Shown here: one piece after another, positions 1-64,000 of the stretch
How positions within the stretch are numbered: the first letter of the stretch is position 1
How the letters are laid out: each line of letters starts with the position of its first letter
Source: Thermoplasmata archaeon
GTDB lineage: Archaea > Thermoplasmatota > Thermoplasmata > Thermoplasmatales > GCA-001856825
DNA: 64,000 bases
Assembly (NCBI GenBank): GCA_021787125.1
Contig: JAJYMI010000076.1
Location: forward strand, 264 to 64,263
Reading direction: 5' to 3'
Translations under genes and position numbers: made by a program
The notes under the pieces: generated by a model
What the model was told of the DNA's origin: nothing
Database searches by the model: none
Seen by the model: only the letters and a program-made list of their open reading frames with translations

Positions 1-733
1 AATTCATGTTGGGTATCCCCGCAGCCCTTCCCCTCTCTCTTATGAAGTTTCTCAGGCTCTCGGGCTCGTATCTCTTGACTATAGTCTCCCCTTTCTTTGG
101 ATGAGTGACGCACGTAAACAATCCCTTGTCTCCCCTGTTCGTTGGGGTCAGTCTGTCCGTCCTTATGAATTTGAGAATGAAATCTATGGCCTCCTTTGGG
201 ACACCCACCCACCTGCTCCTTTCCTTCTTCTCGGCGTTTATGTAGATGCCACGCTTGGGGTCTATGTCGTCGACGTTTATCCTTGCAAGTTCGCCTATTC
301 TCGCTCCAGTGGTTGTCGCGACCACGAAGACGGCGGTTATGAGGGATGAATACTGCTTGTCTGCGATTTCAAGTGCGTATTTGAAAATCTTTTCTATCTC
401 ATCAGGAAGCGGTACATACTGCTGCTTGGGAGCCTGCTTCCTCTGCTTCGCAGCCACAGGGACGTTGTATCCAAGCATCTCATTGAAGTGTGTGAGAGCA
501 TACAGGCAATTCTCAATAGTTTTGGGCTTGTCTCCCCTCAGGCCGGCCATGCGTTTGTAATTCTCTATGTCCTCGGACGTTGGTCTCTCGATCGGGATCA
601 CCGTGGACAGGTAATTGAGGGATCTCACGTACCGGTCGAAGGTGCTCTTGCTGTAGGTATGATCTGTTCTCTTGTACTGGAGATAGTCCCAGAACTTCTG
701 TCTCGTCTCCTCCGGAAGTCCCGTGTCTGTCAC
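1..733 (-). CDS. Tyrosine recombinase (integrase), first ~244 codons; gene runs off the left window edge
   Basis: Own minus-strand translation from GTG 733-731 (absent from ORF track because no stop lies in the window): VTDTGLPEETRQKFWDYLQYK...VFVVATTTGARIGELARINVDDIDPKRGIYINAEKK. Carries the box-I TGxRxxEL arginine motif. GGAGGT lies 7 nt upstream, and GTGA overlaps ORF 730-1032. The + strand ORFs at 101-1024 are antisense shadows. Confidence 0.75.
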   Translation of the reverse strand, partial: MTDTGLPEETRQKFWDYLQYKRTDHTYSKSTFDRYVRSLNYLSTVIPIERPTSEDIENYKRMAGLRGDKPKTIENCLYALTHFNEMLGYNVPVAAKQRKQAPKQQYVPLPDEIEKIFKYALEIADKQYSSLITAVFVVATTTGARIGELARINVDDIDPKRGIYINAEKKERSRWVGVPKEAIDFILKFIRTDRLTPTNRGDKGLFTCVTHPKKGETIVKRYEPESLRNFIRERGRAAGIPNMN

Positions 734-1032
734 AGATCGCTTACCTCCAATTCAGCAATCCTGGCGATTTCTAGACAAACTTCCCTTTTGGTCTTTCTCT
801 TTACCCTTCTTTTCTTCCTGAGCTTGAAAAACTTGGGATCTATTTTAGGGTCACGAATTACAGGCAAAGGCTCCGTCTCCTTCACGTTTACATTTATGCT
901 GCTCTTGTCTACCGAAGTCAGGGCATCCCTGAATCTTTCCATTGCCTTCTGCCTTGCATCATCTTCATTATCTGCCTCGATTCCCTCGATGTCGAGTGTC
1001 CCGAAATGTAGCTTGCAAGAATAACAGGTCAT
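730..1032 (-). CDS. Hypothetical 100-aa protein (acidic N-half, Lys/Arg-rich C-half)
   Basis: ORF track. Its 4-nt start/stop overlaps with both neighbours indicate translational coupling. Confidence 0.5.
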   Translation of the reverse strand: MTCYSCKLHFGTLDIEGIEADNEDDARQKAMERFRDALTSVDKSSINVNVKETEPLPVIRDPKIDPKFFKLRKKRRVKRKTKREVCLEIARIAELEVSDL

Positions 1033-1529
1033 TGTATTCTGCCCTCATTTGGGGCAACAATCTGGGGGAATTTCACTCCTGCAGATTGAAGGGCAGGCTC
1101 AATAACTTCGACTATCGTCCTTTCCCTTCCCTCCGAATCCTTCACAAGTATGTCAGCAAGGAACTCTTCCCTGACATCTCTCAGACCAAACGCAATCGAT
1201 TCCAGCTTGGTTTTGAGATAATGCTCAAACAGAGCCAGAGATTGTGCCCAGTTCTTTCCCTGCTTTATCTCAGATTTCCCCAACTTCTCGTTCCAGACAC
1301 GATGTCCTGCTATGAACAATGGAGCCACTAACTTAATTCCGATTGCTGATCCGTACTCCTGTTCAATGATGAACTTCAACTCTATCCGGTCAGAATCCCA
1401 GTCCTTAGTCCACTGTGATTTCGTGATTCCGTAGTCCCTAAGCATCTTGTCTATCTTTATGAATCTCTGCTCGGCTGACACTTCTGTTCCGTTGTACGGC
1501 AAAGTCTTCCTGCTGTGTTTGAATGTCAT
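1029..1529 (-). CDS. Hypothetical 166-aa protein
   Basis: ORF track. ATGA overlap at 1526-1529 with a small upstream ORF. Confidence 0.55.
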   Translation of the reverse strand: MTFKHSRKTLPYNGTEVSAEQRFIKIDKMLRDYGITKSQWTKDWDSDRIELKFIIEQEYGSAIGIKLVAPLFIAGHRVWNEKLGKSEIKQGKNWAQSLALFEHYLKTKLESIAFGLRDVREEFLADILVKDSEGRERTIVEVIEPALQSAGVKFPQIVAPNEGRIQ

Positions 1530-1675
1530 GCCATTGCCTCCGTCTTCTTCATCAGGCTAAAGATTCCAGTAAGCTCCTCATCCAGAACTTTAGTTCCGGT
1601 ACTGTCAAACCTATCGAAATCAAAATCCCTTGAGTAGAGCAATTTCCCTTTCTTGGTTGCGGAAATCGTTATCAT
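1526..1675 (-). CDS. Small ORF, 49 aa (MITISATKKGKLLYSRDFDFDRFDSTGTKVLDEELTGIFSLMKKTEAMA)
   Basis: Own translation, below the ORF-track size cutoff. It exactly fills the gap between ORFs 1680-2120 and 1029-1529 and ends in an ATGA overlap. Confidence 0.3.
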   Translation of the reverse strand: MITISATKKGKLLYSRDFDFDRFDSTGTKVLDEELTGIFSLMKKTEAMA

Positions 1676-1679
1676 CGAT

Positions 1680-2120
1680 TCACCTAGACTTTTCGAAATG
1701 TTTGGATTTCAGATTGTAGTAGTACCCTTCCTTCTTCATGTCTGAGACACAGCCTTCCCAGTTCTCGATGAACTTCTTGCCTTTGAATCCAATGTCATCT
1801 CCCACCAATCCGTACTTCTTGATTGTGGCATCAAGGGAGTTAATGGGGGTTTGCTGACCAGTTGTTCCATCGGTTTGACCTTTTTGGTGATCTTGAGAAC
1901 TTGAAGATTTGGGAGATTGTGTTAGATCAATCGTCTCATTAGAATGGCTTGATACATCACTTGACTTTCCCAGTCCATTCTTTTCTTCTGATAGACCATA
2001 AGGGACCAACAGTTTGTCCAATATCCTATCTTTCAGACGGTCGCTTATAGGTTTATCGTCGAGGTAGAGGGCTACTTCAACTGCGTGATCTGAGTATTTC
2101 TTCTCTCCGTCTGAAATCAT
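1680..2120 (-). CDS. Hypothetical 146-aa protein with Ser/Thr/Gln-rich linker
   Basis: ORF track. Co-directional with the packed operon. Confidence 0.5.
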   Translation of the reverse strand: MISDGEKKYSDHAVEVALYLDDKPISDRLKDRILDKLLVPYGLSEEKNGLGKSSDVSSHSNETIDLTQSPKSSSSQDHQKGQTDGTTGQQTPINSLDATIKKYGLVGDDIGFKGKKFIENWEGCVSDMKKEGYYYNLKSKHFEKSR

Positions 2121-2281
2121 TCTTTCACCCCGTGAATGAAGTCTATTACGAATAGCTCCAGATCCCTTTCACAATCATCGCATAGCTCTATTTTCATTAT
2201 GTTTCCGAGTGCCACGGCATAAATTTTCTCTACAGCCTTACCACATTTGTCACAGATCAAAGTTCCATTTCTTTCAACCAT
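2117..2281 (-). CDS. Small zinc-ribbon protein, 54 aa (CDKC...CDDC)
   Basis: Own translation: MVERNGTLICDKCGKAVEKIYAVALGNIMKIELCDDCERDLELFVIDFIHGVKE. GGAGGG lies 8 nt upstream of ATG 2281. ATGA overlap with ORF 1680-2120. Confidence 0.45.
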   Translation of the reverse strand: MVERNGTLICDKCGKAVEKIYAVALGNIMKIELCDDCERDLELFVIDFIHGVKE

Positions 2282-2320
2282 TTATAAACCCTCCTTTATT
2301 CTGGAGGGGAAGGACGGATT

Positions 2321-2486
2321 CTTGGAAGTGCCAAAAAGGCTAGGAATTGGTCCCCCTTCCCCATATAGTGGCAGACTTGCAGTACTTTTCACCTTTTCCA
2401 TGTTCGCACTTCCAATATAGAATATATGGGAAGGAAGTATAAATATATTCTGACTTGGAAGTCGAAAGTCAGAGTATATATTCTAT
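2321..2486. promoter_or_regulatory. Divergent control region with repeated candidate operator motifs
   Basis: TTGGAAGTSC occurs at 2321-2332 (+), 2406-2415 (inverted) and 2454-2464 (+). ATATATTCT(AT) occurs at 2443-2451 and 2476-2486, with an inverted copy at 2417-2427. Hairpin CTGACTT..AAGTCAG at ~2450-2472. Confidence 0.35.
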
Positions 2487-2506
2487 GTTGTTAATCAGAA
2501 GATGGA

Positions 2507-2779
2507 ATGGGGAAGATATACTCCTTGGAAAAGCAGTCTGGAATACTCAGGCTACTAGTGTTCTTGATGGAACATGGGGAGTATTTGCTATCGGATATCT
2601 GGGATGAGGCTGGAATAAGTATCAATCAAGGGTACAAGGCACTAGAGAAAGCAAGGGATCTCGGCTTGATCAGCACCAAAACGGATAATTCCAAGTATCC
2701 TCCAAGGAATTTGATTTCCCTTACACAGAAGGGGAAGAAAATAGCAACTAAACTGAAGGATATAGAAGAGACCCTATAG
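2507..2779 (+). CDS. Small winged-helix (wHTH) transcription regulator, 90 aa
   Basis: Size and pattern are typical of archaeal wHTH proteins: LRLLVFLMEHGEYLLSDIWDEAGISINQGYKALEKARDLGLIS...LISLTQKGKKIA. Assignment is by motif recognition only. Confidence 0.65.
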   Translation: MGKIYSLEKQSGILRLLVFLMEHGEYLLSDIWDEAGISINQGYKALEKARDLGLISTKTDNSKYPPRNLISLTQKGKKIATKLKDIEETL

Positions 2780-2846
2780 TGAAGATACCAGAAAAACCTC
2801 GTACCAACAGAAGAATTCTTTAACTTCAATCTCATTATTTCATTGA

Positions 2847-2881
2847 CCGAGGGCCTCTTGGCCCCTCCTAAGGGTCCCCGG
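2847..2881. repeat. Hairpin element copy A (CCG-stem, loop with TCTTGGCCCCT core)
   Basis: Arms 2847-2855 and 2873-2881 pair (9 bp with one A.C and one G.U). The 11-nt core at 2856-2866 is identical to the cores in copies B and C. Confidence 0.5.
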
Positions 2882-2896
2882 TACTACGCAGAGTTT

Positions 2897-3121
2897 TCAG
2901 ATTAGTTCAAGTTCTTTCATTAGATCCTTGGCTCTTTCGCTTGCAATCCTGGTGATGATGAAGCTACACTTCTCATTCATCAAAGTGATTAGTTCTTCCC
3001 GTGTTTTTGTTTCCTCAACAGCTCTTCTAAACACCGCACAGTCAAGGTCAAACTGATCCTTTCTCCCGGCCACATATTCTTTCTTTATCTTGTTCCAAAA
3101 ATCTGAATCGTTTATATCCAA
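2897..3121 (-). CDS. Small conserved protein, 74 aa (paralog of ORF 10790-11047)
   Basis: C-terminus FIITRIASERAKDLMKELELI matches FVITKISNERVDELMEELELI at 13/21 residues. Similarity extends over ~62 aa. Confidence 0.55.
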   Translation of the reverse strand: MDINDSDFWNKIKKEYVAGRKDQFDLDCAVFRRAVEETKTREELITLMNEKCSFIITRIASERAKDLMKELELI

Positions 3122-3212
3122 GATAAACCCTCCCGGGCTCTCAGTCTTAGCGGCTACATATAGTTTCTGCGGCTGTTATCGGATGGATAATGTAAAAGTC
3201 GACTGGAACTGA

Positions 3213-3333
3213 GACGAAATAAAAGTTAAGTATCCTCTGATTATATAATTGAGGGAATATGATCTCTTTAACTGACAAAGGCGAGAAAGTTGCAAAGCTG
3301 TTGAAGGAGATTGAAGAAGTGCTGGAGGGGTGA
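3213..3333 (+). pseudogene. Decayed copy of the wHTH regulator gene (C-terminal remnant with stops and a frameshift)
   Basis: DEIKVKYPLII*, then a frame shift to MISLTDKGEKVAKLLKEIEEVLEG* (3259-3333). Compare SKYPPRNLISLTQKGKKIATKLKDIEETL of ORF 2507-2779. Confidence 0.5.
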
Positions 3334-3427
3334 GAAATTGACAAGAATAGATTCTAATGCAGACCTCGTAAATCTGCAACAACCAGATTATGAAATAGGA
3401 CTGACACTCTTGAATTTGAAGCAGAGG

Positions 3428-6400
3428 ATGAGTCCGCAACAGAATGGAAAACAACTAGTAGATTCAGTCAAGATAGAGAGGAGAGATAAAGAAGAAATCA
3501 ACCCAACTATCAGTAAGAACTCGCTGACTGGAGTGAACAAGACAATAGCGGACCTACTTCCGAATATATCAATGTTTATGGAGTTTCAGGTTGATTCGTG
3601 GAATTTCATCAATCAGTTATATTCTAACAAGACAAAAGAAGCTTTGATTGTATCAGCACCAACGGGATTTGGGAAGACAGAGGCAGTTATACCAACCATA
3701 ATCAATCACATTTCAAATACTGAAGGAATAGCTATATTGATATTTCCGAGAAGGGCATTGCTCCTTGATCAACTCAAGAGACTTGCAGGTTATAATTTTC
3801 CGCAAGGATCTATAAGGATAGGAATGCAAATGGATGGCATAAATGGGTTACTCGAGTGGACTATATACAATGAAAAGCAAAAGAACATTTCAATAAGAAA
3901 TTTCCCTCACATTCCTCCTCAAATAGACCCTAAGAAACATTTCAATTATCATTTTGAAACAGAGCTGCTGTCTGTTGATTATCTTTCTGGGGATAAGGAT
4001 AGGGTAAAACTTAGCTTCATCAAGTGTGGCTGCGGAGGTGATTTGTACCAAGATGTCTTTTTCCGTTCGGTTGGTGTAACGCTAGGTCTTGGAAGGCGGG
4101 ATCAACACAGTTCATTTATAGGAAGTTCAACCAACACTACGTGGACGTGCGAGAACTGCTCTCGGAACTACTCGGTTTCGATATCTAGAAATGAGCACAT
4201 AGTTCTGAAACCAAACCTGATATTCACAACCATAGACTCTTTGCCTTCATTGTTTTCTGATCCAGAGATAAGAGATGACCTAATTGGCAAGCCAATAACC
4301 GTAGTCTTGGACGAGATTCATGTGTATTATGGTTCATACGGAGCTCACGCCGCTTCGATATTGTCCCAGCTTGCTTCAAGGGTTGGAGGTAACATCACTA
4401 GCGTTGGTTTAAGTGCAACAATTGATAAACCAAGAGAATTTGGCAAGAAAGTATTTGGTAAGGACACTGTGGTGATCTCACCTAAGCAAGGTGATAAGAG
4501 TATTATCAAAGACGCTGAGACCTATTATTTTATTAAGAGCGCAAGTGACACCAAAAAATCGGGGGAATTTTACTCGTTGAAATCTCAAGCAATGATACAG
4601 TTTGGCTTGCTATCTGCATCGTCTGTCCTGAATCAAAACAAAACCATGCTAGCATTTATGGATTCAATTGACGCTGTGAGTCTTCTCCAACGTCAAACAG
4701 AGGACGCATACAACTATCCGTCTAAAAGGCTCCACCACTTCAGGCTTGATGGACTGACCTCTGATAATATGGTTTACAATCAACAGACTTGTTCAGGATT
4801 TAATCCCGGTACCTGTGAAGTCAATTGCACTATCCACGAAGCAGGTGAATGCTGGAACATACTACGTAACTCATCCTCGGTCACAACTCCTCAGAGAATA
4901 TCAATAAACTCTGTATGGGCTTCAGCACTTCCAGATAGGACTACGCTTGGTAATTCACACATCATATATTCCACTTCAGAGCTCGAACTCGGAATAGACC
5001 TACCGCATGTTGAGCAATTAGTCCAATATGGAGCTCCGTACACAATTTTCAATTATTTACAAAGGAAGGGTAGAGCAGGTAGAACCCCCGGGAGTAAGCC
5101 GAGTTTCTATTTTATTCTTGGAGATAAGTCGAACGATTTTGTATACTTTTCTCACGGAAGAAACATACTTAATAGGATGTACATGCTGCCTCTAAACACT
5201 GAAAATAGAGTAGTTAAGGATATACACAGGATGCTTAATGAGACATACGACGAGAGTATAAATGAATACCAAAGAATTACTACCAATCAGACTGTTCAAC
5301 TAACCTATGTCAGAAAATTCAGGTCCTCTTGGTATGCCGTCCTATCAAAAATTTCTACAGACTTCTCCAATTTCCTATCTAACAACCTGGGAATAAATCT
5401 TCAAACAATTGTTACAATAGCAGATTACCCCGGAATGAAAGACTTTAAGCGGGACAAAGGAGATCTGATAGATCAGTTTCTTGTAACTAAACAAAACGAA
5501 TTAAATGATCTCTTGATGGATGGTCAATCACCGCTTCGCTATTTGGAGGAAGAAAAGCAAAAACTTCTTGACAAAATCGAAGTTTCGACTATAAATAATA
5601 ATGATAAAGTGCTGTTGAAACAGAGAATAGAAACGGTGATTGGAGATGTGTTAGTAGACATGGGTACACCTACAGCACAAAGAAATCCGACAGCCGAAAG
5701 ACAACATCAAGTTGACCTTCTTCAGGTTCTATATAATATTGGTATCCAGTACTTAGGGTCTGAATTAGGGGAGGCCTCCTCAGAGTTCCATGCTGCTGTT
5801 CATAGAGTAGCCACGGTAAATCAAACGCTGGTCAACGGACAGCAAAGAATCAGGGAGTTGTTCTTCTTGGTTCAAACAATGAATGAACTTGGAGATGCGG
5901 TAAACAGATCACTATCATCCGAAATAATAAAATATGTATATCGTGCCCAGCACTTCTATGATCTTTCATCACAAAGTTCAGCTTTTACTATTACATCTCC
6001 GCTTCCGTCTCCACTTCCGCCTACAAATTTGTTCTCCACTTCCTCTAGAGAAGTTTTGGTGCTCTCGGGAAGAGGTGCTGATACAGGGGAAGCGAGAGAC
6101 ATCAAAGAAGTAATTTACAAATACTTCCCGTTTCGTCTAAATGAAGTGGGGGCCCCTGGCTCGAAGAAACTTGTACAACCAAGAGTGGAAAGAAATAATG
6201 GAAGTTATCAGTTCGAGCCACGTGAATATTTGGATGGGTTATTATTCCGAGCGCAACGGCAACAGAGACAGGTACTACTGCCTATGAGTGCTGTAACCGA
6301 GTCGATACAAGATGACGGAGTTAACGGAATAGTTTCATTTTGTGACCAGTGTTTAGTTCTTCAGGATTATAGCAGAGATTACTGTAGGGAGTGCAGACAG

Positions 6401-7354
6401 CCTCTTTCTAAAGTCAGAGCTTATGCATCTCCAATTGTCGAAGTAAAGGTTAACGATATGGGAGGCATTTCTGCGCCTATCAGATCAATGAGTTATGGGA
6501 AGTCCACGGATGTGATGATTACCTTGAACGGAGTTGAGCTTAATTTGAGGTATCAACGTTTTGATCAAACGAACGGAGAATACATGCCTTCCAGCAGAGG
6601 AGAGACTTTTCAGATAAACGCAACTATTCCCTACGGATACATGGTGAACACTCACTCTATTGAAATCCAAATTCCTCAAATGAAGATTGCTGATTTGATT
6701 TCAAACTTTAGAAATTTGAATCAAAACAGACAAATTACTACGAGTGACGTGCTTCACACACTCGCTCATCTCTGGGTAAAGACTGTTTCATTAAGTACGG
6801 GAATAACTGATGAATATTTTGCCTATAGAGTTAATGATAACGATCAATCCCCCTCTATCGTAGTCAGTGAATTTCAAGAGGGTGGAGCGGGTTATCTTGA
6901 AATCTTCGCAGATTTAATCAGTAAATCTACAAACAGCGTGCTAGACAACATGCACTCTCTAACAAATTGCGCAGAACACAATAGGATTTCTACTGATGTG
7001 GTGACCCAGCAGATAGCTAACGAAATGCAAAATTTGGATTTTAGATCCACATTTAGGTTATCCAAGAAAGACCAACTTGTTCGGGAAATAAGTGGACGCC
7101 TTAATCTTCAAGATGGGGAAGTAATAGACCATTTTCCAACTTGTTACGACGGCTGTCCGTACTGTATAGGTCTCTCAGGGTGCGAGCAAGGCGTAGAAGA
7201 GCAATTCGACAATTTAAGCCTACAGGTAGCACGAGACTACGTAAATTCTCTGGTGATTACAACTAATGACCAAAATAAGGCAGCGTCATTGGTTGCGAAC
7301 GGAGGAATATTAGTCAGATCAGGGGGAGGTCAATTTGGAATCTTCCTTCTATAA
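3428..7354 (+). CDS. Superfamily-2 DExH helicase of the COG1205 type with C-terminal DUF1998/MrfA-type zinc module
   Basis: Helicase motifs: I APTGFGKTE (3653-3682), PRRALLLDQ, II VVLDEIHVYYG (DEIH at 4310-4321), SAT, and VI QRKGRAGR (5060-5083). C-terminal module: HTLAHLW...EGGAGY...CYDGCPYC (7142). The ORF track starts at TTG 3311, but 3311-3333 overlaps the wHTH remnant, so ATG 3428 (preceded by GCAGAGG) is preferred. Confidence 0.85.
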   Translation: MSPQQNGKQLVDSVKIERRDKEEINPTISKNSLTGVNKTIADLLPNISMFMEFQVDSWNFINQLYSNKTKEALIVSAPTGFGKTEAVIPTIINHISNTEGIAILIFPRRALLLDQLKRLAGYNFPQGSIRIGMQMDGINGLLEWTIYNEKQKNISIRNFPHIPPQIDPKKHFNYHFETELLSVDYLSGDKDRVKLSFIKCGCGGDLYQDVFFRSVGVTLGLGRRDQHSSFIGSSTNTTWTCENCSRNYSVSISRNEHIVLKPNLIFTTIDSLPSLFSDPEIRDDLIGKPITVVLDEIHVYYGSYGAHAASILSQLASRVGGNITSVGLSATIDKPREFGKKVFGKDTVVISPKQGDKSIIKDAETYYFIKSASDTKKSGEFYSLKSQAMIQFGLLSASSVLNQNKTMLAFMDSIDAVSLLQRQTEDAYNYPSKRLHHFRLDGLTSDNMVYNQQTCSGFNPGTCEVNCTIHEAGECWNILRNSSSVTTPQRISINSVWASALPDRTTLGNSHIIYSTSELELGIDLPHVEQLVQYGAPYTIFNYLQRKGRAGRTPGSKPSFYFILGDKSNDFVYFSHGRNILNRMYMLPLNTENRVVKDIHRMLNETYDESINEYQRITTNQTVQLTYVRKFRSSWYAVLSKISTDFSNFLSNNLGINLQTIVTIADYPGMKDFKRDKGDLIDQFLVTKQNELNDLLMDGQSPLRYLEEEKQKLLDKIEVSTINNNDKVLLKQRIETVIGDVLVDMGTPTAQRNPTAERQHQVDLLQVLYNIGIQYLGSELGEASSEFHAAVHRVATVNQTLVNGQQRIRELFFLVQTMNELGDAVNRSLSSEIIKYVYRAQHFYDLSSQSSAFTITSPLPSPLPPTNLFSTSSREVLVLSGRGADTGEARDIKEVIYKYFPFRLNEVGAPGSKKLVQPRVERNNGSYQFEPREYLDGLLFRAQRQQRQVLLPMSAVTESIQDDGVNGIVSFCDQCLVLQDYSRDYCRECRQPLSKVRAYASPIVEVKVNDMGGISAPIRSMSYGKSTDVMITLNGVELNLRYQRFDQTNGEYMPSSRGETFQINATIPYGYMVNTHSIEIQIPQMKIADLISNFRNLNQNRQITTSDVLHTLAHLWVKTVSLSTGITDEYFAYRVNDNDQSPSIVVSEFQEGGAGYLEIFADLISKSTNSVLDNMHSLTNCAEHNRISTDVVTQQIANEMQNLDFRSTFRLSKKDQLVREISGRLNLQDGEVIDHFPTCYDGCPYCIGLSGCEQGVEEQFDNLSLQVARDYVNSLVITTNDQNKAASLVANGGILVRSGGGQFGIFLL

Positions 7355-7781
7355 GGGAGATTTGTCGCAGATCATTCCTACAATATATTCGCTGTCAACT
7401 CCAGGAACTTCAGTTTATGTGCTTTCTCCTTGGCTGAACATTCACGTAGAGGTCATCATACCATGGAAGAAGACAGATAATGAGAAACCTTTCATTGAAT
7501 TTGTGGTTTCCGAAAGACGAAGAGGCGTGGACAGCGTCTTCTTCGTTAGTACTATGGCTAGAGATGATAAAGAGACTCAGAGATCCATAACAGAATTGAC
7601 TGGCTTAGAGTTTAGAATCAAAGTGATTGAAAATCTTCACTCTAAAGCTGTGATTGGAAATTTGTTGATGTACAGAGGAAGTGCAAACATAACATATAAT
7701 GGGCTCTATAACAATATTGAATCCGTGACAATGACCGTTGTCAACAATCAAGAAGAGGCACTTAGGGGGCTCTTAGCATAA
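7335..7781 (+). CDS. Single-HKD phospholipase-D-family nuclease (Nuc/DrmC-like), 148 aa
   Basis: LHSKAVIGNLLMYRGSANITYNG is an HxK(x)4N(x)5GSxN motif, with H at 7638. TTG start overlaps the helicase stop by 20 nt. Confidence 0.75.
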   Translation: MESSFYKGDLSQIIPTIYSLSTPGTSVYVLSPWLNIHVEVIIPWKKTDNEKPFIEFVVSERRRGVDSVFFVSTMARDDKETQRSITELTGLEFRIKVIENLHSKAVIGNLLMYRGSANITYNGLYNNIESVTMTVVNNQEEALRGLLA

Positions 7782-7798
7782 AAAAGTGATGAAGTCAA

Positions 7799-8983
7799 AT
7801 GTCGCAAGAGTTGATACATCTCATCGATTCTCCATTCCGGTCAAGGAAGTCAAAATATTTTACAGTATTTGGTTCTGAGCGTACCTTTGATCTATTAATA
7901 TCCAACAAGTTCTACCCGACAATTCTACCTGCCAGTGGTAAGCTCATTTCTTTAACTGTAACCACTGAAAACCTTGAGAACAAGTTCGATTATATCCAAA
8001 AGAGTTACAATAAAATCATAACTGCTAACCTTTCACAAACCAACGAAATTGACAATTTTGTAACCTACGGAAAGTTTTCTACTTATGAAGTTTCTGACAG
8101 GGTATACAGTGTTTACCTTGATTCTCTTAATCTAAATATCTTATCCACCCCTCCATTGGTGATTGAAAAAGAGATTGAAGGCAAGAAGAATAATGAGATT
8201 ATAGGGAAGACTCGACATTTTCAATGGGCTTCTTACTCACGCTACGGAAAGGACTCAATAGACGCAACTTTCAACATAATAATAGTAAACTTTCCACGGA
8301 CTAATCTGCGATATAGTGGTCATACAATAATCAACTTTAGAGGACAGGAACTACTTGTATCATCGATTTTTGCAAAAATGCTTGTTTCGGGGCGAGATGG
8401 AAATTTCTCATTCGTTTTCGTAAAGCTCGTGTTTGATCCTTCTCTGTTTAATGAAATTCTACGAAATGATTTAGTTGCTTGTGTTCTCCAAGTCTACACG
8501 CTATACAACATAAAAGATGGAAATAAGGATATTCAGCCTATCAACTATGTAACTGCAGTTGTCCCGTTCTTCGGGTCATATGAAGAACTGATTCCTTTTT
8601 TCTGCAACCAATTCTCTGAGGAGGGGTATAGCAGGAAGTGCATAGTTGATAAGAAAATAATGGAGAAACTACGTTTTCAGATACTGGAAGGTTCAAGGAC
8701 AGAGGATAAAGAAGTACACCTTGAAAGCAATGTTTACTCACTCCGCGAACACCAGGAATGCTTCGAATATTCAATACTCAGACCTGAATCAATTCTTAGA
8801 TTTATTGAAGGGGCCGTGTCTAGTGACTTAGGTCGGTCCATTTTGGAGAACACAGTTTCTGACGGAGATATAAAACAAGAAGCGCAGCACTTGGTTGAGC
8901 AACTTAAGAATAGCTCTTTCATTAATGGCACACTTATAAATCCCGGTTTGAAACGCTCTATACTTGAAGCATTTAAAGTTTAG
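7799..8983 (+). CDS. Hypothetical 394-aa protein, no recognisable motif
   Basis: ORF track. Lies 17 nt after the PLD gene and 44 nt before the TGT-like gene, with the same AT-rich composition. Confidence 0.6.
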   Translation: MSQELIHLIDSPFRSRKSKYFTVFGSERTFDLLISNKFYPTILPASGKLISLTVTTENLENKFDYIQKSYNKIITANLSQTNEIDNFVTYGKFSTYEVSDRVYSVYLDSLNLNILSTPPLVIEKEIEGKKNNEIIGKTRHFQWASYSRYGKDSIDATFNIIIVNFPRTNLRYSGHTIINFRGQELLVSSIFAKMLVSGRDGNFSFVFVKLVFDPSLFNEILRNDLVACVLQVYTLYNIKDGNKDIQPINYVTAVVPFFGSYEELIPFFCNQFSEEGYSRKCIVDKKIMEKLRFQILEGSRTEDKEVHLESNVYSLREHQECFEYSILRPESILRFIEGAVSSDLGRSILENTVSDGDIKQEAQHLVEQLKNSSFINGTLINPGLKRSILEAFKV

Positions 8984-9027
8984 AAGCATCGTAAGAAACT
9001 ATAATAGCCTTCAGGTCCTATATTAAT

Positions 9028-10170
9028 GTGAAGATGATCCCAATTTTTGTCGCTGATAGGCCATTTTCCTTAAAAATACTGGAGGGACTGAAGTGTCAAG
9101 GATATCCATTCGGCATTTTGTCCCACGTATTTACCTCGAAAAATTTTAAGGAGAAATTTAAGGATTTTACTCTGGCAACGATAAAGGTCGGGGATTCAGG
9201 AATTTACCAAGGACAAGATGTTAGCTATGAATACCTGTTCAGCCAATACGTAAAAATGGGAGTCAGCCATGGTATCATAAAGGACTACTACAGAGATCCC
9301 GAATTGACTTTAAGTAGCGCAAAAGAAGCTATTAAAATACATAACACCGGTGACTATAACAAGAGTTTCGAACTTGTTGGAGTCGCCCAAGGAAGGTCGG
9401 TTGAGGAATATGTCGAGAGTTACAGGAAACAGAAAAAAATGGGCTACGAAATGGTTGCAATTGGCGGGCTTCTAGACAAAGTACAGAGGCACGTAAGACT
9501 AGTTAAGGTGAAAAGAGAAGAATTATTAGAGGAAACCTTAAGAACAATAAGAGAGCATTATCCACAGGATAGACTGTTTCCACTAGGAACTTTTAACAGA
9601 GCAAGAATAAAACTCTTCAAGGAAGTTGGAGTCTGGGGATCAGATTATAAAGGCTGGATTTTCAAATATAATCTGGAAGAAAGTCACATTCAGAACAACA
9701 GGACAGAACAGACTCGAAATTACATTGAGACAAAGGTATTTCCCATACTGGGTAAAGAAAGACTGCTCATACTTTCTTGCTCCGATTCCAAGAGAATTGG
9801 AATCGGCAAGGCAATTGACATTTATGATGGGCCGGCCTACAAAATTGTAAGAAAGTATCTCAGGCATAACAATGGTTTAGACGTGCGAATAATCTCAGCG
9901 AAGTACGGCATAATCAGCAAGGATACCCTAATAGAAGATTACAACGAAAGACTCACTCCAGAGAAGGCATCTGTATACAGGACTAGGTATTCGCAAGAAA
10001 TCAGAACGCTGAGTTCAGCGTATGGTGAGGTATTAATATATGGGGGCAGCACTTATCAATCTGTATTCAAAAATGTGGAAGTAAAAAGGACAAACGGAAG
10101 AATTGGAGAACAGTTATCGCAGCTCAAGAAATGGCTTTATTCTCAAGATCAACCGAGTTCATCTTCTTAG
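9028..10170 (+). CDS. TGT-fold (tRNA-guanine transglycosylase / DpdA-like) domain fused to a DUF6884-like C-terminal domain
   Basis: TGT-like motifs: VGDSGIYQG (DSG at 9193-9201, compare TGT DSGGFQ), MVAIGGLL (9457-9471, compare AIGGL), LFPLGTFN...VGVWGSDYKGW. C-terminal region from 9763: LLILSCSDSKR...IDIYDGPAYK...RIISAKYGII. With only two Cys, the canonical TGT zinc site is absent. ATG 9034 is an alternative start. Confidence 0.65.
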   Translation: MKMIPIFVADRPFSLKILEGLKCQGYPFGILSHVFTSKNFKEKFKDFTLATIKVGDSGIYQGQDVSYEYLFSQYVKMGVSHGIIKDYYRDPELTLSSAKEAIKIHNTGDYNKSFELVGVAQGRSVEEYVESYRKQKKMGYEMVAIGGLLDKVQRHVRLVKVKREELLEETLRTIREHYPQDRLFPLGTFNRARIKLFKEVGVWGSDYKGWIFKYNLEESHIQNNRTEQTRNYIETKVFPILGKERLLILSCSDSKRIGIGKAIDIYDGPAYKIVRKYLRHNNGLDVRIISAKYGIISKDTLIEDYNERLTPEKASVYRTRYSQEIRTLSSAYGEVLIYGGSTYQSVFKNVEVKRTNGRIGEQLSQLKKWLYSQDQPSSSS

Positions 10171-10267
10171 GAACTTCTTTCCCATAAAATCTCGCCAATT
10201 ATCTAATAGATTTAATCATTCTTCCAGAAATCGCGTTATCCCTTAGACATCCGACCTTTCAACTTGC

Positions 10268-10600
10268 TCACTTTTCGTTCTTCTTGGCAAGTACAACTTT
10301 CTTCCGTTGATCACACATTGATTTTATTTTTTCCCAGCCATCAAACCCCGCCAGTAAGGATTTGGCATATTTCTCGTCACTGTCCAATATATCGCATGCT
10401 TGAAACAATAAATCTTCTTTGTAGAACTTTTGATTTGTTACTTTCAATGGATATTGCTCTTCACTGAAATTGACTAAAGCCTCCCACAAAGTAAATGCAG
10501 GGCCACTCTTGCTGTTTGCAAGTAATTCACCACGTCCTTTCAAAAATCTATAGATAGGATCTTCCCATTCTGGTATGATGCCTTGAGTCATTTTACTCAC
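10268..10600 (-). CDS. Hypothetical 110-aa protein
   Basis: ORF track only. Confidence 0.5.
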   Translation of the reverse strand: MSKMTQGIIPEWEDPIYRFLKGRGELLANSKSGPAFTLWEALVNFSEEQYPLKVTNQKFYKEDLLFQACDILDSDEKYAKSLLAGFDGWEKIKSMCDQRKKVVLAKKNEK

Positions 10601-10789
10601 CCATTTTAGTAAAATGCGTAAGATGCTATAAAAGTATTTGATATTTAAGTCTTAAAAGGCAACGCACCTTTGTAATTTGTTCATAAGAGATCATTTAGAC
10701 GGTTCCCTAATACCTTCCATTGGCGCTACTACACTCTTAATCTTTTTCCTGTACGCGTCGAAATATCAAAAGAGGAAAATCCAGAGAGA

Positions 10790-11047
10790 CTAAATTAATT
10801 CGAGTTCTTCCATCAACTCATCCACCCTCTCGTTAGATATCTTCGTAATCACAAAACTTATATTCTCCTTCAGGAACTTGAAACATTGGTCTATGGTACT
10901 GGAGACCTCACTACCCTTCATTATGATTTTGAAGTCGATGTCCCACTGTCCCTTTCTTCCGTTGATAAATTCCTTGCCAAATCGATTCATTCTCCCTTCC
11001 CTCCATCCTAATCTCATCCAGAACTTCCTCCAGGTTTCTTTGACCAA
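10790..11047 (-). CDS. Small conserved protein (paralog of ORF 2897-3121); N-terminus uncertain
   Basis: GKEFINGRKGQWDIDF...FVITKISNERVDELMEELELI aligns with the 74-aa paralog. Upstream, 11047-11290 shows frame-disrupted coding on the minus strand. Confidence 0.5.
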   Translation of the reverse strand: MVKETWRKFWMRLGWREGRMNRFGKEFINGRKGQWDIDFKIIMKGSEVSSTIDQCFKFLKENISFVITKISNERVDELMEELELI

Positions 11048-11325
11048 GCTCCTTCAAACCGTCTTTCCATACCAAGGTAGTCTGTCGATGTGTAAAATTG
11101 CAACTCACGAAGATCATTCCCCTAAGACTTCGTGGCCATCCGGCTGTGACTCAATCAGGTCCAATTCTTTGAACAAGAATGCTATCAATTCTTCCTTTGT
11201 AGTCGTCCCCTTGTTTCCATCCTTCCCTGGTCATATGCGTCCAGAGTTTCCAATTCATCTTTGCTTATCGTTAGCATCGTGGTTAGAATTTTTGGTTACT
11301 TATCTAAGGATTTTACTGGCATTTG

Positions 11326-11354
11326 ATAAATGAAAAAAGTGAAGAAATGAATTC
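11326..11354. repeat. Direct repeat, left copy (ATAAATGAAAAAAGTGAAGAAATGAATTC)
   Basis: Core 11331-11354 matches 19038-19061 at 23/24 nt. TACTGGC is also shared upstream (11314-11320 and 19008-19014). Confidence 0.55.
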
Positions 11355-11386
11355 GAAATTTAACTCAAAGTAAATCTCTTAAATCT

Positions 11387-11944
11387 CTACCTAATCGAAG
11401 TGTGCCTTCTATTATAGAGCTCAAGTTTTGATTTCAAAATCTCTGATACGTCAGTCTCATTTTCTGCAGGGTACAACTTGTCATCTGGAATATTGGCGTA
11501 CCTAATCCTTGCATCTAGCCTCTTGCCAGCAAGATCAGAACTCCAGCCTTTCACACGGTAGCATATTACAAGTCTCTTTAGGGACCACGCAAAAGCCAGT
11601 TCAGACAGTGTTCCTGCTCCTCCACCCATCGCTACCACTGCATTTCCGTTTGCCACTATTAAATTTCTGAATTCATCCAGCCCAGACGCTATTACTATGT
11701 CTGCAACTCCTTCTGCGACCTTAGGATCAAATCCAGGAAGGATCGCAATGATGTCACCATCCGTGTAATTCGAGGATTTCCTCCCTCCCACCGAAAGGGC
11801 CCTAGGGAGAGACCCAATTCCTCCCGAGAGTATTCTGTACCCGTCGTCAATAAGCCTTCTCCCCAGCGAAACCGCAAGATTCCATTTTTCCGATCCCTCT
11901 GGGATGTTCCTGTCCCCTATAACGGAAATGATTGGCTTACTCAT
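11387..11944 (-). CDS. LOG / TIGR00725-type SLOG Rossmann-fold protein
   Basis: ISVIGDRN...LSGGIGSLPRA...AILPG...RNLIVANGNAVVAMGGGAGTLSELAFAW (GGGxGTxxE motif). Overlaps the end of the megaprotein gene by 8 nt. Confidence 0.75.
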   Translation of the reverse strand: MSKPIISVIGDRNIPEGSEKWNLAVSLGRRLIDDGYRILSGGIGSLPRALSVGGRKSSNYTDGDIIAILPGFDPKVAEGVADIVIASGLDEFRNLIVANGNAVVAMGGGAGTLSELAFAWSLKRLVICYRVKGWSSDLAGKRLDARIRYANIPDDKLYPAENETDVSEILKSKLELYNRRHTSIR

Positions 11945-14900
11945 TTTGATAATACCCCCTTTTCTCTAAAATCCCTCCTATAATTCTTTCATTTTCTTCT
12001 CTGCTTCTCTTCTTTTTGTCTGCAGATGGGTCGTAGAAATATATCAGTTGCTTTATCCACACAGGAGATTTCGCCATCTCCACTATCGGTATCATGAAGG
12101 CCCAGTCCTCAGCCTGCGGAATCCACTTGCCATCCAACTTAAAGTCTTCCTCGTCTATCTCATCAAACAGATATTTTCTGAATGTTCTCAGATGCTGCCA
12201 GACGTTTCCTCCCCTGTTCTTCCTCGGGTTGACAAAATTGACCTGGTAATAGGAATGCTTATCCGCCCTCAGCATTGAACCAACGGTCACATCCGCTCCC
12301 TCTCTGTATTTGGTTACCACAGTATCCACAACATCCCTTCCTATGAGTGCATCATCCGCATCGACCATAGCAATGATAGAATTGGGATTCTTGCATATTT
12401 TTCTGACCGCGAAATTTACGTTTTCCATGGGGGTCAATGCTTCAAGATTCCTCATGATAGTCATTCTCTCCCTGACTCCAGGGAAGACAAGATTCTCCAC
12501 GTACTCCAGCATGCCGTTCCTGGAGGATGCATCGATAAACACCATTCCGAACGATTGATTTCGCTGAGAGAACAGTGAATCAAAACATCTCCTCACTTTG
12601 GAGATGGGTACATCCCGCCCCCTGATTATGACGACCACCTCTTCGTTTCGTTCCCCTGACCAGTCCGCGACAGATCCGACAAGATCCACTCTGCCCTTCT
12701 GTGGTGGAAACACATTTCCTATCTCCAACGATTTCACGATGTTGAACCAGTCATTGAATTCGGACTTCCTTTCGTTTGGAATGTGAATGAAGAAGGTCGA
12801 TCCAATCGGAGCCCTGAGAGAGTGGAGGCCATCTTTCAAGATTGCCCTGTCAATGCTTCTGTGCCACGGGAAAACAAGTCTCCCCTCCTCGTCCACCTCA
12901 TTTTCCAGCGGCAGGAATTTCTCCAACCTATCGAGGGAAATCAGTGAATTCCTGACTTCGATCCTCCAATCCACTCTTTCATAGTAGCTTTCCCTTCTTT
13001 CTCCCGAACCCGCGACTGGAAATGAAACGGAGATAGCCCTCTCATCGTTTTCCAGAATGTCGATCATCTCTTGTAGGAAGTTGGATCGAGGTCCATCCCT
13101 CCATATAATTGAGTCTCCATCGCACTGCAGCACGTACTTCGTCCTGCAGTTCTGAAATCCATAGAGTGTGGTCAGGATGGGCTGACCGTTAGAGCTCCTC
13201 ACTTTGTCGCTCTCCAATCCGAACCATCGTCTGCTTATTCCCTTCCGAATGGTGGGATCATCGGGCAGGACAAGGTATCTATCCAGGGTCCCTTCCGCGA
13301 CAAGAGAATCAAGCGTCTGAATGAGATTCTCAAAATCCCCCTCATCGTATTGCCTGTTGAATCCTTCTTCCTCCATGTCGGTGACCGCTACCCTTTCCCT
13401 GAATGCTCTGGGAGAATCCAGTTGGTTCACCAGATGCCGTATCTGCATGTTGGCAGTTTTCCATTCCATTGCTGAAATTTTTATCAGGAGGGTCGCATTC
13501 TGGTTTACAACTTGCATCACTGGGCTCAAAACGAAGAGCATCAGGTCGCTCCCGGGTGAAAGATTGTTAAAATCCAAGGATGGCAATTCGTGAACTTCGT
13601 CAATGCTGAATCCTGCTTCCGTGAAGAGCTTTGAGTACCAGTCAAAGGGTCTGTGATAGTCCTCCCTTCTCTTGAAGGTGCTCTTCACGATCTTCTCGTA
13701 TCTGGTCAACTTGGAGTACTCTGGAAGTGGAGAAGCCACTAACGAGTGCTCGCTCTCCTCTTGCTCATTGCTGAAGGGATTACAGACTCCGATCAGCGCC
13801 CTACCTCCTTTTTTTACCAATCGTCTTATATTGGTCATTATCTTGTTTGCTTCAGCATCCTTTACCTCACACAGTACCTGGTTAGCCAGGACAAGGTCAA
13901 ACTTCCTTCTTCCCGCGGAGTTATCGTTTATCTGTGATTCTGACATGCTCTTGATTCTATTTTCTCCAGTATGCCTCTTGTTGAATTTCTCATAATCTAA
14001 GTCGTAAACCCAGACCCGTGCTTGCCCAGAAATCAGATCGGCCAGCCAACCGTTGCCAGTTCCGTAATCCAAGACCGTTTTCGGACCGAGGCCCCTGATA
14101 ATTTTTTCAATAAGTCCGTACAACCGATCGTGTAACGACCCTGCGTCCAACGATGACCTGAAATACTCAAACCCGTACAACTCCGGCATGTCGTATTCCT
14201 TCAGAGTCCTATGCGCTAGTTCCTTGAAATCGCTCCTGAAGTGCCACCTATAAGTTAGAAATGCTCTCCTGCACATGTTGTCGTAGTAACCGTCGGAAAA
14301 CCCAACGATGCTGGTTCCCAAGTCAACATACATCACCCGCGAGCCGCTGACGATGAGGTTATCAGGGGAAATGTTGGTGAGACAGATACCTGCTGCCCTG
14401 CACTCCTGCAGAAGTTCCATTATAGAACTGAGATATCCGCCATGGTACATTTCGCCCTCCACAAACGAGGAGACCAAGATTACTCTGCCTTCAGAGACGA
14501 CCACCTTTTCTATTCCAGCCAGATGCTTCAGTTGCAGATTGGAATTCGCAATCTTCCGAAGAAGTTCGAGCCTCCCGTGCTCAAAGTGCTGGGCTCCATG
14601 ATGAAAATACTTGTAGGATCTTGTACCGTCAGAAAGAACGATGCCTTCGCTTCCTTCTCCCAGCAGCCTGAGACGCCGTCGACCAAATTTCTTTTCGATG
14701 ACGTTCTTCGCATCTTCGATTTCTTCAGTGCTTGCGTGAACGGGCAATTTCTCACGATAGGAGACACAGTAGGATTCCAAGTTTTCTAGAAATTCTGTCA
14801 ATTCTTTTCTCGCATTCGCGAGTGATTCCATTTGTCCCGTCAAGTTGGGCGGTGAGAATTCATTCTCGATTTTTTGGAGGGTCTCTTCGACGGCACCGGA

Positions 14901-17087
14901 GTAGCTTCTTACGAGGTCACCTGCTGTACTCGGTGTTGTCTTCATTTCTTCCAGCGCCTTCCTGATCGAACCTACGAGTCCCCTTATCCTCCAGGAATTC
15001 ATCAGAAGCATGTTGAACCGAAACTTCACTCTGGCTTCAAAATCTGAAACCAGCTGGTCAATTTGCTCACTGGAAGAACTAAGGAGATCGTGGGCGGATG
15101 CACCGTCTCCCAGCCTCTCTCTCGTGCTCGTAAGGAATTGTTTCAGTGTTCGTACCAGCGAAGCACCGTAGATGTCGTCTATGGTGGTTCGGAGCGCAAG
15201 CTTAGAATCAACACCGTAACGCCTATCCTGGCGCAGAGACAGCGGAATCGACACCACCTTCTTCCTGCGAGTGAGAACATTTCTGCCCCCAACCTCCTGA
15301 TTCAGCAGGGCCCATACTGTATCTCCTCTTCTGAAGGTGGTTCTGTCGGTGACGGGAGCAATGTTCGGAAATGTCCTGAGACATTCAGGGTCAAATACCA
15401 GGGTGTTTCCACCTCTAACTGGAATGCCGCCTTCAGTCGTTTCTTGGTCTGATGACGGTACAACGGGTCTGAACAGGTTCACCCCCGAATTGATTAGAGG
15501 GAAGTTCTCAAGCATGTGTCTTAGCGTAGAGGCGCTTGTATCCTCGGTATCCGTCACGTACCAACTTGGAGCTTCCAGGTGGCCATAGTGGCGCAAGGTG
15601 AGATCGTAATAGTAGTCGGTGTACCTTTCTGAGATGACTCCGTTCTCTGCCTCTTTCTTCTGAGACTTGGGCGTACTGCTGGACGGATTTGTTAGGGCTT
15701 GAAGATTGAATAGAAAGTCCAGCAGCTGCGTTCGAACCATGCTCGCTGCGGGAAGGGGAGGATCCCCAGAAATCTTGCCAATTGCGATGGAGCAACCTTC
15801 TGACCTCAGCGACGAAAGGTAATCCATGAATTCTCCTTCGTCAAGTCTGGTGTTGTTCAGACCCAGATCGTCCAACCGGACGTCATCGTCAAGTATCCAT
15901 ATGACCGGATTCGTCAAATCAAAGGATTCCAGGTAGAGGTAGTGGTGCAGGACCGTTCTTCCAAAGGGAATTCCTTTGCGTCTGAAGCCCGCTTCATAGT
16001 ATTTCCCAAAATTCCCGTTTGCTGCATCTCTTTCGATCAATTCTTTTCCAACGATGCGGACCACGAATTTCTGAGAGACCGTATGAGCTATGGTATCCAG
16101 CCTCTGCGAATCGCCAGAATTGTCGCAGATCACAATTATTGCCTTACCTTTCGGAACTCTGAGGAACTGCCCAATATCTTTCAGGAGAAGTTCTGTGGAA
16201 TCGAGATTGGAGCACGTAAACCCGATCAGGAGATCAGAAGACGAATGGGCAGTCGATGAAGCCTTGCGCTGGTGCTGTTTCATCAACGGTCGTTCCTTGG
16301 TTTCCTTTACCAAGTCATTTTCAGAAAAGCCAAAGAGGTCTAGAGCTCTCTTCTTGAACTGAGCCCGCTCCTCAGCGTTCATCCTGGATGAATATTTTCT
16401 GAAGAACTCAATGAGTCCTTGCCTCTTTCGTTCCGATCCATAGCTTGAAATGCGGTCCTTTCCAGTGGAGTAGTGATGGACAAGGTGTTCATCGACGTAG
16501 CTGACCTTAAGGCCTTTGAGGTCAAAGAGTCTTATACAGACGTCCCTATCGGTTGTGCTTTCAAGATTCTCGTCAAAGGCTCCCGCCTCCAATATCGAAG
16601 ACAGCCTGACGAACAGATTTGAGCCTTGAACGTGAGGATTGGTAGAAAGGAATGAGGATGAGGAAAGATTGTGCGGAATTGCTTGTTTTCTTCCTATATC
16701 GTCTTCTATTTCATGCCTCACCATGCCTGAGACAACCAGATCGGAGTCGTTCAGGGTCGCAGAGTCAAAACATTTCTCAATATAACTCCCCTCCCAAGCA
16801 TCGTCATCGTCAAGAAAAGCCACATACGTTTCGTCTGGATCTACGTTTATAGAAACGAGATAGAAGAGCGCGGTGTTCAGTGCTCCAGACATGTTTGCAG
16901 TTCTTTGATTGACAAGAGTGACAAGTTCGGAATTGATATCGGTACTCAGTGAAGAAGTGTCTTCATTGTTTTCCCCTACCAAGATTACCTTATCTGGTCT
17001 CAGGGATTGAATGAAAATGGATTTCAGGGCTCTTGGAAGTGAGTCTGGTCTTCCCTTGGTTGGTGTGATTGCAAAGATTTCTGTCAT
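11937..17087 (-). CDS. 1716-aa multidomain enzyme: GT2 glycosyltransferase, second GT-A-like domain, protein-kinase-like domain, class I SAM methyltransferase, GT-A-like domain, C-terminal GT2
   Basis: - **N-terminal GT2:** FAITPTKGRPDSL...FLDDDDAW.
- **Second GT-A-like domain:** IVICDNSGD...WILDDDVRLDD.
- **Kinase-like domain:** LLGEGSEGIV...SYKYF...LTNISPDNLIV...YVDLGTS.
- **Methyltransferase:** VLDYGTGNGWLA...FDLVLANQVL.
- **GT-A-like domain:** VLQCDGDSII.
- **C-terminal GT2:** VVVIIRGRD...FIDASSRNG...MVDADDALIG. Confidence 0.8.
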   Translation of the reverse strand: MTEIFAITPTKGRPDSLPRALKSIFIQSLRPDKVILVGENNEDTSSLSTDINSELVTLVNQRTANMSGALNTALFYLVSINVDPDETYVAFLDDDDAWEGSYIEKCFDSATLNDSDLVVSGMVRHEIEDDIGRKQAIPHNLSSSSFLSTNPHVQGSNLFVRLSSILEAGAFDENLESTTDRDVCIRLFDLKGLKVSYVDEHLVHHYSTGKDRISSYGSERKRQGLIEFFRKYSSRMNAEERAQFKKRALDLFGFSENDLVKETKERPLMKQHQRKASSTAHSSSDLLIGFTCSNLDSTELLLKDIGQFLRVPKGKAIIVICDNSGDSQRLDTIAHTVSQKFVVRIVGKELIERDAANGNFGKYYEAGFRRKGIPFGRTVLHHYLYLESFDLTNPVIWILDDDVRLDDLGLNNTRLDEGEFMDYLSSLRSEGCSIAIGKISGDPPLPAASMVRTQLLDFLFNLQALTNPSSSTPKSQKKEAENGVISERYTDYYYDLTLRHYGHLEAPSWYVTDTEDTSASTLRHMLENFPLINSGVNLFRPVVPSSDQETTEGGIPVRGGNTLVFDPECLRTFPNIAPVTDRTTFRRGDTVWALLNQEVGGRNVLTRRKKVVSIPLSLRQDRRYGVDSKLALRTTIDDIYGASLVRTLKQFLTSTRERLGDGASAHDLLSSSSEQIDQLVSDFEARVKFRFNMLLMNSWRIRGLVGSIRKALEEMKTTPSTAGDLVRSYSGAVEETLQKIENEFSPPNLTGQMESLANARKELTEFLENLESYCVSYREKLPVHASTEEIEDAKNVIEKKFGRRRLRLLGEGSEGIVLSDGTRSYKYFHHGAQHFEHGRLELLRKIANSNLQLKHLAGIEKVVVSEGRVILVSSFVEGEMYHGGYLSSIMELLQECRAAGICLTNISPDNLIVSGSRVMYVDLGTSIVGFSDGYYDNMCRRAFLTYRWHFRSDFKELAHRTLKEYDMPELYGFEYFRSSLDAGSLHDRLYGLIEKIIRGLGPKTVLDYGTGNGWLADLISGQARVWVYDLDYEKFNKRHTGENRIKSMSESQINDNSAGRRKFDLVLANQVLCEVKDAEANKIMTNIRRLVKKGGRALIGVCNPFSNEQEESEHSLVASPLPEYSKLTRYEKIVKSTFKRREDYHRPFDWYSKLFTEAGFSIDEVHELPSLDFNNLSPGSDLMLFVLSPVMQVVNQNATLLIKISAMEWKTANMQIRHLVNQLDSPRAFRERVAVTDMEEEGFNRQYDEGDFENLIQTLDSLVAEGTLDRYLVLPDDPTIRKGISRRWFGLESDKVRSSNGQPILTTLYGFQNCRTKYVLQCDGDSIIWRDGPRSNFLQEMIDILENDERAISVSFPVAGSGERRESYYERVDWRIEVRNSLISLDRLEKFLPLENEVDEEGRLVFPWHRSIDRAILKDGLHSLRAPIGSTFFIHIPNERKSEFNDWFNIVKSLEIGNVFPPQKGRVDLVGSVADWSGERNEEVVVIIRGRDVPISKVRRCFDSLFSQRNQSFGMVFIDASSRNGMLEYVENLVFPGVRERMTIMRNLEALTPMENVNFAVRKICKNPNSIIAMVDADDALIGRDVVDTVVTKYREGADVTVGSMLRADKHSYYQVNFVNPRKNRGGNVWQHLRTFRKYLFDEIDEEDFKLDGKWIPQAEDWAFMIPIVEMAKSPVWIKQLIYFYDPSADKKKRSREENERIIGGILEKRGYYQNE

Positions 17088-17206
17088 CAGAACACCACGG
17101 TCATAATTGTTGCATAATTGAATTCCTCATTGTCGCCCCAACTGGCGCCCAAGCTTTCCTGGGATTCTCCACAATGAGTATTTGTCAGCCTCTTCTTCAG
17201 GCACAT
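17087..17206 (-). CDS. Small ORF, 39 aa (MCLKKRLTNTHCGESQESLGASWGDNEEFNYATIMTVVF)
   Basis: Own codon-by-codon translation. It fills the epimerase-megaprotein gap. Its TGA shares the A of the megaprotein ATG (17087). GAAGGGA lies upstream of ATG 17206. Confidence 0.3.
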   Translation of the reverse strand: MCLKKRLTNTHCGESQESLGASWGDNEEFNYATIMTVVF

Positions 17207-17225
17207 GCGAATCCCTTCAAGATGG

Positions 17226-18167
17226 CTACTCCATTGGGTTGGGCAGAGGAGAAATTTGCTGACTCGAAATCGCGTCTGAAATTACCCTGCTCACAATTTC
17301 CTCAACGCTGATTCTCGGAGACCAACCCAGCACCGAAACGATTTTCCTGTGATCGGAATACTGGTCAAAGGCCTGAGTGTTTGCTTCCCTGAACTCTATG
17401 GAGCCCTTCCCCACCTTCTTTACAACCAGATTGGCCAGATCGATGACGGAGATCGGTTTGTTGCCCAAGACAAAGACATCGTAAGTAGCGCTCATCGTAC
17501 GGAGATGGTTCAATCCCAGTGAAAATGCAGTCGCGACATCTATTGGATGTATGAACTCTCTTATGTGCTTTCCGTCTCCCAGAATTACAATGGGCTTGTC
17601 ATTGAGTGCAGCGCTCACGAATTCCCTCAGGACGTTCATCTCTTTCTGACCCTCTCCACTAACTAGCGGAGGCCGAAACATTACCGTTTTAATTCCGTAG
17701 ATATCGGAATAGAGCTTTGCTATTTCTTCGACGAACGCCTTAGAAGACCCGTACGGATTGTTTGGATGAAAGGGGGTTTCCTCGTTTATTGGGCAGGGGG
17801 CATGGCCATATGGAGAGAAGCTGCCCATACCCAGAACCCTGGCGATGTCAAGCCGTCTGCAGGCTTCATAAACATTGAGCGCCGCATTTACGTTTACCCT
17901 CAAGTAATCGTAGGTTTGCTTAACGCTTTCAGCGCCGCCCCCTTTTCCGTTCGACCCCGTGAGGGCAGCGAGATGCACAAGGACGTCTGGTTCGGAAAGT
18001 TCTAGGACACGTTTGAGATCTGGATAACGAGTTGCATCAGTCACGTAGTGATTCCGACCCTTACTGCCTACGATGTCCAGAGTTGCGGTGTCGTGCCCAT
18101 CGAGATTTAGCTGTCTGTGGATGTACCTGCCAATGAATCCCTCTCCCCCCGTGACTAGGACTTTCAC
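17226..18167 (-). CDS. NAD-dependent sugar-nucleotide epimerase/dehydratase (SDR family)
   Basis: KVLVTGGEGFIGRYI (GxxGxxG) and YGSSKAFVE (YxxxK). The GTG start forms a GTGA overlap with the NYN gene stop. Confidence 0.85.
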   Translation of the reverse strand: MKVLVTGGEGFIGRYIHRQLNLDGHDTATLDIVGSKGRNHYVTDATRYPDLKRVLELSEPDVLVHLAALTGSNGKGGGAESVKQTYDYLRVNVNAALNVYEACRRLDIARVLGMGSFSPYGHAPCPINEETPFHPNNPYGSSKAFVEEIAKLYSDIYGIKTVMFRPPLVSGEGQKEMNVLREFVSAALNDKPIVILGDGKHIREFIHPIDVATAFSLGLNHLRTMSATYDVFVLGNKPISVIDLANLVVKKVGKGSIEFREANTQAFDQYSDHRKIVSVLGWSPRISVEEIVSRVISDAISSQQISPLPNPME

Positions 18168-18766
18168 TTATTGTCACTCCCTCTTTTTAGACCCAGATCC
18201 TCAAGCCTTGGATAGAACAAGATATGCATGGATTGTCCAATCGTGACGAACAGGAATTTGAGGCAGATTGCAGGCAAAGATGATCTCGCAAGTTTCAAGT
18301 CATTCGTCAGCAAGATAGGTCTGGTACTAGAGGGCATGAGTCGACGTTTGATTTCTCGAATAAACATGTCTGCGGAGGTTCCGGCAGGTACCTGGTTTAT
18401 TTTCCCCTGGGAGATTAGATTCTCGTAGGCGATATTGTCGTCTATTGTATGCCTGAGGGTCGCATCAGCTATGCAAATATAGGGAACATTGATCCCGTCG
18501 AATTCCAACAGAACTGTTATGATTCTAGAGATCTGTGGTTTTCCGGGGCCTGCCCAGGCAACATTACTTGCATCTATCACCACAAAGCTATCTATTCGGG
18601 GACCGCTTGCAATATCATCACTGCCAGAACTTTGCTTAGAGATTTCTGTTTCACCATTCCTTCTTAGAGGCAGGCTCATATCATCTTCGATTCCTCTCCC
18701 GTTTAGAGAAAAATCGGAATCCGCAGATTCAGCCATAGAAAACACTCTCCTCTTTTTTGAGTACAA
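18164..18766 (-). CDS. NYN (Zc3h12a-like) ribonuclease-domain protein
   Basis: FVVIDASNVAWAG...ICIADATLRHTIDD...PAGTSADMFI resembles the VIDGSNVA...D pattern of NYN/PIN-like RNases. Confidence 0.6.
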   Translation of the reverse strand: MYSKKRRVFSMAESADSDFSLNGRGIEDDMSLPLRRNGETEISKQSSGSDDIASGPRIDSFVVIDASNVAWAGPGKPQISRIITVLLEFDGINVPYICIADATLRHTIDDNIAYENLISQGKINQVPAGTSADMFIREIKRRLMPSSTRPILLTNDLKLARSSLPAICLKFLFVTIGQSMHILFYPRLEDLGLKRGSDNK

Positions 18767-19031
18767 GCATGAAGCTTAGCGAGCTTGCATCAGCAAGAGA
18801 CCGAGAACGAATTCTCAGCTGAACCCATCCATACTGGAGTAGGTTCATAATGGTGTAAATTTAATTTTGTATTTAAGCTTTGCAATCTCCAACTTTGAAA
18901 GTCACTATCGGGACCGTGCATGTCACTCTAACGACCGGACTAAATCTATCGCTTTCCTTCTGTTTTCATATCAATCACATTTCAAATTTTCACGTGACTA
19001 TTTCAATACTGGCCAAGGCAGTGAGAAATGA

Positions 19032-19061
19032 ATAAAATGAAAAAAGTGAAAAAATGAATTC
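19032..19061. repeat. Direct repeat, right copy (ATAAAATGAAAAAAGTGAAAAAATGAATTC)
   Basis: See 11326-11354. This copy also carries a local duplication of GTGARAAATGAAT (19021-19033 and 19046-19059). Confidence 0.55.
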
Positions 19062-19070
19062 TAACTGGTT

Positions 19071-19553
19071 CTAGGTACTTATTCCTCTGTGATAGCTTAT
19101 CAATTTTCCTTCTCCATCAAATATGAATGTCTTAGATGTGTAGAACCAGGGAAATAAGTGACCATGAGTTATTTTCACCGTGAACTTCACTGCGTTTATT
19201 TTGTCAACCATATGCTCTTTCCCAATGAATCCCCTCACGTTGACTTGTCCATTGTGGCCAATGAAAGGTACCGTGTTACTATCCGAGCCACTTGTATCGG
19301 TTCCGTCGATTCTCCATTTGATGTCCCTAGCGGTTCCAGGTCCTGCATTCATGATCTCTAAGTCCAAGTATTCACTCCCTCCTGAGAAGAACTTCGGCCC
19401 AAGCGTGTTGTCAGGATAAGAATATGCAAGATCCAAAGCCTTCGTTACAAGAACTGGAAAGACTGCCGATAAATTCGCGATTAGCACATTCATCAGGGTA
19501 AGAAACAGTCCAAGAACCGTTAAGGCTAACCCAATATACTCTATCCAATACAT
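19071..19553 (-). CDS. Hypothetical membrane-anchored protein, 160 aa
   Basis: ORF track. N-terminal hydrophobic helices: IEYIGLALTVLGLFLTLMNVLIANLSAVFPVLV. Confidence 0.5.
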   Translation of the reverse strand: MYWIEYIGLALTVLGLFLTLMNVLIANLSAVFPVLVTKALDLAYSYPDNTLGPKFFSGGSEYLDLEIMNAGPGTARDIKWRIDGTDTSGSDSNTVPFIGHNGQVNVRGFIGKEHMVDKINAVKFTVKITHGHLFPWFYTSKTFIFDGEGKLISYHRGIST

Positions 19554-19869
19554 ATTATGTTAAGGTTCTTCAAAGATTATTATTTTGCACTCATCCAAAT
19601 CTCTGGCAAAAATCACACTTCCAATTGATACCTTTGTCAGTACTACCCTTTGTCGTAGGCATGTAATTACCAGTCGTCATATTGGGACTCCGGAAATCAT
19701 CTAGCATCCCTTTGTCGTGCATGAACAAGGTTATCGGGCAAGAAGGCAATAAAGTAATTGGGGCATCCTCAATTTAGAATGTGACGGGGTAAATTATGGA
19801 ATGAACCAGAACTTAACATTCAGGGTATATTTTCCGATAGCTCTTTTATAGGAATGTTACTTATTGGTG

Positions 19870-19906
19870 CCGGAGGCTTCTTGGCCCCTTAAACTAAGAC
19901 CTCCGG
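19870..19906. repeat. Hairpin element copy B
   Basis: CCGGAGG (19870-19876) pairs with CCTCCGG (19900-19906). Core TCTTGGCCCCT at 19879-19889. Confidence 0.5.
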
Positions 19907-20113
19907 TTAAATAATGTAAAAGTGGTAAAAACAAGACTTTAAATTGATTCTATCTCCACTATCAGGTTCCTCTCCTTTTTGCGAGCAATTTTGGAGATGA
20001 CAGAGTCAAATTTGTCTTCTATCTTGTTCATCATTTAGCCACAGGAAGAATTTTCAGATACGTACTAAAGAATCACAAGGGATTTAATGGCCGCAAAGCA
20101 GGTTTAGCAAACT

Positions 20114-21349
20114 CTACTTTGTAGAATTTTCCCCTCCTAAGCCTTTAAGTTCTCTAACCTGTACTTCTATCTCTGCTGGGGATTCAATCTGCTTTCCATT
20201 GCCCGGTCCCAGTTCTCCGAACTTCCTCGCACTCACTAGTACTCTGCCCTCGTACGAACCTATCAAAGCATTGTAGCCCTTCGCCACTTTCTCAATGTTA
20301 TCACCCAATTTAGATATGTCTTCACTTATCTTTTTCAGTCTCTCGTAGAGCTCTTTGCCGGCTTCGAGTATCACCTTTGCATTTTCTTCAACTTTCCTTT
20401 CACTCCATCCTCGGGCAATTGCTTTCATGAGAGAGAGAAGAATTGTTGGAGTTGCGATTATAATGTTTGCTTCCATCGCTTTATTTACAAGTTCCTTATC
20501 TTCCTGAAGCGCTGCATAGAGGAATGATTCTCCAGGTATATACATCACAACAAGCTCTAGTGACTCTTTGTACATCGCATTGAAGCCCTTCCAGTATTCC
20601 CTCTTGGAAAGGTCAACTGCGTAGTCCTTAATCTTTTTAGCATGGTCCTTCATCAACTTCTCCGTCTCCTCCGGTGTTTTCGCTTCAAGTGCAGAAAGAT
20701 AACTTGATGTTGGGGCTTTTGAATCTACGATTATGACTCTATTGGAAGGAAGGTTGACAACCATGTCTGGTCTTCTCTCTCTTCCATCGACCGTTATACT
20801 GACCTGACTATCAAAATCGCAATATTCTGTCATACCAGAGAGCTCTGCTATCCTCTTCAGCGTGGTCTCTCCCCAGTTTCCTTTCGCCTGAGGATTCCTG
20901 ATCGCATTTGACAGTTGGTTAGCCGAATCTCTGAGATTTTTCTCATTTTCAACAAGAGCTTTGACCCGTTCATCCAAACTAGCATAGGATGTCAGCCGAG
21001 CGGCTTCGATTGTGCTCAATGCAGTTCCAACGCTCTGGAGATAGTTGTTAAGAGACTCTACTGTGCCTTCTATTCCCGTTTTAGCTTCATCAATTTTAGT
21101 GGTGGCTGCAGTGACTATGGGACCTATCTGATCCTTCGCTAATTGGACTGTTTCCTCTCTGTTAGTTTTCACAGATTCAGTTGCTGCAGTTTTGACGGCG
21201 TTCTTGATTGATTCCAAGTCTATTACCGGTGGGGGAGTTGAAAGTACTTGTTTGCCTCTCCAAAGTATCAGTCCAATAATTACTCCGCCAAGAATTCCAA
21301 TTACAAGTCCTATAGTTAATGAAATCGCATCCATTCTTTCATCAACCAA
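20114..21349 (-). CDS. rmuC: DNA recombination protein RmuC family
   Basis: N-terminal TM helix, long coiled coil, then RRPDMVVNLPSNRVIIVDSKAPTSSYLSAL, which matches the RmuC RPD...LP...IDSK nuclease-like core. Confidence 0.8.
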   Translation of the reverse strand: MVDERMDAISLTIGLVIGILGGVIIGLILWRGKQVLSTPPPVIDLESIKNAVKTAATESVKTNREETVQLAKDQIGPIVTAATTKIDEAKTGIEGTVESLNNYLQSVGTALSTIEAARLTSYASLDERVKALVENEKNLRDSANQLSNAIRNPQAKGNWGETTLKRIAELSGMTEYCDFDSQVSITVDGRERRPDMVVNLPSNRVIIVDSKAPTSSYLSALEAKTPEETEKLMKDHAKKIKDYAVDLSKREYWKGFNAMYKESLELVVMYIPGESFLYAALQEDKELVNKAMEANIIIATPTILLSLMKAIARGWSERKVEENAKVILEAGKELYERLKKISEDISKLGDNIEKVAKGYNALIGSYEGRVLVSARKFGELGPGNGKQIESPAEIEVQVRELKGLGGENSTK

Positions 21350-21467
21350 GGATTCTATGATTAGTATTTAAGACTAGGGCTGAGAAAACGTAATTTCTAA
21401 GTTGTGCAGTAGATCTGTTTTCTCAATAATGGTTTATCCAATCGTCTTTACCAATCTATAAGCAAAT

Positions 21468-21974
21468 GTGTCTCTGGATATTCTTCTTGCTCTCAAGTAT
21501 TCCTCCAAAAAAGAAGAGATGTTCACACTCGCTAATAAGCGTCTCAGTGAATTCAATGAGGAAAAATTCAACAGGCACATTAAAAAAGACGGAAATACAG
21601 CCGAGATACTCAAGTTAACGAAGCAGGCATACAATGATTTCGCCGAGTATTACGACCAGGGAGTCATTATTGCACCAACGTATAAAGAAGAGTATGAACT
21701 TGCAAAGAAAGCGATGCAGTTGGACTCGATGTACAACACTCTAATAAGTAGGCTTGAACTTTTTGCACAGCATGAAAGTGCTCATGAAAGCATAGAAAGC
21801 ACAAAAATAGTAATTTTCCTTACACTCCTGGTCGGAGCACTTGGTCTTATTGAGTTAGGCGCCACGCTCTTTTCTTCCAACAAAATTGGAGCCCTTATTT
21901 TTTACCTTTTTATTTTGGTCGCATTTGCAATTTTTGTTATTTCATCAATTGTGTGGAAAGTCAGAGTGAAATAA
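21468..21974 (+). CDS. Hypothetical protein with two C-terminal TM helices
   Basis: ORF track. C-terminal hydrophobic segments IVIFLTLLVGALGLI and ALIFYLFILVAFAIFVISSIVW. Confidence 0.45.
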   Translation: MSLDILLALKYSSKKEEMFTLANKRLSEFNEEKFNRHIKKDGNTAEILKLTKQAYNDFAEYYDQGVIIAPTYKEEYELAKKAMQLDSMYNTLISRLELFAQHESAHESIESTKIVIFLTLLVGALGLIELGATLFSSNKIGALIFYLFILVAFAIFVISSIVWKVRVK

Positions 21975-22312
21975 TAGTGTCCTTGGGGTGAGACTGAAAA
22001 TTTAAAAGGGAGATTTCCTCCTTATTTTGACCTGTTATAGTGAACTACCCAACAGTTACGTCTATCCAACGGCAGAATCTAGGCCATTTTACGAAATCTT
22101 GAGAACCATGTTAGTATTGTTAGTTAGGTGCTTGACTATAGTTGTCAGACCTATACTGGCCTATTCCGGTTAGGCAACGGTACCGTAATAGGTAAAGACA
22201 GGAACTAATAGTAAGAAGTAGCTCGAAGTGAAAACGTTTTTATCTCTAAGTAAACTTGCATTTTGTGGTAGTGTCTTCTGTGGCAGAAATTCAAGTGGAA
22301 GAGGTGTAGCTT

Positions 22313-25300
22313 ATGCATGACAAAAGAAAGAGATCGGCAGCTTCTAGACGAATGGAAGCTGAGACTAAACACGAAATACAGAATAAACAACTAGCCAAAC
22401 TATTGGATAATCTCGAAACATTATACAAGAACGTGAAACTGGGTAATACAACTCTAACAATGCAAGAGGAATCGTCTTATGTTATGGATTACCTCAAGGC
22501 ACTTGTGCTGTCAAAACCGGAGTCCGCTGCTTCTGAAAAGCTATTAAAGCCCATTATGCAGGTGGCAGGGATAGAAAACTTTCCTGAGGGAAGAGTGGGA
22601 GGAGGGTGGGTGGATTTCATTTTACCATCATCAAGGGAGATAGGCCCCCCTGTAGCTTTGGAGCTTAAACCTCTGCACGGAAGCGACGGGAAGCTGAATC
22701 CTCTTTCAAAGGAGTTCGATCAATTGGTTGACCAGGTCACTAACACAAGGACCAACCAGATCATAAGGTATATCCTAGGAGGAAACGGGAACAGGGGAGT
22801 AGATTTTGTCGTGTTCACAAATCTCAAAGAAGTCTACATTTTTGACAAAGGTTGCATAACGAAGTTCGAACCTGCCAGGAAGGAGACTTTTAAAGAATTC
22901 ATTGAAGCCATTTCAGTTACAAAGAACATCTCTGACTACCTGCGAAGGGTCACTGAAGAACTGGAGAAGAGGGACTTGGATAGGTATTTCTTCAACGATC
23001 TTAAGAAATGGTTCGGTTATCTTCAGGAACTGGACTGGAATAGCGATCCACAAGTCAACAGCGTGCTTCTCCTGAACAAGCTGATCTTCGCTCTGACTCT
23101 TGAAGATTTTATGATTATAGACTATAGGGAAACATGGGATATGTTCTCTAGGAATTTTAATAAATGGAGTGCCAAGGGACCCAAGGCAGTGCTGAAGAAT
23201 TTCTTCAAGGAATTGGACGAGTTCCTTTACGAGTATTACGACACCGAACTATTTGTTCCATCAAACAGCATACTTTCGAAATTCAAGGAGTCCAACGAGA
23301 GCTACGCGAAACTTCTCAAAACTCTAAGGTCCGTTGCAGGTTTTGTGGATGAACCCACCTTATTTTCGGGTGGATTGTATTCCTATAATTTCAGGTTGAT
23401 AAACGAGGACGTATTTGGGAAATCATATGAAACCTTTCTGGCGGAGAACAGGAAGGAGTCCGGGATATACTATACCCCCAATCAGATCACAGGAAGGATG
23501 GCATCAGACCTAGTGCAACACCTTTTTGGCAAAATAAGAGATAAGTTGGTTCAAGATTTGAGCATCGAAGAGTACGACGAAGCGTTAATACTGGCAGATC
23601 AGCTGGTGAAAATAACAATATTTGACCCCGCATGCGGATCGGGAGCCTTTCTAATAAGCGTTCTCAGGGAAATCGTGAAGGTTTATTCGGACATTAAACC
23701 AAAAACAGAATGGATCAATCAGCTAGGTCTAAAGGAGATATCCGAACCTGAAAGGGTGAGAATAGATAAGGTGAGACAGTTAAGGGAGACCCTTGGCTTT
23801 AACGGACAAATGAAAGGAATAGACAGAATACTTCTTTCAAAGATAATCCTCCGGCACATCTACGGATGTGACCTTGACAATACTGCATTAAATGTTGCTA
23901 AGGTTAATCTTTGGAAAGAGACTGTGAAGCTGAATCCAGAGTCATTCTATTTTCAGAGTCTCCCACAATCCATAAATCATATACTGCCTGCCCTAAAGGT
24001 AAACTTTGTTTGTGGAAACTCTATAGTTGGCTTATCAGATGAGTATGTAGTAAAGTACCTTACTGACAACTTCAGAGAAGATATCAAATCAATGCTTGAT
24101 TTAAGGAAAGAATACCTCAAAGATCCTTCAAACGCAGACATAGCTGAGAAAATCGAAGAAATAAAAGAACCCATCAGGTCCTCACTTTCGGTAGAATTTG
24201 GTAAAATATATCCAGAGCTGGAAAGCCCTCTATTCTATCCGCTAGAATTCTTTTTCATATACTTTAGTGAAAATGGCATACCCGTTGAAGAGAACTCTCG
24301 GAAGTTTTCGGCTTTAATAGGCAACCCCCCTTGGAACGATGTTAAACCGATTAAAAAAGAATTTGCGCAGAAACACCCTAGTATATTTGGGGAAGGGCTA
24401 ACAAAATTTTCAATCTCAGGCAAGGAATTCGAGAAAACGTTTGATAGAAAGTTGATGAATGCGGAAACAAAAGAGTTATGGAAAAAATACAGGGATGAGA
24501 TCCATGCTCTTTCTGATTTTATTAGAAAGAATTACGGTTTGCAATATAAAGGGGATACATCCCTTCAAAAGACATTTCTGGAAAAATTTATTAGATTATC
24601 TAGGGACGCTTTTGCAATACTGATCCCTTCCAATTTTCATACCGACGAGGGTGCGTCTGATCTTAGGAAGGAAATATTCGATAAATGGCAACTGAATTAT
24701 CTGATTTCCTTTGAAAACAAACATAAAGTCTGGTTTAATATGGAATCGCGGTTCAAATTCGACATGTTATTTGTGACGAGCCATAAGACTGGAGAATCCT
24801 TCAAGGCGAAATTCTACGTACATAACTGGAAAGAAACGGAGAGGTTACTCGACTACCCTATAGAGCTTATTCTAAAACTATCGCCTCAAATGCTTGGAGT
24901 TATGGAATTTCGGTCGGAGGAAGACGTAGAAATTATAAGAAAAATTAGAGCAGATCACCAATCTGCTTTTGATTATGGATTTAGATTTTCAAGAGAATTT
25001 GGTTATCCGGGAGACAATGATCTCCTAGAAGATCAGCCCTCACACGGTGATATTCCTGCCTTTGAAGGAAAGACGATTCACCAATATGATTCAAATTACT
25101 CAGATAATAGGTATTGGATAAATGAAATGAATGGAAGAGAACGACTCAAGAATTCCTTTATCCAGTCCGTGACAAAGTACTTTAATGATAAGCCAAAAGT
25201 GGCCCAAATGTTAGAGAAGGGGGAACTGTTGATGGATTATGAGACGGATAGGCTTGTGTTACGAAGGCAGGCAAGAACGACAGATGAACGAACGTTAATC

Positions 25301-25741
25301 GCTTCAATAGTACCCAAGAGGAATTTTTTGTTAGATAGTCTCGCATACCAGAGGCCTTATCAGTTTGAAGTCGCAGAAGGAAAAATAAGACAAGTTCATA
25401 ACATGGATGAAGATTATTATCTCCTTGCTCTCCTAAATAGTTTCGTACTTGATTACTATATCAGACAGCGTATTTCAGCTAACCTCAATTTCTCTTTCTT
25501 GTATGAATTACCGATCCCAAAAATATCCAATATGTTAAAAGAGAGAGTAGTATCTTTGGCGCGAGAACTTGTTAGGAAACCTACTGACAGGGCAAAAAGG
25601 ACGGATATTGAGATATTAATAGCGAAAGAGTTTTTTAAATTGAGCAAAGAGGATATAACTTACATTTTGAATTCATTTGTGTACGGGGACATAGATAAAG
25701 AGCTGATAGAGCTAATTAAAGAGAAATATGAACATAACTGA
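22313..25741 (+). CDS. Type IIG/IIL fused restriction endonuclease - N6-adenine DNA methyltransferase (Eco57I/MmeI-like)
   Basis: - **N-terminal nuclease:** PD-(D/E)xK candidate GWVDFILPS...ALELKP.
- **Methyltransferase motifs:** I IFDPACGSGAFLISVL; IV LIGNPPWNDV.
- **C-terminal target-recognition pattern:** LLALLNSFVLDYYIRQR...LYELPIP. Confidence 0.8.
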   Translation: MHDKRKRSAASRRMEAETKHEIQNKQLAKLLDNLETLYKNVKLGNTTLTMQEESSYVMDYLKALVLSKPESAASEKLLKPIMQVAGIENFPEGRVGGGWVDFILPSSREIGPPVALELKPLHGSDGKLNPLSKEFDQLVDQVTNTRTNQIIRYILGGNGNRGVDFVVFTNLKEVYIFDKGCITKFEPARKETFKEFIEAISVTKNISDYLRRVTEELEKRDLDRYFFNDLKKWFGYLQELDWNSDPQVNSVLLLNKLIFALTLEDFMIIDYRETWDMFSRNFNKWSAKGPKAVLKNFFKELDEFLYEYYDTELFVPSNSILSKFKESNESYAKLLKTLRSVAGFVDEPTLFSGGLYSYNFRLINEDVFGKSYETFLAENRKESGIYYTPNQITGRMASDLVQHLFGKIRDKLVQDLSIEEYDEALILADQLVKITIFDPACGSGAFLISVLREIVKVYSDIKPKTEWINQLGLKEISEPERVRIDKVRQLRETLGFNGQMKGIDRILLSKIILRHIYGCDLDNTALNVAKVNLWKETVKLNPESFYFQSLPQSINHILPALKVNFVCGNSIVGLSDEYVVKYLTDNFREDIKSMLDLRKEYLKDPSNADIAEKIEEIKEPIRSSLSVEFGKIYPELESPLFYPLEFFFIYFSENGIPVEENSRKFSALIGNPPWNDVKPIKKEFAQKHPSIFGEGLTKFSISGKEFEKTFDRKLMNAETKELWKKYRDEIHALSDFIRKNYGLQYKGDTSLQKTFLEKFIRLSRDAFAILIPSNFHTDEGASDLRKEIFDKWQLNYLISFENKHKVWFNMESRFKFDMLFVTSHKTGESFKAKFYVHNWKETERLLDYPIELILKLSPQMLGVMEFRSEEDVEIIRKIRADHQSAFDYGFRFSREFGYPGDNDLLEDQPSHGDIPAFEGKTIHQYDSNYSDNRYWINEMNGRERLKNSFIQSVTKYFNDKPKVAQMLEKGELLMDYETDRLVLRRQARTTDERTLIASIVPKRNFLLDSLAYQRPYQFEVAEGKIRQVHNMDEDYYLLALLNSFVLDYYIRQRISANLNFSFLYELPIPKISNMLKERVVSLARELVRKPTDRAKRTDIEILIAKEFFKLSKEDITYILNSFVYGDIDKELIELIKEKYEHN

Positions 25742-25794
25742 AACCACAATCCCAATGATAGAAAATCAAAGACTCCCTTAAACGAAACGATCAA

Positions 25795-25959
25795 CTAAGT
25801 AGGCTTCGGAATTGTGAAACTCTTCTTACCCTCTGCTTCATATAAGTTGAAGAGCTCCCCGCATTTTGTACACTTATATCTAGACACATAGTATGGCCCA
25901 AAAGACCACTCTTTTATTGATTGTGAACTGAATTCTGCCTCACAAATAGGGCACTTCAT
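25795..25959 (-). CDS. Small zinc-ribbon protein, 54 aa (CPIC...CTKC)
   Basis: Own translation: MKCPICEAEFSSQSIKEWSFGPYYVSRYKCTKCGELFNLYEAEGKKSFTIPKPT. Below the ORF-track cutoff. Confidence 0.4.
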   Translation of the reverse strand: MKCPICEAEFSSQSIKEWSFGPYYVSRYKCTKCGELFNLYEAEGKKSFTIPKPT

Positions 25960-26044
25960 CTCATGCACCTGAATGATAGATTATCAGGAGGTTAATATGT
26001 TTTGTTTTTGAGAGATTATTCCATGCATAACCTATGAACGGAAA

Positions 26045-26084
26045 CCGCACCCCTTTGGTTTTTGAGGGGCCAAGAAGGGTGCGG
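26045..26084. repeat. Hairpin element copy C (opposite orientation to A and B)
   Basis: CCGCACCC (26045-26052) pairs with GGGTGCGG (26077-26084). AGGGGCCAAGA at 26065-26075 is the reverse complement of the shared core. Confidence 0.5.
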
Positions 26085-26128
26085 CAAGAAAAGAGTTAGC
26101 AATGGCATAAAGCTTTTCTTAAGCAATG

Positions 26129-26154
26129 AACATGTTATAGCCCAAAAACGTGTT
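26129..26154. repeat. Second hairpin family, copy P1 (AACATGTT-ATAGCCCAAA-AACGTGTT)
   Basis: 8-bp stem with one G.U. Homologous to 26979-27004. Confidence 0.4.
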
Positions 26155-26235
26155 TTAGTTTCGACAAGGGGGCATCAGGCATTTTGATACACTATTGAAC
26201 AAATCATATATAAGAAAATTTCTTATCAATATTCA

Positions 26236-26406
26236 ATGCCTCCAAAGTCGAGAAGTATGAGACAAATCATGATAGAAGAACAAATTAGAGAATTACTCGA
26301 TAAGGGCTATTCGGTTAAAGAGCTTAATGACTTCGCTGAAAAGATTAAAGATGTAAGGACTAAAAAAGCTTACTTGCTTGCCTTGCAATACCTTGACCTA
26401 AAATGA
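26236..26406 (+). CDS. Small ORF, 56 aa (MPPKSRSMRQIMIEEQIRELLDKGYSVKELNDFAEKIKDVRTKKAYLLALQYLDLK)
   Basis: Own translation, below the ORF-track cutoff. Ends 19 nt upstream of ORF 26426. Confidence 0.3.
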   Translation: MPPKSRSMRQIMIEEQIRELLDKGYSVKELNDFAEKIKDVRTKKAYLLALQYLDLK

Positions 26407-26425
26407 GGGTTTAGGTGCTTCTGAG

Positions 26426-26857
26426 GTGACTGTTATTAATTTTTCGGCAATTATTCAAGCATCGACAGTTCTTGTAGCATTTGTGCCCCCCCTACTACAA
26501 TTGATCCTAAAGTACATTGTAGTTTCAAGTCAAGCCAATAAACTTGCTTGGCTCTTCGTTCCTTCGGTTATATTATTTCTGATAACAATAGGATTTGCAG
26601 CTGAATCAAGCCAGTATACGGTGTACTTCTTTTGGATATCTTTGGTGCTTTTGGCAATAGGAATTGGGGGCGCGGTATACACACTGCAGTTGTACTCGAA
26701 GACAGTAGAAGAACTTAAGAATATTCCGCCTCTTAGACCCCAAGAGGTTCTTAACAGTCTCGTGGTAGATGGGAAGATATATATTTTCAGGGAAGGGAAA
26801 GTCAAAGTCTACAATCCACAAACCAATACCTGGTCCGAAGCAGCCAGCATTCCTTAG
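26426..26857 (+). CDS. Membrane protein, 143 aa
   Basis: ORF track. Three hydrophobic segments, then a soluble tail DGKIYIFREGKVKVYNPQTNTW. Confidence 0.5.
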   Translation: MTVINFSAIIQASTVLVAFVPPLLQLILKYIVVSSQANKLAWLFVPSVILFLITIGFAAESSQYTVYFFWISLVLLAIGIGGAVYTLQLYSKTVEELKNIPPLRPQEVLNSLVVDGKIYIFREGKVKVYNPQTNTWSEAASIP

Positions 26858-26978
26858 AAATATTAAGCCCCGAGAAATCCACCGAGTTATCTCCTTAATC
26901 ATTTGACCTACATCTTTTTCCTACGTGCAGTAAAGGAAGAGACGAAGGGTTCCTCTACTTAGTAGGCTACTCTATATT

Positions 26979-27004
26979 GACACGTTATGTCCCAGAAACG
27001 TGTC
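26979..27004. repeat. Second hairpin family, copy P2 (GACACGTT-ATGTCCCAGA-AACGTGTC)
   Basis: Perfect 8-bp stem. The T-to-C change relative to P1 converts a G.U pair to G.C. Confidence 0.4.
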
Positions 27005-27312
27005 CTTTTCCTCTAGTTGACTTAAGGGTACTTTGCTGCTTGGTAAAAACATCAAATCTGAACACGCTTTTGATTATACGGTGACAGACAATCCCGGTAA
27101 CAAAGAGTCGAGCTAGAATTCTTAGGCCTCCAGAATATGAATCATCGAGACGTTAGAAAATGTTCTTTTGTAGGCAGAAAACATCATCAAGATAGAGTCT
27201 ATTCCACTTGCCTGATCCCAATCCCCTCCCAAGAGTTTTGGGGTCAGGTCTCAGAGTACACCGGGAAAATTAAAAAAGAAGGGCAGGGCATTGGAACCCT
27301 ACCCACTTTAAC

Positions 27313-27429
27313 TCAGTCCTTACTCTTTGGAGTATTTCCACGTCCCTTTCCAGACGGATTGCCTGTTGTGCTTGGGTAATTCGGATTGGGTGCAGCTTTA
27401 GGCGGTGGGTTGTTTCCTTTCTTGCTCAT
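27313..27429 (-). CDS. Possible 38-aa Pro/Gly/Asn/Lys-rich peptide
   Basis: Own translation: MSKKGNNPPPKAAPNPNYPSTTGNPSGKGRGNTPKSKD. GTGAT lies 5 nt upstream of the ATG. Weak support. Confidence 0.2.
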   Translation of the reverse strand: MSKKGNNPPPKAAPNPNYPSTTGNPSGKGRGNTPKSKD

Positions 27430-27764
27430 GGTTGATCACTAGATCTAATAAGTTGATGTTAATAAACGTAACCGGACGTTAAATCAACACACTCTATTCG
27501 CCACCGAATTCTAACAACTATACGGCTTTGAATAGTCTCGCAAAATCTTGAAAGGGCAGACATAAATCTCGGATGCGGGAGCCGCCCGTTTATATATCAA
27601 TATCGATATACTAATCCCCTTTAGTAGTGGTCCGAATCTATTGGGAGGATATATTATATACAACAGAAATTCATAATGTCAATCTGGATATTAGTGGAAC
27701 GTAAATCCCCAGTATAGTACGTGACGGTGGATTGAGGCATAGAGGAAACTACAGGTGATGGAGC

Positions 27765-27794
27765 TTTCCCCTATTTTCCCTTATTTTCCCCTGT
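27765..27794. repeat. Three tandem 10-nt units TTTCCC(C/T)T(A/G)T
   Basis: Read directly: tttcccctat / tttcccttat / tttcccctgt, followed by degenerate T/C-rich copies. About 350 nt upstream of integrase 28142. Confidence 0.35.
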
Positions 27795-28008
27795 ATTGTC
27801 TATCTTTCCTTTATCTTTTCGTAATTACGGAAGTTGGCACTAGCAGAGACTGTGAGCTCTGGCTAAACGAGATGTATTGACATTTTAAAAAGTCGGTAGA
27901 AAACTAAAATTTTCTTGCATTCTCTCGTTAGAGATCCTGCAGCTACTCGGACCTATGATTAATTCTTAAGTTCAGAAAGGAGGCGTTAAGGTTCAATTAA
28001 GTCTTCTT

Positions 28009-28115
28009 GTAGTTTTATCACTAAAATTACAACAAAAGATAATCGTCTACCAAGGAATCAAAACCTGATTTCTCAACAATCGATACGATTTTATTGTAAT
28101 TTTATACAAAACTAC
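28009..28115. promoter_or_regulatory. Inverted repeat pair upstream of integrase gene
   Basis: GTAGTTTTATCACTAAAATTACAA (28009-28032) versus TTGTAATTTTATACAAAACTAC (28094-28115). The outer 8 and 10 nt are perfectly complementary. Confidence 0.4.
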
Positions 28116-28141
28116 ATATGCTTAAACTGCATTTATGATAA

Positions 28142-28837
28142 ATGGGCACATTGACTATTGAGAACCCAATTACTCTACACTCTCCTAAGGCCGGTGCTAC
28201 CAAGTGGATCAGGAAGGACACACCACAAAGGATTGACAAGAAGACGGGCGAACCTAAGGAGCGGGTAGTACTGGAGAAAAAAGGGAACTTGGTCAAAGTA
28301 GCAACATCTAAGGGAGTCGAAGAGATTCTAATCCTGCGACCCTCGGAGTTCAAACAGATATATGCAGCTTGTGACAGAAGGCATCAGGTCATTCTAAGTT
28401 CCCTTTTGTTCACGGGGATGAGATACCAGGAACTGATCAGGTTTAGAGAGCACCCTGAATGGTTCGACAAGAAACAATTCATCAAGCTTCCACCGGGATC
28501 TGGACAGAAGAAAGTTAAGAGGTCCGCCCCGGAGAGATGGATAAGGTTGAGCTACAGAGGAAGAGAAGCCGTTCAGTCACTATTTGACTACCAATTACCT
28601 TCCAACAACTCCATCAATCAGTACTTGGCGTACAACTTCGATATAAAGAACTTCTCGCTGAAATCTCTAAGAAAAACTTACGAGAGCTGGTTGGTCTTCT
28701 ACTACCCTGAGCATCAGTTACAGGTCTCTATGAGTCAAGGTCATACAATCATTACACAGATACGGCACTACCTCAATCTGCCATTCACTGAACAAGACAA
28801 ACTTGAGATGAAAGAGTTCGTGGAGGGGTGGGTCTAG
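28142..28837 (+). CDS. Tyrosine recombinase / integrase, short form (231 aa)
   Basis: LLFTGMRYQELIRF (box I Arg), SLRKTYESWL, and SQGHTIITQIRHYLN (His...Arg...Tyr region). Confidence 0.75.
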   Translation: MGTLTIENPITLHSPKAGATKWIRKDTPQRIDKKTGEPKERVVLEKKGNLVKVATSKGVEEILILRPSEFKQIYAACDRRHQVILSSLLFTGMRYQELIRFREHPEWFDKKQFIKLPPGSGQKKVKRSAPERWIRLSYRGREAVQSLFDYQLPSNNSINQYLAYNFDIKNFSLKSLRKTYESWLVFYYPEHQLQVSMSQGHTIITQIRHYLNLPFTEQDKLEMKEFVEGWV

Positions 28838-29184
28838 AAATGAGGACTCATCTTCGATTACGTTCCACAGCCTTCGACGGAGAATACGATATGACTGGTG
28901 ATGGTAGGACAGTCTTAGAACTTACAGCAAAGATAACCGAGAAGGCAAAGAAGATGCTTAATCCGTTCAACAAGACTGATGTCCAGTTTAGCGAAGAATG
29001 GAAATATTATAAGGGCAACAAAAGCATGGAGGCCATCTCGGTAAATAAGTTTAAGGAGATGGGCGGAACTTTTGATTACATAGTATGTTCCAGTCATGCT
29101 GGAGGAAATAGACTAGAGATTGGCGGAGGGGTAATCAAAGACGTTAAGATGTGGGTCTTAAACGGTCACGTAAGATTCAGTTAA
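28828..29184 (+). CDS. Hypothetical 118-aa protein
   Basis: ORF track. Overlaps the integrase stop by 10 nt. Confidence 0.4.
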   Translation: MGLEMRTHLRLRSTAFDGEYDMTGDGRTVLELTAKITEKAKKMLNPFNKTDVQFSEEWKYYKGNKSMEAISVNKFKEMGGTFDYIVCSSHAGGNRLEIGGGVIKDVKMWVLNGHVRFS

Positions 29185-29250
29185 CGCCCAAGACTGCGTG
29201 AGATAACGGCAGAAGACTGTAAGTTGAATGCACTTTCGTCTATAGCTGAA

Positions 29251-29634
29251 TTATAGCCTTCCTTGATTCACTAATCTGACGAAATCTTCTAGATTAATCA
29301 GAGTGACCAAAGAACTTCCGTTTATGTATGTTGACAGTTCACCTTGAATGTATTTGTCTCTCAGTTTCCAGCCATTTCCGCCCATGACTATGTATGCCTT
29401 TTCGTAAAGGTCTGTGTGTTCCTGAATGGCATTGATTAAGCAAATCATCTCGAAGGGTACTTTTTGTTCAGCAGTTCCACCGACCTGCTGCCATTTCATT
29501 GATACCAAAATTCGTTTAGACCCCTCCTTCCATACTATGAAGTCCACCTTGTGCTTTCCGTCCCCCAAACGTTTGCCAATAATCTGTTGCTTTAAGTATT
29601 CGTACCGCCCCTTCCCAAGTGCAGGGATCACCAT
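29251..29634 (-). CDS. Small PD-(D/E)xK-like nuclease (127 aa), candidate restriction partner of the Dam-like methylase
   Basis: HKVDFIVW...ILVSMKWQQ is a D...(S/E)xK-like core. Sits 45 nt downstream of the methylase gene on the same strand. Confidence 0.45.
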   Translation of the reverse strand: MVIPALGKGRYEYLKQQIIGKRLGDGKHKVDFIVWKEGSKRILVSMKWQQVGGTAEQKVPFEMICLINAIQEHTDLYEKAYIVMGGNGWKLRDKYIQGELSTYINGSSLVTLINLEDFVRLVNQGRL

Positions 29635-29679
29635 ATCTTCTAAAACCTGACCGGTGGTAGTGTCTCTCGGCGTCGTACT

Positions 29680-30540
29680 TCACACCCCCTTCATACCAAT
29701 GACCTCATTTACTGGGCCTCTCTTTGTTCCCACACAGTTTATGAATCTTGGAACTTTTACAATTCTCAACGAAAATCCTAACTTTTTGTACAATTTCAAT
29801 ATCCTATCAGTAGCCTGATTTGTGATCACTGTCGGAACTGAGAGTTCAGCCGTCCATCGTGCCACTCTTTCTTGGTCTTGCCACGTAAAACCATCAGCAG
29901 AATATTGACGGAATTCCACGTCGTATGGAGGGTCGACATATATGAAGTCATCTTGACGTATTTTGAGGGTGGAAAAGTCCCCAGAAGAGAATTTCCAGTT
30001 CTTCAGTAATTGTGTATAATCGCTGAAATCAGTTGCGTAATTAATGGTCTTGTACCTTCCAAAAGGTACATTGAAGAGACCTGAAGAGTTGAATCTACAC
30101 AAACCGTTGTAACCAGTATGATTGAGATAATAGAATAGTTGGGCCGCCTCTTTCGATTTCCATTTTCCTTCCTTGACGAGGTCGTTAAACCTCTGTCGGT
30201 TTTTGTAATAACTTTCCTTGCTGTTTTCCATAGTGATGTCTACTCCTAGTTCAGACCTCACTTGGTTATAGAAATTTATCAAGTGAGGGTTCACATCATT
30301 AAGAAGAGCCTTGTTAGGTCTTAGCCCAAATGTTACTGCGAGTCCACCACAAAGAGGCTCAACAAGCCTAGATTTAGAGTGTTTTTGCCACAGAGGCTCG
30401 AGATGAGGAACCAACCATCGTTTTCCACCAGCCCACTTCAGTAGCGGTCTAATCTTAACCTCTTCTTTCGATTTATCAGTAGGAGTGTCACCAGAAAAGT
30501 TCAACTTAGTCTGGGATAAGCTATGGGAATAGTCTTCCAC
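29680..30540 (-). CDS. Dam-type (D12 class) N6-adenine DNA methyltransferase
   Basis: LLKWAGGKRWLVPHL and FIYVDPPYD motifs. Confidence 0.85.
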   Translation of the reverse strand: MEDYSHSLSQTKLNFSGDTPTDKSKEEVKIRPLLKWAGGKRWLVPHLEPLWQKHSKSRLVEPLCGGLAVTFGLRPNKALLNDVNPHLINFYNQVRSELGVDITMENSKESYYKNRQRFNDLVKEGKWKSKEAAQLFYYLNHTGYNGLCRFNSSGLFNVPFGRYKTINYATDFSDYTQLLKNWKFSSGDFSTLKIRQDDFIYVDPPYDVEFRQYSADGFTWQDQERVARWTAELSVPTVITNQATDRILKLYKKLGFSLRIVKVPRFINCVGTKRGPVNEVIGMKGV

Positions 30541-30593
30541 TATCTAATATATGGGCAGAAATATTAAAGGTTACTTTTGGGTGTACTCTTTTA

Positions 30594-32390
30594 TTATCCT
30601 TGATAGTTTTTCCAAGCGTCGTTTATGCTCTTCTTAAGTCCTTTCTCGTATCTTCTTATTCCTTTGTCGAAATTTGTCATTGACTCTTTCTTCATAAAAT
30701 AAGCCCGTACATCCTGTTCATTTTTAGACGCCGACTTACTCACTTCAAGTGCCCGATGGATGTTTCCTGTAATTTCCACCTGTAATTTCTCGGAGCCTAA
30801 GAACTTGATCCATAACTTCAAGTCTAACGCGCCAGCTTTTGTCTTGCACTCGTCTAATGCCTCGTACAAGTAAGCACTCACGAAATGCTGAGAGTACCGA
30901 AGTAACTCTTTGTACCTCACCGATTTCTTTCCAATTTTATTAACAACGTTGTAAGACCTCCAGGTCGTTATGTAGTCGATAACTGGATGGTCCTTGCTAA
31001 TCTCCTGTTTAATTTTCTCTTCAGGAAACGCATCTTCATACCTGTCGGGTTCTGAAAATACTTCTTCAACATTCCCTCTCACTCCCTCGTGGGGAAGATG
31101 GTGTTTACAGACAAGATACAACAGGCCTAGACGTTTCATCAGGACATTCGATTGCGAGGCCTTAGCGCCTTCGGTTCTTTTCCTGTAATATGTCCAATTG
31201 AACAGGTTAAATAGTTCTTCCAACCTTACTTGACGAGGGTCCGTAGAGCGGAGGTCCGAAGGTAGTATATTGTTCTGTGTATTGAGAGCGGCTATAATGT
31301 CTATGCTGTTTGAGTAGGTTCTGTTATTTTCGTAAGGCAATCGATATGCCCTAATCAGTATTTGGGCACCTTTTCCAGCATTTCGATTCCTGTAATAGGC
31401 CTGATAAAGGGCCCTCAAGGTTTGGCCCCCGTTCACGACCTGAGGATTCCTTAACACTAACCTTTGCAATTCCTCGTCGATGGTAACCTGATCTGCGAAA
31501 ATCATCATTCCATTATGCTTATACCAAAACCAAGAGGGGGATTCCGTGAAGGACTTCTGTATTCCCTTGTTTATTCTGTTTGCTCCTAGAAATTCTCGAA
31601 CGTTCTTTTGAAGGTATGCCTGCACATCTCTTTCTTCGTCAAACCACTTAAGGATTTCGTGGATGTTTGCTGTGCAGACAGTTGCATCTATGTCGCCCTC
31701 TGTGTATCTTAGAAATCTATTTCCCACAATCTGTATTTCCTTTCTGCCAGTGTAGGGGATAAACCCATGATTCACATCGTAAATGACACTATCTAGTTGA
31801 CTGCTATCAACAGGGGAAAACGCGGTGTTTAGCTTCCATCTCTTTTCTGTGAAGAATTTTCTGATCCTTTTTTCTACTGAACCACTGTCGGTTTTCTTGA
31901 TGCGGTCAGTAGTTAACCAAATGACTTCCAAGTTCGCGTTTAAGTCGTCATTCTGCTCCCGCAACTGATGAACGAACTCATCTGCCTTCCTATTGGGGTT
32001 ATCATTGGAAACCGAGTTGAGTATCTTCCTTATGTCCTCCCACAGGTTTCCTTCTGCCGCGGCCTTTTGCTTTCCTACAAACTTTGTCTGAATAATGTAA
32101 AAAGTGTTGTCTTCCTTATAGTAAAAATCTATTCCTCCATCATCTTTACCATCGACATATTGCTCTTTGAAGTCTTCATCACTCACCTTGAATCTAGCCT
32201 TGGTAAAGTATCTGGTCAGTTCTCTAGTGGCTTCTTTATCACTCAAAGTCCTAAGATAATTTGTCAGCTCACCCGAATTGTTAATCTGTCGGTCCTCCAT
32301 CTTTAATTCCCTCCCATGTAAAATATCTAGTATTTCAAAAATCTTTCTAGCTTGGGATGATTCTTCCCAAGGAAATCTACGGATCATCAA
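30594..32390 (-). CDS. AIPR-family abortive-infection protein
   Basis: N-terminal DGGIDFYY...FYIIQTKF nuclease-like core and central VVNGGQTL motif. Located next to an RM pair, as is typical for AIPR. Confidence 0.7.
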   Translation of the reverse strand: MMIRRFPWEESSQARKIFEILDILHGRELKMEDRQINNSGELTNYLRTLSDKEATRELTRYFTKARFKVSDEDFKEQYVDGKDDGGIDFYYKEDNTFYIIQTKFVGKQKAAAEGNLWEDIRKILNSVSNDNPNRKADEFVHQLREQNDDLNANLEVIWLTTDRIKKTDSGSVEKRIRKFFTEKRWKLNTAFSPVDSSQLDSVIYDVNHGFIPYTGRKEIQIVGNRFLRYTEGDIDATVCTANIHEILKWFDEERDVQAYLQKNVREFLGANRINKGIQKSFTESPSWFWYKHNGMMIFADQVTIDEELQRLVLRNPQVVNGGQTLRALYQAYYRNRNAGKGAQILIRAYRLPYENNRTYSNSIDIIAALNTQNNILPSDLRSTDPRQVRLEELFNLFNWTYYRKRTEGAKASQSNVLMKRLGLLYLVCKHHLPHEGVRGNVEEVFSEPDRYEDAFPEEKIKQEISKDHPVIDYITTWRSYNVVNKIGKKSVRYKELLRYSQHFVSAYLYEALDECKTKAGALDLKLWIKFLGSEKLQVEITGNIHRALEVSKSASKNEQDVRAYFMKKESMTNFDKGIRRYEKGLKKSINDAWKNYQG

Positions 32391-32627
32391 AAGAGTCTCT
32401 ATAGGAAGATAAGTTGAACTTGAGACAATTAAGAAATACTAAAAGTGTACGAACGTTAGCATTGCACAAGAAAAGGCAGAATGTTCAAAAGTGTATACAA
32501 TAATTAGCCCTCAGCATCCGGAATCGAATTTGTCGTAGGATATAGTGATAGTTACAACATCTGCAAATATGTCTAATATTCTGATTCATCTCCAAATATC
32601 TTGACATTTTATCAGAACCGGTAACGA

Positions 32628-33968
32628 CTATCCTGCTTCCCTTAGATTGTCTACAACGATCTTGGGGTCGATTTTATAGCCGTCCTTATCCAATCTCTCA
32701 ACTCCTCCCTCGAGTACCAATATTTTGAAAGTTTCGACTGACGCTTTACGTTTGGCTTGGGATTCTTTAGGAGGTATGCCGTCCTCCCATATGTCCTTGG
32801 CCATCTTCTCATAGCTCTTAATGTTCAGTCTCGAGTGATGTTTCAGTATGATGTCTTTGTGAATACGCCAACCTTTACCCTCTATCAGATTTCGGTTCTT
32901 TACAGTCTTCTTTTTTCTTCTTTCCTCCACCATGTATGAGATCTTAAGCGCATGCTCTGCTTCTTTTGGTCCGGCTCTCTCGAGTATTCGGCTCATCCAT
33001 GACGGTCTATTAACATTGAATCTATCAATAGCCGTCGTATAGGGTTCTTCTTCGGGGTGATGTCTCGTATACGGCAGGAGTGAATAAATGGCGATCGTTT
33101 GCCCCTGTCTCAATGAAGATGCGAGCTCAATTATCTGTCTCCAATACTGAGGAGTGACGTTCACCAATGCAGCCATGTTCTCGTAGGTACTTCTATGTAT
33201 GATCTTGACTGGAGACTCCCTTATTACTGAGTCGATAGAGCTAGGCTTGATAACGTTGAATATGGGCCATGTGCTTTCGTGGCGTACTTTCCAAACCTTG
33301 AATGCAAGAAATAGGTTCTCTGAAGACATTCCTCGTCTCGAGTTGCCGGCCTCAAATCCCTCGTTGAAATAGAGGATCTTCCTCCTGGAGTTCTGGGGCC
33401 AGTCGTCAGGGTTCTTGGGATCAAACTCGAAGTGTTCTGTCAGGGCATCGCTAAACTCAGTAAGCTCTTGGTCGTTTATCTCCGGGTGCATTTCAATGAT
33501 AGTTTCTGTAATGGCGTCTGCGTCTCCGTAGACGTGCATTTCGCAACCCTCCTTAAACTCCTTAAGGTATCGCCAAAGCTCGAAACCTAACGACCAACCG
33601 GTATTGGTCTTCCCGGAACCCCAGTCTCCAAAGATTACGATAGGCGTAGGCTGCAACTTTATTATCTTCAGTACTCCGTTCGAATACGGGAGGAAAATGG
33701 AATAGTTGTACGAATCAGCAATGACTCCAGCCCGTCCGTCTTCGTCCAATATGAACCACTCTTTGAACTGACGGCTTAAGTTGTCTATGGCGTGCTCAAA
33801 CAGATCCAGGCTGTTTGTCTTCAGTAATTTGTTTTTGAGTAGGTCGGTTTCCTCACTTCTCACGCGATCAAAGATTGCCGGGTCTCCAAACTGGCCAGGC
33901 CACAACATGCGTTGTTTGAATAGCCAATGCTCTTCGTCAGGGTTATAAAAACCTGCCTCACCTGACAC
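32628..33968 (-). CDS. P-loop NTPase, 446 aa (candidate packaging/assembly ATPase)
   Basis: Walker A IVIFGDWGSGKTNTG and possible Walker B KILYFNEG. Confidence 0.6.
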   Translation of the reverse strand: MSGEAGFYNPDEEHWLFKQRMLWPGQFGDPAIFDRVRSEETDLLKNKLLKTNSLDLFEHAIDNLSRQFKEWFILDEDGRAGVIADSYNYSIFLPYSNGVLKIIKLQPTPIVIFGDWGSGKTNTGWSLGFELWRYLKEFKEGCEMHVYGDADAITETIIEMHPEINDQELTEFSDALTEHFEFDPKNPDDWPQNSRRKILYFNEGFEAGNSRRGMSSENLFLAFKVWKVRHESTWPIFNVIKPSSIDSVIRESPVKIIHRSTYENMAALVNVTPQYWRQIIELASSLRQGQTIAIYSLLPYTRHHPEEEPYTTAIDRFNVNRPSWMSRILERAGPKEAEHALKISYMVEERRKKKTVKNRNLIEGKGWRIHKDIILKHHSRLNIKSYEKMAKDIWEDGIPPKESQAKRKASVETFKILVLEGGVERLDKDGYKIDPKIVVDNLREAG

Positions 33969-35163
33969 TTTTCTTTTCGCCGTCCTTTATCTCGAGACTG
34001 CTCAACATTACTTGCTCAATAAGGCTAGTAATTCCGAGAACGAACTTATCCCAGTTCTCAGCTCTTCCCCACATCGAGAACTCGAGAGAAAACGTCATTG
34101 AGCTAGAATCGAGACTGATTGTTATGTCCTGGTATCGGTCCTTGATGGCACCGATAGTACCCTGTCTTACGACTTTACCTGATTCAAACTTGGGCCCAAA
34201 GTAGATTCTCTTATCGGAACGATCTCCTGGGTAGTAAGCGTCGCTGGTCAGTAGGTTTCCGGTACCCAGATATTCCATCGACGAGCGTTTGAGTCTAGAA
34301 TATAGGGTCTCTCCTCCGTTCTGTCTGAGGATTAGCGGCCATGTGATTACTCCGTAATTTGTAACTAGCGTCAGGTTTGCGGACCCTTCAGGGAATTTGC
34401 TGTATTTTTCCTTGGTTACGATAACTTCCCCCGTCTCCTCATCAGCAAGGACAGACCACAGTTTACCGGTTCTGACTGAAATGAGAGGGAGTTCTTCATC
34501 TGACCGATTTTGCCCAGTGTCGTTTTCTGCAGAGGCCACAGCAACATCTGTCAGTTCCATAAGAGTTTGGTCTCCTTGCGCCTTCTGAGGTTCCTTAACC
34601 GATCTTATATGTTCCTCCAGTTCAGTCTTGAGTTCTGAGATTTCCCTTTGTGCATTCTCCATGCCCTCCTTGATGTTTTTGTTCAGCTCTTCTTTCAATT
34701 GGCCTATTGCTTTGACTACAGAGCCATAGTCTTGCCCCTCAATATGCAGCTTCTTTATTAGTTCCTCTCCGTGCTCTTCGTAGTATCTATAAGCGGCCTC
34801 CTCTAGCGCCTCAGAGTCGGTCTCTGCTTTCCTTTCGTACATTTCTATCATTTTGTCCTTCGGGTCACCCCTCTTTATTTCCTCAGTTATGGAACCTACA
34901 ACCTTTCCTTTTACATCATTGAACACCGCCGGATCCATGACGTTCTCTGGTTTTTCTATGCTCTCATCGGCAAATGCTTCGGCGACCCCTCTAAACATAA
35001 CGAGCTTATCTAGATCCAGGCTTGTCACAAAATCTCCGAATCTGGGGCAAGCCTCCAGGAATTCATCATAACCAAGTTTATTCAGGGTCCTAATGAGAAG
35101 GGTATAGTTAACGTTCAGTTTCTTGTCGTAGCCAGTGTCAGGTATGCCGTCACTCGTAGACAT
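33958..35163 (-). CDS. Hypothetical 401-aa protein with central coiled coil
   Basis: ORF track. Overlaps both neighbours. Confidence 0.55.
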   Translation of the reverse strand: MSTSDGIPDTGYDKKLNVNYTLLIRTLNKLGYDEFLEACPRFGDFVTSLDLDKLVMFRGVAEAFADESIEKPENVMDPAVFNDVKGKVVGSITEEIKRGDPKDKMIEMYERKAETDSEALEEAAYRYYEEHGEELIKKLHIEGQDYGSVVKAIGQLKEELNKNIKEGMENAQREISELKTELEEHIRSVKEPQKAQGDQTLMELTDVAVASAENDTGQNRSDEELPLISVRTGKLWSVLADEETGEVIVTKEKYSKFPEGSANLTLVTNYGVITWPLILRQNGGETLYSRLKRSSMEYLGTGNLLTSDAYYPGDRSDKRIYFGPKFESGKVVRQGTIGAIKDRYQDITISLDSSSMTFSLEFSMWGRAENWDKFVLGITSLIEQVMLSSLEIKDGEKKSVR

Positions 35164-36007
35164 CTTCTATGACCCTTTTACTTGAGGACCTTCTGACAAA
35201 GTAGTAGATAGTTCCAAGTAGAAACACTATTATCATCACGTCCCCTATCACGTTTTCAAACCACACTGACCCGTAGGGATTTGGCACGTTCCCGAACGTA
35301 TAGGTGAGGGGAGGGCCCGAAAAAATGTCCTGCTGGATGTTTACCCCTGCTGAGTTGAGCCATCCCCATTTGTCCATTACATTGACTACGACCGTTTCTC
35401 CCTCATTGGAAGGCGTGAAAGTCATATTCGTTGTGTTGAACACGCCAACGGTCTGGGAGCTTCCTCCGGGGAACTGGTAAGAAATTGTGACCTGAAAGGG
35501 GTAGGATTGGTTGGCTTTACCCGTTGTGTTGAGCATATCTGAATGAAAAATGAACTCTCCGTTGCTGAGGAAGAGTGCGGTATACGGAACCGGGGGAGGG
35601 GAGACGAGGAAATTCGTGGTAATAGGACTGCAGTTCTCCCCGTTAGTTGTGAAATACACCTGAAGGGAGTAATAACCCTGCTCGATACCATTCAGGTAAT
35701 AGGTCAGAATTTCGCCGTTAGGAGCGGTGATCGTTCCACTCTCTATCTTGGACCCGTTATTATCATAGATGGAAAGGTAGTATGTTAGGGCAGAACTCTG
35801 GGGAATGTTCTCTATTGCAAAGATCCCCTCGATTTGGACATAAATGCTCGTGTTCTCTATGTACATAGGTGCCACGTTTACCCTCAAGACATTTTCCTGG
35901 CTCTGTGCAGGTACGGAACTAAGAGAGAATATTCCAATAATGGCCATTATTGCAATTAAGGAGATTGCTCTATTTCTTGCCTTTCGAAGATTCATCGCTG
36001 GTTCCAC
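35150..36007 (-). CDS. Secreted/type-I membrane protein, 285 aa
   Basis: Signal-like AISLIAIMAIIGIFSLSSVPAQSQ and C-terminal TM VMIIVFLLGTIYYFV. Confidence 0.55.
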   Translation of the reverse strand: MEPAMNLRKARNRAISLIAIMAIIGIFSLSSVPAQSQENVLRVNVAPMYIENTSIYVQIEGIFAIENIPQSSALTYYLSIYDNNGSKIESGTITAPNGEILTYYLNGIEQGYYSLQVYFTTNGENCSPITTNFLVSPPPVPYTALFLSNGEFIFHSDMLNTTGKANQSYPFQVTISYQFPGGSSQTVGVFNTTNMTFTPSNEGETVVVNVMDKWGWLNSAGVNIQQDIFSGPPLTYTFGNVPNPYGSVWFENVIGDVMIIVFLLGTIYYFVRRSSSKRVIEDVYE

Positions 36008-36752
36008 CTCTCGTCAACCTAAGGGTATCCTGTATCAACTCGATGCTCGGTGCATATCTTATGCGCAGTTCCCGCTCTAGCTTCTGACTGTAAATCTTCA
36101 GGTCCCTGTTTTCCTTCTGGAGTGCAAGTATCTCCCTGACCTCGCCGGTACCAAGACCCTCAACCACGATCAAGCTAGGTCTTCTCCCCGGCTCTATAAT
36201 GAGGTCACTTGCCTCAATGTAGTAGGACAGTCCCTTCTTCCTGACGTAGGCTTTGTAAACGGTGACTGGCTGCTTGCCTAGGTTCCGGATCAGATAGAAG
36301 GAAATCAGTCCTCTATCGGGTCCCCTGACCTTGTAGTACCAGTGGTTCTTTCCTTCAAACACCAGAACTGGTTTCCAAAGGGTACCAGGACCCCAGGCCA
36401 ACAGGAGAATAATCAACCCAATCCATAAGGGCAGAAAGGTCATCCTTTGCCAGAGGAAGCCGGATATCAGCAGTTCCCCGTAATAGAATGCTCCCGGTAC
36501 TATCGTTGGATAAAGGAAAGCGACGTTGAGGACGAGGATAACTATAACCGCAAATACGAAAATTGCAAGCCAGTTGATCTCCTTGTAGTATTCCCCTTCG
36601 GGACTCGCTCCCATGTCCACTGATCGCCGTTCCAACCTGTTCTTCCTCAGGTCCCTGTTCCTCCTGTGGCTCTGCGAATATCTTATTCTCCAGAAAAAGA
36701 AAACAACTGCAGCAATCACAGCTGCAACCAACACCAAGAGTTCCATATTCAC
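35970..36752 (-). CDS. Polytopic membrane protein, 260 aa
   Basis: Several hydrophobic helices (LLVLVAAVIAAVVFFFW, WLAIFVFAVIVILVLNVAFLY, FLPLWIGLIILLLAW). Confidence 0.55.
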   Translation of the reverse strand: MNMELLVLVAAVIAAVVFFFWRIRYSQSHRRNRDLRKNRLERRSVDMGASPEGEYYKEINWLAIFVFAVIVILVLNVAFLYPTIVPGAFYYGELLISGFLWQRMTFLPLWIGLIILLLAWGPGTLWKPVLVFEGKNHWYYKVRGPDRGLISFYLIRNLGKQPVTVYKAYVRKKGLSYYIEASDLIIEPGRRPSLIVVEGLGTGEVREILALQKENRDLKIYSQKLERELRIRYAPSIELIQDTLRLTRGGTSDESSKGKK

Positions 36753-36753
36753 T

Positions 36754-37119
36754 TCAGATCACCTTCAGCCGAAAGAGGACGGAAGCTACAGAAACCAGAA
36801 CAAGGGAAACTGAGGTCCAGAATACTACATGAGAAGTTTTGTCCATTAGCAGACGTTCTTTGACTTTTTTGGGCCTCTCGTCGCCCAAGTAATAAATCAA
36901 GGTCTCGCAGTCCTTCTCTATCTCCTTAAGAGTTTTGTTCAAGACCAGATCCTGTGCAAGTTGAATCTCGATTCCCAGGAGCTTTGCTATCTCCCCTATC
37001 CAAATATCCCTGTTGTCCCGGATTCTCTTGTATTCATCAGCGTGAGCCTTCAGGGTAGTCTCACGCTGCCTCTCTATCGATAACTCGTCGTTTTCCTGAA
37101 AAATGTCAGTGGAATTCAC
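36754..37119 (-). CDS. Hypothetical 121-aa tail-anchored membrane protein
   Basis: C-terminal TM VVFWTSVSLVLVSVASVLF. ATGA overlap with the upstream gene. Confidence 0.5.
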   Translation of the reverse strand: MNSTDIFQENDELSIERQRETTLKAHADEYKRIRDNRDIWIGEIAKLLGIEIQLAQDLVLNKTLKEIEKDCETLIYYLGDERPKKVKERLLMDKTSHVVFWTSVSLVLVSVASVLFRLKVI

Positions 37120-38066
37120 GCCTCGCCCTTCTCAAGTTTGCTGAAATCTATCGACTCGTCAGCCCATCTTACTGCATCCTGCCAGCTTCTCTCGGTCGTT
37201 CCCACCCTTGTGACTCCGTCGCCCCGCTCAGACGCTGCCTCCCTCAGGTGTGATTTTTCCTCCTTCAGAAGATCCGGGTTCACGTGGACGAAATAGATGT
37301 CGTGATAGCTTCTAGGACCTTTTTCAACGTTGAATCCTATTGACATGACGTATCTGTCCTTATCAAAGAAGTCAGCAATCTCCCCTCCGGGGTTCACCCT
37401 GATCTTGGCGTTGAGGGGGATCTTCAGGCCGTCCTTCGTCTTGGCCCTGTCCCTGACCCTTCCGATCTCCCTGACCAGCCGGTTGTAGTTCTCCCTGTTG
37501 TGGGCCCGTTCCTGTTCTTGTTTCGTTTTCGACACTTTCGATTTTGGTCTCTTCCTCAGTTCCTCAAGAAATTTCTCCCAGGATTCTGTGTCTCCAATGT
37601 CTTGATAGCCCTCCCTGTAGCGCTTAAGGTCTTCCTCCGTCACAGCATCTGGATGTTTCTTTCTCCACTCGTCTGCCTTTGATGTGAACTCTGCATAGTC
37701 CCCTCCACTTCCCAACGGCTTGTGTTCAGGAAGCTCGGATCCAGGTTTCTCAATCTTCCCTGGTTCCACTTTCTGTCTGCTCTCCTTGGGCACTTCTGGA
37801 GTTTTGTATGTCGCTTCTACTATTTCCTTAGGCCGGGACCGAGAATGCGTTATGCTCAGGATTCTTCCCCCCTTCAAGATGGATTCGTAAGGTGCGTAGA
37901 GCCTCAGTCTCCTGTTTGTCTCTATCAGCCTTGTCCTTTTCCCCTTATCCCTCAGTCTCTTGACATCTTTCTCTGCCTTCCTCCTGGATTCACCATAGGG
38001 TCTGCGTTTGTTGATCGGATAGACCTTCCTTCTCTCGCCTCTCCCCTTGCTTCTAAATTCTGTCAT
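37116..38066 (-). CDS. FRxKGKG-N-terminus family member 1 (316 aa, highly charged)
   Basis: MTEFRSKGRGERRKVYPINKRRPYG. 4-nt overlaps with neighbours. Confidence 0.6.
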   Translation of the reverse strand: MTEFRSKGRGERRKVYPINKRRPYGESRRKAEKDVKRLRDKGKRTRLIETNRRLRLYAPYESILKGGRILSITHSRSRPKEIVEATYKTPEVPKESRQKVEPGKIEKPGSELPEHKPLGSGGDYAEFTSKADEWRKKHPDAVTEEDLKRYREGYQDIGDTESWEKFLEELRKRPKSKVSKTKQEQERAHNRENYNRLVREIGRVRDRAKTKDGLKIPLNAKIRVNPGGEIADFFDKDRYVMSIGFNVEKGPRSYHDIYFVHVNPDLLKEEKSHLREAASERGDGVTRVGTTERSWQDAVRWADESIDFSKLEKGEA

Positions 38067-38806
38067 GGTGTCGCCTCCAGCCCATCGACAAGGCGTTTGT
38101 ACCTGTCCGGGACATTGTACTTTATCTCCTCTTTCAGCTTCTTCTCGTCGTTCGCATACATGCCCCAGAGCGAGTCCTTGACTTCCCCTCTATCTTTGAT
38201 GACGAAACCGTAAATCTCTCCCATCAGGTACTGATTGTAGGTCTTGATCTCCTCCTCTAGGACTTTCCTCGCTTTGCTGACTGTTTGTGGGTCTACCTGG
38301 CCGTACTCTTTCTCGATCTGCTGTATAGTCGCGTAGATATAACCGGTGGCGCTGTCATCCCCTGTCTCGCTTATCTTGGCGCCCCATCCACCGTAATCGT
38401 GGAACGCGACGGGGATTTCCACCGCAATGTCCTTGCCGTCGAAGTACCCGCTTTCGGGACTCGTTGCTTCCTTGAAGTCTTCCTTGCTTGCATATGGATT
38501 TTTGTCTCCGAGGTTGTACTCGCGGTTCCATATCAGCATCGTGCCTAGGTTGTCCCATTCCCTGGGACTTTCTGGCGAGACGTCCCTGTATACCTTCAGG
38601 GACAAGTTGCCCTGCCTTGCAACGTAAACCGGCCCCCTTCCCAAGATCTTGTCTCTCTGGTCTTCCAACTCTTCTATCCTGTCCAGCGCTTGCGTGTATA
38701 CTTTGTACGAAACCAGCTTCCCCTTGCCTTTCCCGCTAAGTGTCTTTCCCATGAGAGGGTAGACCTTCCTGTCCCTGCCTTTTCCTTTGCTCCTAAAATC
38801 CGTCAT
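38063..38806 (-). CDS. FRxKGKG-N-terminus family member 2 (247 aa)
   Basis: MTDFRSKGKGRDRKVYPLMGKTLSG. Confidence 0.6.
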   Translation of the reverse strand: MTDFRSKGKGRDRKVYPLMGKTLSGKGKGKLVSYKVYTQALDRIEELEDQRDKILGRGPVYVARQGNLSLKVYRDVSPESPREWDNLGTMLIWNREYNLGDKNPYASKEDFKEATSPESGYFDGKDIAVEIPVAFHDYGGWGAKISETGDDSATGYIYATIQQIEKEYGQVDPQTVSKARKVLEEEIKTYNQYLMGEIYGFVIKDRGEVKDSLWGMYANDEKKLKEEIKYNVPDRYKRLVDGLEATP

Positions 38807-39339
38807 TTCATCCTCTCCTTTGTTATCTTCACTTCTCCATATGCGATGTTTTCTAGAGCACGGGCTTCCGCATCCTTCGCTTGGCTGAGCGTGAGATTGG
38901 AATCTAGAACTGTCCTGACTCCGTCCCGTTCATAGATCACCTGATATCTGCCCTTCTGCCTGTGGGCCCTAGATATGAACCGGTCGTAGTCTCCCTCGGT
39001 GACTGCCGATTCAGCAAGACCCCTCCATCCCCTCCTGATCTTGGATTCGATAGCCTTCCTCACGTCCATTTCGGATGCGTTGTCACTCTCGTAGCTCCCA
39101 ATACTGAACAGTGCTATCTCCCTTCCTTCAGTATCGTAAGCGTGGATGTAGTGGCCGCCAAACCAGGCCCAATAGGCCCTCGTTACTGGATCCCTTTGCG
39201 CAATCTTGGCGCCTTTGATCTCACTCCTCAGGTTTGACGTCAGCCTGGAATTGGAAGGGGTTTTTCCGAGCATTCTCCCTTGTGAAATAGGGAACACTTT
39301 TCTTCCCTGGCCCTTCCCCCTGGTCCTGAAGTCCGTCAT
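38803..39339 (-). CDS. FRxKGKG-N-terminus family member 3 (178 aa)
   Basis: MTDFRTRGKGQGRKVFPISQGRMLG. Confidence 0.6.
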   Translation of the reverse strand: MTDFRTRGKGQGRKVFPISQGRMLGKTPSNSRLTSNLRSEIKGAKIAQRDPVTRAYWAWFGGHYIHAYDTEGREIALFSIGSYESDNASEMDVRKAIESKIRRGWRGLAESAVTEGDYDRFISRAHRQKGRYQVIYERDGVRTVLDSNLTLSQAKDAEARALENIAYGEVKITKERMK

Positions 39340-39590
39340 TTCGTATCCCTCGTCCTGGGACTCTTGCCCTTGAATCCCCAGCTGTCGAAGTTCTCTTTAT
39401 TCCGCCTGTTTCGTCTCTGCCTTGGCGATATGTTTTCCCATCTCCTTTCCCCGATCTCTGCATTCCTGTGCCATTCCTTTCTGTCCTTCTTTGTGATCTT
39501 CCTGCGTTTCCCATTGATGGGGACGACGTATTTGCTTCCATTCTTGAAAACTGTTCTAAATTCCATTTTTTTCACCTCCTCTCTCGACAT
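39336..39590 (-). CDS. FRxKGKG-N-terminus family member 4 (84 aa, very basic)
   Basis: (MSREEVKK)MEFRTVFKNGSKYVVPINGKRRKITKK. The internal Met at 39566 may be the true start. Confidence 0.5.
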   Translation of the reverse strand: MSREEVKKMEFRTVFKNGSKYVVPINGKRRKITKKDRKEWHRNAEIGERRWENISPRQRRNRRNKENFDSWGFKGKSPRTRDTK

Positions 39591-39906
39591 CCGTCCTGTT
39601 CTTCGTGATCCAACTGCCTATACCAGAAATAACCCACCTTGGGCCTAGTTTAGTTGGAACTATTGACCCGTTAACCTGGTACTTGCTCCCGTCCGGGGTC
39701 CTGGCCACTAAATCAAAATCTCCGCCCCGTCTATAGAACGCTGCTTCGCTGATAGAGCGTCCTTTAATATCGTAGTAGAACCATTCCTCTTTGGTTTCCT
39801 TATAAGCTGACCTCAATTCCTTTTCAACGGCGTGTCTCCTTACGGCCTCGAGGCCCATAGCCGGACTCATACACAATCCGGTATATTCCTGGTCTCCCTC
39901 CTCCAT
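39556..39906 (-). CDS. 116-aa ORF; a fifth copy of the family motif lies upstream of its first ATG, in a frame open to 40053
   Basis: Own translation of 40053-39907: TARFITKKDRNGKNRHIPIGNAGHRRRDPYGYNNVAQATLKVSPPAKSG, then MEEGDQ. There is no ATG, GTG or TTG in that stretch. Confidence 0.45.
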   Translation of the reverse strand: MEEGDQEYTGLCMSPAMGLEAVRRHAVEKELRSAYKETKEEWFYYDIKGRSISEAAFYRRGGDFDLVARTPDGSKYQVNGSIVPTKLGPRWVISGIGSWITKNRTDVERGGEKNGI

Positions 39907-40045
39907 GCCGCTTTTTGCCGGAGGGCTAACTTTTAGTGTAGCCTGGGCTACGTTATTATACCCGTATGGGTCCCGTCTTCTATGTCCCGCATTGCCGATT
40001 GGAATGTGCCTGTTCTTTCCATTTCTGTCCTTCTTTGTAATGAAT

Positions 40046-40578
40046 CTAGCCGTCTACTATCACCTCCGGGTTTTGCCGGTGGCAAGATCTGAAGACCAAG
40101 TCCCTGTCAAGGAGTTTCCAGGTAAACCAGGCAGTCAGGAACCAGCTTCCGCTGTCCCTTCCGTCGGGAGTCATGAAATTGACTCTCCTGTCTGGGATCA
40201 ATAGAGAAACACCGTGGGAAGCAAACAGGGTCTGTCTCCTTTTTCCCTCCAGTGTCGTCAAAGGGAGCAGAAACGCAAACGGTTTTCCCAGGGAATACGC
40301 TCTCTCCAGAAACTCATCCTTGAGGGAATACGGCGGGTTAGTGATGATGACGTCGAATTCCTCTGGCTGGAATTTCAAGAAGTCATAGCCTTCGTTGATG
40401 TCGCTCGCAACCACCCTGAATCCCTTATCTTCCAGGGCCCTTCTCAGGTATCCTTCCCCGCTCGCCGGTTCCCAGACAGTCCAGTCCTGGTCCAGGTAGG
40501 GAAAGAGGATGGAGAGAGCTGACGGGGGCGTCTGGTAATCGTCAAGTCCTCCCTGTTTCTGGGCCACCAGGGTCTTCA
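40046..40578 (-). CDS. Orphan N6-adenine DNA methyltransferase (phage-type, ~177 aa)
   Basis: YQTPP, VWEPASGEGYL (motif I) and DVIITNPPYS (motif IV). Preferred start is GTG 40578, a GTGA overlap with ORF 40576-40782. The ORF-track extension to 40747 is low-complexity. Confidence 0.75.
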
Positions 40579-40782
40579 CAAAATCACCCCGATGAATTTT
40601 TTCAGCGAGGAGATGATGTTGCTCAGGTTGAATCCGAAGTGGACCAGTATCAGGATGAAGATCAAGACGACAACTAGGGCTGCAACACCGTCCAGGACCG
40701 CCCCTCCGTCCTCCCTGAAACTGGATAGTATTATTTTCCTGGTCCATGGCCCGAATGCCCCCTTCATAGTATTCCTCCCCAA
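40576..40782 (-). CDS. Small membrane protein, 68 aa
   Basis: TM helix VAALVVVLIFILILVHFGF. Overlaps both neighbours. Confidence 0.45.
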   Translation of the reverse strand: MGRNTMKGAFGPWTRKIILSSFREDGGAVLDGVAALVVVLIFILILVHFGFNLSNIISSLKKFIGVIL

Positions 40783-42377
40783 CTTGTCACGGCTGAGAAC
40801 AGCAGAGACCAGTTCACGAATGACAGGATTATGAGCGCGAAGGCTGCAACGTAATGTGTCGGAATGTAGAAACCGCTATTTCCAAGGCCTCTTTCCGCCT
40901 TCCTGACCATCTGTGCTTCTATCCCTGACCTGTGGATTGACCATAGCAGAATGCCAACTCCTGCTACCAGGAACAGTGCATTGATCGGTGAAATGAAGGG
41001 CTCGACAAACCAGGAGACCTTGTCTTGAAACAGGTTCCCTCCCGTGCCGTTCTGATAGATGTTGGATTTCACGACCGAGGAAGCGTAGCTGTTGTTCCAC
41101 AGGTTGTAGGAGTTATGGCTTATTACCTCGACGTTCAGTTCTCCGTAGAATATATTTGAAAATGAGGGGAGCGAAAGATTTGTTCCCCTCGTCACGTTGT
41201 AGGGGGCAAAGTAATACAGCACGTTTTCATAGGAGGGATTGGGAACCGTATAGGGGTCGTTGCCGTACCATACGGATATCTCAAGGTCAATCCATGAACT
41301 CTTGTTGTCCCTGGCAGTTATCGATATTTCCTCGTTTCCCCCCTGGGATGAGGGTTTGATGTAAATGTTGATAATCGGAAGCTTGTCCCCCGAAGTAACC
41401 GAGGTTGCGTTATTGTAGACAATGAAGCTGGTGCCGTAGTCAGTAATGCCTTCGTGGAACCTCCATCCGTAAACTCCGGATGGTGATGATGCAGAGAAAT
41501 TGTATTCAAGGCCGGCTGTACCTCCGGTCTCCTTGTAAGAGAAATTATAGTACGACAAGATCTGGACGTTGCTCGACGCGTTATCCGAAGGGTTGTTGTT
41601 AAGGTAATGGACAAACGAAGCGTTCCATTCTCCTGCGCTGAAGGACCAGTTCAGGAATGCGTGTGTGTCAACACCCAGGGAATCTACCACAGAAGTTGGT
41701 TTTCCCGAGACATGAGAATTGAGAGCACCGAATTCCCCCTCTCCCAGGTAGATGGATTCATACCCCTCGAACTGGCCTATCATATTGTATTCCGCCGTCT
41801 GGAATACTATGTAGAAGGGCCCCGAATTTGCTGAAGTTGGAATGAAGACGGGTACAGTATAGCTCTTTATGCTGGTAGAGGTGGATACATTCTGCTCCAG
41901 GGTCGTGCCGTTCTGGACGTAGAATATTCTAATGGGATGTCCTGACAGGTAGCTTATCGCGCCCGAACCAATCCCGGTGCCCAGAGAAGTGCCCGAGGGA
42001 GCTCCCAGTCTTGTTGCGCCATCTCCGGGAATTGGAAGCAACCATGCCAGTCCGGGATAGCTCTCAACGGCGGACCAGTTGATGGAGAACTGGACAGTTA
42101 TTCCCTGTACCACCTCCTGCCCGTTCTGGTAGAAATCTCCGTACAGGAACTGGTATGGATAATCCACTGCCCCAACCTGGTATGCCTGGTTTATTCCCCA
42201 GGACGCGGAAAACCATTTGCCTATTCCAGAAGGAGATCCTCCCCAGCTTGTTGCCTGGGGATCGGGCTCGAATGTGCCCATCTCAATGCTCGGAGGAGCG
42301 AAAGCGAGAGCAGTCAAGGGCATTGCCGAAAGTGCAATCACAACGGCAAGAATTATTGGCACAAGCTTTGCCTTCAC
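40764..42377 (-). CDS. Secreted protein, ~537 aa, C-terminal TM anchors
   Basis: Preferred start is GTG 42377 (GGAGGA upstream, GTGA overlap with the upstream stop), giving signal peptide VKAKLVPIILAVVIALSAMPLTALAFA. The ORF-track extension to 42719 overlaps the upstream gene and reads as Arg/His-rich nonsense. Confidence 0.65.
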   Translation of the reverse strand: MKAKLVPIILAVVIALSAMPLTALAFAPPSIEMGTFEPDPQATSWGGSPSGIGKWFSASWGINQAYQVGAVDYPYQFLYGDFYQNGQEVVQGITVQFSINWSAVESYPGLAWLLPIPGDGATRLGAPSGTSLGTGIGSGAISYLSGHPIRIFYVQNGTTLEQNVSTSTSIKSYTVPVFIPTSANSGPFYIVFQTAEYNMIGQFEGYESIYLGEGEFGALNSHVSGKPTSVVDSLGVDTHAFLNWSFSAGEWNASFVHYLNNNPSDNASSNVQILSYYNFSYKETGGTAGLEYNFSASSPSGVYGWRFHEGITDYGTSFIVYNNATSVTSGDKLPIINIYIKPSSQGGNEEISITARDNKSSWIDLEISVWYGNDPYTVPNPSYENVLYYFAPYNVTRGTNLSLPSFSNIFYGELNVEVISHNSYNLWNNSYASSVVKSNIYQNGTGGNLFQDKVSWFVEPFISPINALFLVAGVGILLWSIHRSGIEAQMVRKAERGLGNSGFYIPTHYVAAFALIILSFVNWSLLFSAVTSWGGIL

Positions 42378-44611
42378 TGCTTCCTCCTCCCCCTGTTTTC
42401 CGGGTTTACGAAATAGGAGAGTGCCCATCCCGCAAGGAGGAATATCATGGAGATGAGAACGAATAGGGGCCAGTTCTGCTGGACGTAGGTTACCACCGTA
42501 TTGTTGTTGTATATTGTCGTGCCTGTTCCGGTGGTTATATTCTCGAACGGCACCGATATGGTGACGTTCCTGCCGTTGACCGTCAGGGTCCCGGAGGACA
42601 GGCCTGTGTAATATCCTGCGGACTCTATGGTGAAGAAGGACGTGCAGTTTGCGAAATGGAAACTTACGCTCCGGGAAGTGGAGTTTACTGCAAGCTCTCC
42701 GCTGATGTTGACCCACCACTTTGCTCCATCCGGAAGTCCATTTTCAGTGAATGTTACAAGATAGGTGACCAGTGAATATGGCACATCCTCTGATACGGGT
42801 GAACCATCCACCTTGAAGGAACCTGAACTTGCAGGGGTGGAATAAAGCTTGTTGGGAGTGGAGATGGATATTGAGTAAGTGCCGTTTGGCAGGGACAAGG
42901 CGATCACCGAAGAACTGGATGACGCCGGTGTCTGTCCGGACACGTTTACGTACCATCTAGTCCCCCCGGGTAACCCCGACTCGGTAAACGTGACCGGGTA
43001 GGTAATCTCCGAGAAACTGACCGATTGCGAGGTTGCAATGCCCCTGATCATAAAAGATCCTGAATCGTTTGAGGGCCTGTCCACCTTATAGTTGGTCGCT
43101 ATCGAATAGGCATATGTGCCGTTTGGCTCAGAGAAAGTCAATGAGTTTACCTCATAGGGTTCATGGAACGACTGCCCGGTTGTGGAGACATTCACGAACC
43201 AGTCGCCGGACGAGAGCCCCGATTCGTTGAATGTCACGGAATAGGTGACCTCGGAAAAGGTGACGGAGTCTGAGTACGGTGAGCCATTCACGGTGAATGA
43301 TCCTGAAGAAGTGGACGGGCTGTACTCCTTGTTTCCTGTAGCAATCGAATACGAGTAACTTGAATTTGGAAACTGGGATGATATGGTCGATGTTGCTGAA
43401 GACAAAGAGCTCTGACCGGAGACGTTCAAATACCATTCTGTTCCAGAAGGCAGCCCCGATTCCGTGAACGTGACCGAGTATGTCACCAGCGAGAATGAGA
43501 TCGATTCCGGAACGGATGAACCGCTGACTGTCAGGGTGCCGGACGAGGGAGAAGGAGAATATTGTTTGTCGACAGTCTGGACTGAATAGGGATATGACCC
43601 ATTCTGTAGTGGTACTGTGTAGGACGGGGAAGTCAGGGCTCCCGATGAAGGCTGGCCTGTGATGTTGACATACCATTTCGTTCCTGTGGGAAGGCCTGAC
43701 TCAGTAAACGTGGCAGAATAAGTCGGGATGGAGACAACTACACTGTAATGGATTGTGTAAGAGGCAACGTTGTTGTTTGCAAAATCAGCATCGAACGTTA
43801 TGGACGAAACGGTTGACGACCCGGTAAATACCCCGGACGTCTGCACGTTCTGGCTGAGAGAGTTGTAGGATGCATTTGTTGTCTTCTGTGCCGTCCAGTT
43901 AAGGGTGAACCCGCTCGAACCTGATACCGATGGAATGGTAAACGATGACGAAACGGATTTGTAATTGTAGGTCCAGCCCCAGTCGAGACCCTGCACCGAA
44001 TGTATTGCCGGCTGAGATGCCACCTCAGTGATGGTGTCCGTATATGCTACAGTGGTGCCTGCATAATTCCCGTTTATCGTGTAGAAATAATATCCAGATA
44101 GGGGAGAACAGGTTATGTTCAGAAGCGTCACAACGGATCCGGAGGGAACGTTCCAAAAGGGATCGAACAGGACGTAGGAACTGCTGGAGGTCTCGTAATT
44201 GATAGTGGCGGACCAGGAGTAAATGACCCCGTTTGCAGTAATGTTGGCCCAGACGGTGCCAATGTTGTAGTTCCCTCCTCCCTCGCTCTCTATAGGTATG
44301 AACAGTTCCCCGGAGCTATGGAAGTTCACTGTTCCGTTGTAGGTATACTCCGGGAAACCGACAGCCCCTCCCAGTGACAGGGGATAGCTCAGCCTGTAAT
44401 ATTCCGAACCGGAGGTATCCCATGATTTGGCTTGTGCTCCGGAAATGGTCTGATTCCACGACGAAGATGTGGAATTGTTTGTTGCCCACATTTTCAACGT
44501 TACAGTCTGTGGAACCGGCCATGCCGTGGCATCGACCGTCGGCGGTATCAACGAGATGGAGGACACAAGGAGCAGAGCAACGAGTATGATGGCTTTGTCC
44601 TTTGATTTCAT
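42374..44611 (-). CDS. Secreted surface protein, ~745 aa, five tandem ~80-aa FTESGLPxGTxW repeats, C-terminal TM
   Basis: Preferred start is ATG 44611 (GGAGGA upstream, ATGA overlap with ORF 44608-45123), giving MKSKDKAIILVALLLVSSISLIPPTVDA. Repeats begin YSATFTESGLPTGTKWYV, YSVTFTESGLPSGTEWYL, YSVTFNESGLSSGDWFV, YPVTFTESGLPGGTRWYV and YLVTFTENGLPDGAKWWV. Confidence 0.7.
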   Translation of the reverse strand: MKSKDKAIILVALLLVSSISLIPPTVDATAWPVPQTVTLKMWATNNSTSSSWNQTISGAQAKSWDTSGSEYYRLSYPLSLGGAVGFPEYTYNGTVNFHSSGELFIPIESEGGGNYNIGTVWANITANGVIYSWSATINYETSSSSYVLFDPFWNVPSGSVVTLLNITCSPLSGYYFYTINGNYAGTTVAYTDTITEVASQPAIHSVQGLDWGWTYNYKSVSSSFTIPSVSGSSGFTLNWTAQKTTNASYNSLSQNVQTSGVFTGSSTVSSITFDADFANNNVASYTIHYSVVVSIPTYSATFTESGLPTGTKWYVNITGQPSSGALTSPSYTVPLQNGSYPYSVQTVDKQYSPSPSSGTLTVSGSSVPESISFSLVTYSVTFTESGLPSGTEWYLNVSGQSSLSSATSTISSQFPNSSYSYSIATGNKEYSPSTSSGSFTVNGSPYSDSVTFSEVTYSVTFNESGLSSGDWFVNVSTTGQSFHEPYEVNSLTFSEPNGTYAYSIATNYKVDRPSNDSGSFMIRGIATSQSVSFSEITYPVTFTESGLPGGTRWYVNVSGQTPASSSSSVIALSLPNGTYSISISTPNKLYSTPASSGSFKVDGSPVSEDVPYSLVTYLVTFTENGLPDGAKWWVNISGELAVNSTSRSVSFHFANCTSFFTIESAGYYTGLSSGTLTVNGRNVTISVPFENITTGTGTTIYNNNTVVTYVQQNWPLFVLISMIFLLAGWALSYFVNPENRGRRKQ

Positions 44612-45123
44612 ACCCACTTTCCATCCTCCTTCAGGCTGATGTGGTATCCTGCAGAATATGTGACCGCGAATGCAAATATCAAAAACAAAGCAACGTACCA
44701 GGCCCATGCCCCAATCGGGGAAATCTTGGCAGCCTGGAAACCATCCGATCCCGAAAGGAAAGGAGCACCATCTATCAAATTCCTGAATCCAAGCACTGTT
44801 GCTGCTATGTTGGTATAGAGCGGCTCTGGGTAGAAGAGCAGGATCAATATGGATACCGAGACGAAAAGAGTACCCGAGCTGAGGACAAAGAACATCTGCC
44901 AAGGCACGAGGCTTCCCGTGATGTTGGTGGCTCCCCAGAACCATGAAATGGTGGAATGAATTACTGTTCCTCCGAAAATTGCGGTTGAAACGATTATTCC
45001 TATCTCGTGGATCGCACTGGTGACTATGGTAAAAGTCAGGAACGCCAGAACTGCAATCAGCAGCATTTCCAAAAGGGGCATATCGCCCAGATTCTGGCGG
45101 GACCTGAGCTCGGATGATCTCAT
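44608..45123 (-). CDS. Polytopic membrane protein, 171 aa
   Basis: ORF track alternative frame with four or five clear hydrophobic helices. ATGA overlaps at both ends support this frame over the 934-aa extension. Confidence 0.6.
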   Translation of the reverse strand: MRSSELRSRQNLGDMPLLEMLLIAVLAFLTFTIVTSAIHEIGIIVSTAIFGGTVIHSTISWFWGATNITGSLVPWQMFFVLSSGTLFVSVSILILLFYPEPLYTNIAATVLGFRNLIDGAPFLSGSDGFQAAKISPIGAWAWYVALFLIFAFAVTYSAGYHISLKEDGKWV

Positions 45124-47816
45124 TTCTTGTGCCCCCTTTGAACTTTGTTAGACTTTGAAATTCCGCTCTGCCAAGCAATAGCAGCGCCGATGATTATTAC
45201 CACACCCAATCCGCCGATCAAGAATCCATTGTAACCCTGCTTGAACCAGTTGGTGACGACCTCCCATCCGCTGCTGTTCGTATTGTTGACAATCTTTGGC
45301 ACCTGGTAGGTGAAGTTGGAGGAGAACAATGGCTCCAGGGCGTTCCTTGATTTGTTATACGTGCCTACCTGGAGCGTGTAAGAGCCCTTGTTGAGATTTC
45401 CTATCAGGAAGGTAAAGTAGTCCCTCGTTGCTCCTTTAGATGAATAAGGTGTACCAGTGACATAGCCTATCTCAATAAGCTGGCCATTGTTGTTATTGGC
45501 CGAGCTAACCTGGATGACATTGACTGGAGAGTACGAAATGTTACTATTGTCCACAACCGAGACGTTGAAGGAGACGTTGTAGTTGCCGTTCAGTTCCTTC
45601 AGGTAGGAGTAGGAATACTTCAGGGTGATCTTGCTAGGACCGTTCAATGTATACTGTGCGCTGAACGATGACTGGACCGTACCCCCGTAGACTACTGAGA
45701 ATTTGAAGGTGTACTGGGCCGAAGAAAAATCGTTGATGTTCAGCGGGTACGAAAGCACCTGGGACCCGTTCGTCAAAGTGGTTGAGTTCATGGAGATTTG
45801 TGTGGACTCTCCGAACGCGCTTGAATAGGTAAGCTGGCCTGAGTATGTCACGTTTCCCTTAAGGAACAGCCTGATGGACACGCTCGAGGATATCACCGAT
45901 CCAGTTGGCGGACTTATGGAGTAATAAGAAGGAACGTAGGAAAAAGTTCCATTGACGCTTCCAAGCTTGACTGCAACGGTGGTGTTGTAAAACTGGGACT
46001 GCAGGTCATCGCCAAATAACCTGAATGAGAGGGAGTACGTCATGTTACTCTTCGGAACCTGGAGACTGAAATTCCAGACAACCGGGCTGAAGGAAAAGGT
46101 GTTGGAATATCCAGGGAAGGATGCAATAATGTTCAGCATACTCCAGTCTGAGGGAGGGTACCCCGAGGGTGGGGATACAGATCCGTTTATGTAGAAATTC
46201 TGGGAGGAGGAAATAACAACGAATGGAGGGCCGGCGATTTTCAAACTGGAGACGAAGGATATGGACTGGTATATTGTGGAGGGTGAGGAAGAATTTACCA
46301 GCAGTGCTCCGTTGACTGCAGAATACCCGGATGCAGTTGCTACAAACGGATACGTACCTGCAGTGATGGAGCCAAAGGTTATCGACTCACCGGTTGAAGT
46401 TTGATTTTGACCAGAAAATGATACGCCCCATAAAGTTCCGGAGGCTAGGCCTGATTCCGTGAATACTACACTGTAAGTCTTTGTTGTGAATGATATAGCG
46501 ACTGCCTGGTTTCCTCCGTCGACCGTAACCTTTCCGTTGTTCGGAGAAGATACGTACGTCAAACCACTGTATTGGATATTTGCAATGGTGAAATAGTAGG
46601 TGCCGTTTGGTTCCGTGAATTGAACGGAAGGATTTCCCGAGGCAACGGCTCCTATAGATACCGTGAAGGTGATCCCCGAGGGCAGTCCCGTTTCGCCGAA
46701 TGTGATTGTATAATCCTTGGTGGGTGTGATGAATTGAATGTCTTGGGTTACTGCCGCTGAGCCAACCGTCAAGGATCCCGAAGGAGGTGATACGGAGTAA
46801 GGTGATGGAACGTAGATTGAATAGGAGTACGTTCCCGCAGTTTCGCTGAAAACTATGTCGGGATCCTGGCCGTTGAGATTTGTGTTATACTGCCACAGGC
46901 CATTGAGGCCCACTCCCCAAGTGACTCCTGAAGGGATTCCCTGAGGTACAAAGGTTACCGCGTAGCTGGAAGAAGTGGAGGAAGGGAAAAGGACGTTGAT
47001 GGTGACGTTACCGGAAAGGCTCAGGATTCCCTCACTGGGTGAAGCGGTCAGTCCCGATGAGTCTGTTATCCAGTAGTAGATCACGTTTCCCAATGCGGCT
47101 GACAGATTGATGTACGAATTTGTAGACGAAAGGGTGGAGTTAGCTCCAGTATAGCCGTTCAATACCGTGTGGTAAACGACCGACCATGAGCTGGCAGAAG
47201 GCAATCCGCTCTCAACAAAGTGAATTGTGCCGTCAGAGGGAGGAGTGCTAGCCCCTTCCTCAAGCACATAGATGGTAGCCTGGAGGGATGAGGAGGTAAC
47301 GTTCTGCGTTGCGGTGAATACGGTTCCGGCGTACTGGTTGTTCGTGGACAGTGCGTAAACGTAGTTGTTGGATGATTCGGCGAGAACTCCGTTGGAAGTA
47401 GTAGCTATCGAGGTGCTGGGAGATGTTGAGGTGAGGGAATAGAAAAGGTACATTATGTATTCGGACTGACCAGAGAACGAGAAGTTGAATGAGTCCTTGA
47501 CGTAGTATCCCGTGCCTTTGGCGGTGCTCAGGGTCTGCCCGGCTGTAGACGTTATCTCTATCTCGCTGATTGACGTCGAGGGAGCCGTGAGGTTTGCAGT
47601 ATATTGTATGAGTCCGTTTCCGGCAGGGATGTAGGCATCTCCCGAATACCCAGTTGAGAAGAGTTTTGAATAAGTGAAGACGTTGCCCTGTTCGATGTCC
47701 AGTGCCTGGCCCGATTGAGAGGAGGCAGATGCATTGGCAGCCAGTGTAAGGCCCATCAGCGAAGTGAAGATAAGCAGAATAGAAATGAGCAGGGGGAGGA
47801 ATTTTCTCATTCTCAA
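45120..47816 (-). CDS. Secreted surface protein, 898 aa, thermopsin-type repeats, C-terminal TM
   Basis: Signal peptide MRMRKFLPLLISILLIFTSLMGLTLAANASA. Repeats FVESGLPSASSW, FGETGLPSGITF and FTESGLASGTLW. C-terminal TM GFLIGGLGVVIIIGAAIAW. Confidence 0.7.
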   Translation of the reverse strand: MRMRKFLPLLISILLIFTSLMGLTLAANASASSQSGQALDIEQGNVFTYSKLFSTGYSGDAYIPAGNGLIQYTANLTAPSTSISEIEITSTAGQTLSTAKGTGYYVKDSFNFSFSGQSEYIMYLFYSLTSTSPSTSIATTSNGVLAESSNNYVYALSTNNQYAGTVFTATQNVTSSSLQATIYVLEEGASTPPSDGTIHFVESGLPSASSWSVVYHTVLNGYTGANSTLSSTNSYINLSAALGNVIYYWITDSSGLTASPSEGILSLSGNVTINVLFPSSTSSSYAVTFVPQGIPSGVTWGVGLNGLWQYNTNLNGQDPDIVFSETAGTYSYSIYVPSPYSVSPPSGSLTVGSAAVTQDIQFITPTKDYTITFGETGLPSGITFTVSIGAVASGNPSVQFTEPNGTYYFTIANIQYSGLTYVSSPNNGKVTVDGGNQAVAISFTTKTYSVVFTESGLASGTLWGVSFSGQNQTSTGESITFGSITAGTYPFVATASGYSAVNGALLVNSSSPSTIYQSISFVSSLKIAGPPFVVISSSQNFYINGSVSPPSGYPPSDWSMLNIIASFPGYSNTFSFSPVVWNFSLQVPKSNMTYSLSFRLFGDDLQSQFYNTTVAVKLGSVNGTFSYVPSYYSISPPTGSVISSSVSIRLFLKGNVTYSGQLTYSSAFGESTQISMNSTTLTNGSQVLSYPLNINDFSSAQYTFKFSVVYGGTVQSSFSAQYTLNGPSKITLKYSYSYLKELNGNYNVSFNVSVVDNSNISYSPVNVIQVSSANNNNGQLIEIGYVTGTPYSSKGATRDYFTFLIGNLNKGSYTLQVGTYNKSRNALEPLFSSNFTYQVPKIVNNTNSSGWEVVTNWFKQGYNGFLIGGLGVVIIIGAAIAWQSGISKSNKVQRGHKK

Positions 47817-47821
47817 TCCCC

Positions 47822-49306
47822 CTACTTATAGTGTCCTTTTGGTTTCTTTACTGATTTTTTGTCCTCCGCCTCGTAAAGTAGAATCCCAATCAGGACAGCT
47901 ATTACGATACCTGCAACAATGTAGTATCCATAAGCATGAATGAATGAAGTAATGGCCGGAGGAATTACAATCCCTCCCGATCCATTACCCGTAGTTGATT
48001 TCACGGTTGAAGCATAGACAATGGTTTCGACCACTGATGAGTAACCAAGGTTGACTGTGCCGGAAGACGGAGACGCCTTGTATCCAGATTCCGTTGCAAC
48101 TGTGTAACTGAAGCTCCCGTTGTGTGCAGTGATCACCACCGATCCGTTCGTCGTTTGGTATATCTGATTGTTGACAGTTATGGTCCAGAGGGTATTGGAA
48201 GGAAGACCTGTTTCCTTGAAGGTAACCATGTAGAATACTTCCGTGAATCCGATGCTCAGTGAGACAGAATTGCCCGAGACGTTAAGATAGCCTGAGGAAG
48301 GGGTTGCGATCCAGTTTTGAGCAACGGACACGGAGAATTTGTAAGACCCATTGGCAATGAAGAATGTAATTGTATTCGAAGTCGATGAGTTCGAAGTTCC
48401 ATTGTAAGCGACGGACCACTGAACGTACTTTGCAAGATTGGTGGAAGTGAAACTCACGAGATAGCCATACTTGAACGTGATGTTTTGAGTGATAGCCTTT
48501 CCGCTGACAACTATCGTGCCTGACGAAGGGGTTCCGTACCATTGTCCTGCGTCAGGAATCTTGAAGAAATAAGTTCCGTTCGTAAGGGGATACGATGCCG
48601 AAGCAGAGTTGTAAGTGGAAGCAACCCCGTTTAGCATGATGCTCCAAACGGTTCCCCCTGGCAGGTTTAGTTCATTAAACGTTACAGCGAAAGTTTTCCC
48701 TGTGGATGAGTACGTCAATGGGACAGTGACATTGCCACCGCTTATCACAATTGAACCAGACAATGGAGTGACTGAATATCCCGATATCCCAATTATGCTG
48801 TATGAGTAGGTCCCGTTCAGCTCATTGACGTCCAGGTATGATCCCGTTGAAGAGTATTCTGTTGAGCCTACCAGAACGCTCCAAGTTGTACCAGATGCGA
48901 GCCCAGTTTCCGTGAAGTTAAGAAGGAACTCCTCGTTGAATACCAACGAAGTTGGGTCCGTATAAGCCTCAGATATACCAATTATCTTTGACGACGGAGG
49001 AACCCAGACGAGGGCAGAATACTTGGCTCCAGATCCCTCAACTGCAGACGCATTGAGAACGTAGGTACCGTTGTAGAGACCAGAGACAACTATGTTTGTC
49101 CCAGCCGTAGCATGCCCTATTGCCGTTCTCGATGAATTCGCTAATCCAACGTAAGCAGTTGCTCCAGTTGGCAAACCTGTAGTAGAGAATGTTCCTGTAA
49201 AAGGTGGGGCCGCTGCATATGCTGATGTAACAAATACGCTTCCCAGCATTACCGATACAATCAGCAATGCTAGGACCAATTTTCCATTTTTTCCAATTTT
49301 TGGCAT
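47822..49306 (-). CDS. Secreted surface protein, 494 aa, thermopsin-type repeats, C-terminal TM
   Basis: Signal peptide KLVLALLIVSVMLGSVFVTSAYAAAPP. Repeats FTETGLASGTTW, FNELNLPGGTVW and FKETGLPSNTLW. C-terminal TM YYIVAGIVIAVLIGILLY. Confidence 0.7.
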   Translation of the reverse strand: MPKIGKNGKLVLALLIVSVMLGSVFVTSAYAAAPPFTGTFSTTGLPTGATAYVGLANSSRTAIGHATAGTNIVVSGLYNGTYVLNASAVEGSGAKYSALVWVPPSSKIIGISEAYTDPTSLVFNEEFLLNFTETGLASGTTWSVLVGSTEYSSTGSYLDVNELNGTYSYSIIGISGYSVTPLSGSIVISGGNVTVPLTYSSTGKTFAVTFNELNLPGGTVWSIMLNGVASTYNSASASYPLTNGTYFFKIPDAGQWYGTPSSGTIVVSGKAITQNITFKYGYLVSFTSTNLAKYVQWSVAYNGTSNSSTSNTITFFIANGSYKFSVSVAQNWIATPSSGYLNVSGNSVSLSIGFTEVFYMVTFKETGLPSNTLWTITVNNQIYQTTNGSVVITAHNGSFSYTVATESGYKASPSSGTVNLGYSSVVETIVYASTVKSTTGNGSGGIVIPPAITSFIHAYGYYIVAGIVIAVLIGILLYEAEDKKSVKKPKGHYK

Positions 49307-49311
49307 TCGAA

Positions 49312-49380
49312 TGTGCTCCTAGGCTTTCGAGAGCACAGGAGATGAGCCTTCGGAGCGATAATCTCCCAGTGCTCCGAAAG
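49312..49380 (-). promoter_or_regulatory. Structured 5' leader with alternative pairings that can sequester the Shine-Dalgarno site
   Basis: GTGCTC (49312-49317, overlapping the complement of AGGAG at 49315-49319) and GTGCTC (49368-49373) can each pair with GAGCAC (49330-49335). Inner hairpin TTCGGAGC (49348-49355) pairs with GCTCCGAA (49370-49377). Confidence 0.4.
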
Positions 49381-49643
49381 CTTTGTACAGAATAATTATG
49401 CGTTACTAGGATATGATGACTGCGGTTCTTAGAGATATTTGAGCCTTCATTTCTTTTGGAAACTTAGTACGGAAAAAATTGAAAAAATCAGAATCAACAA
49501 ATCAATAATTCCACCAAGTGGTCTGCATAAATCACAAATAGATTGTCTAAATCTCTATATAAATGATAGTACAAGAAGTTGCTTACGTGTTAAGCGGGAT
49601 TGAGACATATAGCACGACTTCAAAGATTTAAAAGGGATTTTGT

Positions 49644-50363
49644 ATGTCTGAACACATTTACCTTTATCGGGGAATTGCAGTTGAGGAGCGCGAAACTGAC
49701 AAAGTTATAGAGGAAATAAGATCACAAGGAATTATTAATGGAAAAGGATCGTGGAATTTTGAATGTTGGAATTTAAGGAGAATGATTCCAAGTCTCATTG
49801 ACAAAAAGGATCTAACCACGGACAATACCAGACACGGATTTCAAACGTTTCCGTGTAAGAACTTCGCAGATGAGTTAGGCGCTCAACACTACGCCCTAGT
49901 GCATAACCAAACCAGAGAAAAGAAAGTTGCTCTAATTGTAAAGGTAGCAATAGATGAATCTTGCTATTACTACATAGATGGACGAGACTTTCTTTATCCG
50001 ATTTTTCAAATGTGGGACAAGAAAAATATTGCAAATCAAGAAGGAAAAGAAAAGGCATACAGCAAGCTGTTAGCAATTTTAAAGGAAGTATATGGATCTA
50101 AAATAGAAGAATACTTTCAAAGGGCTGCTAGCAGCGACCAGTCGGATTATAGGATAGCCATATGTGAGCTTGCTACACACGATTTTGAAATATCTCAATC
50201 TCACTCAAAAAACACTCATATCCTAGGGGGAAGATACTCGACAGTTTTTAGAAGTTCGTTCTTTGTTCAGTCACCTATCTCCCCTGACAGAATTGTCACT
50301 GTCGGCGTAATCAAGCAATTTTTATACCAATTTAAACCTGAGTTTGATGTCTATTCACTTTGA
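49644..50363 (+). CDS. Hypothetical 239-aa protein
   Basis: ORF track, in an AT-rich island. No motif recognised. Confidence 0.5.
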   Translation: MSEHIYLYRGIAVEERETDKVIEEIRSQGIINGKGSWNFECWNLRRMIPSLIDKKDLTTDNTRHGFQTFPCKNFADELGAQHYALVHNQTREKKVALIVKVAIDESCYYYIDGRDFLYPIFQMWDKKNIANQEGKEKAYSKLLAILKEVYGSKIEEYFQRAASSDQSDYRIAICELATHDFEISQSHSKNTHILGGRYSTVFRSSFFVQSPISPDRIVTVGVIKQFLYQFKPEFDVYSL

Positions 50364-50534
50364 ATTTAGGATTGATCTGCTCCCCCTAGAGTTTGTGACA
50401 CTTTTCCTCATTTCTCTTTCATCTTCAGTTCTATGATGGTGCAGGTATATCAACTTACATTTGTAAGCAAATCTCTGGCAAATCATACTATCATATGTGA
50501 ATAAACCTTATTTGTAAAAACGGGCTACTAAAAT

Positions 50535-50891
50535 ATGTCTGAAATTACCAACTACTTACTAGAATGGAAACACAAACTCGAGAATGCGGAAAGAGAGTAC
50601 GAGATCAAAAGAAGAGTCGAAGAGGAACTGATGAAATCAAGTCCGAATGACACAGTCCACATTTACAAATATATATTGCTTTCAAACTATAATGTAGAGG
50701 CTTCAATAACTAAAAATTTAGTTGACGTAGTGTTAATGCAGCAAACCCTGATCGAATCCATCGAAAAGTCTTGTTGTCAAAAAATCTCTCTATCCGAAGA
50801 CGAAGCTAAGTTTGTACAAAGCCTAAAAAGGACAATAGAAGAACAAGCTGAGAAGTTAGATGAAATGCAAGAATTGCCGGGTTACACATAA
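50535..50891 (+). CDS. Hypothetical 118-aa helical protein
   Basis: ORF track only. Confidence 0.45.
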   Translation: MSEITNYLLEWKHKLENAEREYEIKRRVEEELMKSSPNDTVHIYKYILLSNYNVEASITKNLVDVVLMQQTLIESIEKSCCQKISLSEDEAKFVQSLKRTIEEQAEKLDEMQELPGYT

Positions 50892-51173
50892 TCTATTCCA
50901 AATCAATAATATTTATTATCAATTTTCAGGATTAGGAAAGTTTTTTTACTTTTCATTAACCAAACATTATAAATAGGTCTAAGAAACCCAATATGGAGGA
51001 TTTCCTAAAACCTCCTAGTTTAAACATTTAGTTAGACCCTTTTAAGAATATCGGAGTTCTCATGGTCTTACGACCAGTTGACGACTTTTGTCTACCCTTT
51101 TACTCGTTAACCTAATCTCCCAAATAGTTAACCATCACTTAACTAATATACCAGTGCTTTATTCAGTATTAGT

Positions 51174-52127
51174 ATGCCTCAACCAAATGAATATGTTTCC
51201 GTTGCAAGATATCTGGAAATTTTGTGGAAATGTTACCCTGGTGCTAAGACTAAAGTGGAACTATCCCGTGAAGCAGGAGTATCCAAGGCTGCAATCACCA
51301 AGGTCAAGGGTCGCCTTTTTGATCTTTGCGAAGTTGAAGCACTTGCAAAGAACGGTAAGTACAGGTTGAAAAGGGATTTAAAAACTATCAAAACGCTCTT
51401 TCTTGTTTCTATCTGGTCGGAGAAGTCATCAAATTTCCTGGAAAGTTCATATTTAAGATCCGTTGTGTCGGATCCAAATATAATTCGAAAAATTACAGAG
51501 GCAATACCGTCGTATTCAAGGTATTTCACCGAAGAAGACACTAATTTGATTATCAATTTTCTTCTACACATCGCTTCGTTTGCTTCTCAATTGATAAAAG
51601 GGGACGCGATTGATATACTTAAGGAACACATCGACGACGAGGAATATGTTGTCTCTTCTCTCCTGTCATCGGGCATGACAAATCTTATGATAGGTGAGCT
51701 TTCTCAGGGAAAAATTACTGAGTTTATTATTGAACTTGATCCTCAAACGCTCTTCTCCTTGAGGGACAAACTCTACTTCTTCGTAACTGACTTTTCTAGC
51801 GAGATTTTTCCCAAACTTGGCATACTCTCTAAGATTGAAAGTGAAAATGAGAAAGAAACCTATGTTTCTGTGTACCGGCACACGTTTGAATACTATTTCA
51901 AAGGGTTCCTAGAAAGCGCATCTAAGGTGATAGTGGATGCTTTAAAAGAAGTAGAGTCAAATAACGCACGTTTGGATGATATTTCTATAGGTCGCTTTTT
52001 CAATCCGCTTATGTCTTTGAACGACACAAATCAACTAAATCCTGTAAAGAATGTGACCCAAGATTTCACATCATCAAAAGGAAGATCCAAAGGCAAGAAG
52101 GAACTTGAAAATGATAAAGGGTCTTAG
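51174..52127 (+). CDS. HTH/wHTH-domain protein, 317 aa
   Basis: N-terminal KTKVELSREAGVSKAAITKVKGRLFDL helix-turn-helix pattern. Overlaps the kinase-like gene by 23 nt. Confidence 0.55.
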   Translation: MPQPNEYVSVARYLEILWKCYPGAKTKVELSREAGVSKAAITKVKGRLFDLCEVEALAKNGKYRLKRDLKTIKTLFLVSIWSEKSSNFLESSYLRSVVSDPNIIRKITEAIPSYSRYFTEEDTNLIINFLLHIASFASQLIKGDAIDILKEHIDDEEYVVSSLLSSGMTNLMIGELSQGKITEFIIELDPQTLFSLRDKLYFFVTDFSSEIFPKLGILSKIESENEKETYVSVYRHTFEYYFKGFLESASKVIVDALKEVESNNARLDDISIGRFFNPLMSLNDTNQLNPVKNVTQDFTSSKGRSKGKKELENDKGS

Positions 52128-52851
52128 TTATGTCAAATCGATGAATGGCGGGGGCTCACGTTCTCAGCTCTTAGAATGTGATGATGGTCATTCTTACGTA
52201 GTTAAATTGATTGGAAATCAGCAGGGAAATCACATCTTGGCAAATGAAATGGCTTCTTACTATATCGCAAAGGAGCTAGATCTTCCTGTTCCTGAGGCAG
52301 TCATAATTGATATTCCACTAGAGTTAGTAACAGAAATAAACACCAAGACCAGGTTATCTCTTAGACCGGGGCCCGCATTTGGAAGCCATTGGCTGCATCA
52401 AGATCACAGGATCATCGTTCCAGGTAATAATTCTGATTTGGTTAAACAGACTGAAAACAAATCAAAATGGCTTGGTGTCGTGGTCTTCGATACTTTGATT
52501 CAGAATGATGACAGAAAGGGGGAACACATATTGATAGGAATTGCCAGTGATCAATCTTCACAATTCTATGTGATAGATCATGGCCATACCTTAGGTACGT
52601 TACAAAAATGGGGCTCGTTGAATATAAATTCTCTTAGAATAAGGAATATCTACCCTGATATTCAATATGATGGGAGAGACAAAACATTCTACAGAGCTAA
52701 GCTAGAGCGCTTCAATCTCGAAGAACTAATGAAGAAAATTGAACGACTGCCGCTAAATGAATGGGAAGTTCAGGGACAAGAGGTAGAGCTTCTCGGAAGA
52801 TATATGAAAGCGGCAATTCCAAGGACTATCGAACTACTTTTAAGTACGTGA
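52105..52851 (+). CDS. HipA-like / PI3K-PI4K-like kinase-fold protein, 248 aa
   Basis: GGGSRSQLLECDDGHSYVVKL (Gly-rich loop plus Lys), NEMASYYIAKELDLPVP, LIQNDDRKGEHILI (catalytic-loop-like) and FYVIDHGHTLG (DFG-equivalent). Confidence 0.6.
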   Translation: MKMIKGLSYVKSMNGGGSRSQLLECDDGHSYVVKLIGNQQGNHILANEMASYYIAKELDLPVPEAVIIDIPLELVTEINTKTRLSLRPGPAFGSHWLHQDHRIIVPGNNSDLVKQTENKSKWLGVVVFDTLIQNDDRKGEHILIGIASDQSSQFYVIDHGHTLGTLQKWGSLNINSLRIRNIYPDIQYDGRDKTFYRAKLERFNLEELMKKIERLPLNEWEVQGQEVELLGRYMKAAIPRTIELLLST

Positions 52852-52877
52852 ATTCGTTATTTGTTTTGACGAGAAGA

Positions 52878-53240
52878 ATGAAGGGTATTTATTCCGTTAT
52901 AAATTTTGTCGATGATCCTGTTTCCAACAAGGGGAAACCGATAGGTGTAATTATTTTAACCTCTAAGCCAACCGCAAGAGTCAAGGTACGAAGGAAAGTG
53001 GGCGGTAAGAAGAAAATAGAGAGTAAGCTGATATTAAGTGCAGCAAGATCGATTGCAAGAGATGTGAAGAGGGAATCTAACGAAAAAGGATTTAATGGAG
53101 CACACAAAAAACTACTGACTCTGGATCACGACTTAAAGAACTCCATTCAATTAGGTTCTATTAAAGAACTGAAAATAAAAGATGAGAACGCCTTTGAAAA
53201 GAAGCTAATCAGAGAATTTGATACGAATATACTAGCATAA
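52878..53240 (+). CDS. Hypothetical basic protein, ~120 aa
   Basis: The ORF track starts at 52761, which overlaps the kinase gene by 91 nt. ATG 52878 avoids the overlap. Confidence 0.4.
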   Translation: MKGIYSVINFVDDPVSNKGKPIGVIILTSKPTARVKVRRKVGGKKKIESKLILSAARSIARDVKRESNEKGFNGAHKKLLTLDHDLKNSIQLGSIKELKIKDENAFEKKLIREFDTNILA

Positions 53241-53420
53241 AATTCAAAATTTTTCTGGAGTTTCTATGCCTTCTGGGCATACCAAAAGGTTTAATGCGTT
53301 TCCAAAATAAGATTACTCATTAAATCGAGTTAGACTAAGTCCGTTTAGGTACTATCTGTTTTATAATCTCGTCTGCGGCTTTCGTGCATGAGAACAGAGT
53401 TGAAAGTCCTTAAAAGAACT

Positions 53421-53714
53421 TTATGATTCTCTTTCATACATAATGCCATGACCTCCCTTCATTTTCCTTGCTCTGATGTAACCCCTTTCTTCCATCGCGA
53501 CCAAAGCAAATCCTATTCTTCTTCCCATTATCCTAATCAAGTCTCCGTCTTCGTCAATAATGAGATCAAACATCTTCTGAATTTGAATCCTGATGTTCTT
53601 TGAATAAAAGCATTTGTAAGGGTACTGTGAAACTGCTTTCTCTACGTGAGCCTGACTTAATTGGGAGAGTAACACAACCTCCTTATTCTTTACATTAGCA
53701 TCTCCAGAAATCAT
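53421..53714 (-). CDS. Hypothetical 97-aa protein
   Basis: ORF track. 4-nt overlap with the upstream gene. Confidence 0.45.
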   Translation of the reverse strand: MISGDANVKNKEVVLLSQLSQAHVEKAVSQYPYKCFYSKNIRIQIQKMFDLIIDEDGDLIRIMGRRIGFALVAMEERGYIRARKMKGGHGIMYERES

Positions 53715-54040
53715 TTCATACCCCTCATTATCAAGGCCAAAGTTCTCAGCAGATTCCAGTTCATCGGCAGTAACCTGACTTTCTCTCTTCCCTTGTTTGA
53801 AGGGTTCCTTCTGTCGTTAACGGTTCCATTTTTTATTAAGTCTACCAAAATGCCTACATCTCTAACGTGCTTAATGTCAGATTTCCCGTTTTCTAACAGG
53901 TATTCTTCTGCCCTCGCTAATAGGTCGTTAGGGTTTTCGCTGGTTGTATTCCAATATCTTTTTTCCAGTTTCCTGGCTTCATTATCTAATCTGATTTCAT
54001 CCGGAGTCTTAAGATAGGGTTCGAGAGTGGATTGAGTCAT
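53711..54040 (-). CDS. Hypothetical 109-aa protein
   Basis: ORF track. 4-nt overlaps on both sides. Confidence 0.45.
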   Translation of the reverse strand: MTQSTLEPYLKTPDEIRLDNEARKLEKRYWNTTSENPNDLLARAEEYLLENGKSDIKHVRDVGILVDLIKNGTVNDRRNPSNKGREKVRLLPMNWNLLRTLALIMRGMK

Positions 54041-54954
54041 TTCCTCTTGCCTCCGTCTGTTAGGACTCTCATCTCCCTTTCTTCCCGTTCCTTCTGGATA
54101 TCTAACATGAATTTCTCGAGATCTTTCTTGTTCTGCTCGTCCTGTAACCTTTGATATTCCGTGTTGACGATATTTGTGCTACTCATGCCGGAAATCTCTC
54201 CATCGCTCAGGACTAGATATATCCCTTTTTTGCTGTCATTGCATTCAGGGCAACCGTTTTCGAGTGCATCATAAAGGTGTCCCTCTCCGCACATTCTCAG
54301 TGAGCCTGATAGCGAGTCGAGGTAAGACTGGAACTCTTTCTTTTCTCTTGACCCCCTTCCGACATACTTGATCCAGGGTGAGATCTCAAAGAATCTGTCT
54401 ACGAGTTCCTTGACGAACTTCTCATACCACATCATGTCGTCAGGATCGTTGTAGTCGTGTTCATGCGGAGCGTATTTCTTTCTCAGAAGAATGGACCACG
54501 TTCCAAGCTTCCCCATAGTTTCAACTCCGAATGCTCTCTTTACAGCCTCCGCCTTCCCAAGCATGTCGCCTTTTAGTAGCTGTCTAAAAACGACCCATCT
54601 TGCATACTTGTCCTTTAGGTCAACTTCTTTCTTGATCTGCACCAGCCTTTCTTCTTCCCGCTCCGTGTCCTCTAATTTTCTCTTGAGGTCTATTAGCTGG
54701 CCCTGAATCTTTGATAGCTCCCCCTCCTTCCTGAAGATCTCTTGTTTGATTTCCTCCTTCTGTTTCAACGGAGATCCCCAGGTTGCAATGAATACGCTTT
54801 CCATGAATGACGTTACGTCCACACCCTCCGGGACCAGGTTCTTGATCCATTCTTTAGGAGTAAGATGCATTGATCCCCTTGCATCTTTCCATTCTTTCCT
54901 CCTCTTGATCTTCTCTGACATCTCTCTACCCTTCCCTGACTGTCTCGTTGTCAA
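54037..54954 (-). CDS. Hypothetical 305-aa coiled-coil protein with Cys cluster (CGEGH...CPEC)
   Basis: ORF track (TTG 54954). ATG at MSEKIKRRKEW is a likelier start. Confidence 0.5.
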   Translation of the reverse strand: MTTRQSGKGREMSEKIKRRKEWKDARGSMHLTPKEWIKNLVPEGVDVTSFMESVFIATWGSPLKQKEEIKQEIFRKEGELSKIQGQLIDLKRKLEDTEREEERLVQIKKEVDLKDKYARWVVFRQLLKGDMLGKAEAVKRAFGVETMGKLGTWSILLRKKYAPHEHDYNDPDDMMWYEKFVKELVDRFFEISPWIKYVGRGSREKKEFQSYLDSLSGSLRMCGEGHLYDALENGCPECNDSKKGIYLVLSDGEISGMSSTNIVNTEYQRLQDEQNKKDLEKFMLDIQKEREEREMRVLTDGGKRK

Positions 54955-54974
54955 CGTACGTACCGTACGTACGT
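54954..54974. promoter_or_regulatory. Perfect 21-nt palindrome ACGTACGTACCGTACGTACGT
   Basis: Read directly. The arms 54954-54963 and 54965-54974 are exact reverse complements around C 54964. Lies immediately upstream of ORF 54037-54954. Confidence 0.45.
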
Positions 54975-55113
54975 AGAATTATTAGAAGAGAGAAATAGAG
55001 GCCATTTCTCGAGCTCCGGAAAATGTTACGAACGTGCATATCGAAAGAAGTCACGGCCGTAAAAATTCTAAATTGATCATGAAGTTCTTGAAACCTGAAC
55101 CTCAGCACGCTAT

Positions 55114-55557
55114 TCATCTCAGTGTCTCCACGAGTGAAAGTGTCTTAGGAACAGTGTCAAGAAATTCATGGGGCTCAAGATAATTCGGTAACGAGAGTAT
55201 GTAAACTCCTAGGGATGTCTTTTCCCAACCATGCTCAACGATCCCTTTCTTGAATTGCACTAGGCAGACAAGTTTGGCTCTCTTGGCAGGATGATTGCTC
55301 AAGTAATCTCTGATTTGGTTGTAGCTAGGGTTGTTGATACTGACTGAACCTCGTCTTTCAATTCTTCCAATCTGCACATTGCACTTCTTGCAGATCAATC
55401 CTCTTAGTTCCCCGGATTTTGTGTCGTAGTCTGGAATGAGTTTCTCGGGAGAGCCACATATAGCACATTTCCCTTCCTGGAATGAGTAGAGCCACTGTCT
55501 TGCTTTTTCCGAAATAGAGCCTCCCTCAATATTTATCCTTTGGGGAGACTGTTTCAT
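55114..55557 (-). CDS. Recombination endonuclease VII-like (HNH-related) protein, variant lacking the usual His residues
   Basis: CAICGSPEKLIPDYDTKSGELRGLICKKCNVQIG. Compare the Endo VII pattern CxxC...DHDHxTGxVRGLLCxxCNxxLG. Confidence 0.6.
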   Translation of the reverse strand: MKQSPQRINIEGGSISEKARQWLYSFQEGKCAICGSPEKLIPDYDTKSGELRGLICKKCNVQIGRIERRGSVSINNPSYNQIRDYLSNHPAKRAKLVCLVQFKKGIVEHGWEKTSLGVYILSLPNYLEPHEFLDTVPKTLSLVETLR

Positions 55558-55769
55558 TCAAGTACCTCCAACAGCTCTCCCAGACTTTCCGGGACCTCCC
55601 GTAGGGGAAAGCTCTCTTCCCATTCCTGAAAGAGCTCTTTCAGGGCTTCCTGCGGCACCAGTCCAGCCTGAATTATTCTTCTTCTCCTAGCTTTCTTGCG
55701 GGATTCGAACCCATCAGTCCGTATCCCCCTCCCCGCGTTCCATTCGGTTCGATTATTTCTTGTTTCCAT
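55554..55769 (-). CDS. Hypothetical 71-aa protein
   Basis: ORF track. 4-nt overlap with the Endo VII-like gene. Confidence 0.4.
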   Translation of the reverse strand: METRNNRTEWNAGRGIRTDGFESRKKARRRRIIQAGLVPQEALKELFQEWEESFPLREVPESLGELLEVLE

Positions 55770-55770
55770 A

Positions 55771-55980
55771 TCATTTCACCTTGCTTTTCAAAATCTTCCT
55801 GAAGAACGGCCGGAGCAGTCTGGCATTGTTTCTTGCCTCGACCTCCTCCGACAGTTTCACATAGGCCATTGTTGACTTCGGTTCTCTGTGACCCAAGTGG
55901 AATTGCACTCTCCAAAGGTCCGCGCGTAAACAAAACGTATATATCGATATCACCTGGATATCCCAATGACTGGGTTTCAA
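55771..55980 (-). pseudogene. C-terminal remnant of a tyrosine recombinase gene
   Basis: RADLWRVQFHLGHREPKSTMAYVKL resembles the integrase tail ...DLxxVQxLLGHxxxxTTxxYxH. The frame is closed by TGA two codons upstream of position 55980, and no N-terminal part lies nearby. Confidence 0.5.
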
Positions 55981-56175
55981 ACCTCACACCTCAAGTGCCC
56001 GAAGTGCGGAGGGGATTTTGACCTAGTATGGCTTCCGGGGGATTACTTTCATCAGGCAGGGATCTTTTACTCAATAAAGTGCCCTGTCTGCAAGAAGCGC
56101 TCACAGTTCGATGTTTACGATACGATTGTTGATCCGAACACTCACCACTGTGAGATAACTTTGGGACCAGTGTAG
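55966..56175 (+). CDS. Small zinc-ribbon protein, 69 aa (CPKCGG...CPVCKK)
   Basis: ORF track. Two CxxC pairs. Confidence 0.45.
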   Translation: MTGFQTSHLKCPKCGGDFDLVWLPGDYFHQAGIFYSIKCPVCKKRSQFDVYDTIVDPNTHHCEITLGPV

Positions 56176-56245
56176 GGATGCTGATGACAGGGAAGAGTAC
56201 TTGACTTAAGAGAGACAACCCTTATGAAAGGAACATCAATCTGTA

Positions 56246-57166
56246 ATGGGTGAGCCGAAGCACATGCGCAGAGTACTTCTTGCCGTTGGTGTAGCAGCAC
56301 TCGTTCTCGGCATATCACTGGTTTCAATATCACTCTACGACGCAGGAGAGAACAACGTTATGTTCTACTCCCAGACAATGCATCTCGGGAGTGATGGAGA
56401 GTACTATTCTGACCTGCTGAATATGACGGAAGCTCACCAGCTCGCCTTCAGTCCCGGTCCCGGCACCACGACTGTATACATCGTGCAGTCACGAGATCTC
56501 CCCCTTATCAATCAGAGCAATGCAATGAATTACTCCTACGCTTCTATGACTGGGACACCCGGAGGAACGGATGGCATGAGCCTTTCTGGCGAGTACTACA
56601 TAGTCGTCTTCAGTACATCCGTTCCACCTATCAGCTACTATGTCCTCGGAGGCCCTTCTTTTCAAGTGATTGAAGTGTTCCTTTCCATTGGGGCAATGCT
56701 GACGCCGATTGGTGCTGTCACAACAATCCTCGGTACTTTTTTGACGCCCGTTGTGACGAGAGATGGAGAACAGGGCAGCCACACTTCCGTCTACAGTAGA
56801 TACAGATGGCTCGCATTTTCCACTCTCTACATAGTCGCAGCCTGCTACTCGTTCAACGTTGTCTGGGACTTCATTCTGGGCACTGAGCCCTTTTTTACCA
56901 CTTCTGGGTGGTTTGAATATCTCCTCGTAATTCCCATTAGTGGTCTTGTCTTTCTTCTTCCTGTAGCGTGGTCGTTGATGAACGTGATGCATGACGCCGC
57001 CTGGATGATTGTTCCGTTGCTCCTTGCCTCTGGTCTGGTCCTCATGTACGAGGATCTGTTTCTGTTCCCTGCCCTTATCACGAGCTTCTTGACATGGGGG
57101 ATACTTATCTCAGAATACGGAGAATACAAGAAAGGGAAGAAAGGTGGAACATCGTACACTGTCTGA
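56246..57166 (+). CDS. Membrane protein, 306 aa (extracytoplasmic N-domain plus polytopic C-half)
   Basis: N-terminal TM VLLAVGVAALVLGISLVSISL. The N-domain is paralogous to ORF 58738-59274. Confidence 0.55.
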   Translation: MGEPKHMRRVLLAVGVAALVLGISLVSISLYDAGENNVMFYSQTMHLGSDGEYYSDLLNMTEAHQLAFSPGPGTTTVYIVQSRDLPLINQSNAMNYSYASMTGTPGGTDGMSLSGEYYIVVFSTSVPPISYYVLGGPSFQVIEVFLSIGAMLTPIGAVTTILGTFLTPVVTRDGEQGSHTSVYSRYRWLAFSTLYIVAACYSFNVVWDFILGTEPFFTTSGWFEYLLVIPISGLVFLLPVAWSLMNVMHDAAWMIVPLLLASGLVLMYEDLFLFPALITSFLTWGILISEYGEYKKGKKGGTSYTV

Positions 57167-57309
57167 CCATATGGTCGAGCAAACAGGAGTGATTTGTAAA
57201 GACATTCACAGGAACATGCCACTATTTGAAAGTAAAGATATCGAAATCCTATATTCCTGCATACAATTTTTAGGCATAGACTGCTTTCATGATGGGCATG
57301 ACGCAATGA

Positions 57310-58182
57310 ATGTCTTCAATAAATCATTTTATCTTTCTTTTTCATGTAAACGAGACGATTAATCTTTCGAATATCCCACCTAACAAACCGCCTCGTTACC
57401 ACAGGCGCAGGAGGACCTTAGTCGTTGCAATGGTTACGATAGTCGTCTCAGTGTTGGTCGTGACCGCAGGGGTCATCCTCTATTACAACCATTACCGTCC
57501 TACTCTTGTGATTACGAAAACCGCCGTGATTCTGAAAACGGGCACCAACATCACCCTCGGTAAGAGTGGCGTTGTGCGGTACTACATCACACTGAAGGGG
57601 GATTACATAATAAAGGGAGCCTGGCAGGCCTCGAGTCCGACCTGGATGATGTTCGGTCTGCTAGAAAATGAGTTGTGCACGGGGTGCGCTATTCTCGGAG
57701 TTGGTCCCAGTTCCCCTCCCGTTACGAAGGGCGAATTCAATCAAACGGAGTGGAGCGACAAATATGAACTGATAATGAGTGGTGCACCAGGTGAAAAAAT
57801 AACAATAACAGAGGACTTTGAAGCGGTCAGCTACTCGCCCTCCCAGGTTGGATCGTTCTTGATACCCGGAGGAACCCACTTTTCCACTGAAAACAACTCT
57901 TCAGTCAAGGTCTATTCAATTTATCTCAACAGAAGTGCAATTTTTTCCGGAACCGTTAATTCGGGCACGAACTGGCAGATAATCTTGACTTCTGCGTTAA
58001 ACAATCGACAGATGAATTTTTGGGCCGGGCCAGGCTCAAGCCATTTTGAACCGGGCTATCCCATCTATCCCCCAGGAAACTATACGCTGAGAATAGTTGG
58101 GAGCCTTGAAGTAACTCAATCGCTCGAGTTCGTCTACTATTTTGAGAACTCCACTTTTGGTACCTGGGTCAATCATTCCTGA
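57310..58182 (+). CDS. Membrane-anchored extracytoplasmic protein, 290 aa
   Basis: TM LVVAMVTIVVSVLVVTAGVILYY. Start site is uncertain. Confidence 0.5.
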   Translation: MSSINHFIFLFHVNETINLSNIPPNKPPRYHRRRRTLVVAMVTIVVSVLVVTAGVILYYNHYRPTLVITKTAVILKTGTNITLGKSGVVRYYITLKGDYIIKGAWQASSPTWMMFGLLENELCTGCAILGVGPSSPPVTKGEFNQTEWSDKYELIMSGAPGEKITITEDFEAVSYSPSQVGSFLIPGGTHFSTENNSSVKVYSIYLNRSAIFSGTVNSGTNWQIILTSALNNRQMNFWAGPGSSHFEPGYPIYPPGNYTLRIVGSLEVTQSLEFVYYFENSTFGTWVNHS

Positions 58183-58217
58183 ATGGGCCAACGACAAGGC
58201 GTATATCCCGTTACTCA

Positions 58218-58502
58218 ATGTATCGCCAACGCAGAGGGACTTTAGCTATGTCCGTTCAGATGGGAATGTGGGAGAGAAGGTGGGTGCGCTATCTGGTGGT
58301 CTATTCCATCGTGATTTCTGGATTCATAGGGCTGGGTCTGATAGTTTTTTACTTGTTCGCCAGTGGATTTGACTTTTTCAACTCACCCCTTCGCATGCCC
58401 ATCGGTTTTTTCATAGGACTGCTGATAGTACTTATTGACGTTGGTGGATCATTAGCGGGTTACTTCTTCTTGATCCTCCTTAGGAAGAGAAAAAGCACCT
58501 AA
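58218..58502 (+). CDS. Small membrane protein, 94 aa
   Basis: Two hydrophobic helices. Confidence 0.45.
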   Translation: MYRQRRGTLAMSVQMGMWERRWVRYLVVYSIVISGFIGLGLIVFYLFASGFDFFNSPLRMPIGFFIGLLIVLIDVGGSLAGYFFLILLRKRKST

Positions 58503-58737
58503 CGAATGATAATTCGGCTGAGGAAGTGAAGACAGACTAAACTGGAGATGTTTGACCGTAACCAGCTAACAGGGTACACCTTCATTTGATGGAAAATGAG
58601 ATACTCTATTTTGTGGTGCTGAAATCGCGACCTCTCTCCTCCTGGTAGCCCTGCTCACTTATGAAACGGAGAAGACACGAAAGGGTACAAGATTAGTGCT
58701 GTAGTAAGATAGTTATAAAGACTGTTGCTACTCAATA

Positions 58738-59274
58738 ATGCGAAGGAACACGCTGATCGTTGGCGTTGTGTTACTGGCAGTAGGCATTATCATGGCGGGA
58801 GCAGCGTGGGTTGAATTCACTCACTCATTGACCAGTACGCTTTCTTCTTCAAAGGGACAGGAAGGAGGTGCAATGTACGCAGGGCAGAACGGCGACTTCT
58901 ATTCCAGCCTCCTTACCGCTGGACCAGGTAGTGAGATCATAGTTTCCTCCAATTCTTCCGATGTCCACCCATACCTGATTTCGTCGGGAGACCTTTCCAT
59001 CGTTAACTCTGAGAACATAGGAAATTATTCTATTGCAGCCTCTCTGATTCAGGGGAACAGTTCCGGATATTCTGAACTGAATGGAACATACTATGTCGTG
59101 ACTTTCGGAACGTCTCCCCCGAGCATTGCGTACATCGTGGCCTCTCACTTCAGCAGCCTGGTCATTGAGGGTGGTCTGATAGCACTGGGCGCCATCCTCG
59201 GGATCGCAGGATTAGTTGTAGCGATAATAGGTGCGGTACGGAAGCCAAGAATTTATCCTCAGCGACCGCTCTAA
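58738..59274 (+). CDS. Membrane protein, 178 aa (paralog of the N-domain of ORF 56246-57166)
   Basis: Shared pattern: MRR..L.VGV..L..GI...GDFYSSLL versus GEYYSDLL, and NGTYYVVTFGTSPPSIAYIV versus SGEYYIVVFSTSVPPISYYV. Confidence 0.55.
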   Translation: MRRNTLIVGVVLLAVGIIMAGAAWVEFTHSLTSTLSSSKGQEGGAMYAGQNGDFYSSLLTAGPGSEIIVSSNSSDVHPYLISSGDLSIVNSENIGNYSIAASLIQGNSSGYSELNGTYYVVTFGTSPPSIAYIVASHFSSLVIEGGLIALGAILGIAGLVVAIIGAVRKPRIYPQRPL

Positions 59275-59358
59275 CTCATTCCGGATTCCTGCAACCATAG
59301 TTTAGCATCAGCCTCCACTGGCACAGAAGGATCCACGTTCAAGGGTCACTATGTAACC

Positions 59359-60024
59359 CTATGTCTGCGTGTTCCTCTTTTCGTTCAGTATCGAACTGGT
59401 TCCTCTGTAGACAAGTATGGCGCCAACGAAACTGAACAGAGGGATGAATATTCCGACAACGTACATTATTCCTGCAGTGCCAAAAGCACTCTTGTCGAAG
59501 TGATCCCTGAGCCTGAATGCACCTATTACGAGTCCGAGAACCTCCCCTACGAGACCCATAATCCCGCCCACCAGTATCATTACAAATCCTCCGAGTATCA
59601 TTACGACCGAAGTACTCAGCGCCGCACCTATGATCAGTACCATTCCGACGAATATGAGGATGAGGGCAATGAAGTACAGATTTATTCCGGTGTACGGGGA
59701 GTCGAACCTCTCAGAAGTGCCCTTGAGGTGACTGTATCCAGACCTAAGGAACACTAATGAAACAATCTGGATGACGATAGCGGGCACGGAAATGGGAAGG
59801 ATGGAATAAGTATAAGAGAGAGATGAGGTCAGCGGTTGCGGCGAAGAAATACCCCTTGATAGAGCGGTCAAAAGGTAAGAGACTCCGAGGGCAAGTCCGA
59901 CCATGCCCAACAGAAAACCTAGTATGGCCAGTATCGAAAACTTCTTTACGTCGTGGAGAGCAGTCATCTCGTTCGAGGTCAGCTGCTTCATTGTAGAGGG
60001 AATAGATCCATAAGAATCGCTCAT
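59359..60024 (-). CDS. Polytopic membrane protein, 221 aa
   Basis: ORF track. Five or six hydrophobic helices. Confidence 0.55.
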   Translation of the reverse strand: MSDSYGSIPSTMKQLTSNEMTALHDVKKFSILAILGFLLGMVGLALGVSYLLTALSRGISSPQPLTSSLSYTYSILPISVPAIVIQIVSLVFLRSGYSHLKGTSERFDSPYTGINLYFIALILIFVGMVLIIGAALSTSVVMILGGFVMILVGGIMGLVGEVLGLVIGAFRLRDHFDKSAFGTAGIMYVVGIFIPLFSFVGAILVYRGTSSILNEKRNTQT

Positions 60025-60610
60025 TGTCTGCTATGGACGCTCGATTATTATATTTTTCTCGTACTGGACTGCATCTTTCGGCAGCCCAATCTTGTTTGGC
60101 TGCGTTGACAGTTTCTCGTATCTTAATGAAGGTCTTAAGGAAACAGCAGCCATCAAGACTTGCCGAGAAACATAAGAGTGAAGAGAATGCTACCTATTGG
60201 AGGACGGATAAGGATAGGAGGGATCATGGTCGATCTGAAGTGTCCAAATTTTCTCGAGCTGTTTGAGGTGGAGTTCAACCATTCGCTGATGAAAGCTTCT
60301 GCAACGCAATCAAGAGCGATGGAACAAGGATAAGAGGAATAAGCACCATAAAAATTGGAAGTGAGAGAAATATGAAATGCCCTTACTATGGACGCAAGAT
60401 TATTCAGAAAGAAGAATGGCAATGAAGATCATAGACTGACTGGAAAGATTCAAAACATTTGTTCCACAACAGTTGAGCCTATAGTTGGAATCTGTCGAGT
60501 CTATCGGTTACACAACCCTCAGTTGATCTTTCGATCTCCCGGAGCCTCTGCGTGAATGAACGTCACGACATGCGGAGTCAGTAAGACGAGTCGATTATCT
60601 AGGTACCCTT

Positions 60611-60823
60611 CTATTCAAGAGCGTCATACTCTTCTAAGGGCCCTTCGAAACCACACTTCGGACAAGCAATTACTGCTCCATGCCTGACGAGATACGGCGC
60701 TTTCGCTCCACCACTGCCTTCCATAGGGTACCGTCCCCAAACGGGCTTCTTGAAAGTCTCCCCACACTTTCGGCACCTTATGTGCTCCTTCATTTCTCTC
60801 CTTTCAGATGAGAAGATTTGCAT
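60611..60823 (-). CDS. Small zinc-ribbon protein, 70 aa (CRKCGE...CPKCGF)
   Basis: ORF track. Two CxxC pairs. Confidence 0.5.
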   Translation of the reverse strand: MQIFSSERREMKEHIRCRKCGETFKKPVWGRYPMEGSGGAKAPYLVRHGAVIACPKCGFEGPLEEYDALE

Positions 60824-60959
60824 TGAAATATTTTCTGAATAGAGTCGTTGTGGAAGTACAGAATTGTAATGGATGATGGATATCCTCGTCCATCCCTAAA
60901 CGACGGGGTCACCTTGGGCGGTCTTAAGCGGAACCCTCCGACCTAGAAACGCTTTTATT

Positions 60960-61241
60960 TTGAACATAATTGTGCTTCAAAGGGAAGAAAAGGGCGAAGG
61001 AGAGGCAAGTGAGGTGACAAGCAATCTAGATGGTCCTAGAAGGAACTGGAGACCGAGCACGCCCGTTGTAGTCCTCATGGTGCTCTTTTACGTCATGCTG
61101 TTTCTTGTCAGTTATCTCAGATTGCCGGAATGGATATCCATCGTGTTAGGTATCGCAGCGGTTGTTATTTCCCTCTATCTGCTCAACCTTTATCTTGAGT
61201 ACAGGAGACAGCGTGTAAAGGAGTCTGTCGGGCTGGGGTAA
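60960..61241 (+). CDS. Small membrane protein, 93 aa
   Basis: Two TM helices (VVVLMVLFYVMLFLVSYL, ISIVLGIAAVVISLYLLNLYL). Confidence 0.45.
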   Translation: MNIIVLQREEKGEGEASEVTSNLDGPRRNWRPSTPVVVLMVLFYVMLFLVSYLRLPEWISIVLGIAAVVISLYLLNLYLEYRRQRVKESVGLG

Positions 61242-61380
61242 CAAAGGTTTCTATAGCCTGAAGATTCACCAGTATTACATTCGGCTAGTGAGTTGGAGTT
61301 TCTCTGGACTCTGTGATTAAGAGATAGTCCGCGCTCAATACAAACAGTTGTGAGGACAGGCAGAAGAGAGGAAAGAGAAA

Positions 61381-64000
61381 TCATTTCTTAATCCTTCTTC
61401 TCACCACTTCTATAACAATTCCTACCGGGACTACCACTATCAATACGACTACTATTATCAGGGTGTAATCCATAGAAGAATTGGCAAATGTTTTGACAGT
61501 AATGGGCTGTCCATTTACGGTAATAGAACCGTTCAGATTTCTTCCGCGATGGCCAAGTGGCAGGTGAACTTCGTACGAATAGGATCCATTGGGCTCGTTG
61601 AATAGAAGAGATGACGTTTTGGTAGATTCGGTAACGTTTATAGATTGACCAGAAAAAGTGGTGCCAGTCAAGGTTGCAGACCATGATGTTCCAGAGGGTA
61701 TTCCCGTTCCAGATATCGTAATTGGGTAAGTCACTTCCTTCCAGATGACTGACATTGTGATTGAGTTGCCGCTAACAACGAGCACCCCAGAATACATTGC
61801 TGTGCTATATCCCGAAACGGACTGGATCAGGTAATCGTAAGAGCCGTTCTGTTCATCGAATGAGATGGAACCGTTGACTGAAGATTTGACTGCCCCGTTC
61901 AGTGTAACATTCCATACCGTACCAGTCTGGAGCCCGGATTCATTGAAGGTAACCTCGAAGTTCCTTTCAAAATTCAGGAGAACAGTCTCATTCTTTCCAT
62001 TCACGCTGAAGTTCCCCTGGTAGCCTATATAATTGCTGATCGGATACCAGCTGAATCCCCATTCAGGGGAATACTGAAAGTAACTCTGATTGTCGATCAT
62101 CCCGATGTTTTGGTACTGAAGATCGAGCCTGTACGAGTAATTGGAGTACACCGGAACAGAATATGTTACGCTGTAGGTGCCATTCTTCAGGTATTCGTAA
62201 AATGTTCCGTTTGGTGACAAAAGCGTATCCTCTCCGTAAGCCTGATTTTCAAAAAAGAGGACTGAAGCGGAACCCTCCGGGGATTGGTTAGAATAAAACG
62301 TCACCAGGTAATAGTTACTTGGAGCATCGAACAATATATTCTCGTGAAGATTGCTGAAGGCAGAGAAGTTGAGATATGCAAAATTAGAACTCAAAAGAGA
62401 GGTAGTATCTGGACGTGGAACGATATTACCTATCAAGTCTGAGAGCACCTTCGCGGAATGATTCCCCTTCGGAACTAGGAATGACAAGTTCTGGTCCAGT
62501 GCGGAATATTCCGTCAGGTTTCCCATGATCATTGCCCTCGGGTAGTCAGTTGGGTACTTAACGAAAGTGAAGTTGGCGTAGACGTATGAGAGATTTCTTG
62601 AGAAGTTGACGTCCACGGTCCTGCCAGACGAGTCGACAGTAATGTTGACATCTGTGATGCTTGCGTTGAATCCGTTCGATCCGTAGTATGGTCCAGCTGG
62701 TTCCGAGGACGTACCAGACGTTCCGATGTTGAGGTCGTAAGTACCGTTAGCAAGGTAGATGGTATTGGAGTCGTTGTTACTGAGATGCTGTCCGCCGTTC
62801 AAACTGACGTACCAGTAGGTACCGCTAGGAAGACCCTTCTCAAGGAATGTCACACCATAGGTGGTGATCTTGAAAAAGGCAGCGCAGTCGATTGAGGAAG
62901 ATACATTGATAGTCCCAGTGGCCGATAGATTTGTCAGTGCGTCGAAATTGGGCTGGTAAGCACTTGGACTGAGATAAGAATAGGTCCAGTTGGTTCCATA
63001 AGGTGGAACAACGTGAAATCCTGGTGAATATAAGGAGTAGTTGTACGATCCCTGAGGCAGATCAAAGGTCATGAATTGATAGAACATCTGACCGTTTATT
63101 GCAGTATTATTTTGCCATTGAGTTACGTTTCCCATGGTCATCCTCCATTCCATACCAGCTGGCAAGATGGAATAGATCCTTACGGGATACAGGGGCACAG
63201 AACCCTTGAAGTAAATGTTGACATAGACGTTGTTGCCGCTTACATTTATGGTACCTTGGGAGGCAGTGAGTTCATAATCCCCATTGGTTACGATGCTGTA
63301 TTGGTAGGTCCCATTTCCTGTCACGAAGTCAATGGAAGAGTTGATCGATTTCTCCGTTGTACTTGCAAGGCTGACCGACCATTCGGTTCCGCTTTCAAGC
63401 CCGCTCTCCTCAAAATTGACGGTATAAATGGTGAGAGAAATGATTGAAACGGCGTCGGATTGCGTGTCGATAATCAGTATCGAATGAGATGCGCTGTCGT
63501 ATGCCTCACCTCCCTCTTCCATTGATGGGGCTAGACCGAGGTTAATCGATTCTTTAAACGACCCATTTATTGCGTATGCCCTCGTCTGCGACAACCCCTC
63601 TGATACTGCATAAACGAGACCGTTGCCGTTACAATAAAAGACTCCAAAGAACGTTCCATAATTGGACACCTGAATGGATCCCACCCTGGAGCCAGTTGTT
63701 GCGTTGTATTCTCCTATTGAACCTGAAAATTGAACAAGAATCAGGTTGTCAGTCTGGTCAAGGGCCATGTATATTCCTATACCATTCAAGGAATTCGATT
63801 CGATCATGTGGTTCCCGCCGATGACAATAAGGTTCGTGGAAGTTCCATTCAGGTTTAGCACATACACATTTCCGTTGGCAGGGTCGTACACAATGCTTAC
63901 CACGAATAAATTCATTGTACCCATGCTCTCGTACGTGGTAGCATTGATTAAGTCTATCTTGCCAGTTTCGGTGACCCAGTAAATGGTGTTATCCGATATA
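61381..64000 (-). CDS. Large surface protein (YVTN-type beta-propeller-like N-region plus thermopsin-type repeats, C-terminal TM); 5' end lies beyond the window
   Basis: The ORF track starts at ATG 63924, but my translation shows the frame stays open to position 64000 (...ISDNTIYWVTETGKIDLINATTYES-MGTM...). Repeats FEESGLESGTEW, FLEKGLPSGTYW, FNESGLQTGTVW and SGTGIPSGTSW. C-terminal TM LIIVVVLIVVVPVGIVI. Confidence 0.7.
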   Translation of the reverse strand, partial: ISDNTIYWVTETGKIDLINATTYESMGTMNLFVVSIVYDPANGNVYVLNLNGTSTNLIVIGGNHMIESNSLNGIGIYMALDQTDNLILVQFSGSIGEYNATTGSRVGSIQVSNYGTFFGVFYCNGNGLVYAVSEGLSQTRAYAINGSFKESINLGLAPSMEEGGEAYDSASHSILIIDTQSDAVSIISLTIYTVNFEESGLESGTEWSVSLASTTEKSINSSIDFVTGNGTYQYSIVTNGDYELTASQGTINVSGNNVYVNIYFKGSVPLYPVRIYSILPAGMEWRMTMGNVTQWQNNTAINGQMFYQFMTFDLPQGSYNYSLYSPGFHVVPPYGTNWTYSYLSPSAYQPNFDALTNLSATGTINVSSSIDCAAFFKITTYGVTFLEKGLPSGTYWYVSLNGGQHLSNNDSNTIYLANGTYDLNIGTSGTSSEPAGPYYGSNGFNASITDVNITVDSSGRTVDVNFSRNLSYVYANFTFVKYPTDYPRAMIMGNLTEYSALDQNLSFLVPKGNHSAKVLSDLIGNIVPRPDTTSLLSSNFAYLNFSAFSNLHENILFDAPSNYYLVTFYSNQSPEGSASVLFFENQAYGEDTLLSPNGTFYEYLKNGTYSVTYSVPVYSNYSYRLDLQYQNIGMIDNQSYFQYSPEWGFSWYPISNYIGYQGNFSVNGKNETVLLNFERNFEVTFNESGLQTGTVWNVTLNGAVKSSVNGSISFDEQNGSYDYLIQSVSGYSTAMYSGVLVVSGNSITMSVIWKEVTYPITISGTGIPSGTSWSATLTGTTFSGQSINVTESTKTSSLLFNEPNGSYSYEVHLPLGHRGRNLNGSITVNGQPITVKTFANSSMDYTLIIVVVLIVVVPVGIVIEVVRRRIKK

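What the first reader, a model, noticed from the sequence alone, without database searches (positions are those of the whole stretch)
37116..40053. Five tandem genes share a basic N-terminal tag F-R-(S/T)-K-G-K-G-x-x-R-K-V-Y-P-(I/L) but diverge completely afterwards
The five N-termini are:
- MTEFRSKGRGERRKVYPI (38066)
- MTDFRSKGKGRDRKVYPL (38806)
- MTDFRTRGKGQGRKVFPI (39339)
- MEFRTVFKNGSKYVVPI (internal Met of ORF 39336-39590)
- RFITKKDRNGKNRHIPI (40047-39997 region)

Protein lengths range from 84 to 316 aa, with unrelated C-terminal regions. A conserved roughly 20-aa N-terminal module on consecutive, otherwise different proteins suggests a shared targeting, packaging or nucleic-acid-binding signal, for example incorporation into a particle or recognition by one partner. 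I do not recognise the motif from any described family.
Basis: seen in the sequence. Interest (0 to 1): 0.6.

Follow-up and report, generated by a model that had tools for sequence, protein, structure and literature searches.

The report
Shared N-terminal tag on archaeal mobile-element proteins
Neighbouring genes of an integrated virus-like element in an acid-loving archaeon all begin with the same 18-residue basic peptide, which also heads at least 31 unrelated protein families in related elements. It looks like an undescribed address label for a common target, but that target is not identified.

Summary

**In the window**
- Four consecutive, translationally coupled minus-strand genes (g1-g4) start with M-(T)-[ED]-F-R-[ST]-x-G-x-G-x-x-R-K-V-[YF]-P-[ILV].
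- A fifth gene (g5) has a divergent variant, RFITKKDRNGKNRHIPI. Its start codon here reads ACG; homologues have ATG or GTG.
- Past residue 19 the five proteins share no detectable similarity.

**Not a recent duplication**
- Six to eight of the 18 tag codons differ synonymously between copies.

**Elsewhere**
- A 19-position tag profile found 85 clusters among 1.84 billion representative proteins, 84 of them genuine.
- Every genuine match sits at the N-terminus, or at an internal Met.
- At least 31 unrelated protein families follow the tag. They include PCNA-fold clamps, ArdC-like proteins, fusellovirus VP2-like DNA-binding proteins and a GNAT.
- Hosts are Thermoplasmatota and Nitrososphaerota mobile elements, some resembling spindle-shaped viruses.

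**Known families and structure**
- Pfam, PHROGs, NCBIfam, PADLOC and PDB have no matching family.
- AlphaFold2 predicts a beta-hairpin.

**Interpretation**
- My best reading, inferred at about 0.4, is a portable docking peptide. It would bring accessory proteins to the element's DNA or particle for co-delivery, like the T4 capsid-targeting sequence.
- A plain DNA-binding arm or a host-hub motif remain live rivals.

The parts
37116..38066 (-). g1, 316 aa. Layout: type-1 tag (38013-38066, MTEFRSKGRGERRKVYPI), then the rest of the 'family A' N-domain (to about aa 62), a disordered linker (aa 71-122), and a C-terminal alpha/beta domain of unknown fold.
   Evidence: ORF. Homologues and the conserved first ~62 aa. 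AF2 model with hairpin E4-7/E14-17, H28-40, E45-51 and E56-61. No significant fold match.
38063..38806 (-). g2, 247 aa. Layout: type-1 tag (38753-38806, MTDFRSKGKGRDRKVYPL), a roughly 40-aa Gly/Lys-rich linker, then a domain widespread in phages and archaeal viruses (aa ~60-245).
   Evidence: phrog_6186 at 1.8e-9. tblastn hits in Bacillus and Ruegeria phages and in a Nitrosopumilaceae spindle-shaped virus begin at query aa 60-70. Those genes start at that point and lack the tag.
38803..39339 (-). g3, 178 aa. Type-1 tag (39286-39339, MTDFRTRGKGQGRKVFPI) followed by a body that matches no known family.
   Evidence: One tagged homologue cluster, P0100.
39336..39566 (-). g4, 76 aa, very basic. Variant tag (39516-39566, MEFRTVFKNGSKYVVPI). 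The start is preceded by GGAGGTGA.
   Evidence: Identical to P0001. Upstream sequence. Relatives with similar variant tags occur in other elements, such as MTQFRTVKKNGKKRVIPI in L014.
39556..40053 (-). g5, 165 codons if read from 40053. Type-2 variant tag at 39997-40047 (RFITKKDRNGKNRHIPI). The homologous start codon is ACG here (40051-40053), and the first ATG is at 39906 (116 aa).
   Evidence: In one search, GGAGGTGA lies 6 nt upstream of the ACG.
40046..40579 (-). N6-adenine DNA methyltransferase directly upstream of the tagged genes. The true start is probably the GTG at 40579, so the listed 233-aa ORF is over-extended.
   Evidence: phrog_799 at 8e-42, with a weak Eco57I/N6_Mtase match. 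The L001 homologue is 178 aa and starts with GTG.
40576..40782 (-). 68-aa hydrophobic protein upstream of the methyltransferase. It could be a capsid or membrane protein; this is inference only.
   Evidence: Conserved in L001 and L017 (fam13). No Pfam family.
32628..37119 (-). Downstream part of the same tightly coupled operon: a 121-aa protein, a 260-aa membrane protein, a 285-aa secreted or anchored protein, a 401-aa protein and a 446-aa Walker-A ATPase. None carries the tag.
   Evidence: fam14-17 shared with L001. Walker A motif. The ATPase family is rare, with 3 clusters.
40764..49306 (-). Upstream part of the element: four large secreted, NxS/T-rich proteins with C-terminal anchors. None carries the tag.
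   Evidence: Homologues in L001 and L017 (fam7, fam12).

Best explanation
**What it is**
- The tag is a portable, strictly N-terminal docking peptide of about 18 residues.
- It is predicted to form a basic, amphipathic beta-hairpin, usually joined to the protein behind it by a flexible linker.
- Mobile elements of acidophilic archaea place it in front of many unrelated accessory proteins. These elements include spindle-virus-like proviruses and the unclassified integrated element in this window.

**What it most likely does**
- It most likely brings all these proteins to one common site. I favour the element's DNA and assembling particle, so that the proteins travel with the genome into the next cell.
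- This is how T4 internal proteins use their shared capsid-targeting sequence.

**Shown**
- The module exists and is under purifying selection at the protein level.
- It is always N-terminal.
- It sits on at least 31 unrelated protein families.
- It recurs several times per element.

**Inferred**
- The hairpin structure (AF2 only).
- The existence of a common partner.
- The identity of that partner (DNA, capsid or membrane, or the assembly ATPase).
- Packaging and delivery.
For: **1. Protein-level selection, not recent duplication**
- Between g1, g2 and g3, 6-8 of 18 codons differ synonymously.
- Nucleotide identity is 69-74% in the tag against 30-35% in the next 54 nt (repeat D1).

**2. Distribution**
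- The degenerate DNA pattern gave 10 genuine hits in Thermoplasmata and 'Thaumarchaeota' MAGs, each directly after a Met. It also gave 3 chance bacterial hits, none at an ORF start.
- The exhaustive profile search found 85 clusters at E<=1e-3, of which 84 are genuine.

**3. Strict N-terminal position**
- The tag starts at residue 1-3 in 111 of 121 tagged proteins.
- In every other case a Met, or a Val that may be a GTG start, sits at the tag start.

**4. Modularity**
- 31 unrelated families follow the tag.
- Phage and virus homologues of the g2 body lack the tag and linker.
- Type-1 and type-2 tags are interchangeable in front of the same domain.

**5. The tagged proteins are of kinds known to travel with, or act on, incoming DNA**
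- Fusello_VP2_Capsid (2.3e-19 and 1.1e-18). VP2 was purified from SSV1 particles and binds DNA (PMC3367457).
- ArdC-N plus MPTase-PolyVal, a weak match.
- PCNA fold.
- DUF3560.

**6. Virus-like context**
- The ATPase of the second element type is homologous to a protein of the lemon-shaped virus LSV-48N (3e-19; PMC12714723).
- Tagged genes sit between large secreted proteins and small hydrophobic proteins.

**7. Structure**
- AF2 places strands at residues 4-7 and 14-17 (pLDDT about 74; weaker).
- The cross-strand pair 5/16 varies as R/Y, Y/R or I/I among variants. This count is noisy.

**8. Precedent**
Against: - There is no direct evidence that any tagged protein is in a particle, or that the window's element makes particles.
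- IMG/VR scans found the tag in no viral contig, and GenBank viruses and plasmids have none.
- No partner was identified. The two element types share no detectable protein family apart from tagged ones.
- L028 has a tagged VP2-like gene but no family A protein. An element-encoded receptor common to all elements is therefore not apparent.
- Several tag variants coexist within one element (window, L001, L018). This fits a generic ligand such as DNA better than a specific receptor.
- VP2-like and PCNA-like proteins already bind or encircle DNA, so they would not need a DNA-hitchhiking tag.
- The AF2 confidence for the hairpin is only moderate.
Confidence: 0.4

Rival explanations
1. The tag is a self-contained nucleic-acid-binding arm. 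This basic beta-hairpin would simply raise the affinity of each protein for DNA or RNA inside the cell, for example at replicating or incoming element DNA. It would have no role in packaging or delivery.
For: - The tag has a net charge of about +4 over 18 residues. Basic residues are conserved on both predicted strands and in the loop.
- Many tagged proteins are DNA-related: PCNA fold, VP2-like, ArdC-like, Zn-ribbon-like.
- Different tag variants coexist within one element, which a sequence-independent ligand tolerates.
- The tag is nearly identical in otherwise unrelated element types. That fits a universal ligand.
Against: - Known DNA-binding arms, such as AT-hooks and the tails of chromatin proteins, occur at either end, internally and in repeats (my own knowledge). 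This tag is single-copy and N-terminal in all 84 genuine clusters.
- The invariant F4 and P17 and the near-invariant G8, G10, V15 and Y16 point to a specific fold or pocket rather than charge alone.
- No nucleic-acid-binding family matches the tag.
Confidence: 0.25
2. The tag is a short linear motif that hijacks a conserved host hub. Candidates include host PCNA, the Cdc48/VAT unfoldase, a chromatin protein or the cell-division and budding machinery. All the element's accessory proteins would then be recruited to that hub.
For: - The tag is nearly identical across element types that share no other proteins, as expected if the partner is host-encoded.
- The variant M-V-R-F-I-[ST]-K resembles the N-terminal APIM PCNA-binding motif of human ALKBH2 (M-D-R-F-L-V-K). 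This is my recollection, not a test.
- The tag is joined by a flexible linker, as short linear motifs usually are (and sequence inspection).
Against: - The dominant type-1 sequence E-F-R-S-K does not fit APIM ([KR][FYW][LIVA][LIVA][KR]) or the PIP box.
- The most common tagged protein is itself a PCNA-fold clamp.
- The tag occurs in two phyla, Thermoplasmatota and Nitrososphaerota, whose hub proteins differ.
- No interaction was tested.
Confidence: 0.12
3. The tag is an assembly or hairpin-exchange element. In family A it is the first hairpin of a beta-beta-alpha-beta-beta domain. Copies on other proteins would dock in trans onto that domain, or onto each other, and so load accessory proteins onto the clamp-like family A protein as a tool-belt.
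For: - Family A always pairs the tag with the 45-aa alpha/beta remainder.
- In the AF2 models the tag hairpin is less confident (pLDDT 61-74) than the rest of the domain (83-90).
- Most elements encode one family A protein plus several tag-only proteins.
Against: - L028 has a tagged VP2-like gene but no family A protein in the 19.8 kb examined.
- g1 in the window has no clamp domain.
- No multimer prediction could be run.
- The similarity to AbrB swapped-hairpin domains is not significant.
Confidence: 0.1
4. The conservation acts at the nucleotide level. The 5' coding region would serve as a translation-initiation or coupling element, a regulatory RNA, or a recombination site, and the peptide itself would be incidental.
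For: - The genes are translationally coupled by ATGA overlaps, and the tag codons are purine-rich.
- A conserved 5' block could promote cassette shuffling by recombination, as has been proposed for T-even internal-protein loci (my own knowledge).
Against: - Amino acids are conserved through many synonymous changes: 6-8 of 18 codons.
- The degenerate, amino-acid-based pattern finds the tag in distant genomes with different codons.
- Rfam finds no RNA family in the region.
- Recombination may explain how the tag spreads, but not why the peptide is conserved.
Confidence: 0.03

Closest known systems
Capsid targeting sequence (CTS) of T4 and T-even internal proteins (IPI, IPII, IPIII, Alt)
   Same: - It is a short conserved N-terminal peptide on otherwise unrelated proteins, often encoded in tandem.
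- The proteins are diverse and often anti-defence.
- The signal directs them into the particle for co-injection with DNA (PMC3012670).
   Different: - There is no sequence similarity.
- The T4 CTS binds the scaffolding core of an icosahedral prohead and is removed by the prohead protease. No scaffold, protease or cleavage site is evident here.
- The elements here are archaeal and spindle-virus-like or unclassified.
- Packaging is not shown.
Cargo-loading peptides of encapsulins; encapsulation peptides of bacterial microcompartments
   Same: Short, portable terminal peptides that send diverse proteins to one shell. They are encoded next to the shell genes.
   Different: Those peptides are mostly C-terminal or helical and bind a defined shell pocket. 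No shell protein is known here, and the tag is a basic hairpin.
N-terminal marker domains of polymorphic effectors (for example MIX, FIX and RIX of type VI secretion effectors)
   Same: A conserved N-terminal module combined with many unrelated C-terminal domains. This pattern was used to discover new effectors.
   Different: Those domains are larger, bacterial and tied to a known secretion machine. No secretion system is associated here.
SpoVT/AbrB swapped-hairpin domain (N-terminal hairpin ...G-R-V-V-I-P-I-E-L-R-R...)
   Same: - Local resemblance of R-K-V-Y-P-I-N-K-R to G-R-V-V-I-P-I-E-L-R.
- The family A N-domain has the same beta-beta-alpha-beta-beta order.
   Different: - The resemblance is not significant: hhalign probability 0.5% over 16 columns.
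- There is no Pfam or PDB match.
- In g2-g5 only the first hairpin is present.
Polyvalent proteins, ArdC, and packaged or co-transferred anti-restriction proteins of phages and conjugative elements
   Same: The tagged set includes ArdC-N plus MPTase-PolyVal, DUF3560 and methyltransferase-adjacent genes. These are domain types typical of proteins delivered with incoming DNA (my own knowledge).
   Different: In polyvalent proteins the domains are fused into one giant protein. Here they are separate small proteins, each with its own tag.
Basic beta-hairpins of archaeal chromatin proteins (Sul7d/Sso7d N-terminus V-K-F-K-Y-K-G-E-E-K-E-V)
   Same: An N-terminal aromatic and basic hairpin with a Gly turn.
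   Different: In Sul7d the hairpin is part of an SH3-like barrel, whereas here it stands alone. The similarity is recalled, not tested.

Membership tests
Any curated protein family (Pfam-A, PHROGs, NCBIfam, PADLOC) | The family model matches the tag region above, or near, the family threshold. | tested here: not met
   No hit covers residues 1-20 of g1-g5 or of the family A consensus.
SpoVT/AbrB swapped-hairpin domain | Sequence or profile similarity to AbrB-like domains. | tested here: not met
   - hhalign of A7 against A8 gave probability 0.5% and E 0.12 over 16 columns.
- Pfam PF04014 was not hit.
- PDB profile searches found no AbrB or MazE chain.
SpoVT/AbrB swapped-hairpin domain | Beta-beta-alpha-beta-beta topology that forms a dimeric interleaved barrel. 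| tested here: inconclusive
   AF2 gives that strand and helix order for the family A N-domain only. Dimerisation cannot be tested. g2-g5 lack the second half.
T4-type capsid targeting sequence | N-terminal, conserved, on otherwise unrelated neighbouring genes. | tested here: met
T4-type capsid targeting sequence | Sequence homology to the T-even CTS. | tested here: not met
   tblastn of the tag plus family A N-domain against 50,697 phage records found nothing meaningful. No PHROG matches.
T4-type capsid targeting sequence | Directs proteins into the particle and is removed by a maturation protease. | not testable with these tools
   This needs particle proteomics and N-terminal sequencing.
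Sec, Tat or class III (pilin-type) signal peptides | A hydrophobic h-region of 10-20 residues after a basic n-region. | tested here: not met
   Read directly from the sequences. Residues 1-40 of g1-g5 and of the 84 clusters have no hydrophobic stretch.
PCNA-interacting motifs (PIP box Qxx[LIM]xx[FY][FY]; APIM [KR][FYW][LIVA][LIVA][KR]) | Match to the consensus. | tested here: not met
   By inspection. Type-1 E-F-R-[ST]-K fails APIM positions 1, 3 and 4. Only the rare R-F-I-[ST]-K variants come close. No PIP box is present. The consensus sequences are from memory.
AT-hook | R-G-R-P core. | tested here: not met
   Absent from all tag variants.
Fusellovirus VP2 family (PF25632) | Match to the Pfam model. 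| tested here: not met
   - None of g1-g5 matches.
- The model matches only the part after the tag in P0118 (aa 32-100, 2.3e-19) and the L024 292-aa protein (aa 31-100, 1.1e-18).
- The tag is therefore not part of VP2.
PCNA / sliding clamp (for family A proteins of other loci, not g1) | Two-domain clamp fold. | tested here: met
   - The AF2 model of P0037 was searched with Foldseek against the PDB. The top 50 hits are all PCNA or 9-1-1, with best E 3.4e-7 and probability 1.0.
- There is a weak NCBIfam sliding-clamp match at 1.3e-4.
- The g1 C-domain gives no such match.

The most novel reading that the evidence does not exclude
This would be the first cargo-targeting signal described for archaeal viruses or virus-like elements. 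An 18-residue N-terminal hairpin would be enough to load arbitrary proteins (clamps, anti-restriction proteins, DNA-binding proteins) into spindle-shaped or pleomorphic particles, or onto the transferred DNA. It would define the set of proteins these elements deliver into a new host, and it could be used as a packaging tag.
Probability: 0.3. Interest if true: 0.8.

Novelty: new variant of a known kind. Interest (0 to 1): 0.68.

Why it matters
- Almost nothing is known about how archaeal spindle-shaped and pleomorphic viruses, or related integrated elements, choose the proteins that accompany their DNA, or which proteins act first in a new host.
- A sequence label shared by at least 31 otherwise unannotated protein families gives a direct way to list that accessory set in metagenomes.
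- It links orphan genes to one process and gives experimenters a short peptide to test by pull-down, reporter fusion and DNA-binding assays.
- It shows that virus-encoded PCNA-fold clamps, ArdC-like proteins and VP2-like proteins in acidophilic archaea belong to one tagged system.
- If the tag proves to be only a DNA-binding arm, it is still a new, compact nucleic-acid-binding motif.

Tried and rejected
- **Recent local duplication:** rejected because of the synonymous divergence and the wide distribution.
- **Known domain:** Pfam, PHROGs, NCBIfam, PADLOC and PDB sequence and profile searches were all negative for the tag.
- **AbrB swapped-hairpin homology:** hhalign was not significant.
- **Structured RNA:** Rfam found none.
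- **IMG/VR viral contigs:** the type-1 and FYTD-variant patterns each gave 0 hits.
- **GenBank phages and archaeal viruses, and PLSDB plasmids:** no match to the tag plus family A domain.
- **Family A as universal receptor:** weakened by L028.
- **Window ATPase as a clue to element type:** no phage match and only 3 homologue clusters. It shares only the Walker A motif with the type II ATPase.
- **Attachment-site repeats flanking the element:** no exact repeat of 13 nt or more between 26.0-29.5 kb and 48.8-51.5 kb. No tRNA gene in the window.
- **Equivalent shared N-termini in related viruses:** none in the lemon-shaped virus LSV-48N or the Nitrosopumilaceae spindle-shaped virus.

Full report
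**1. What is in the window**

The finding lies inside a block of genes that all read on the minus strand, from about 49.3 kb down to 32.6 kb. Its G+C content (0.46-0.52) is higher than that of its flanks (0.36-0.44). The gene order is:
- four large secreted, NxS/T-rich proteins;
- a 68-aa hydrophobic protein;
- an N6-adenine DNA methyltransferase (phrog_799, 8e-42);
- the five genes of the finding;
- a 121-aa protein, two membrane or secreted proteins, a 401-aa protein and a 446-aa Walker-A ATPase.

Neighbouring genes overlap by 4-11 nt (ATGA or GTGA), so the operon is translationally coupled. The 76-aa product of g4 is identical to a protein from a 'Candidatus Thermoplasmatota archaeon' MAG. 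A closely related element from acid-mine-drainage metagenomes (L001-L006) has the same gene order.

**2. The observation**

- g1 (37116-38066), g2 (38063-38806) and g3 (38803-39339) begin MTEFRSKGRGERRKVYPI, MTDFRSKGKGRDRKVYPL and MTDFRTRGKGQGRKVFPI.
- g4 begins MEFRTVFKNGSKYVVPI at the internal ATG 39566. That start has a GGAGGTGA Shine-Dalgarno-like sequence upstream, which makes g4 76 aa.
- The fifth peptide, RFITKKDRNGKNRHIPI (40047-39997), is in frame with ORF 39556-39906 but has no canonical start in this window.
- An alignment with two related elements shows ATG (L001), GTG (L017) and ACG (window) at the same position, 6 nt after GGAGGTGA. Here the tagged form of g5 is either made from a near-cognate start or has been lost.
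- Without their first 19 residues the five proteins have no significant similarity to each other (best E 0.06).
- A tag HMM separates true tags (24-48 bits) from all other ORFs in 26 sequences (7.4 bits or less).
- A loose regex over all ORF starts of the window hits only these genes.

**3. Not a recent local duplication**

- The three strong copies are 69-74% identical in DNA over the 54 nt of the tag, against 30-35% in the next 54 nt.
- Six to eight of the 18 codons differ synonymously.
- Selection therefore acts on the peptide.

**4. Distribution**

- *Genome scan.* A degenerate DNA pattern for F-R-[ST]-[KR]-G-x-G-x-x-R-[KQR]-V-[YF]-P-[ILV] was run against one genome per archaeal and bacterial species. 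It gave 13 hits.
  - Ten are genuine. Each follows a Met directly. They lie in Thermoplasmata MAGs and on one 'Thaumarchaeota' contig.
  - Three are bacterial chance matches that are not at an ORF start.
- *Exhaustive protein search.* A 19-position profile of the tag was searched against 1.84 billion representative proteins. It found 85 clusters at E<=1e-3 (best 5e-9). One is an obvious false positive, a eukaryotic repeat protein.
- *Position.* Among all 121 tagged sequences collected, the tag starts at residue 1-3 in 111. In every other case a Met, or a Val that may be a GTG start, sits exactly at the tag start, so those are probably mis-called starts.
- *Annotation and taxa.* All are annotated 'hypothetical protein'. 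Taxon labels include Thermoplasmata, Cuniculiplasma, Nitrososphaerota and 'Parvarchaeota'.
- *Absent from reference collections.* Nothing was found in IMG/VR, GenBank phages and archaeal viruses, or PLSDB plasmids.

**5. Variants**

- A second type (R-[WF]-[IM]-[ST]-K-K-x-x-x-G-[KR]-x-[RK]-H-I-P-I) replaces type 1 in front of the same conserved domain in P0051 and P0052. P0011-14 (V-R-F-I-S-K-G-K-G-R-N-R-K-V-I-P-I) bridges the two types. The g5 peptide is therefore a true member.
- Other variants occur on fam10 proteins, which carry g4-like tags (MTQFRTVKKNGKKRVIPI).
- A tandem series on the Nitrososphaerota contig L018 reads MTQFYTDKDGKVRPI, MTKFFTDSQGRKRPI and ..GKFYTDGKGRKRPL, next to type-1 tags.
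- Several variants coexist within one element.

**6. What the tag is attached to**

After the tag is removed, the sequences fall into 31 unrelated families.

- *Family A (70 sequences), which includes g1.*
  - Only the first 62 or so residues are conserved: tag + PYG.sR..A...V..LR..G..ARLIETN..L.LYAPY.
  - AF2 predicts hairpin-helix-hairpin for this part.
  - Behind a disordered linker, most members carry a domain that AF2 and Foldseek identify as a PCNA-type clamp. The top 50 PDB hits are all PCNA or 9-1-1, with E 3.4e-7 and probability 1.0 (weak NCBIfam support).
  - One member has DUF3560.
  - g1 and seven relatives have a different alpha/beta domain with no significant structural match.
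- *The g2 body (aa ~60-245).* It is homologous to hypothetical proteins of Bacillus and Ruegeria phages, a Nitrosopumilaceae spindle-shaped virus and a Methanomicrobiales virus. Those genes start where the similarity starts, so they lack the tag and linker.
- *Other tagged proteins.*
  - Fusellovirus VP2-like proteins (P0118 at 2.3e-19; the L024 protein at 1.1e-18).
  - ArdC-N plus MPTase-PolyVal proteins, a weak match with the domains in the right order.
  - A GNAT acetyltransferase and Zn-ribbon-like proteins.
- VP2 was purified from SSV1 particles and binds DNA. VP2-like genes had been noted in acid-mine-drainage metagenomes (PMC3367457).

**7. The elements**

At least two element types carry tags.
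- *Type I* (window, L001, L017) has a rare ATPase family and remains unclassified.
- *Type II* (L014-16, L022-23, L028) has an ATPase homologous to a protein of the lemon-shaped Haloferax virus LSV-48N (3e-19; Zot-like 1e-5; relationships; PMC12714723). It also has very large secreted proteins and small hydrophobic proteins.
- The two types share no detectable families other than tagged ones.
- L028 has a single tagged gene, the VP2-like one, and no family A protein.

**8. Structure and chemistry of the tag**

- AF2 places strands at residues 4-7 and 14-17 around a G-x-G-x-x loop. pLDDT is about 74 in g1 and 61-63 in P0037.
- F4 and P17 are invariant. G8, G10, V15, Y16 and the basic positions are nearly so.
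- With that pairing, F4, S6, V15 and P17 would face one side and R5, K7, K14 and Y16 the other. This is my inference.
- Position pair 5/16 appears as R/Y in type 1, Y/R in the FYTD variant and I/I in type 2. That fits cross-strand contact, but the count is noisy.
- The tag is usually followed by a low-complexity linker.

**9. Explanation**

The facts to explain are these:
- a short autonomous peptide under protein-level selection;
- always at the N-terminus;
- present on many unrelated accessory proteins;
- present several times per element;
- nearly identical across element types that otherwise differ.

This is the signature of an address label that takes different proteins to one place. The closest precedent is the capsid targeting sequence of T-even internal proteins, which are otherwise highly diverse (PMC3012670).

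The types of protein behind the tag and the virus-like context make co-packaging or co-delivery with the element's DNA the most likely purpose. I give this 0.4.

Which molecule the tag touches is unresolved. Candidates are DNA, a capsid or membrane component, and the assembly ATPase. The coexistence of variants and the lack of a shared element-encoded partner favour a generic ligand such as DNA. The strict N-terminal position and the invariant F and P favour a specific pocket.

Rivals:
- a plain intracellular DNA-binding arm (0.25);
- a host-hub motif (0.12);
- hairpin exchange with the family A domain (0.10);
- a nucleotide-level signal (0.03).

**10. Comparison with known families, and novelty**

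- No curated family covers the tag.
- The resemblance to the AbrB hairpin is not significant.
- Signal peptides, PIP and APIM motifs and AT-hooks fail by inspection.
- The concept of a shared terminal targeting peptide on diverse proteins is known from phages, encapsulins and secretion effectors. This peptide, its hosts and its set of attached proteins are new. I therefore rate it a new variant of a known kind, with function still to be shown.

Noticed in passing
window 40051-40053 (minus strand): The start codon of g5 is ACG here, but ATG in L001 and GTG in L017 at the same aligned position. It lies 6 nt after GGAGGTGA, and the reading frame downstream is intact. Either the start is near-cognate or the tagged isoform was lost recently.
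   Followed up: yes
P0037 and relatives; L014-L017, L022, L023: Most homologues of g1's N-terminal domain carry a C-terminal PCNA-fold clamp ending ...GLIAPRME. This is a virus- or element-encoded clamp with a tagged 62-aa N-domain and a disordered linker. g1 itself has a different C-domain.
   Followed up: yes
L024:3727-4602 (-); L028:9471-9782: Fusellovirus VP2-like DNA-binding proteins carry the tag. In the 24-kb element L028 this is the only tagged gene, and it lies between an ATPase and small hydrophobic proteins.
   Followed up: partly
L018 (JAMCTX010000008.1, labelled Thaumarchaeota/Nitrososphaerota), about 570-5280: This contig has a tandem run of genes with a shorter variant (MTQFYTDKDGKVRPI, MTKFFTDSQGRKRPI, ..GKFYTDGKGRKRPL) beside type-1 tags. 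The motif family is therefore wider than the profile used, and it occurs in a second phylum.
   Followed up: partly
L015:5315-6325, L022:6150-7172, L023:5076-6077, L018:1255-2250, P0089: ArdC-like proteins (a weak ArdC-N match plus MPTase-PolyVal) carry either type-1 or type-2-like tags (MSEKWITKKNENGESKHI..).
   Followed up: partly
window 39465-39497 and 40009-40041: A 33-nt direct repeat, 82% identical, encodes ITKKDR in both places: in the body of g4 and in the tag of g5. It may be a trace of recombination between neighbouring genes.
   Followed up: no
window 40046-40782: The listed 233-aa methyltransferase ORF is over-extended. The likely start is the GTG at 40579, which overlaps the stop of a conserved 68-aa hydrophobic protein (40576-40782).
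   Followed up: partly
window 29251-32390 (minus strand): Three defence-type genes lie between the element's ATPase and an integrase-like gene (28142-28837): AIPR/AbiU-like (3.4e-26), a Dam-type D12 methyltransferase and a PD-(D/E)XK nuclease. They look like accessory genes carried by the element.
   Followed up: partly
window 3311-10170 (plus strand): A 1347-aa helicase matches DpdJ (1.3e-40), and a 380-aa protein matches DpdA plus DUF6884/DpdC-like. Together they suggest a Dpd-like 7-deazaguanine DNA-modification island.
   Followed up: no
window 42374-49306 (minus strand): Three large secreted proteins share repeated F-(T/N)-E-S-G-L-P-x-G-T-x-W-x-V modules and C-terminal anchors. No Pfam or PHROG family matches the two of them that were scanned against Pfam, or any of the three against PHROGs.
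   Followed up: no
L007/L008 (ENA k141_282313, k141_184032): A truncated 50-aa family A gene and a tagged 339-aa gene sit next to a serine recombinase (Resolvase) and host metabolic genes. This is a small integrated remnant or a different kind of element.
   Followed up: no
window 11937-17087, 20114-25741, 52105-52851: Other features of the window: a 1716-aa fusion of a GT2 glycosyltransferase and a SAM-methyltransferase, RmuC, an MmeI/Eco57I-like type IIG restriction-modification enzyme, and a HipA-like kinase (PDC-M66A).
   Followed up: no
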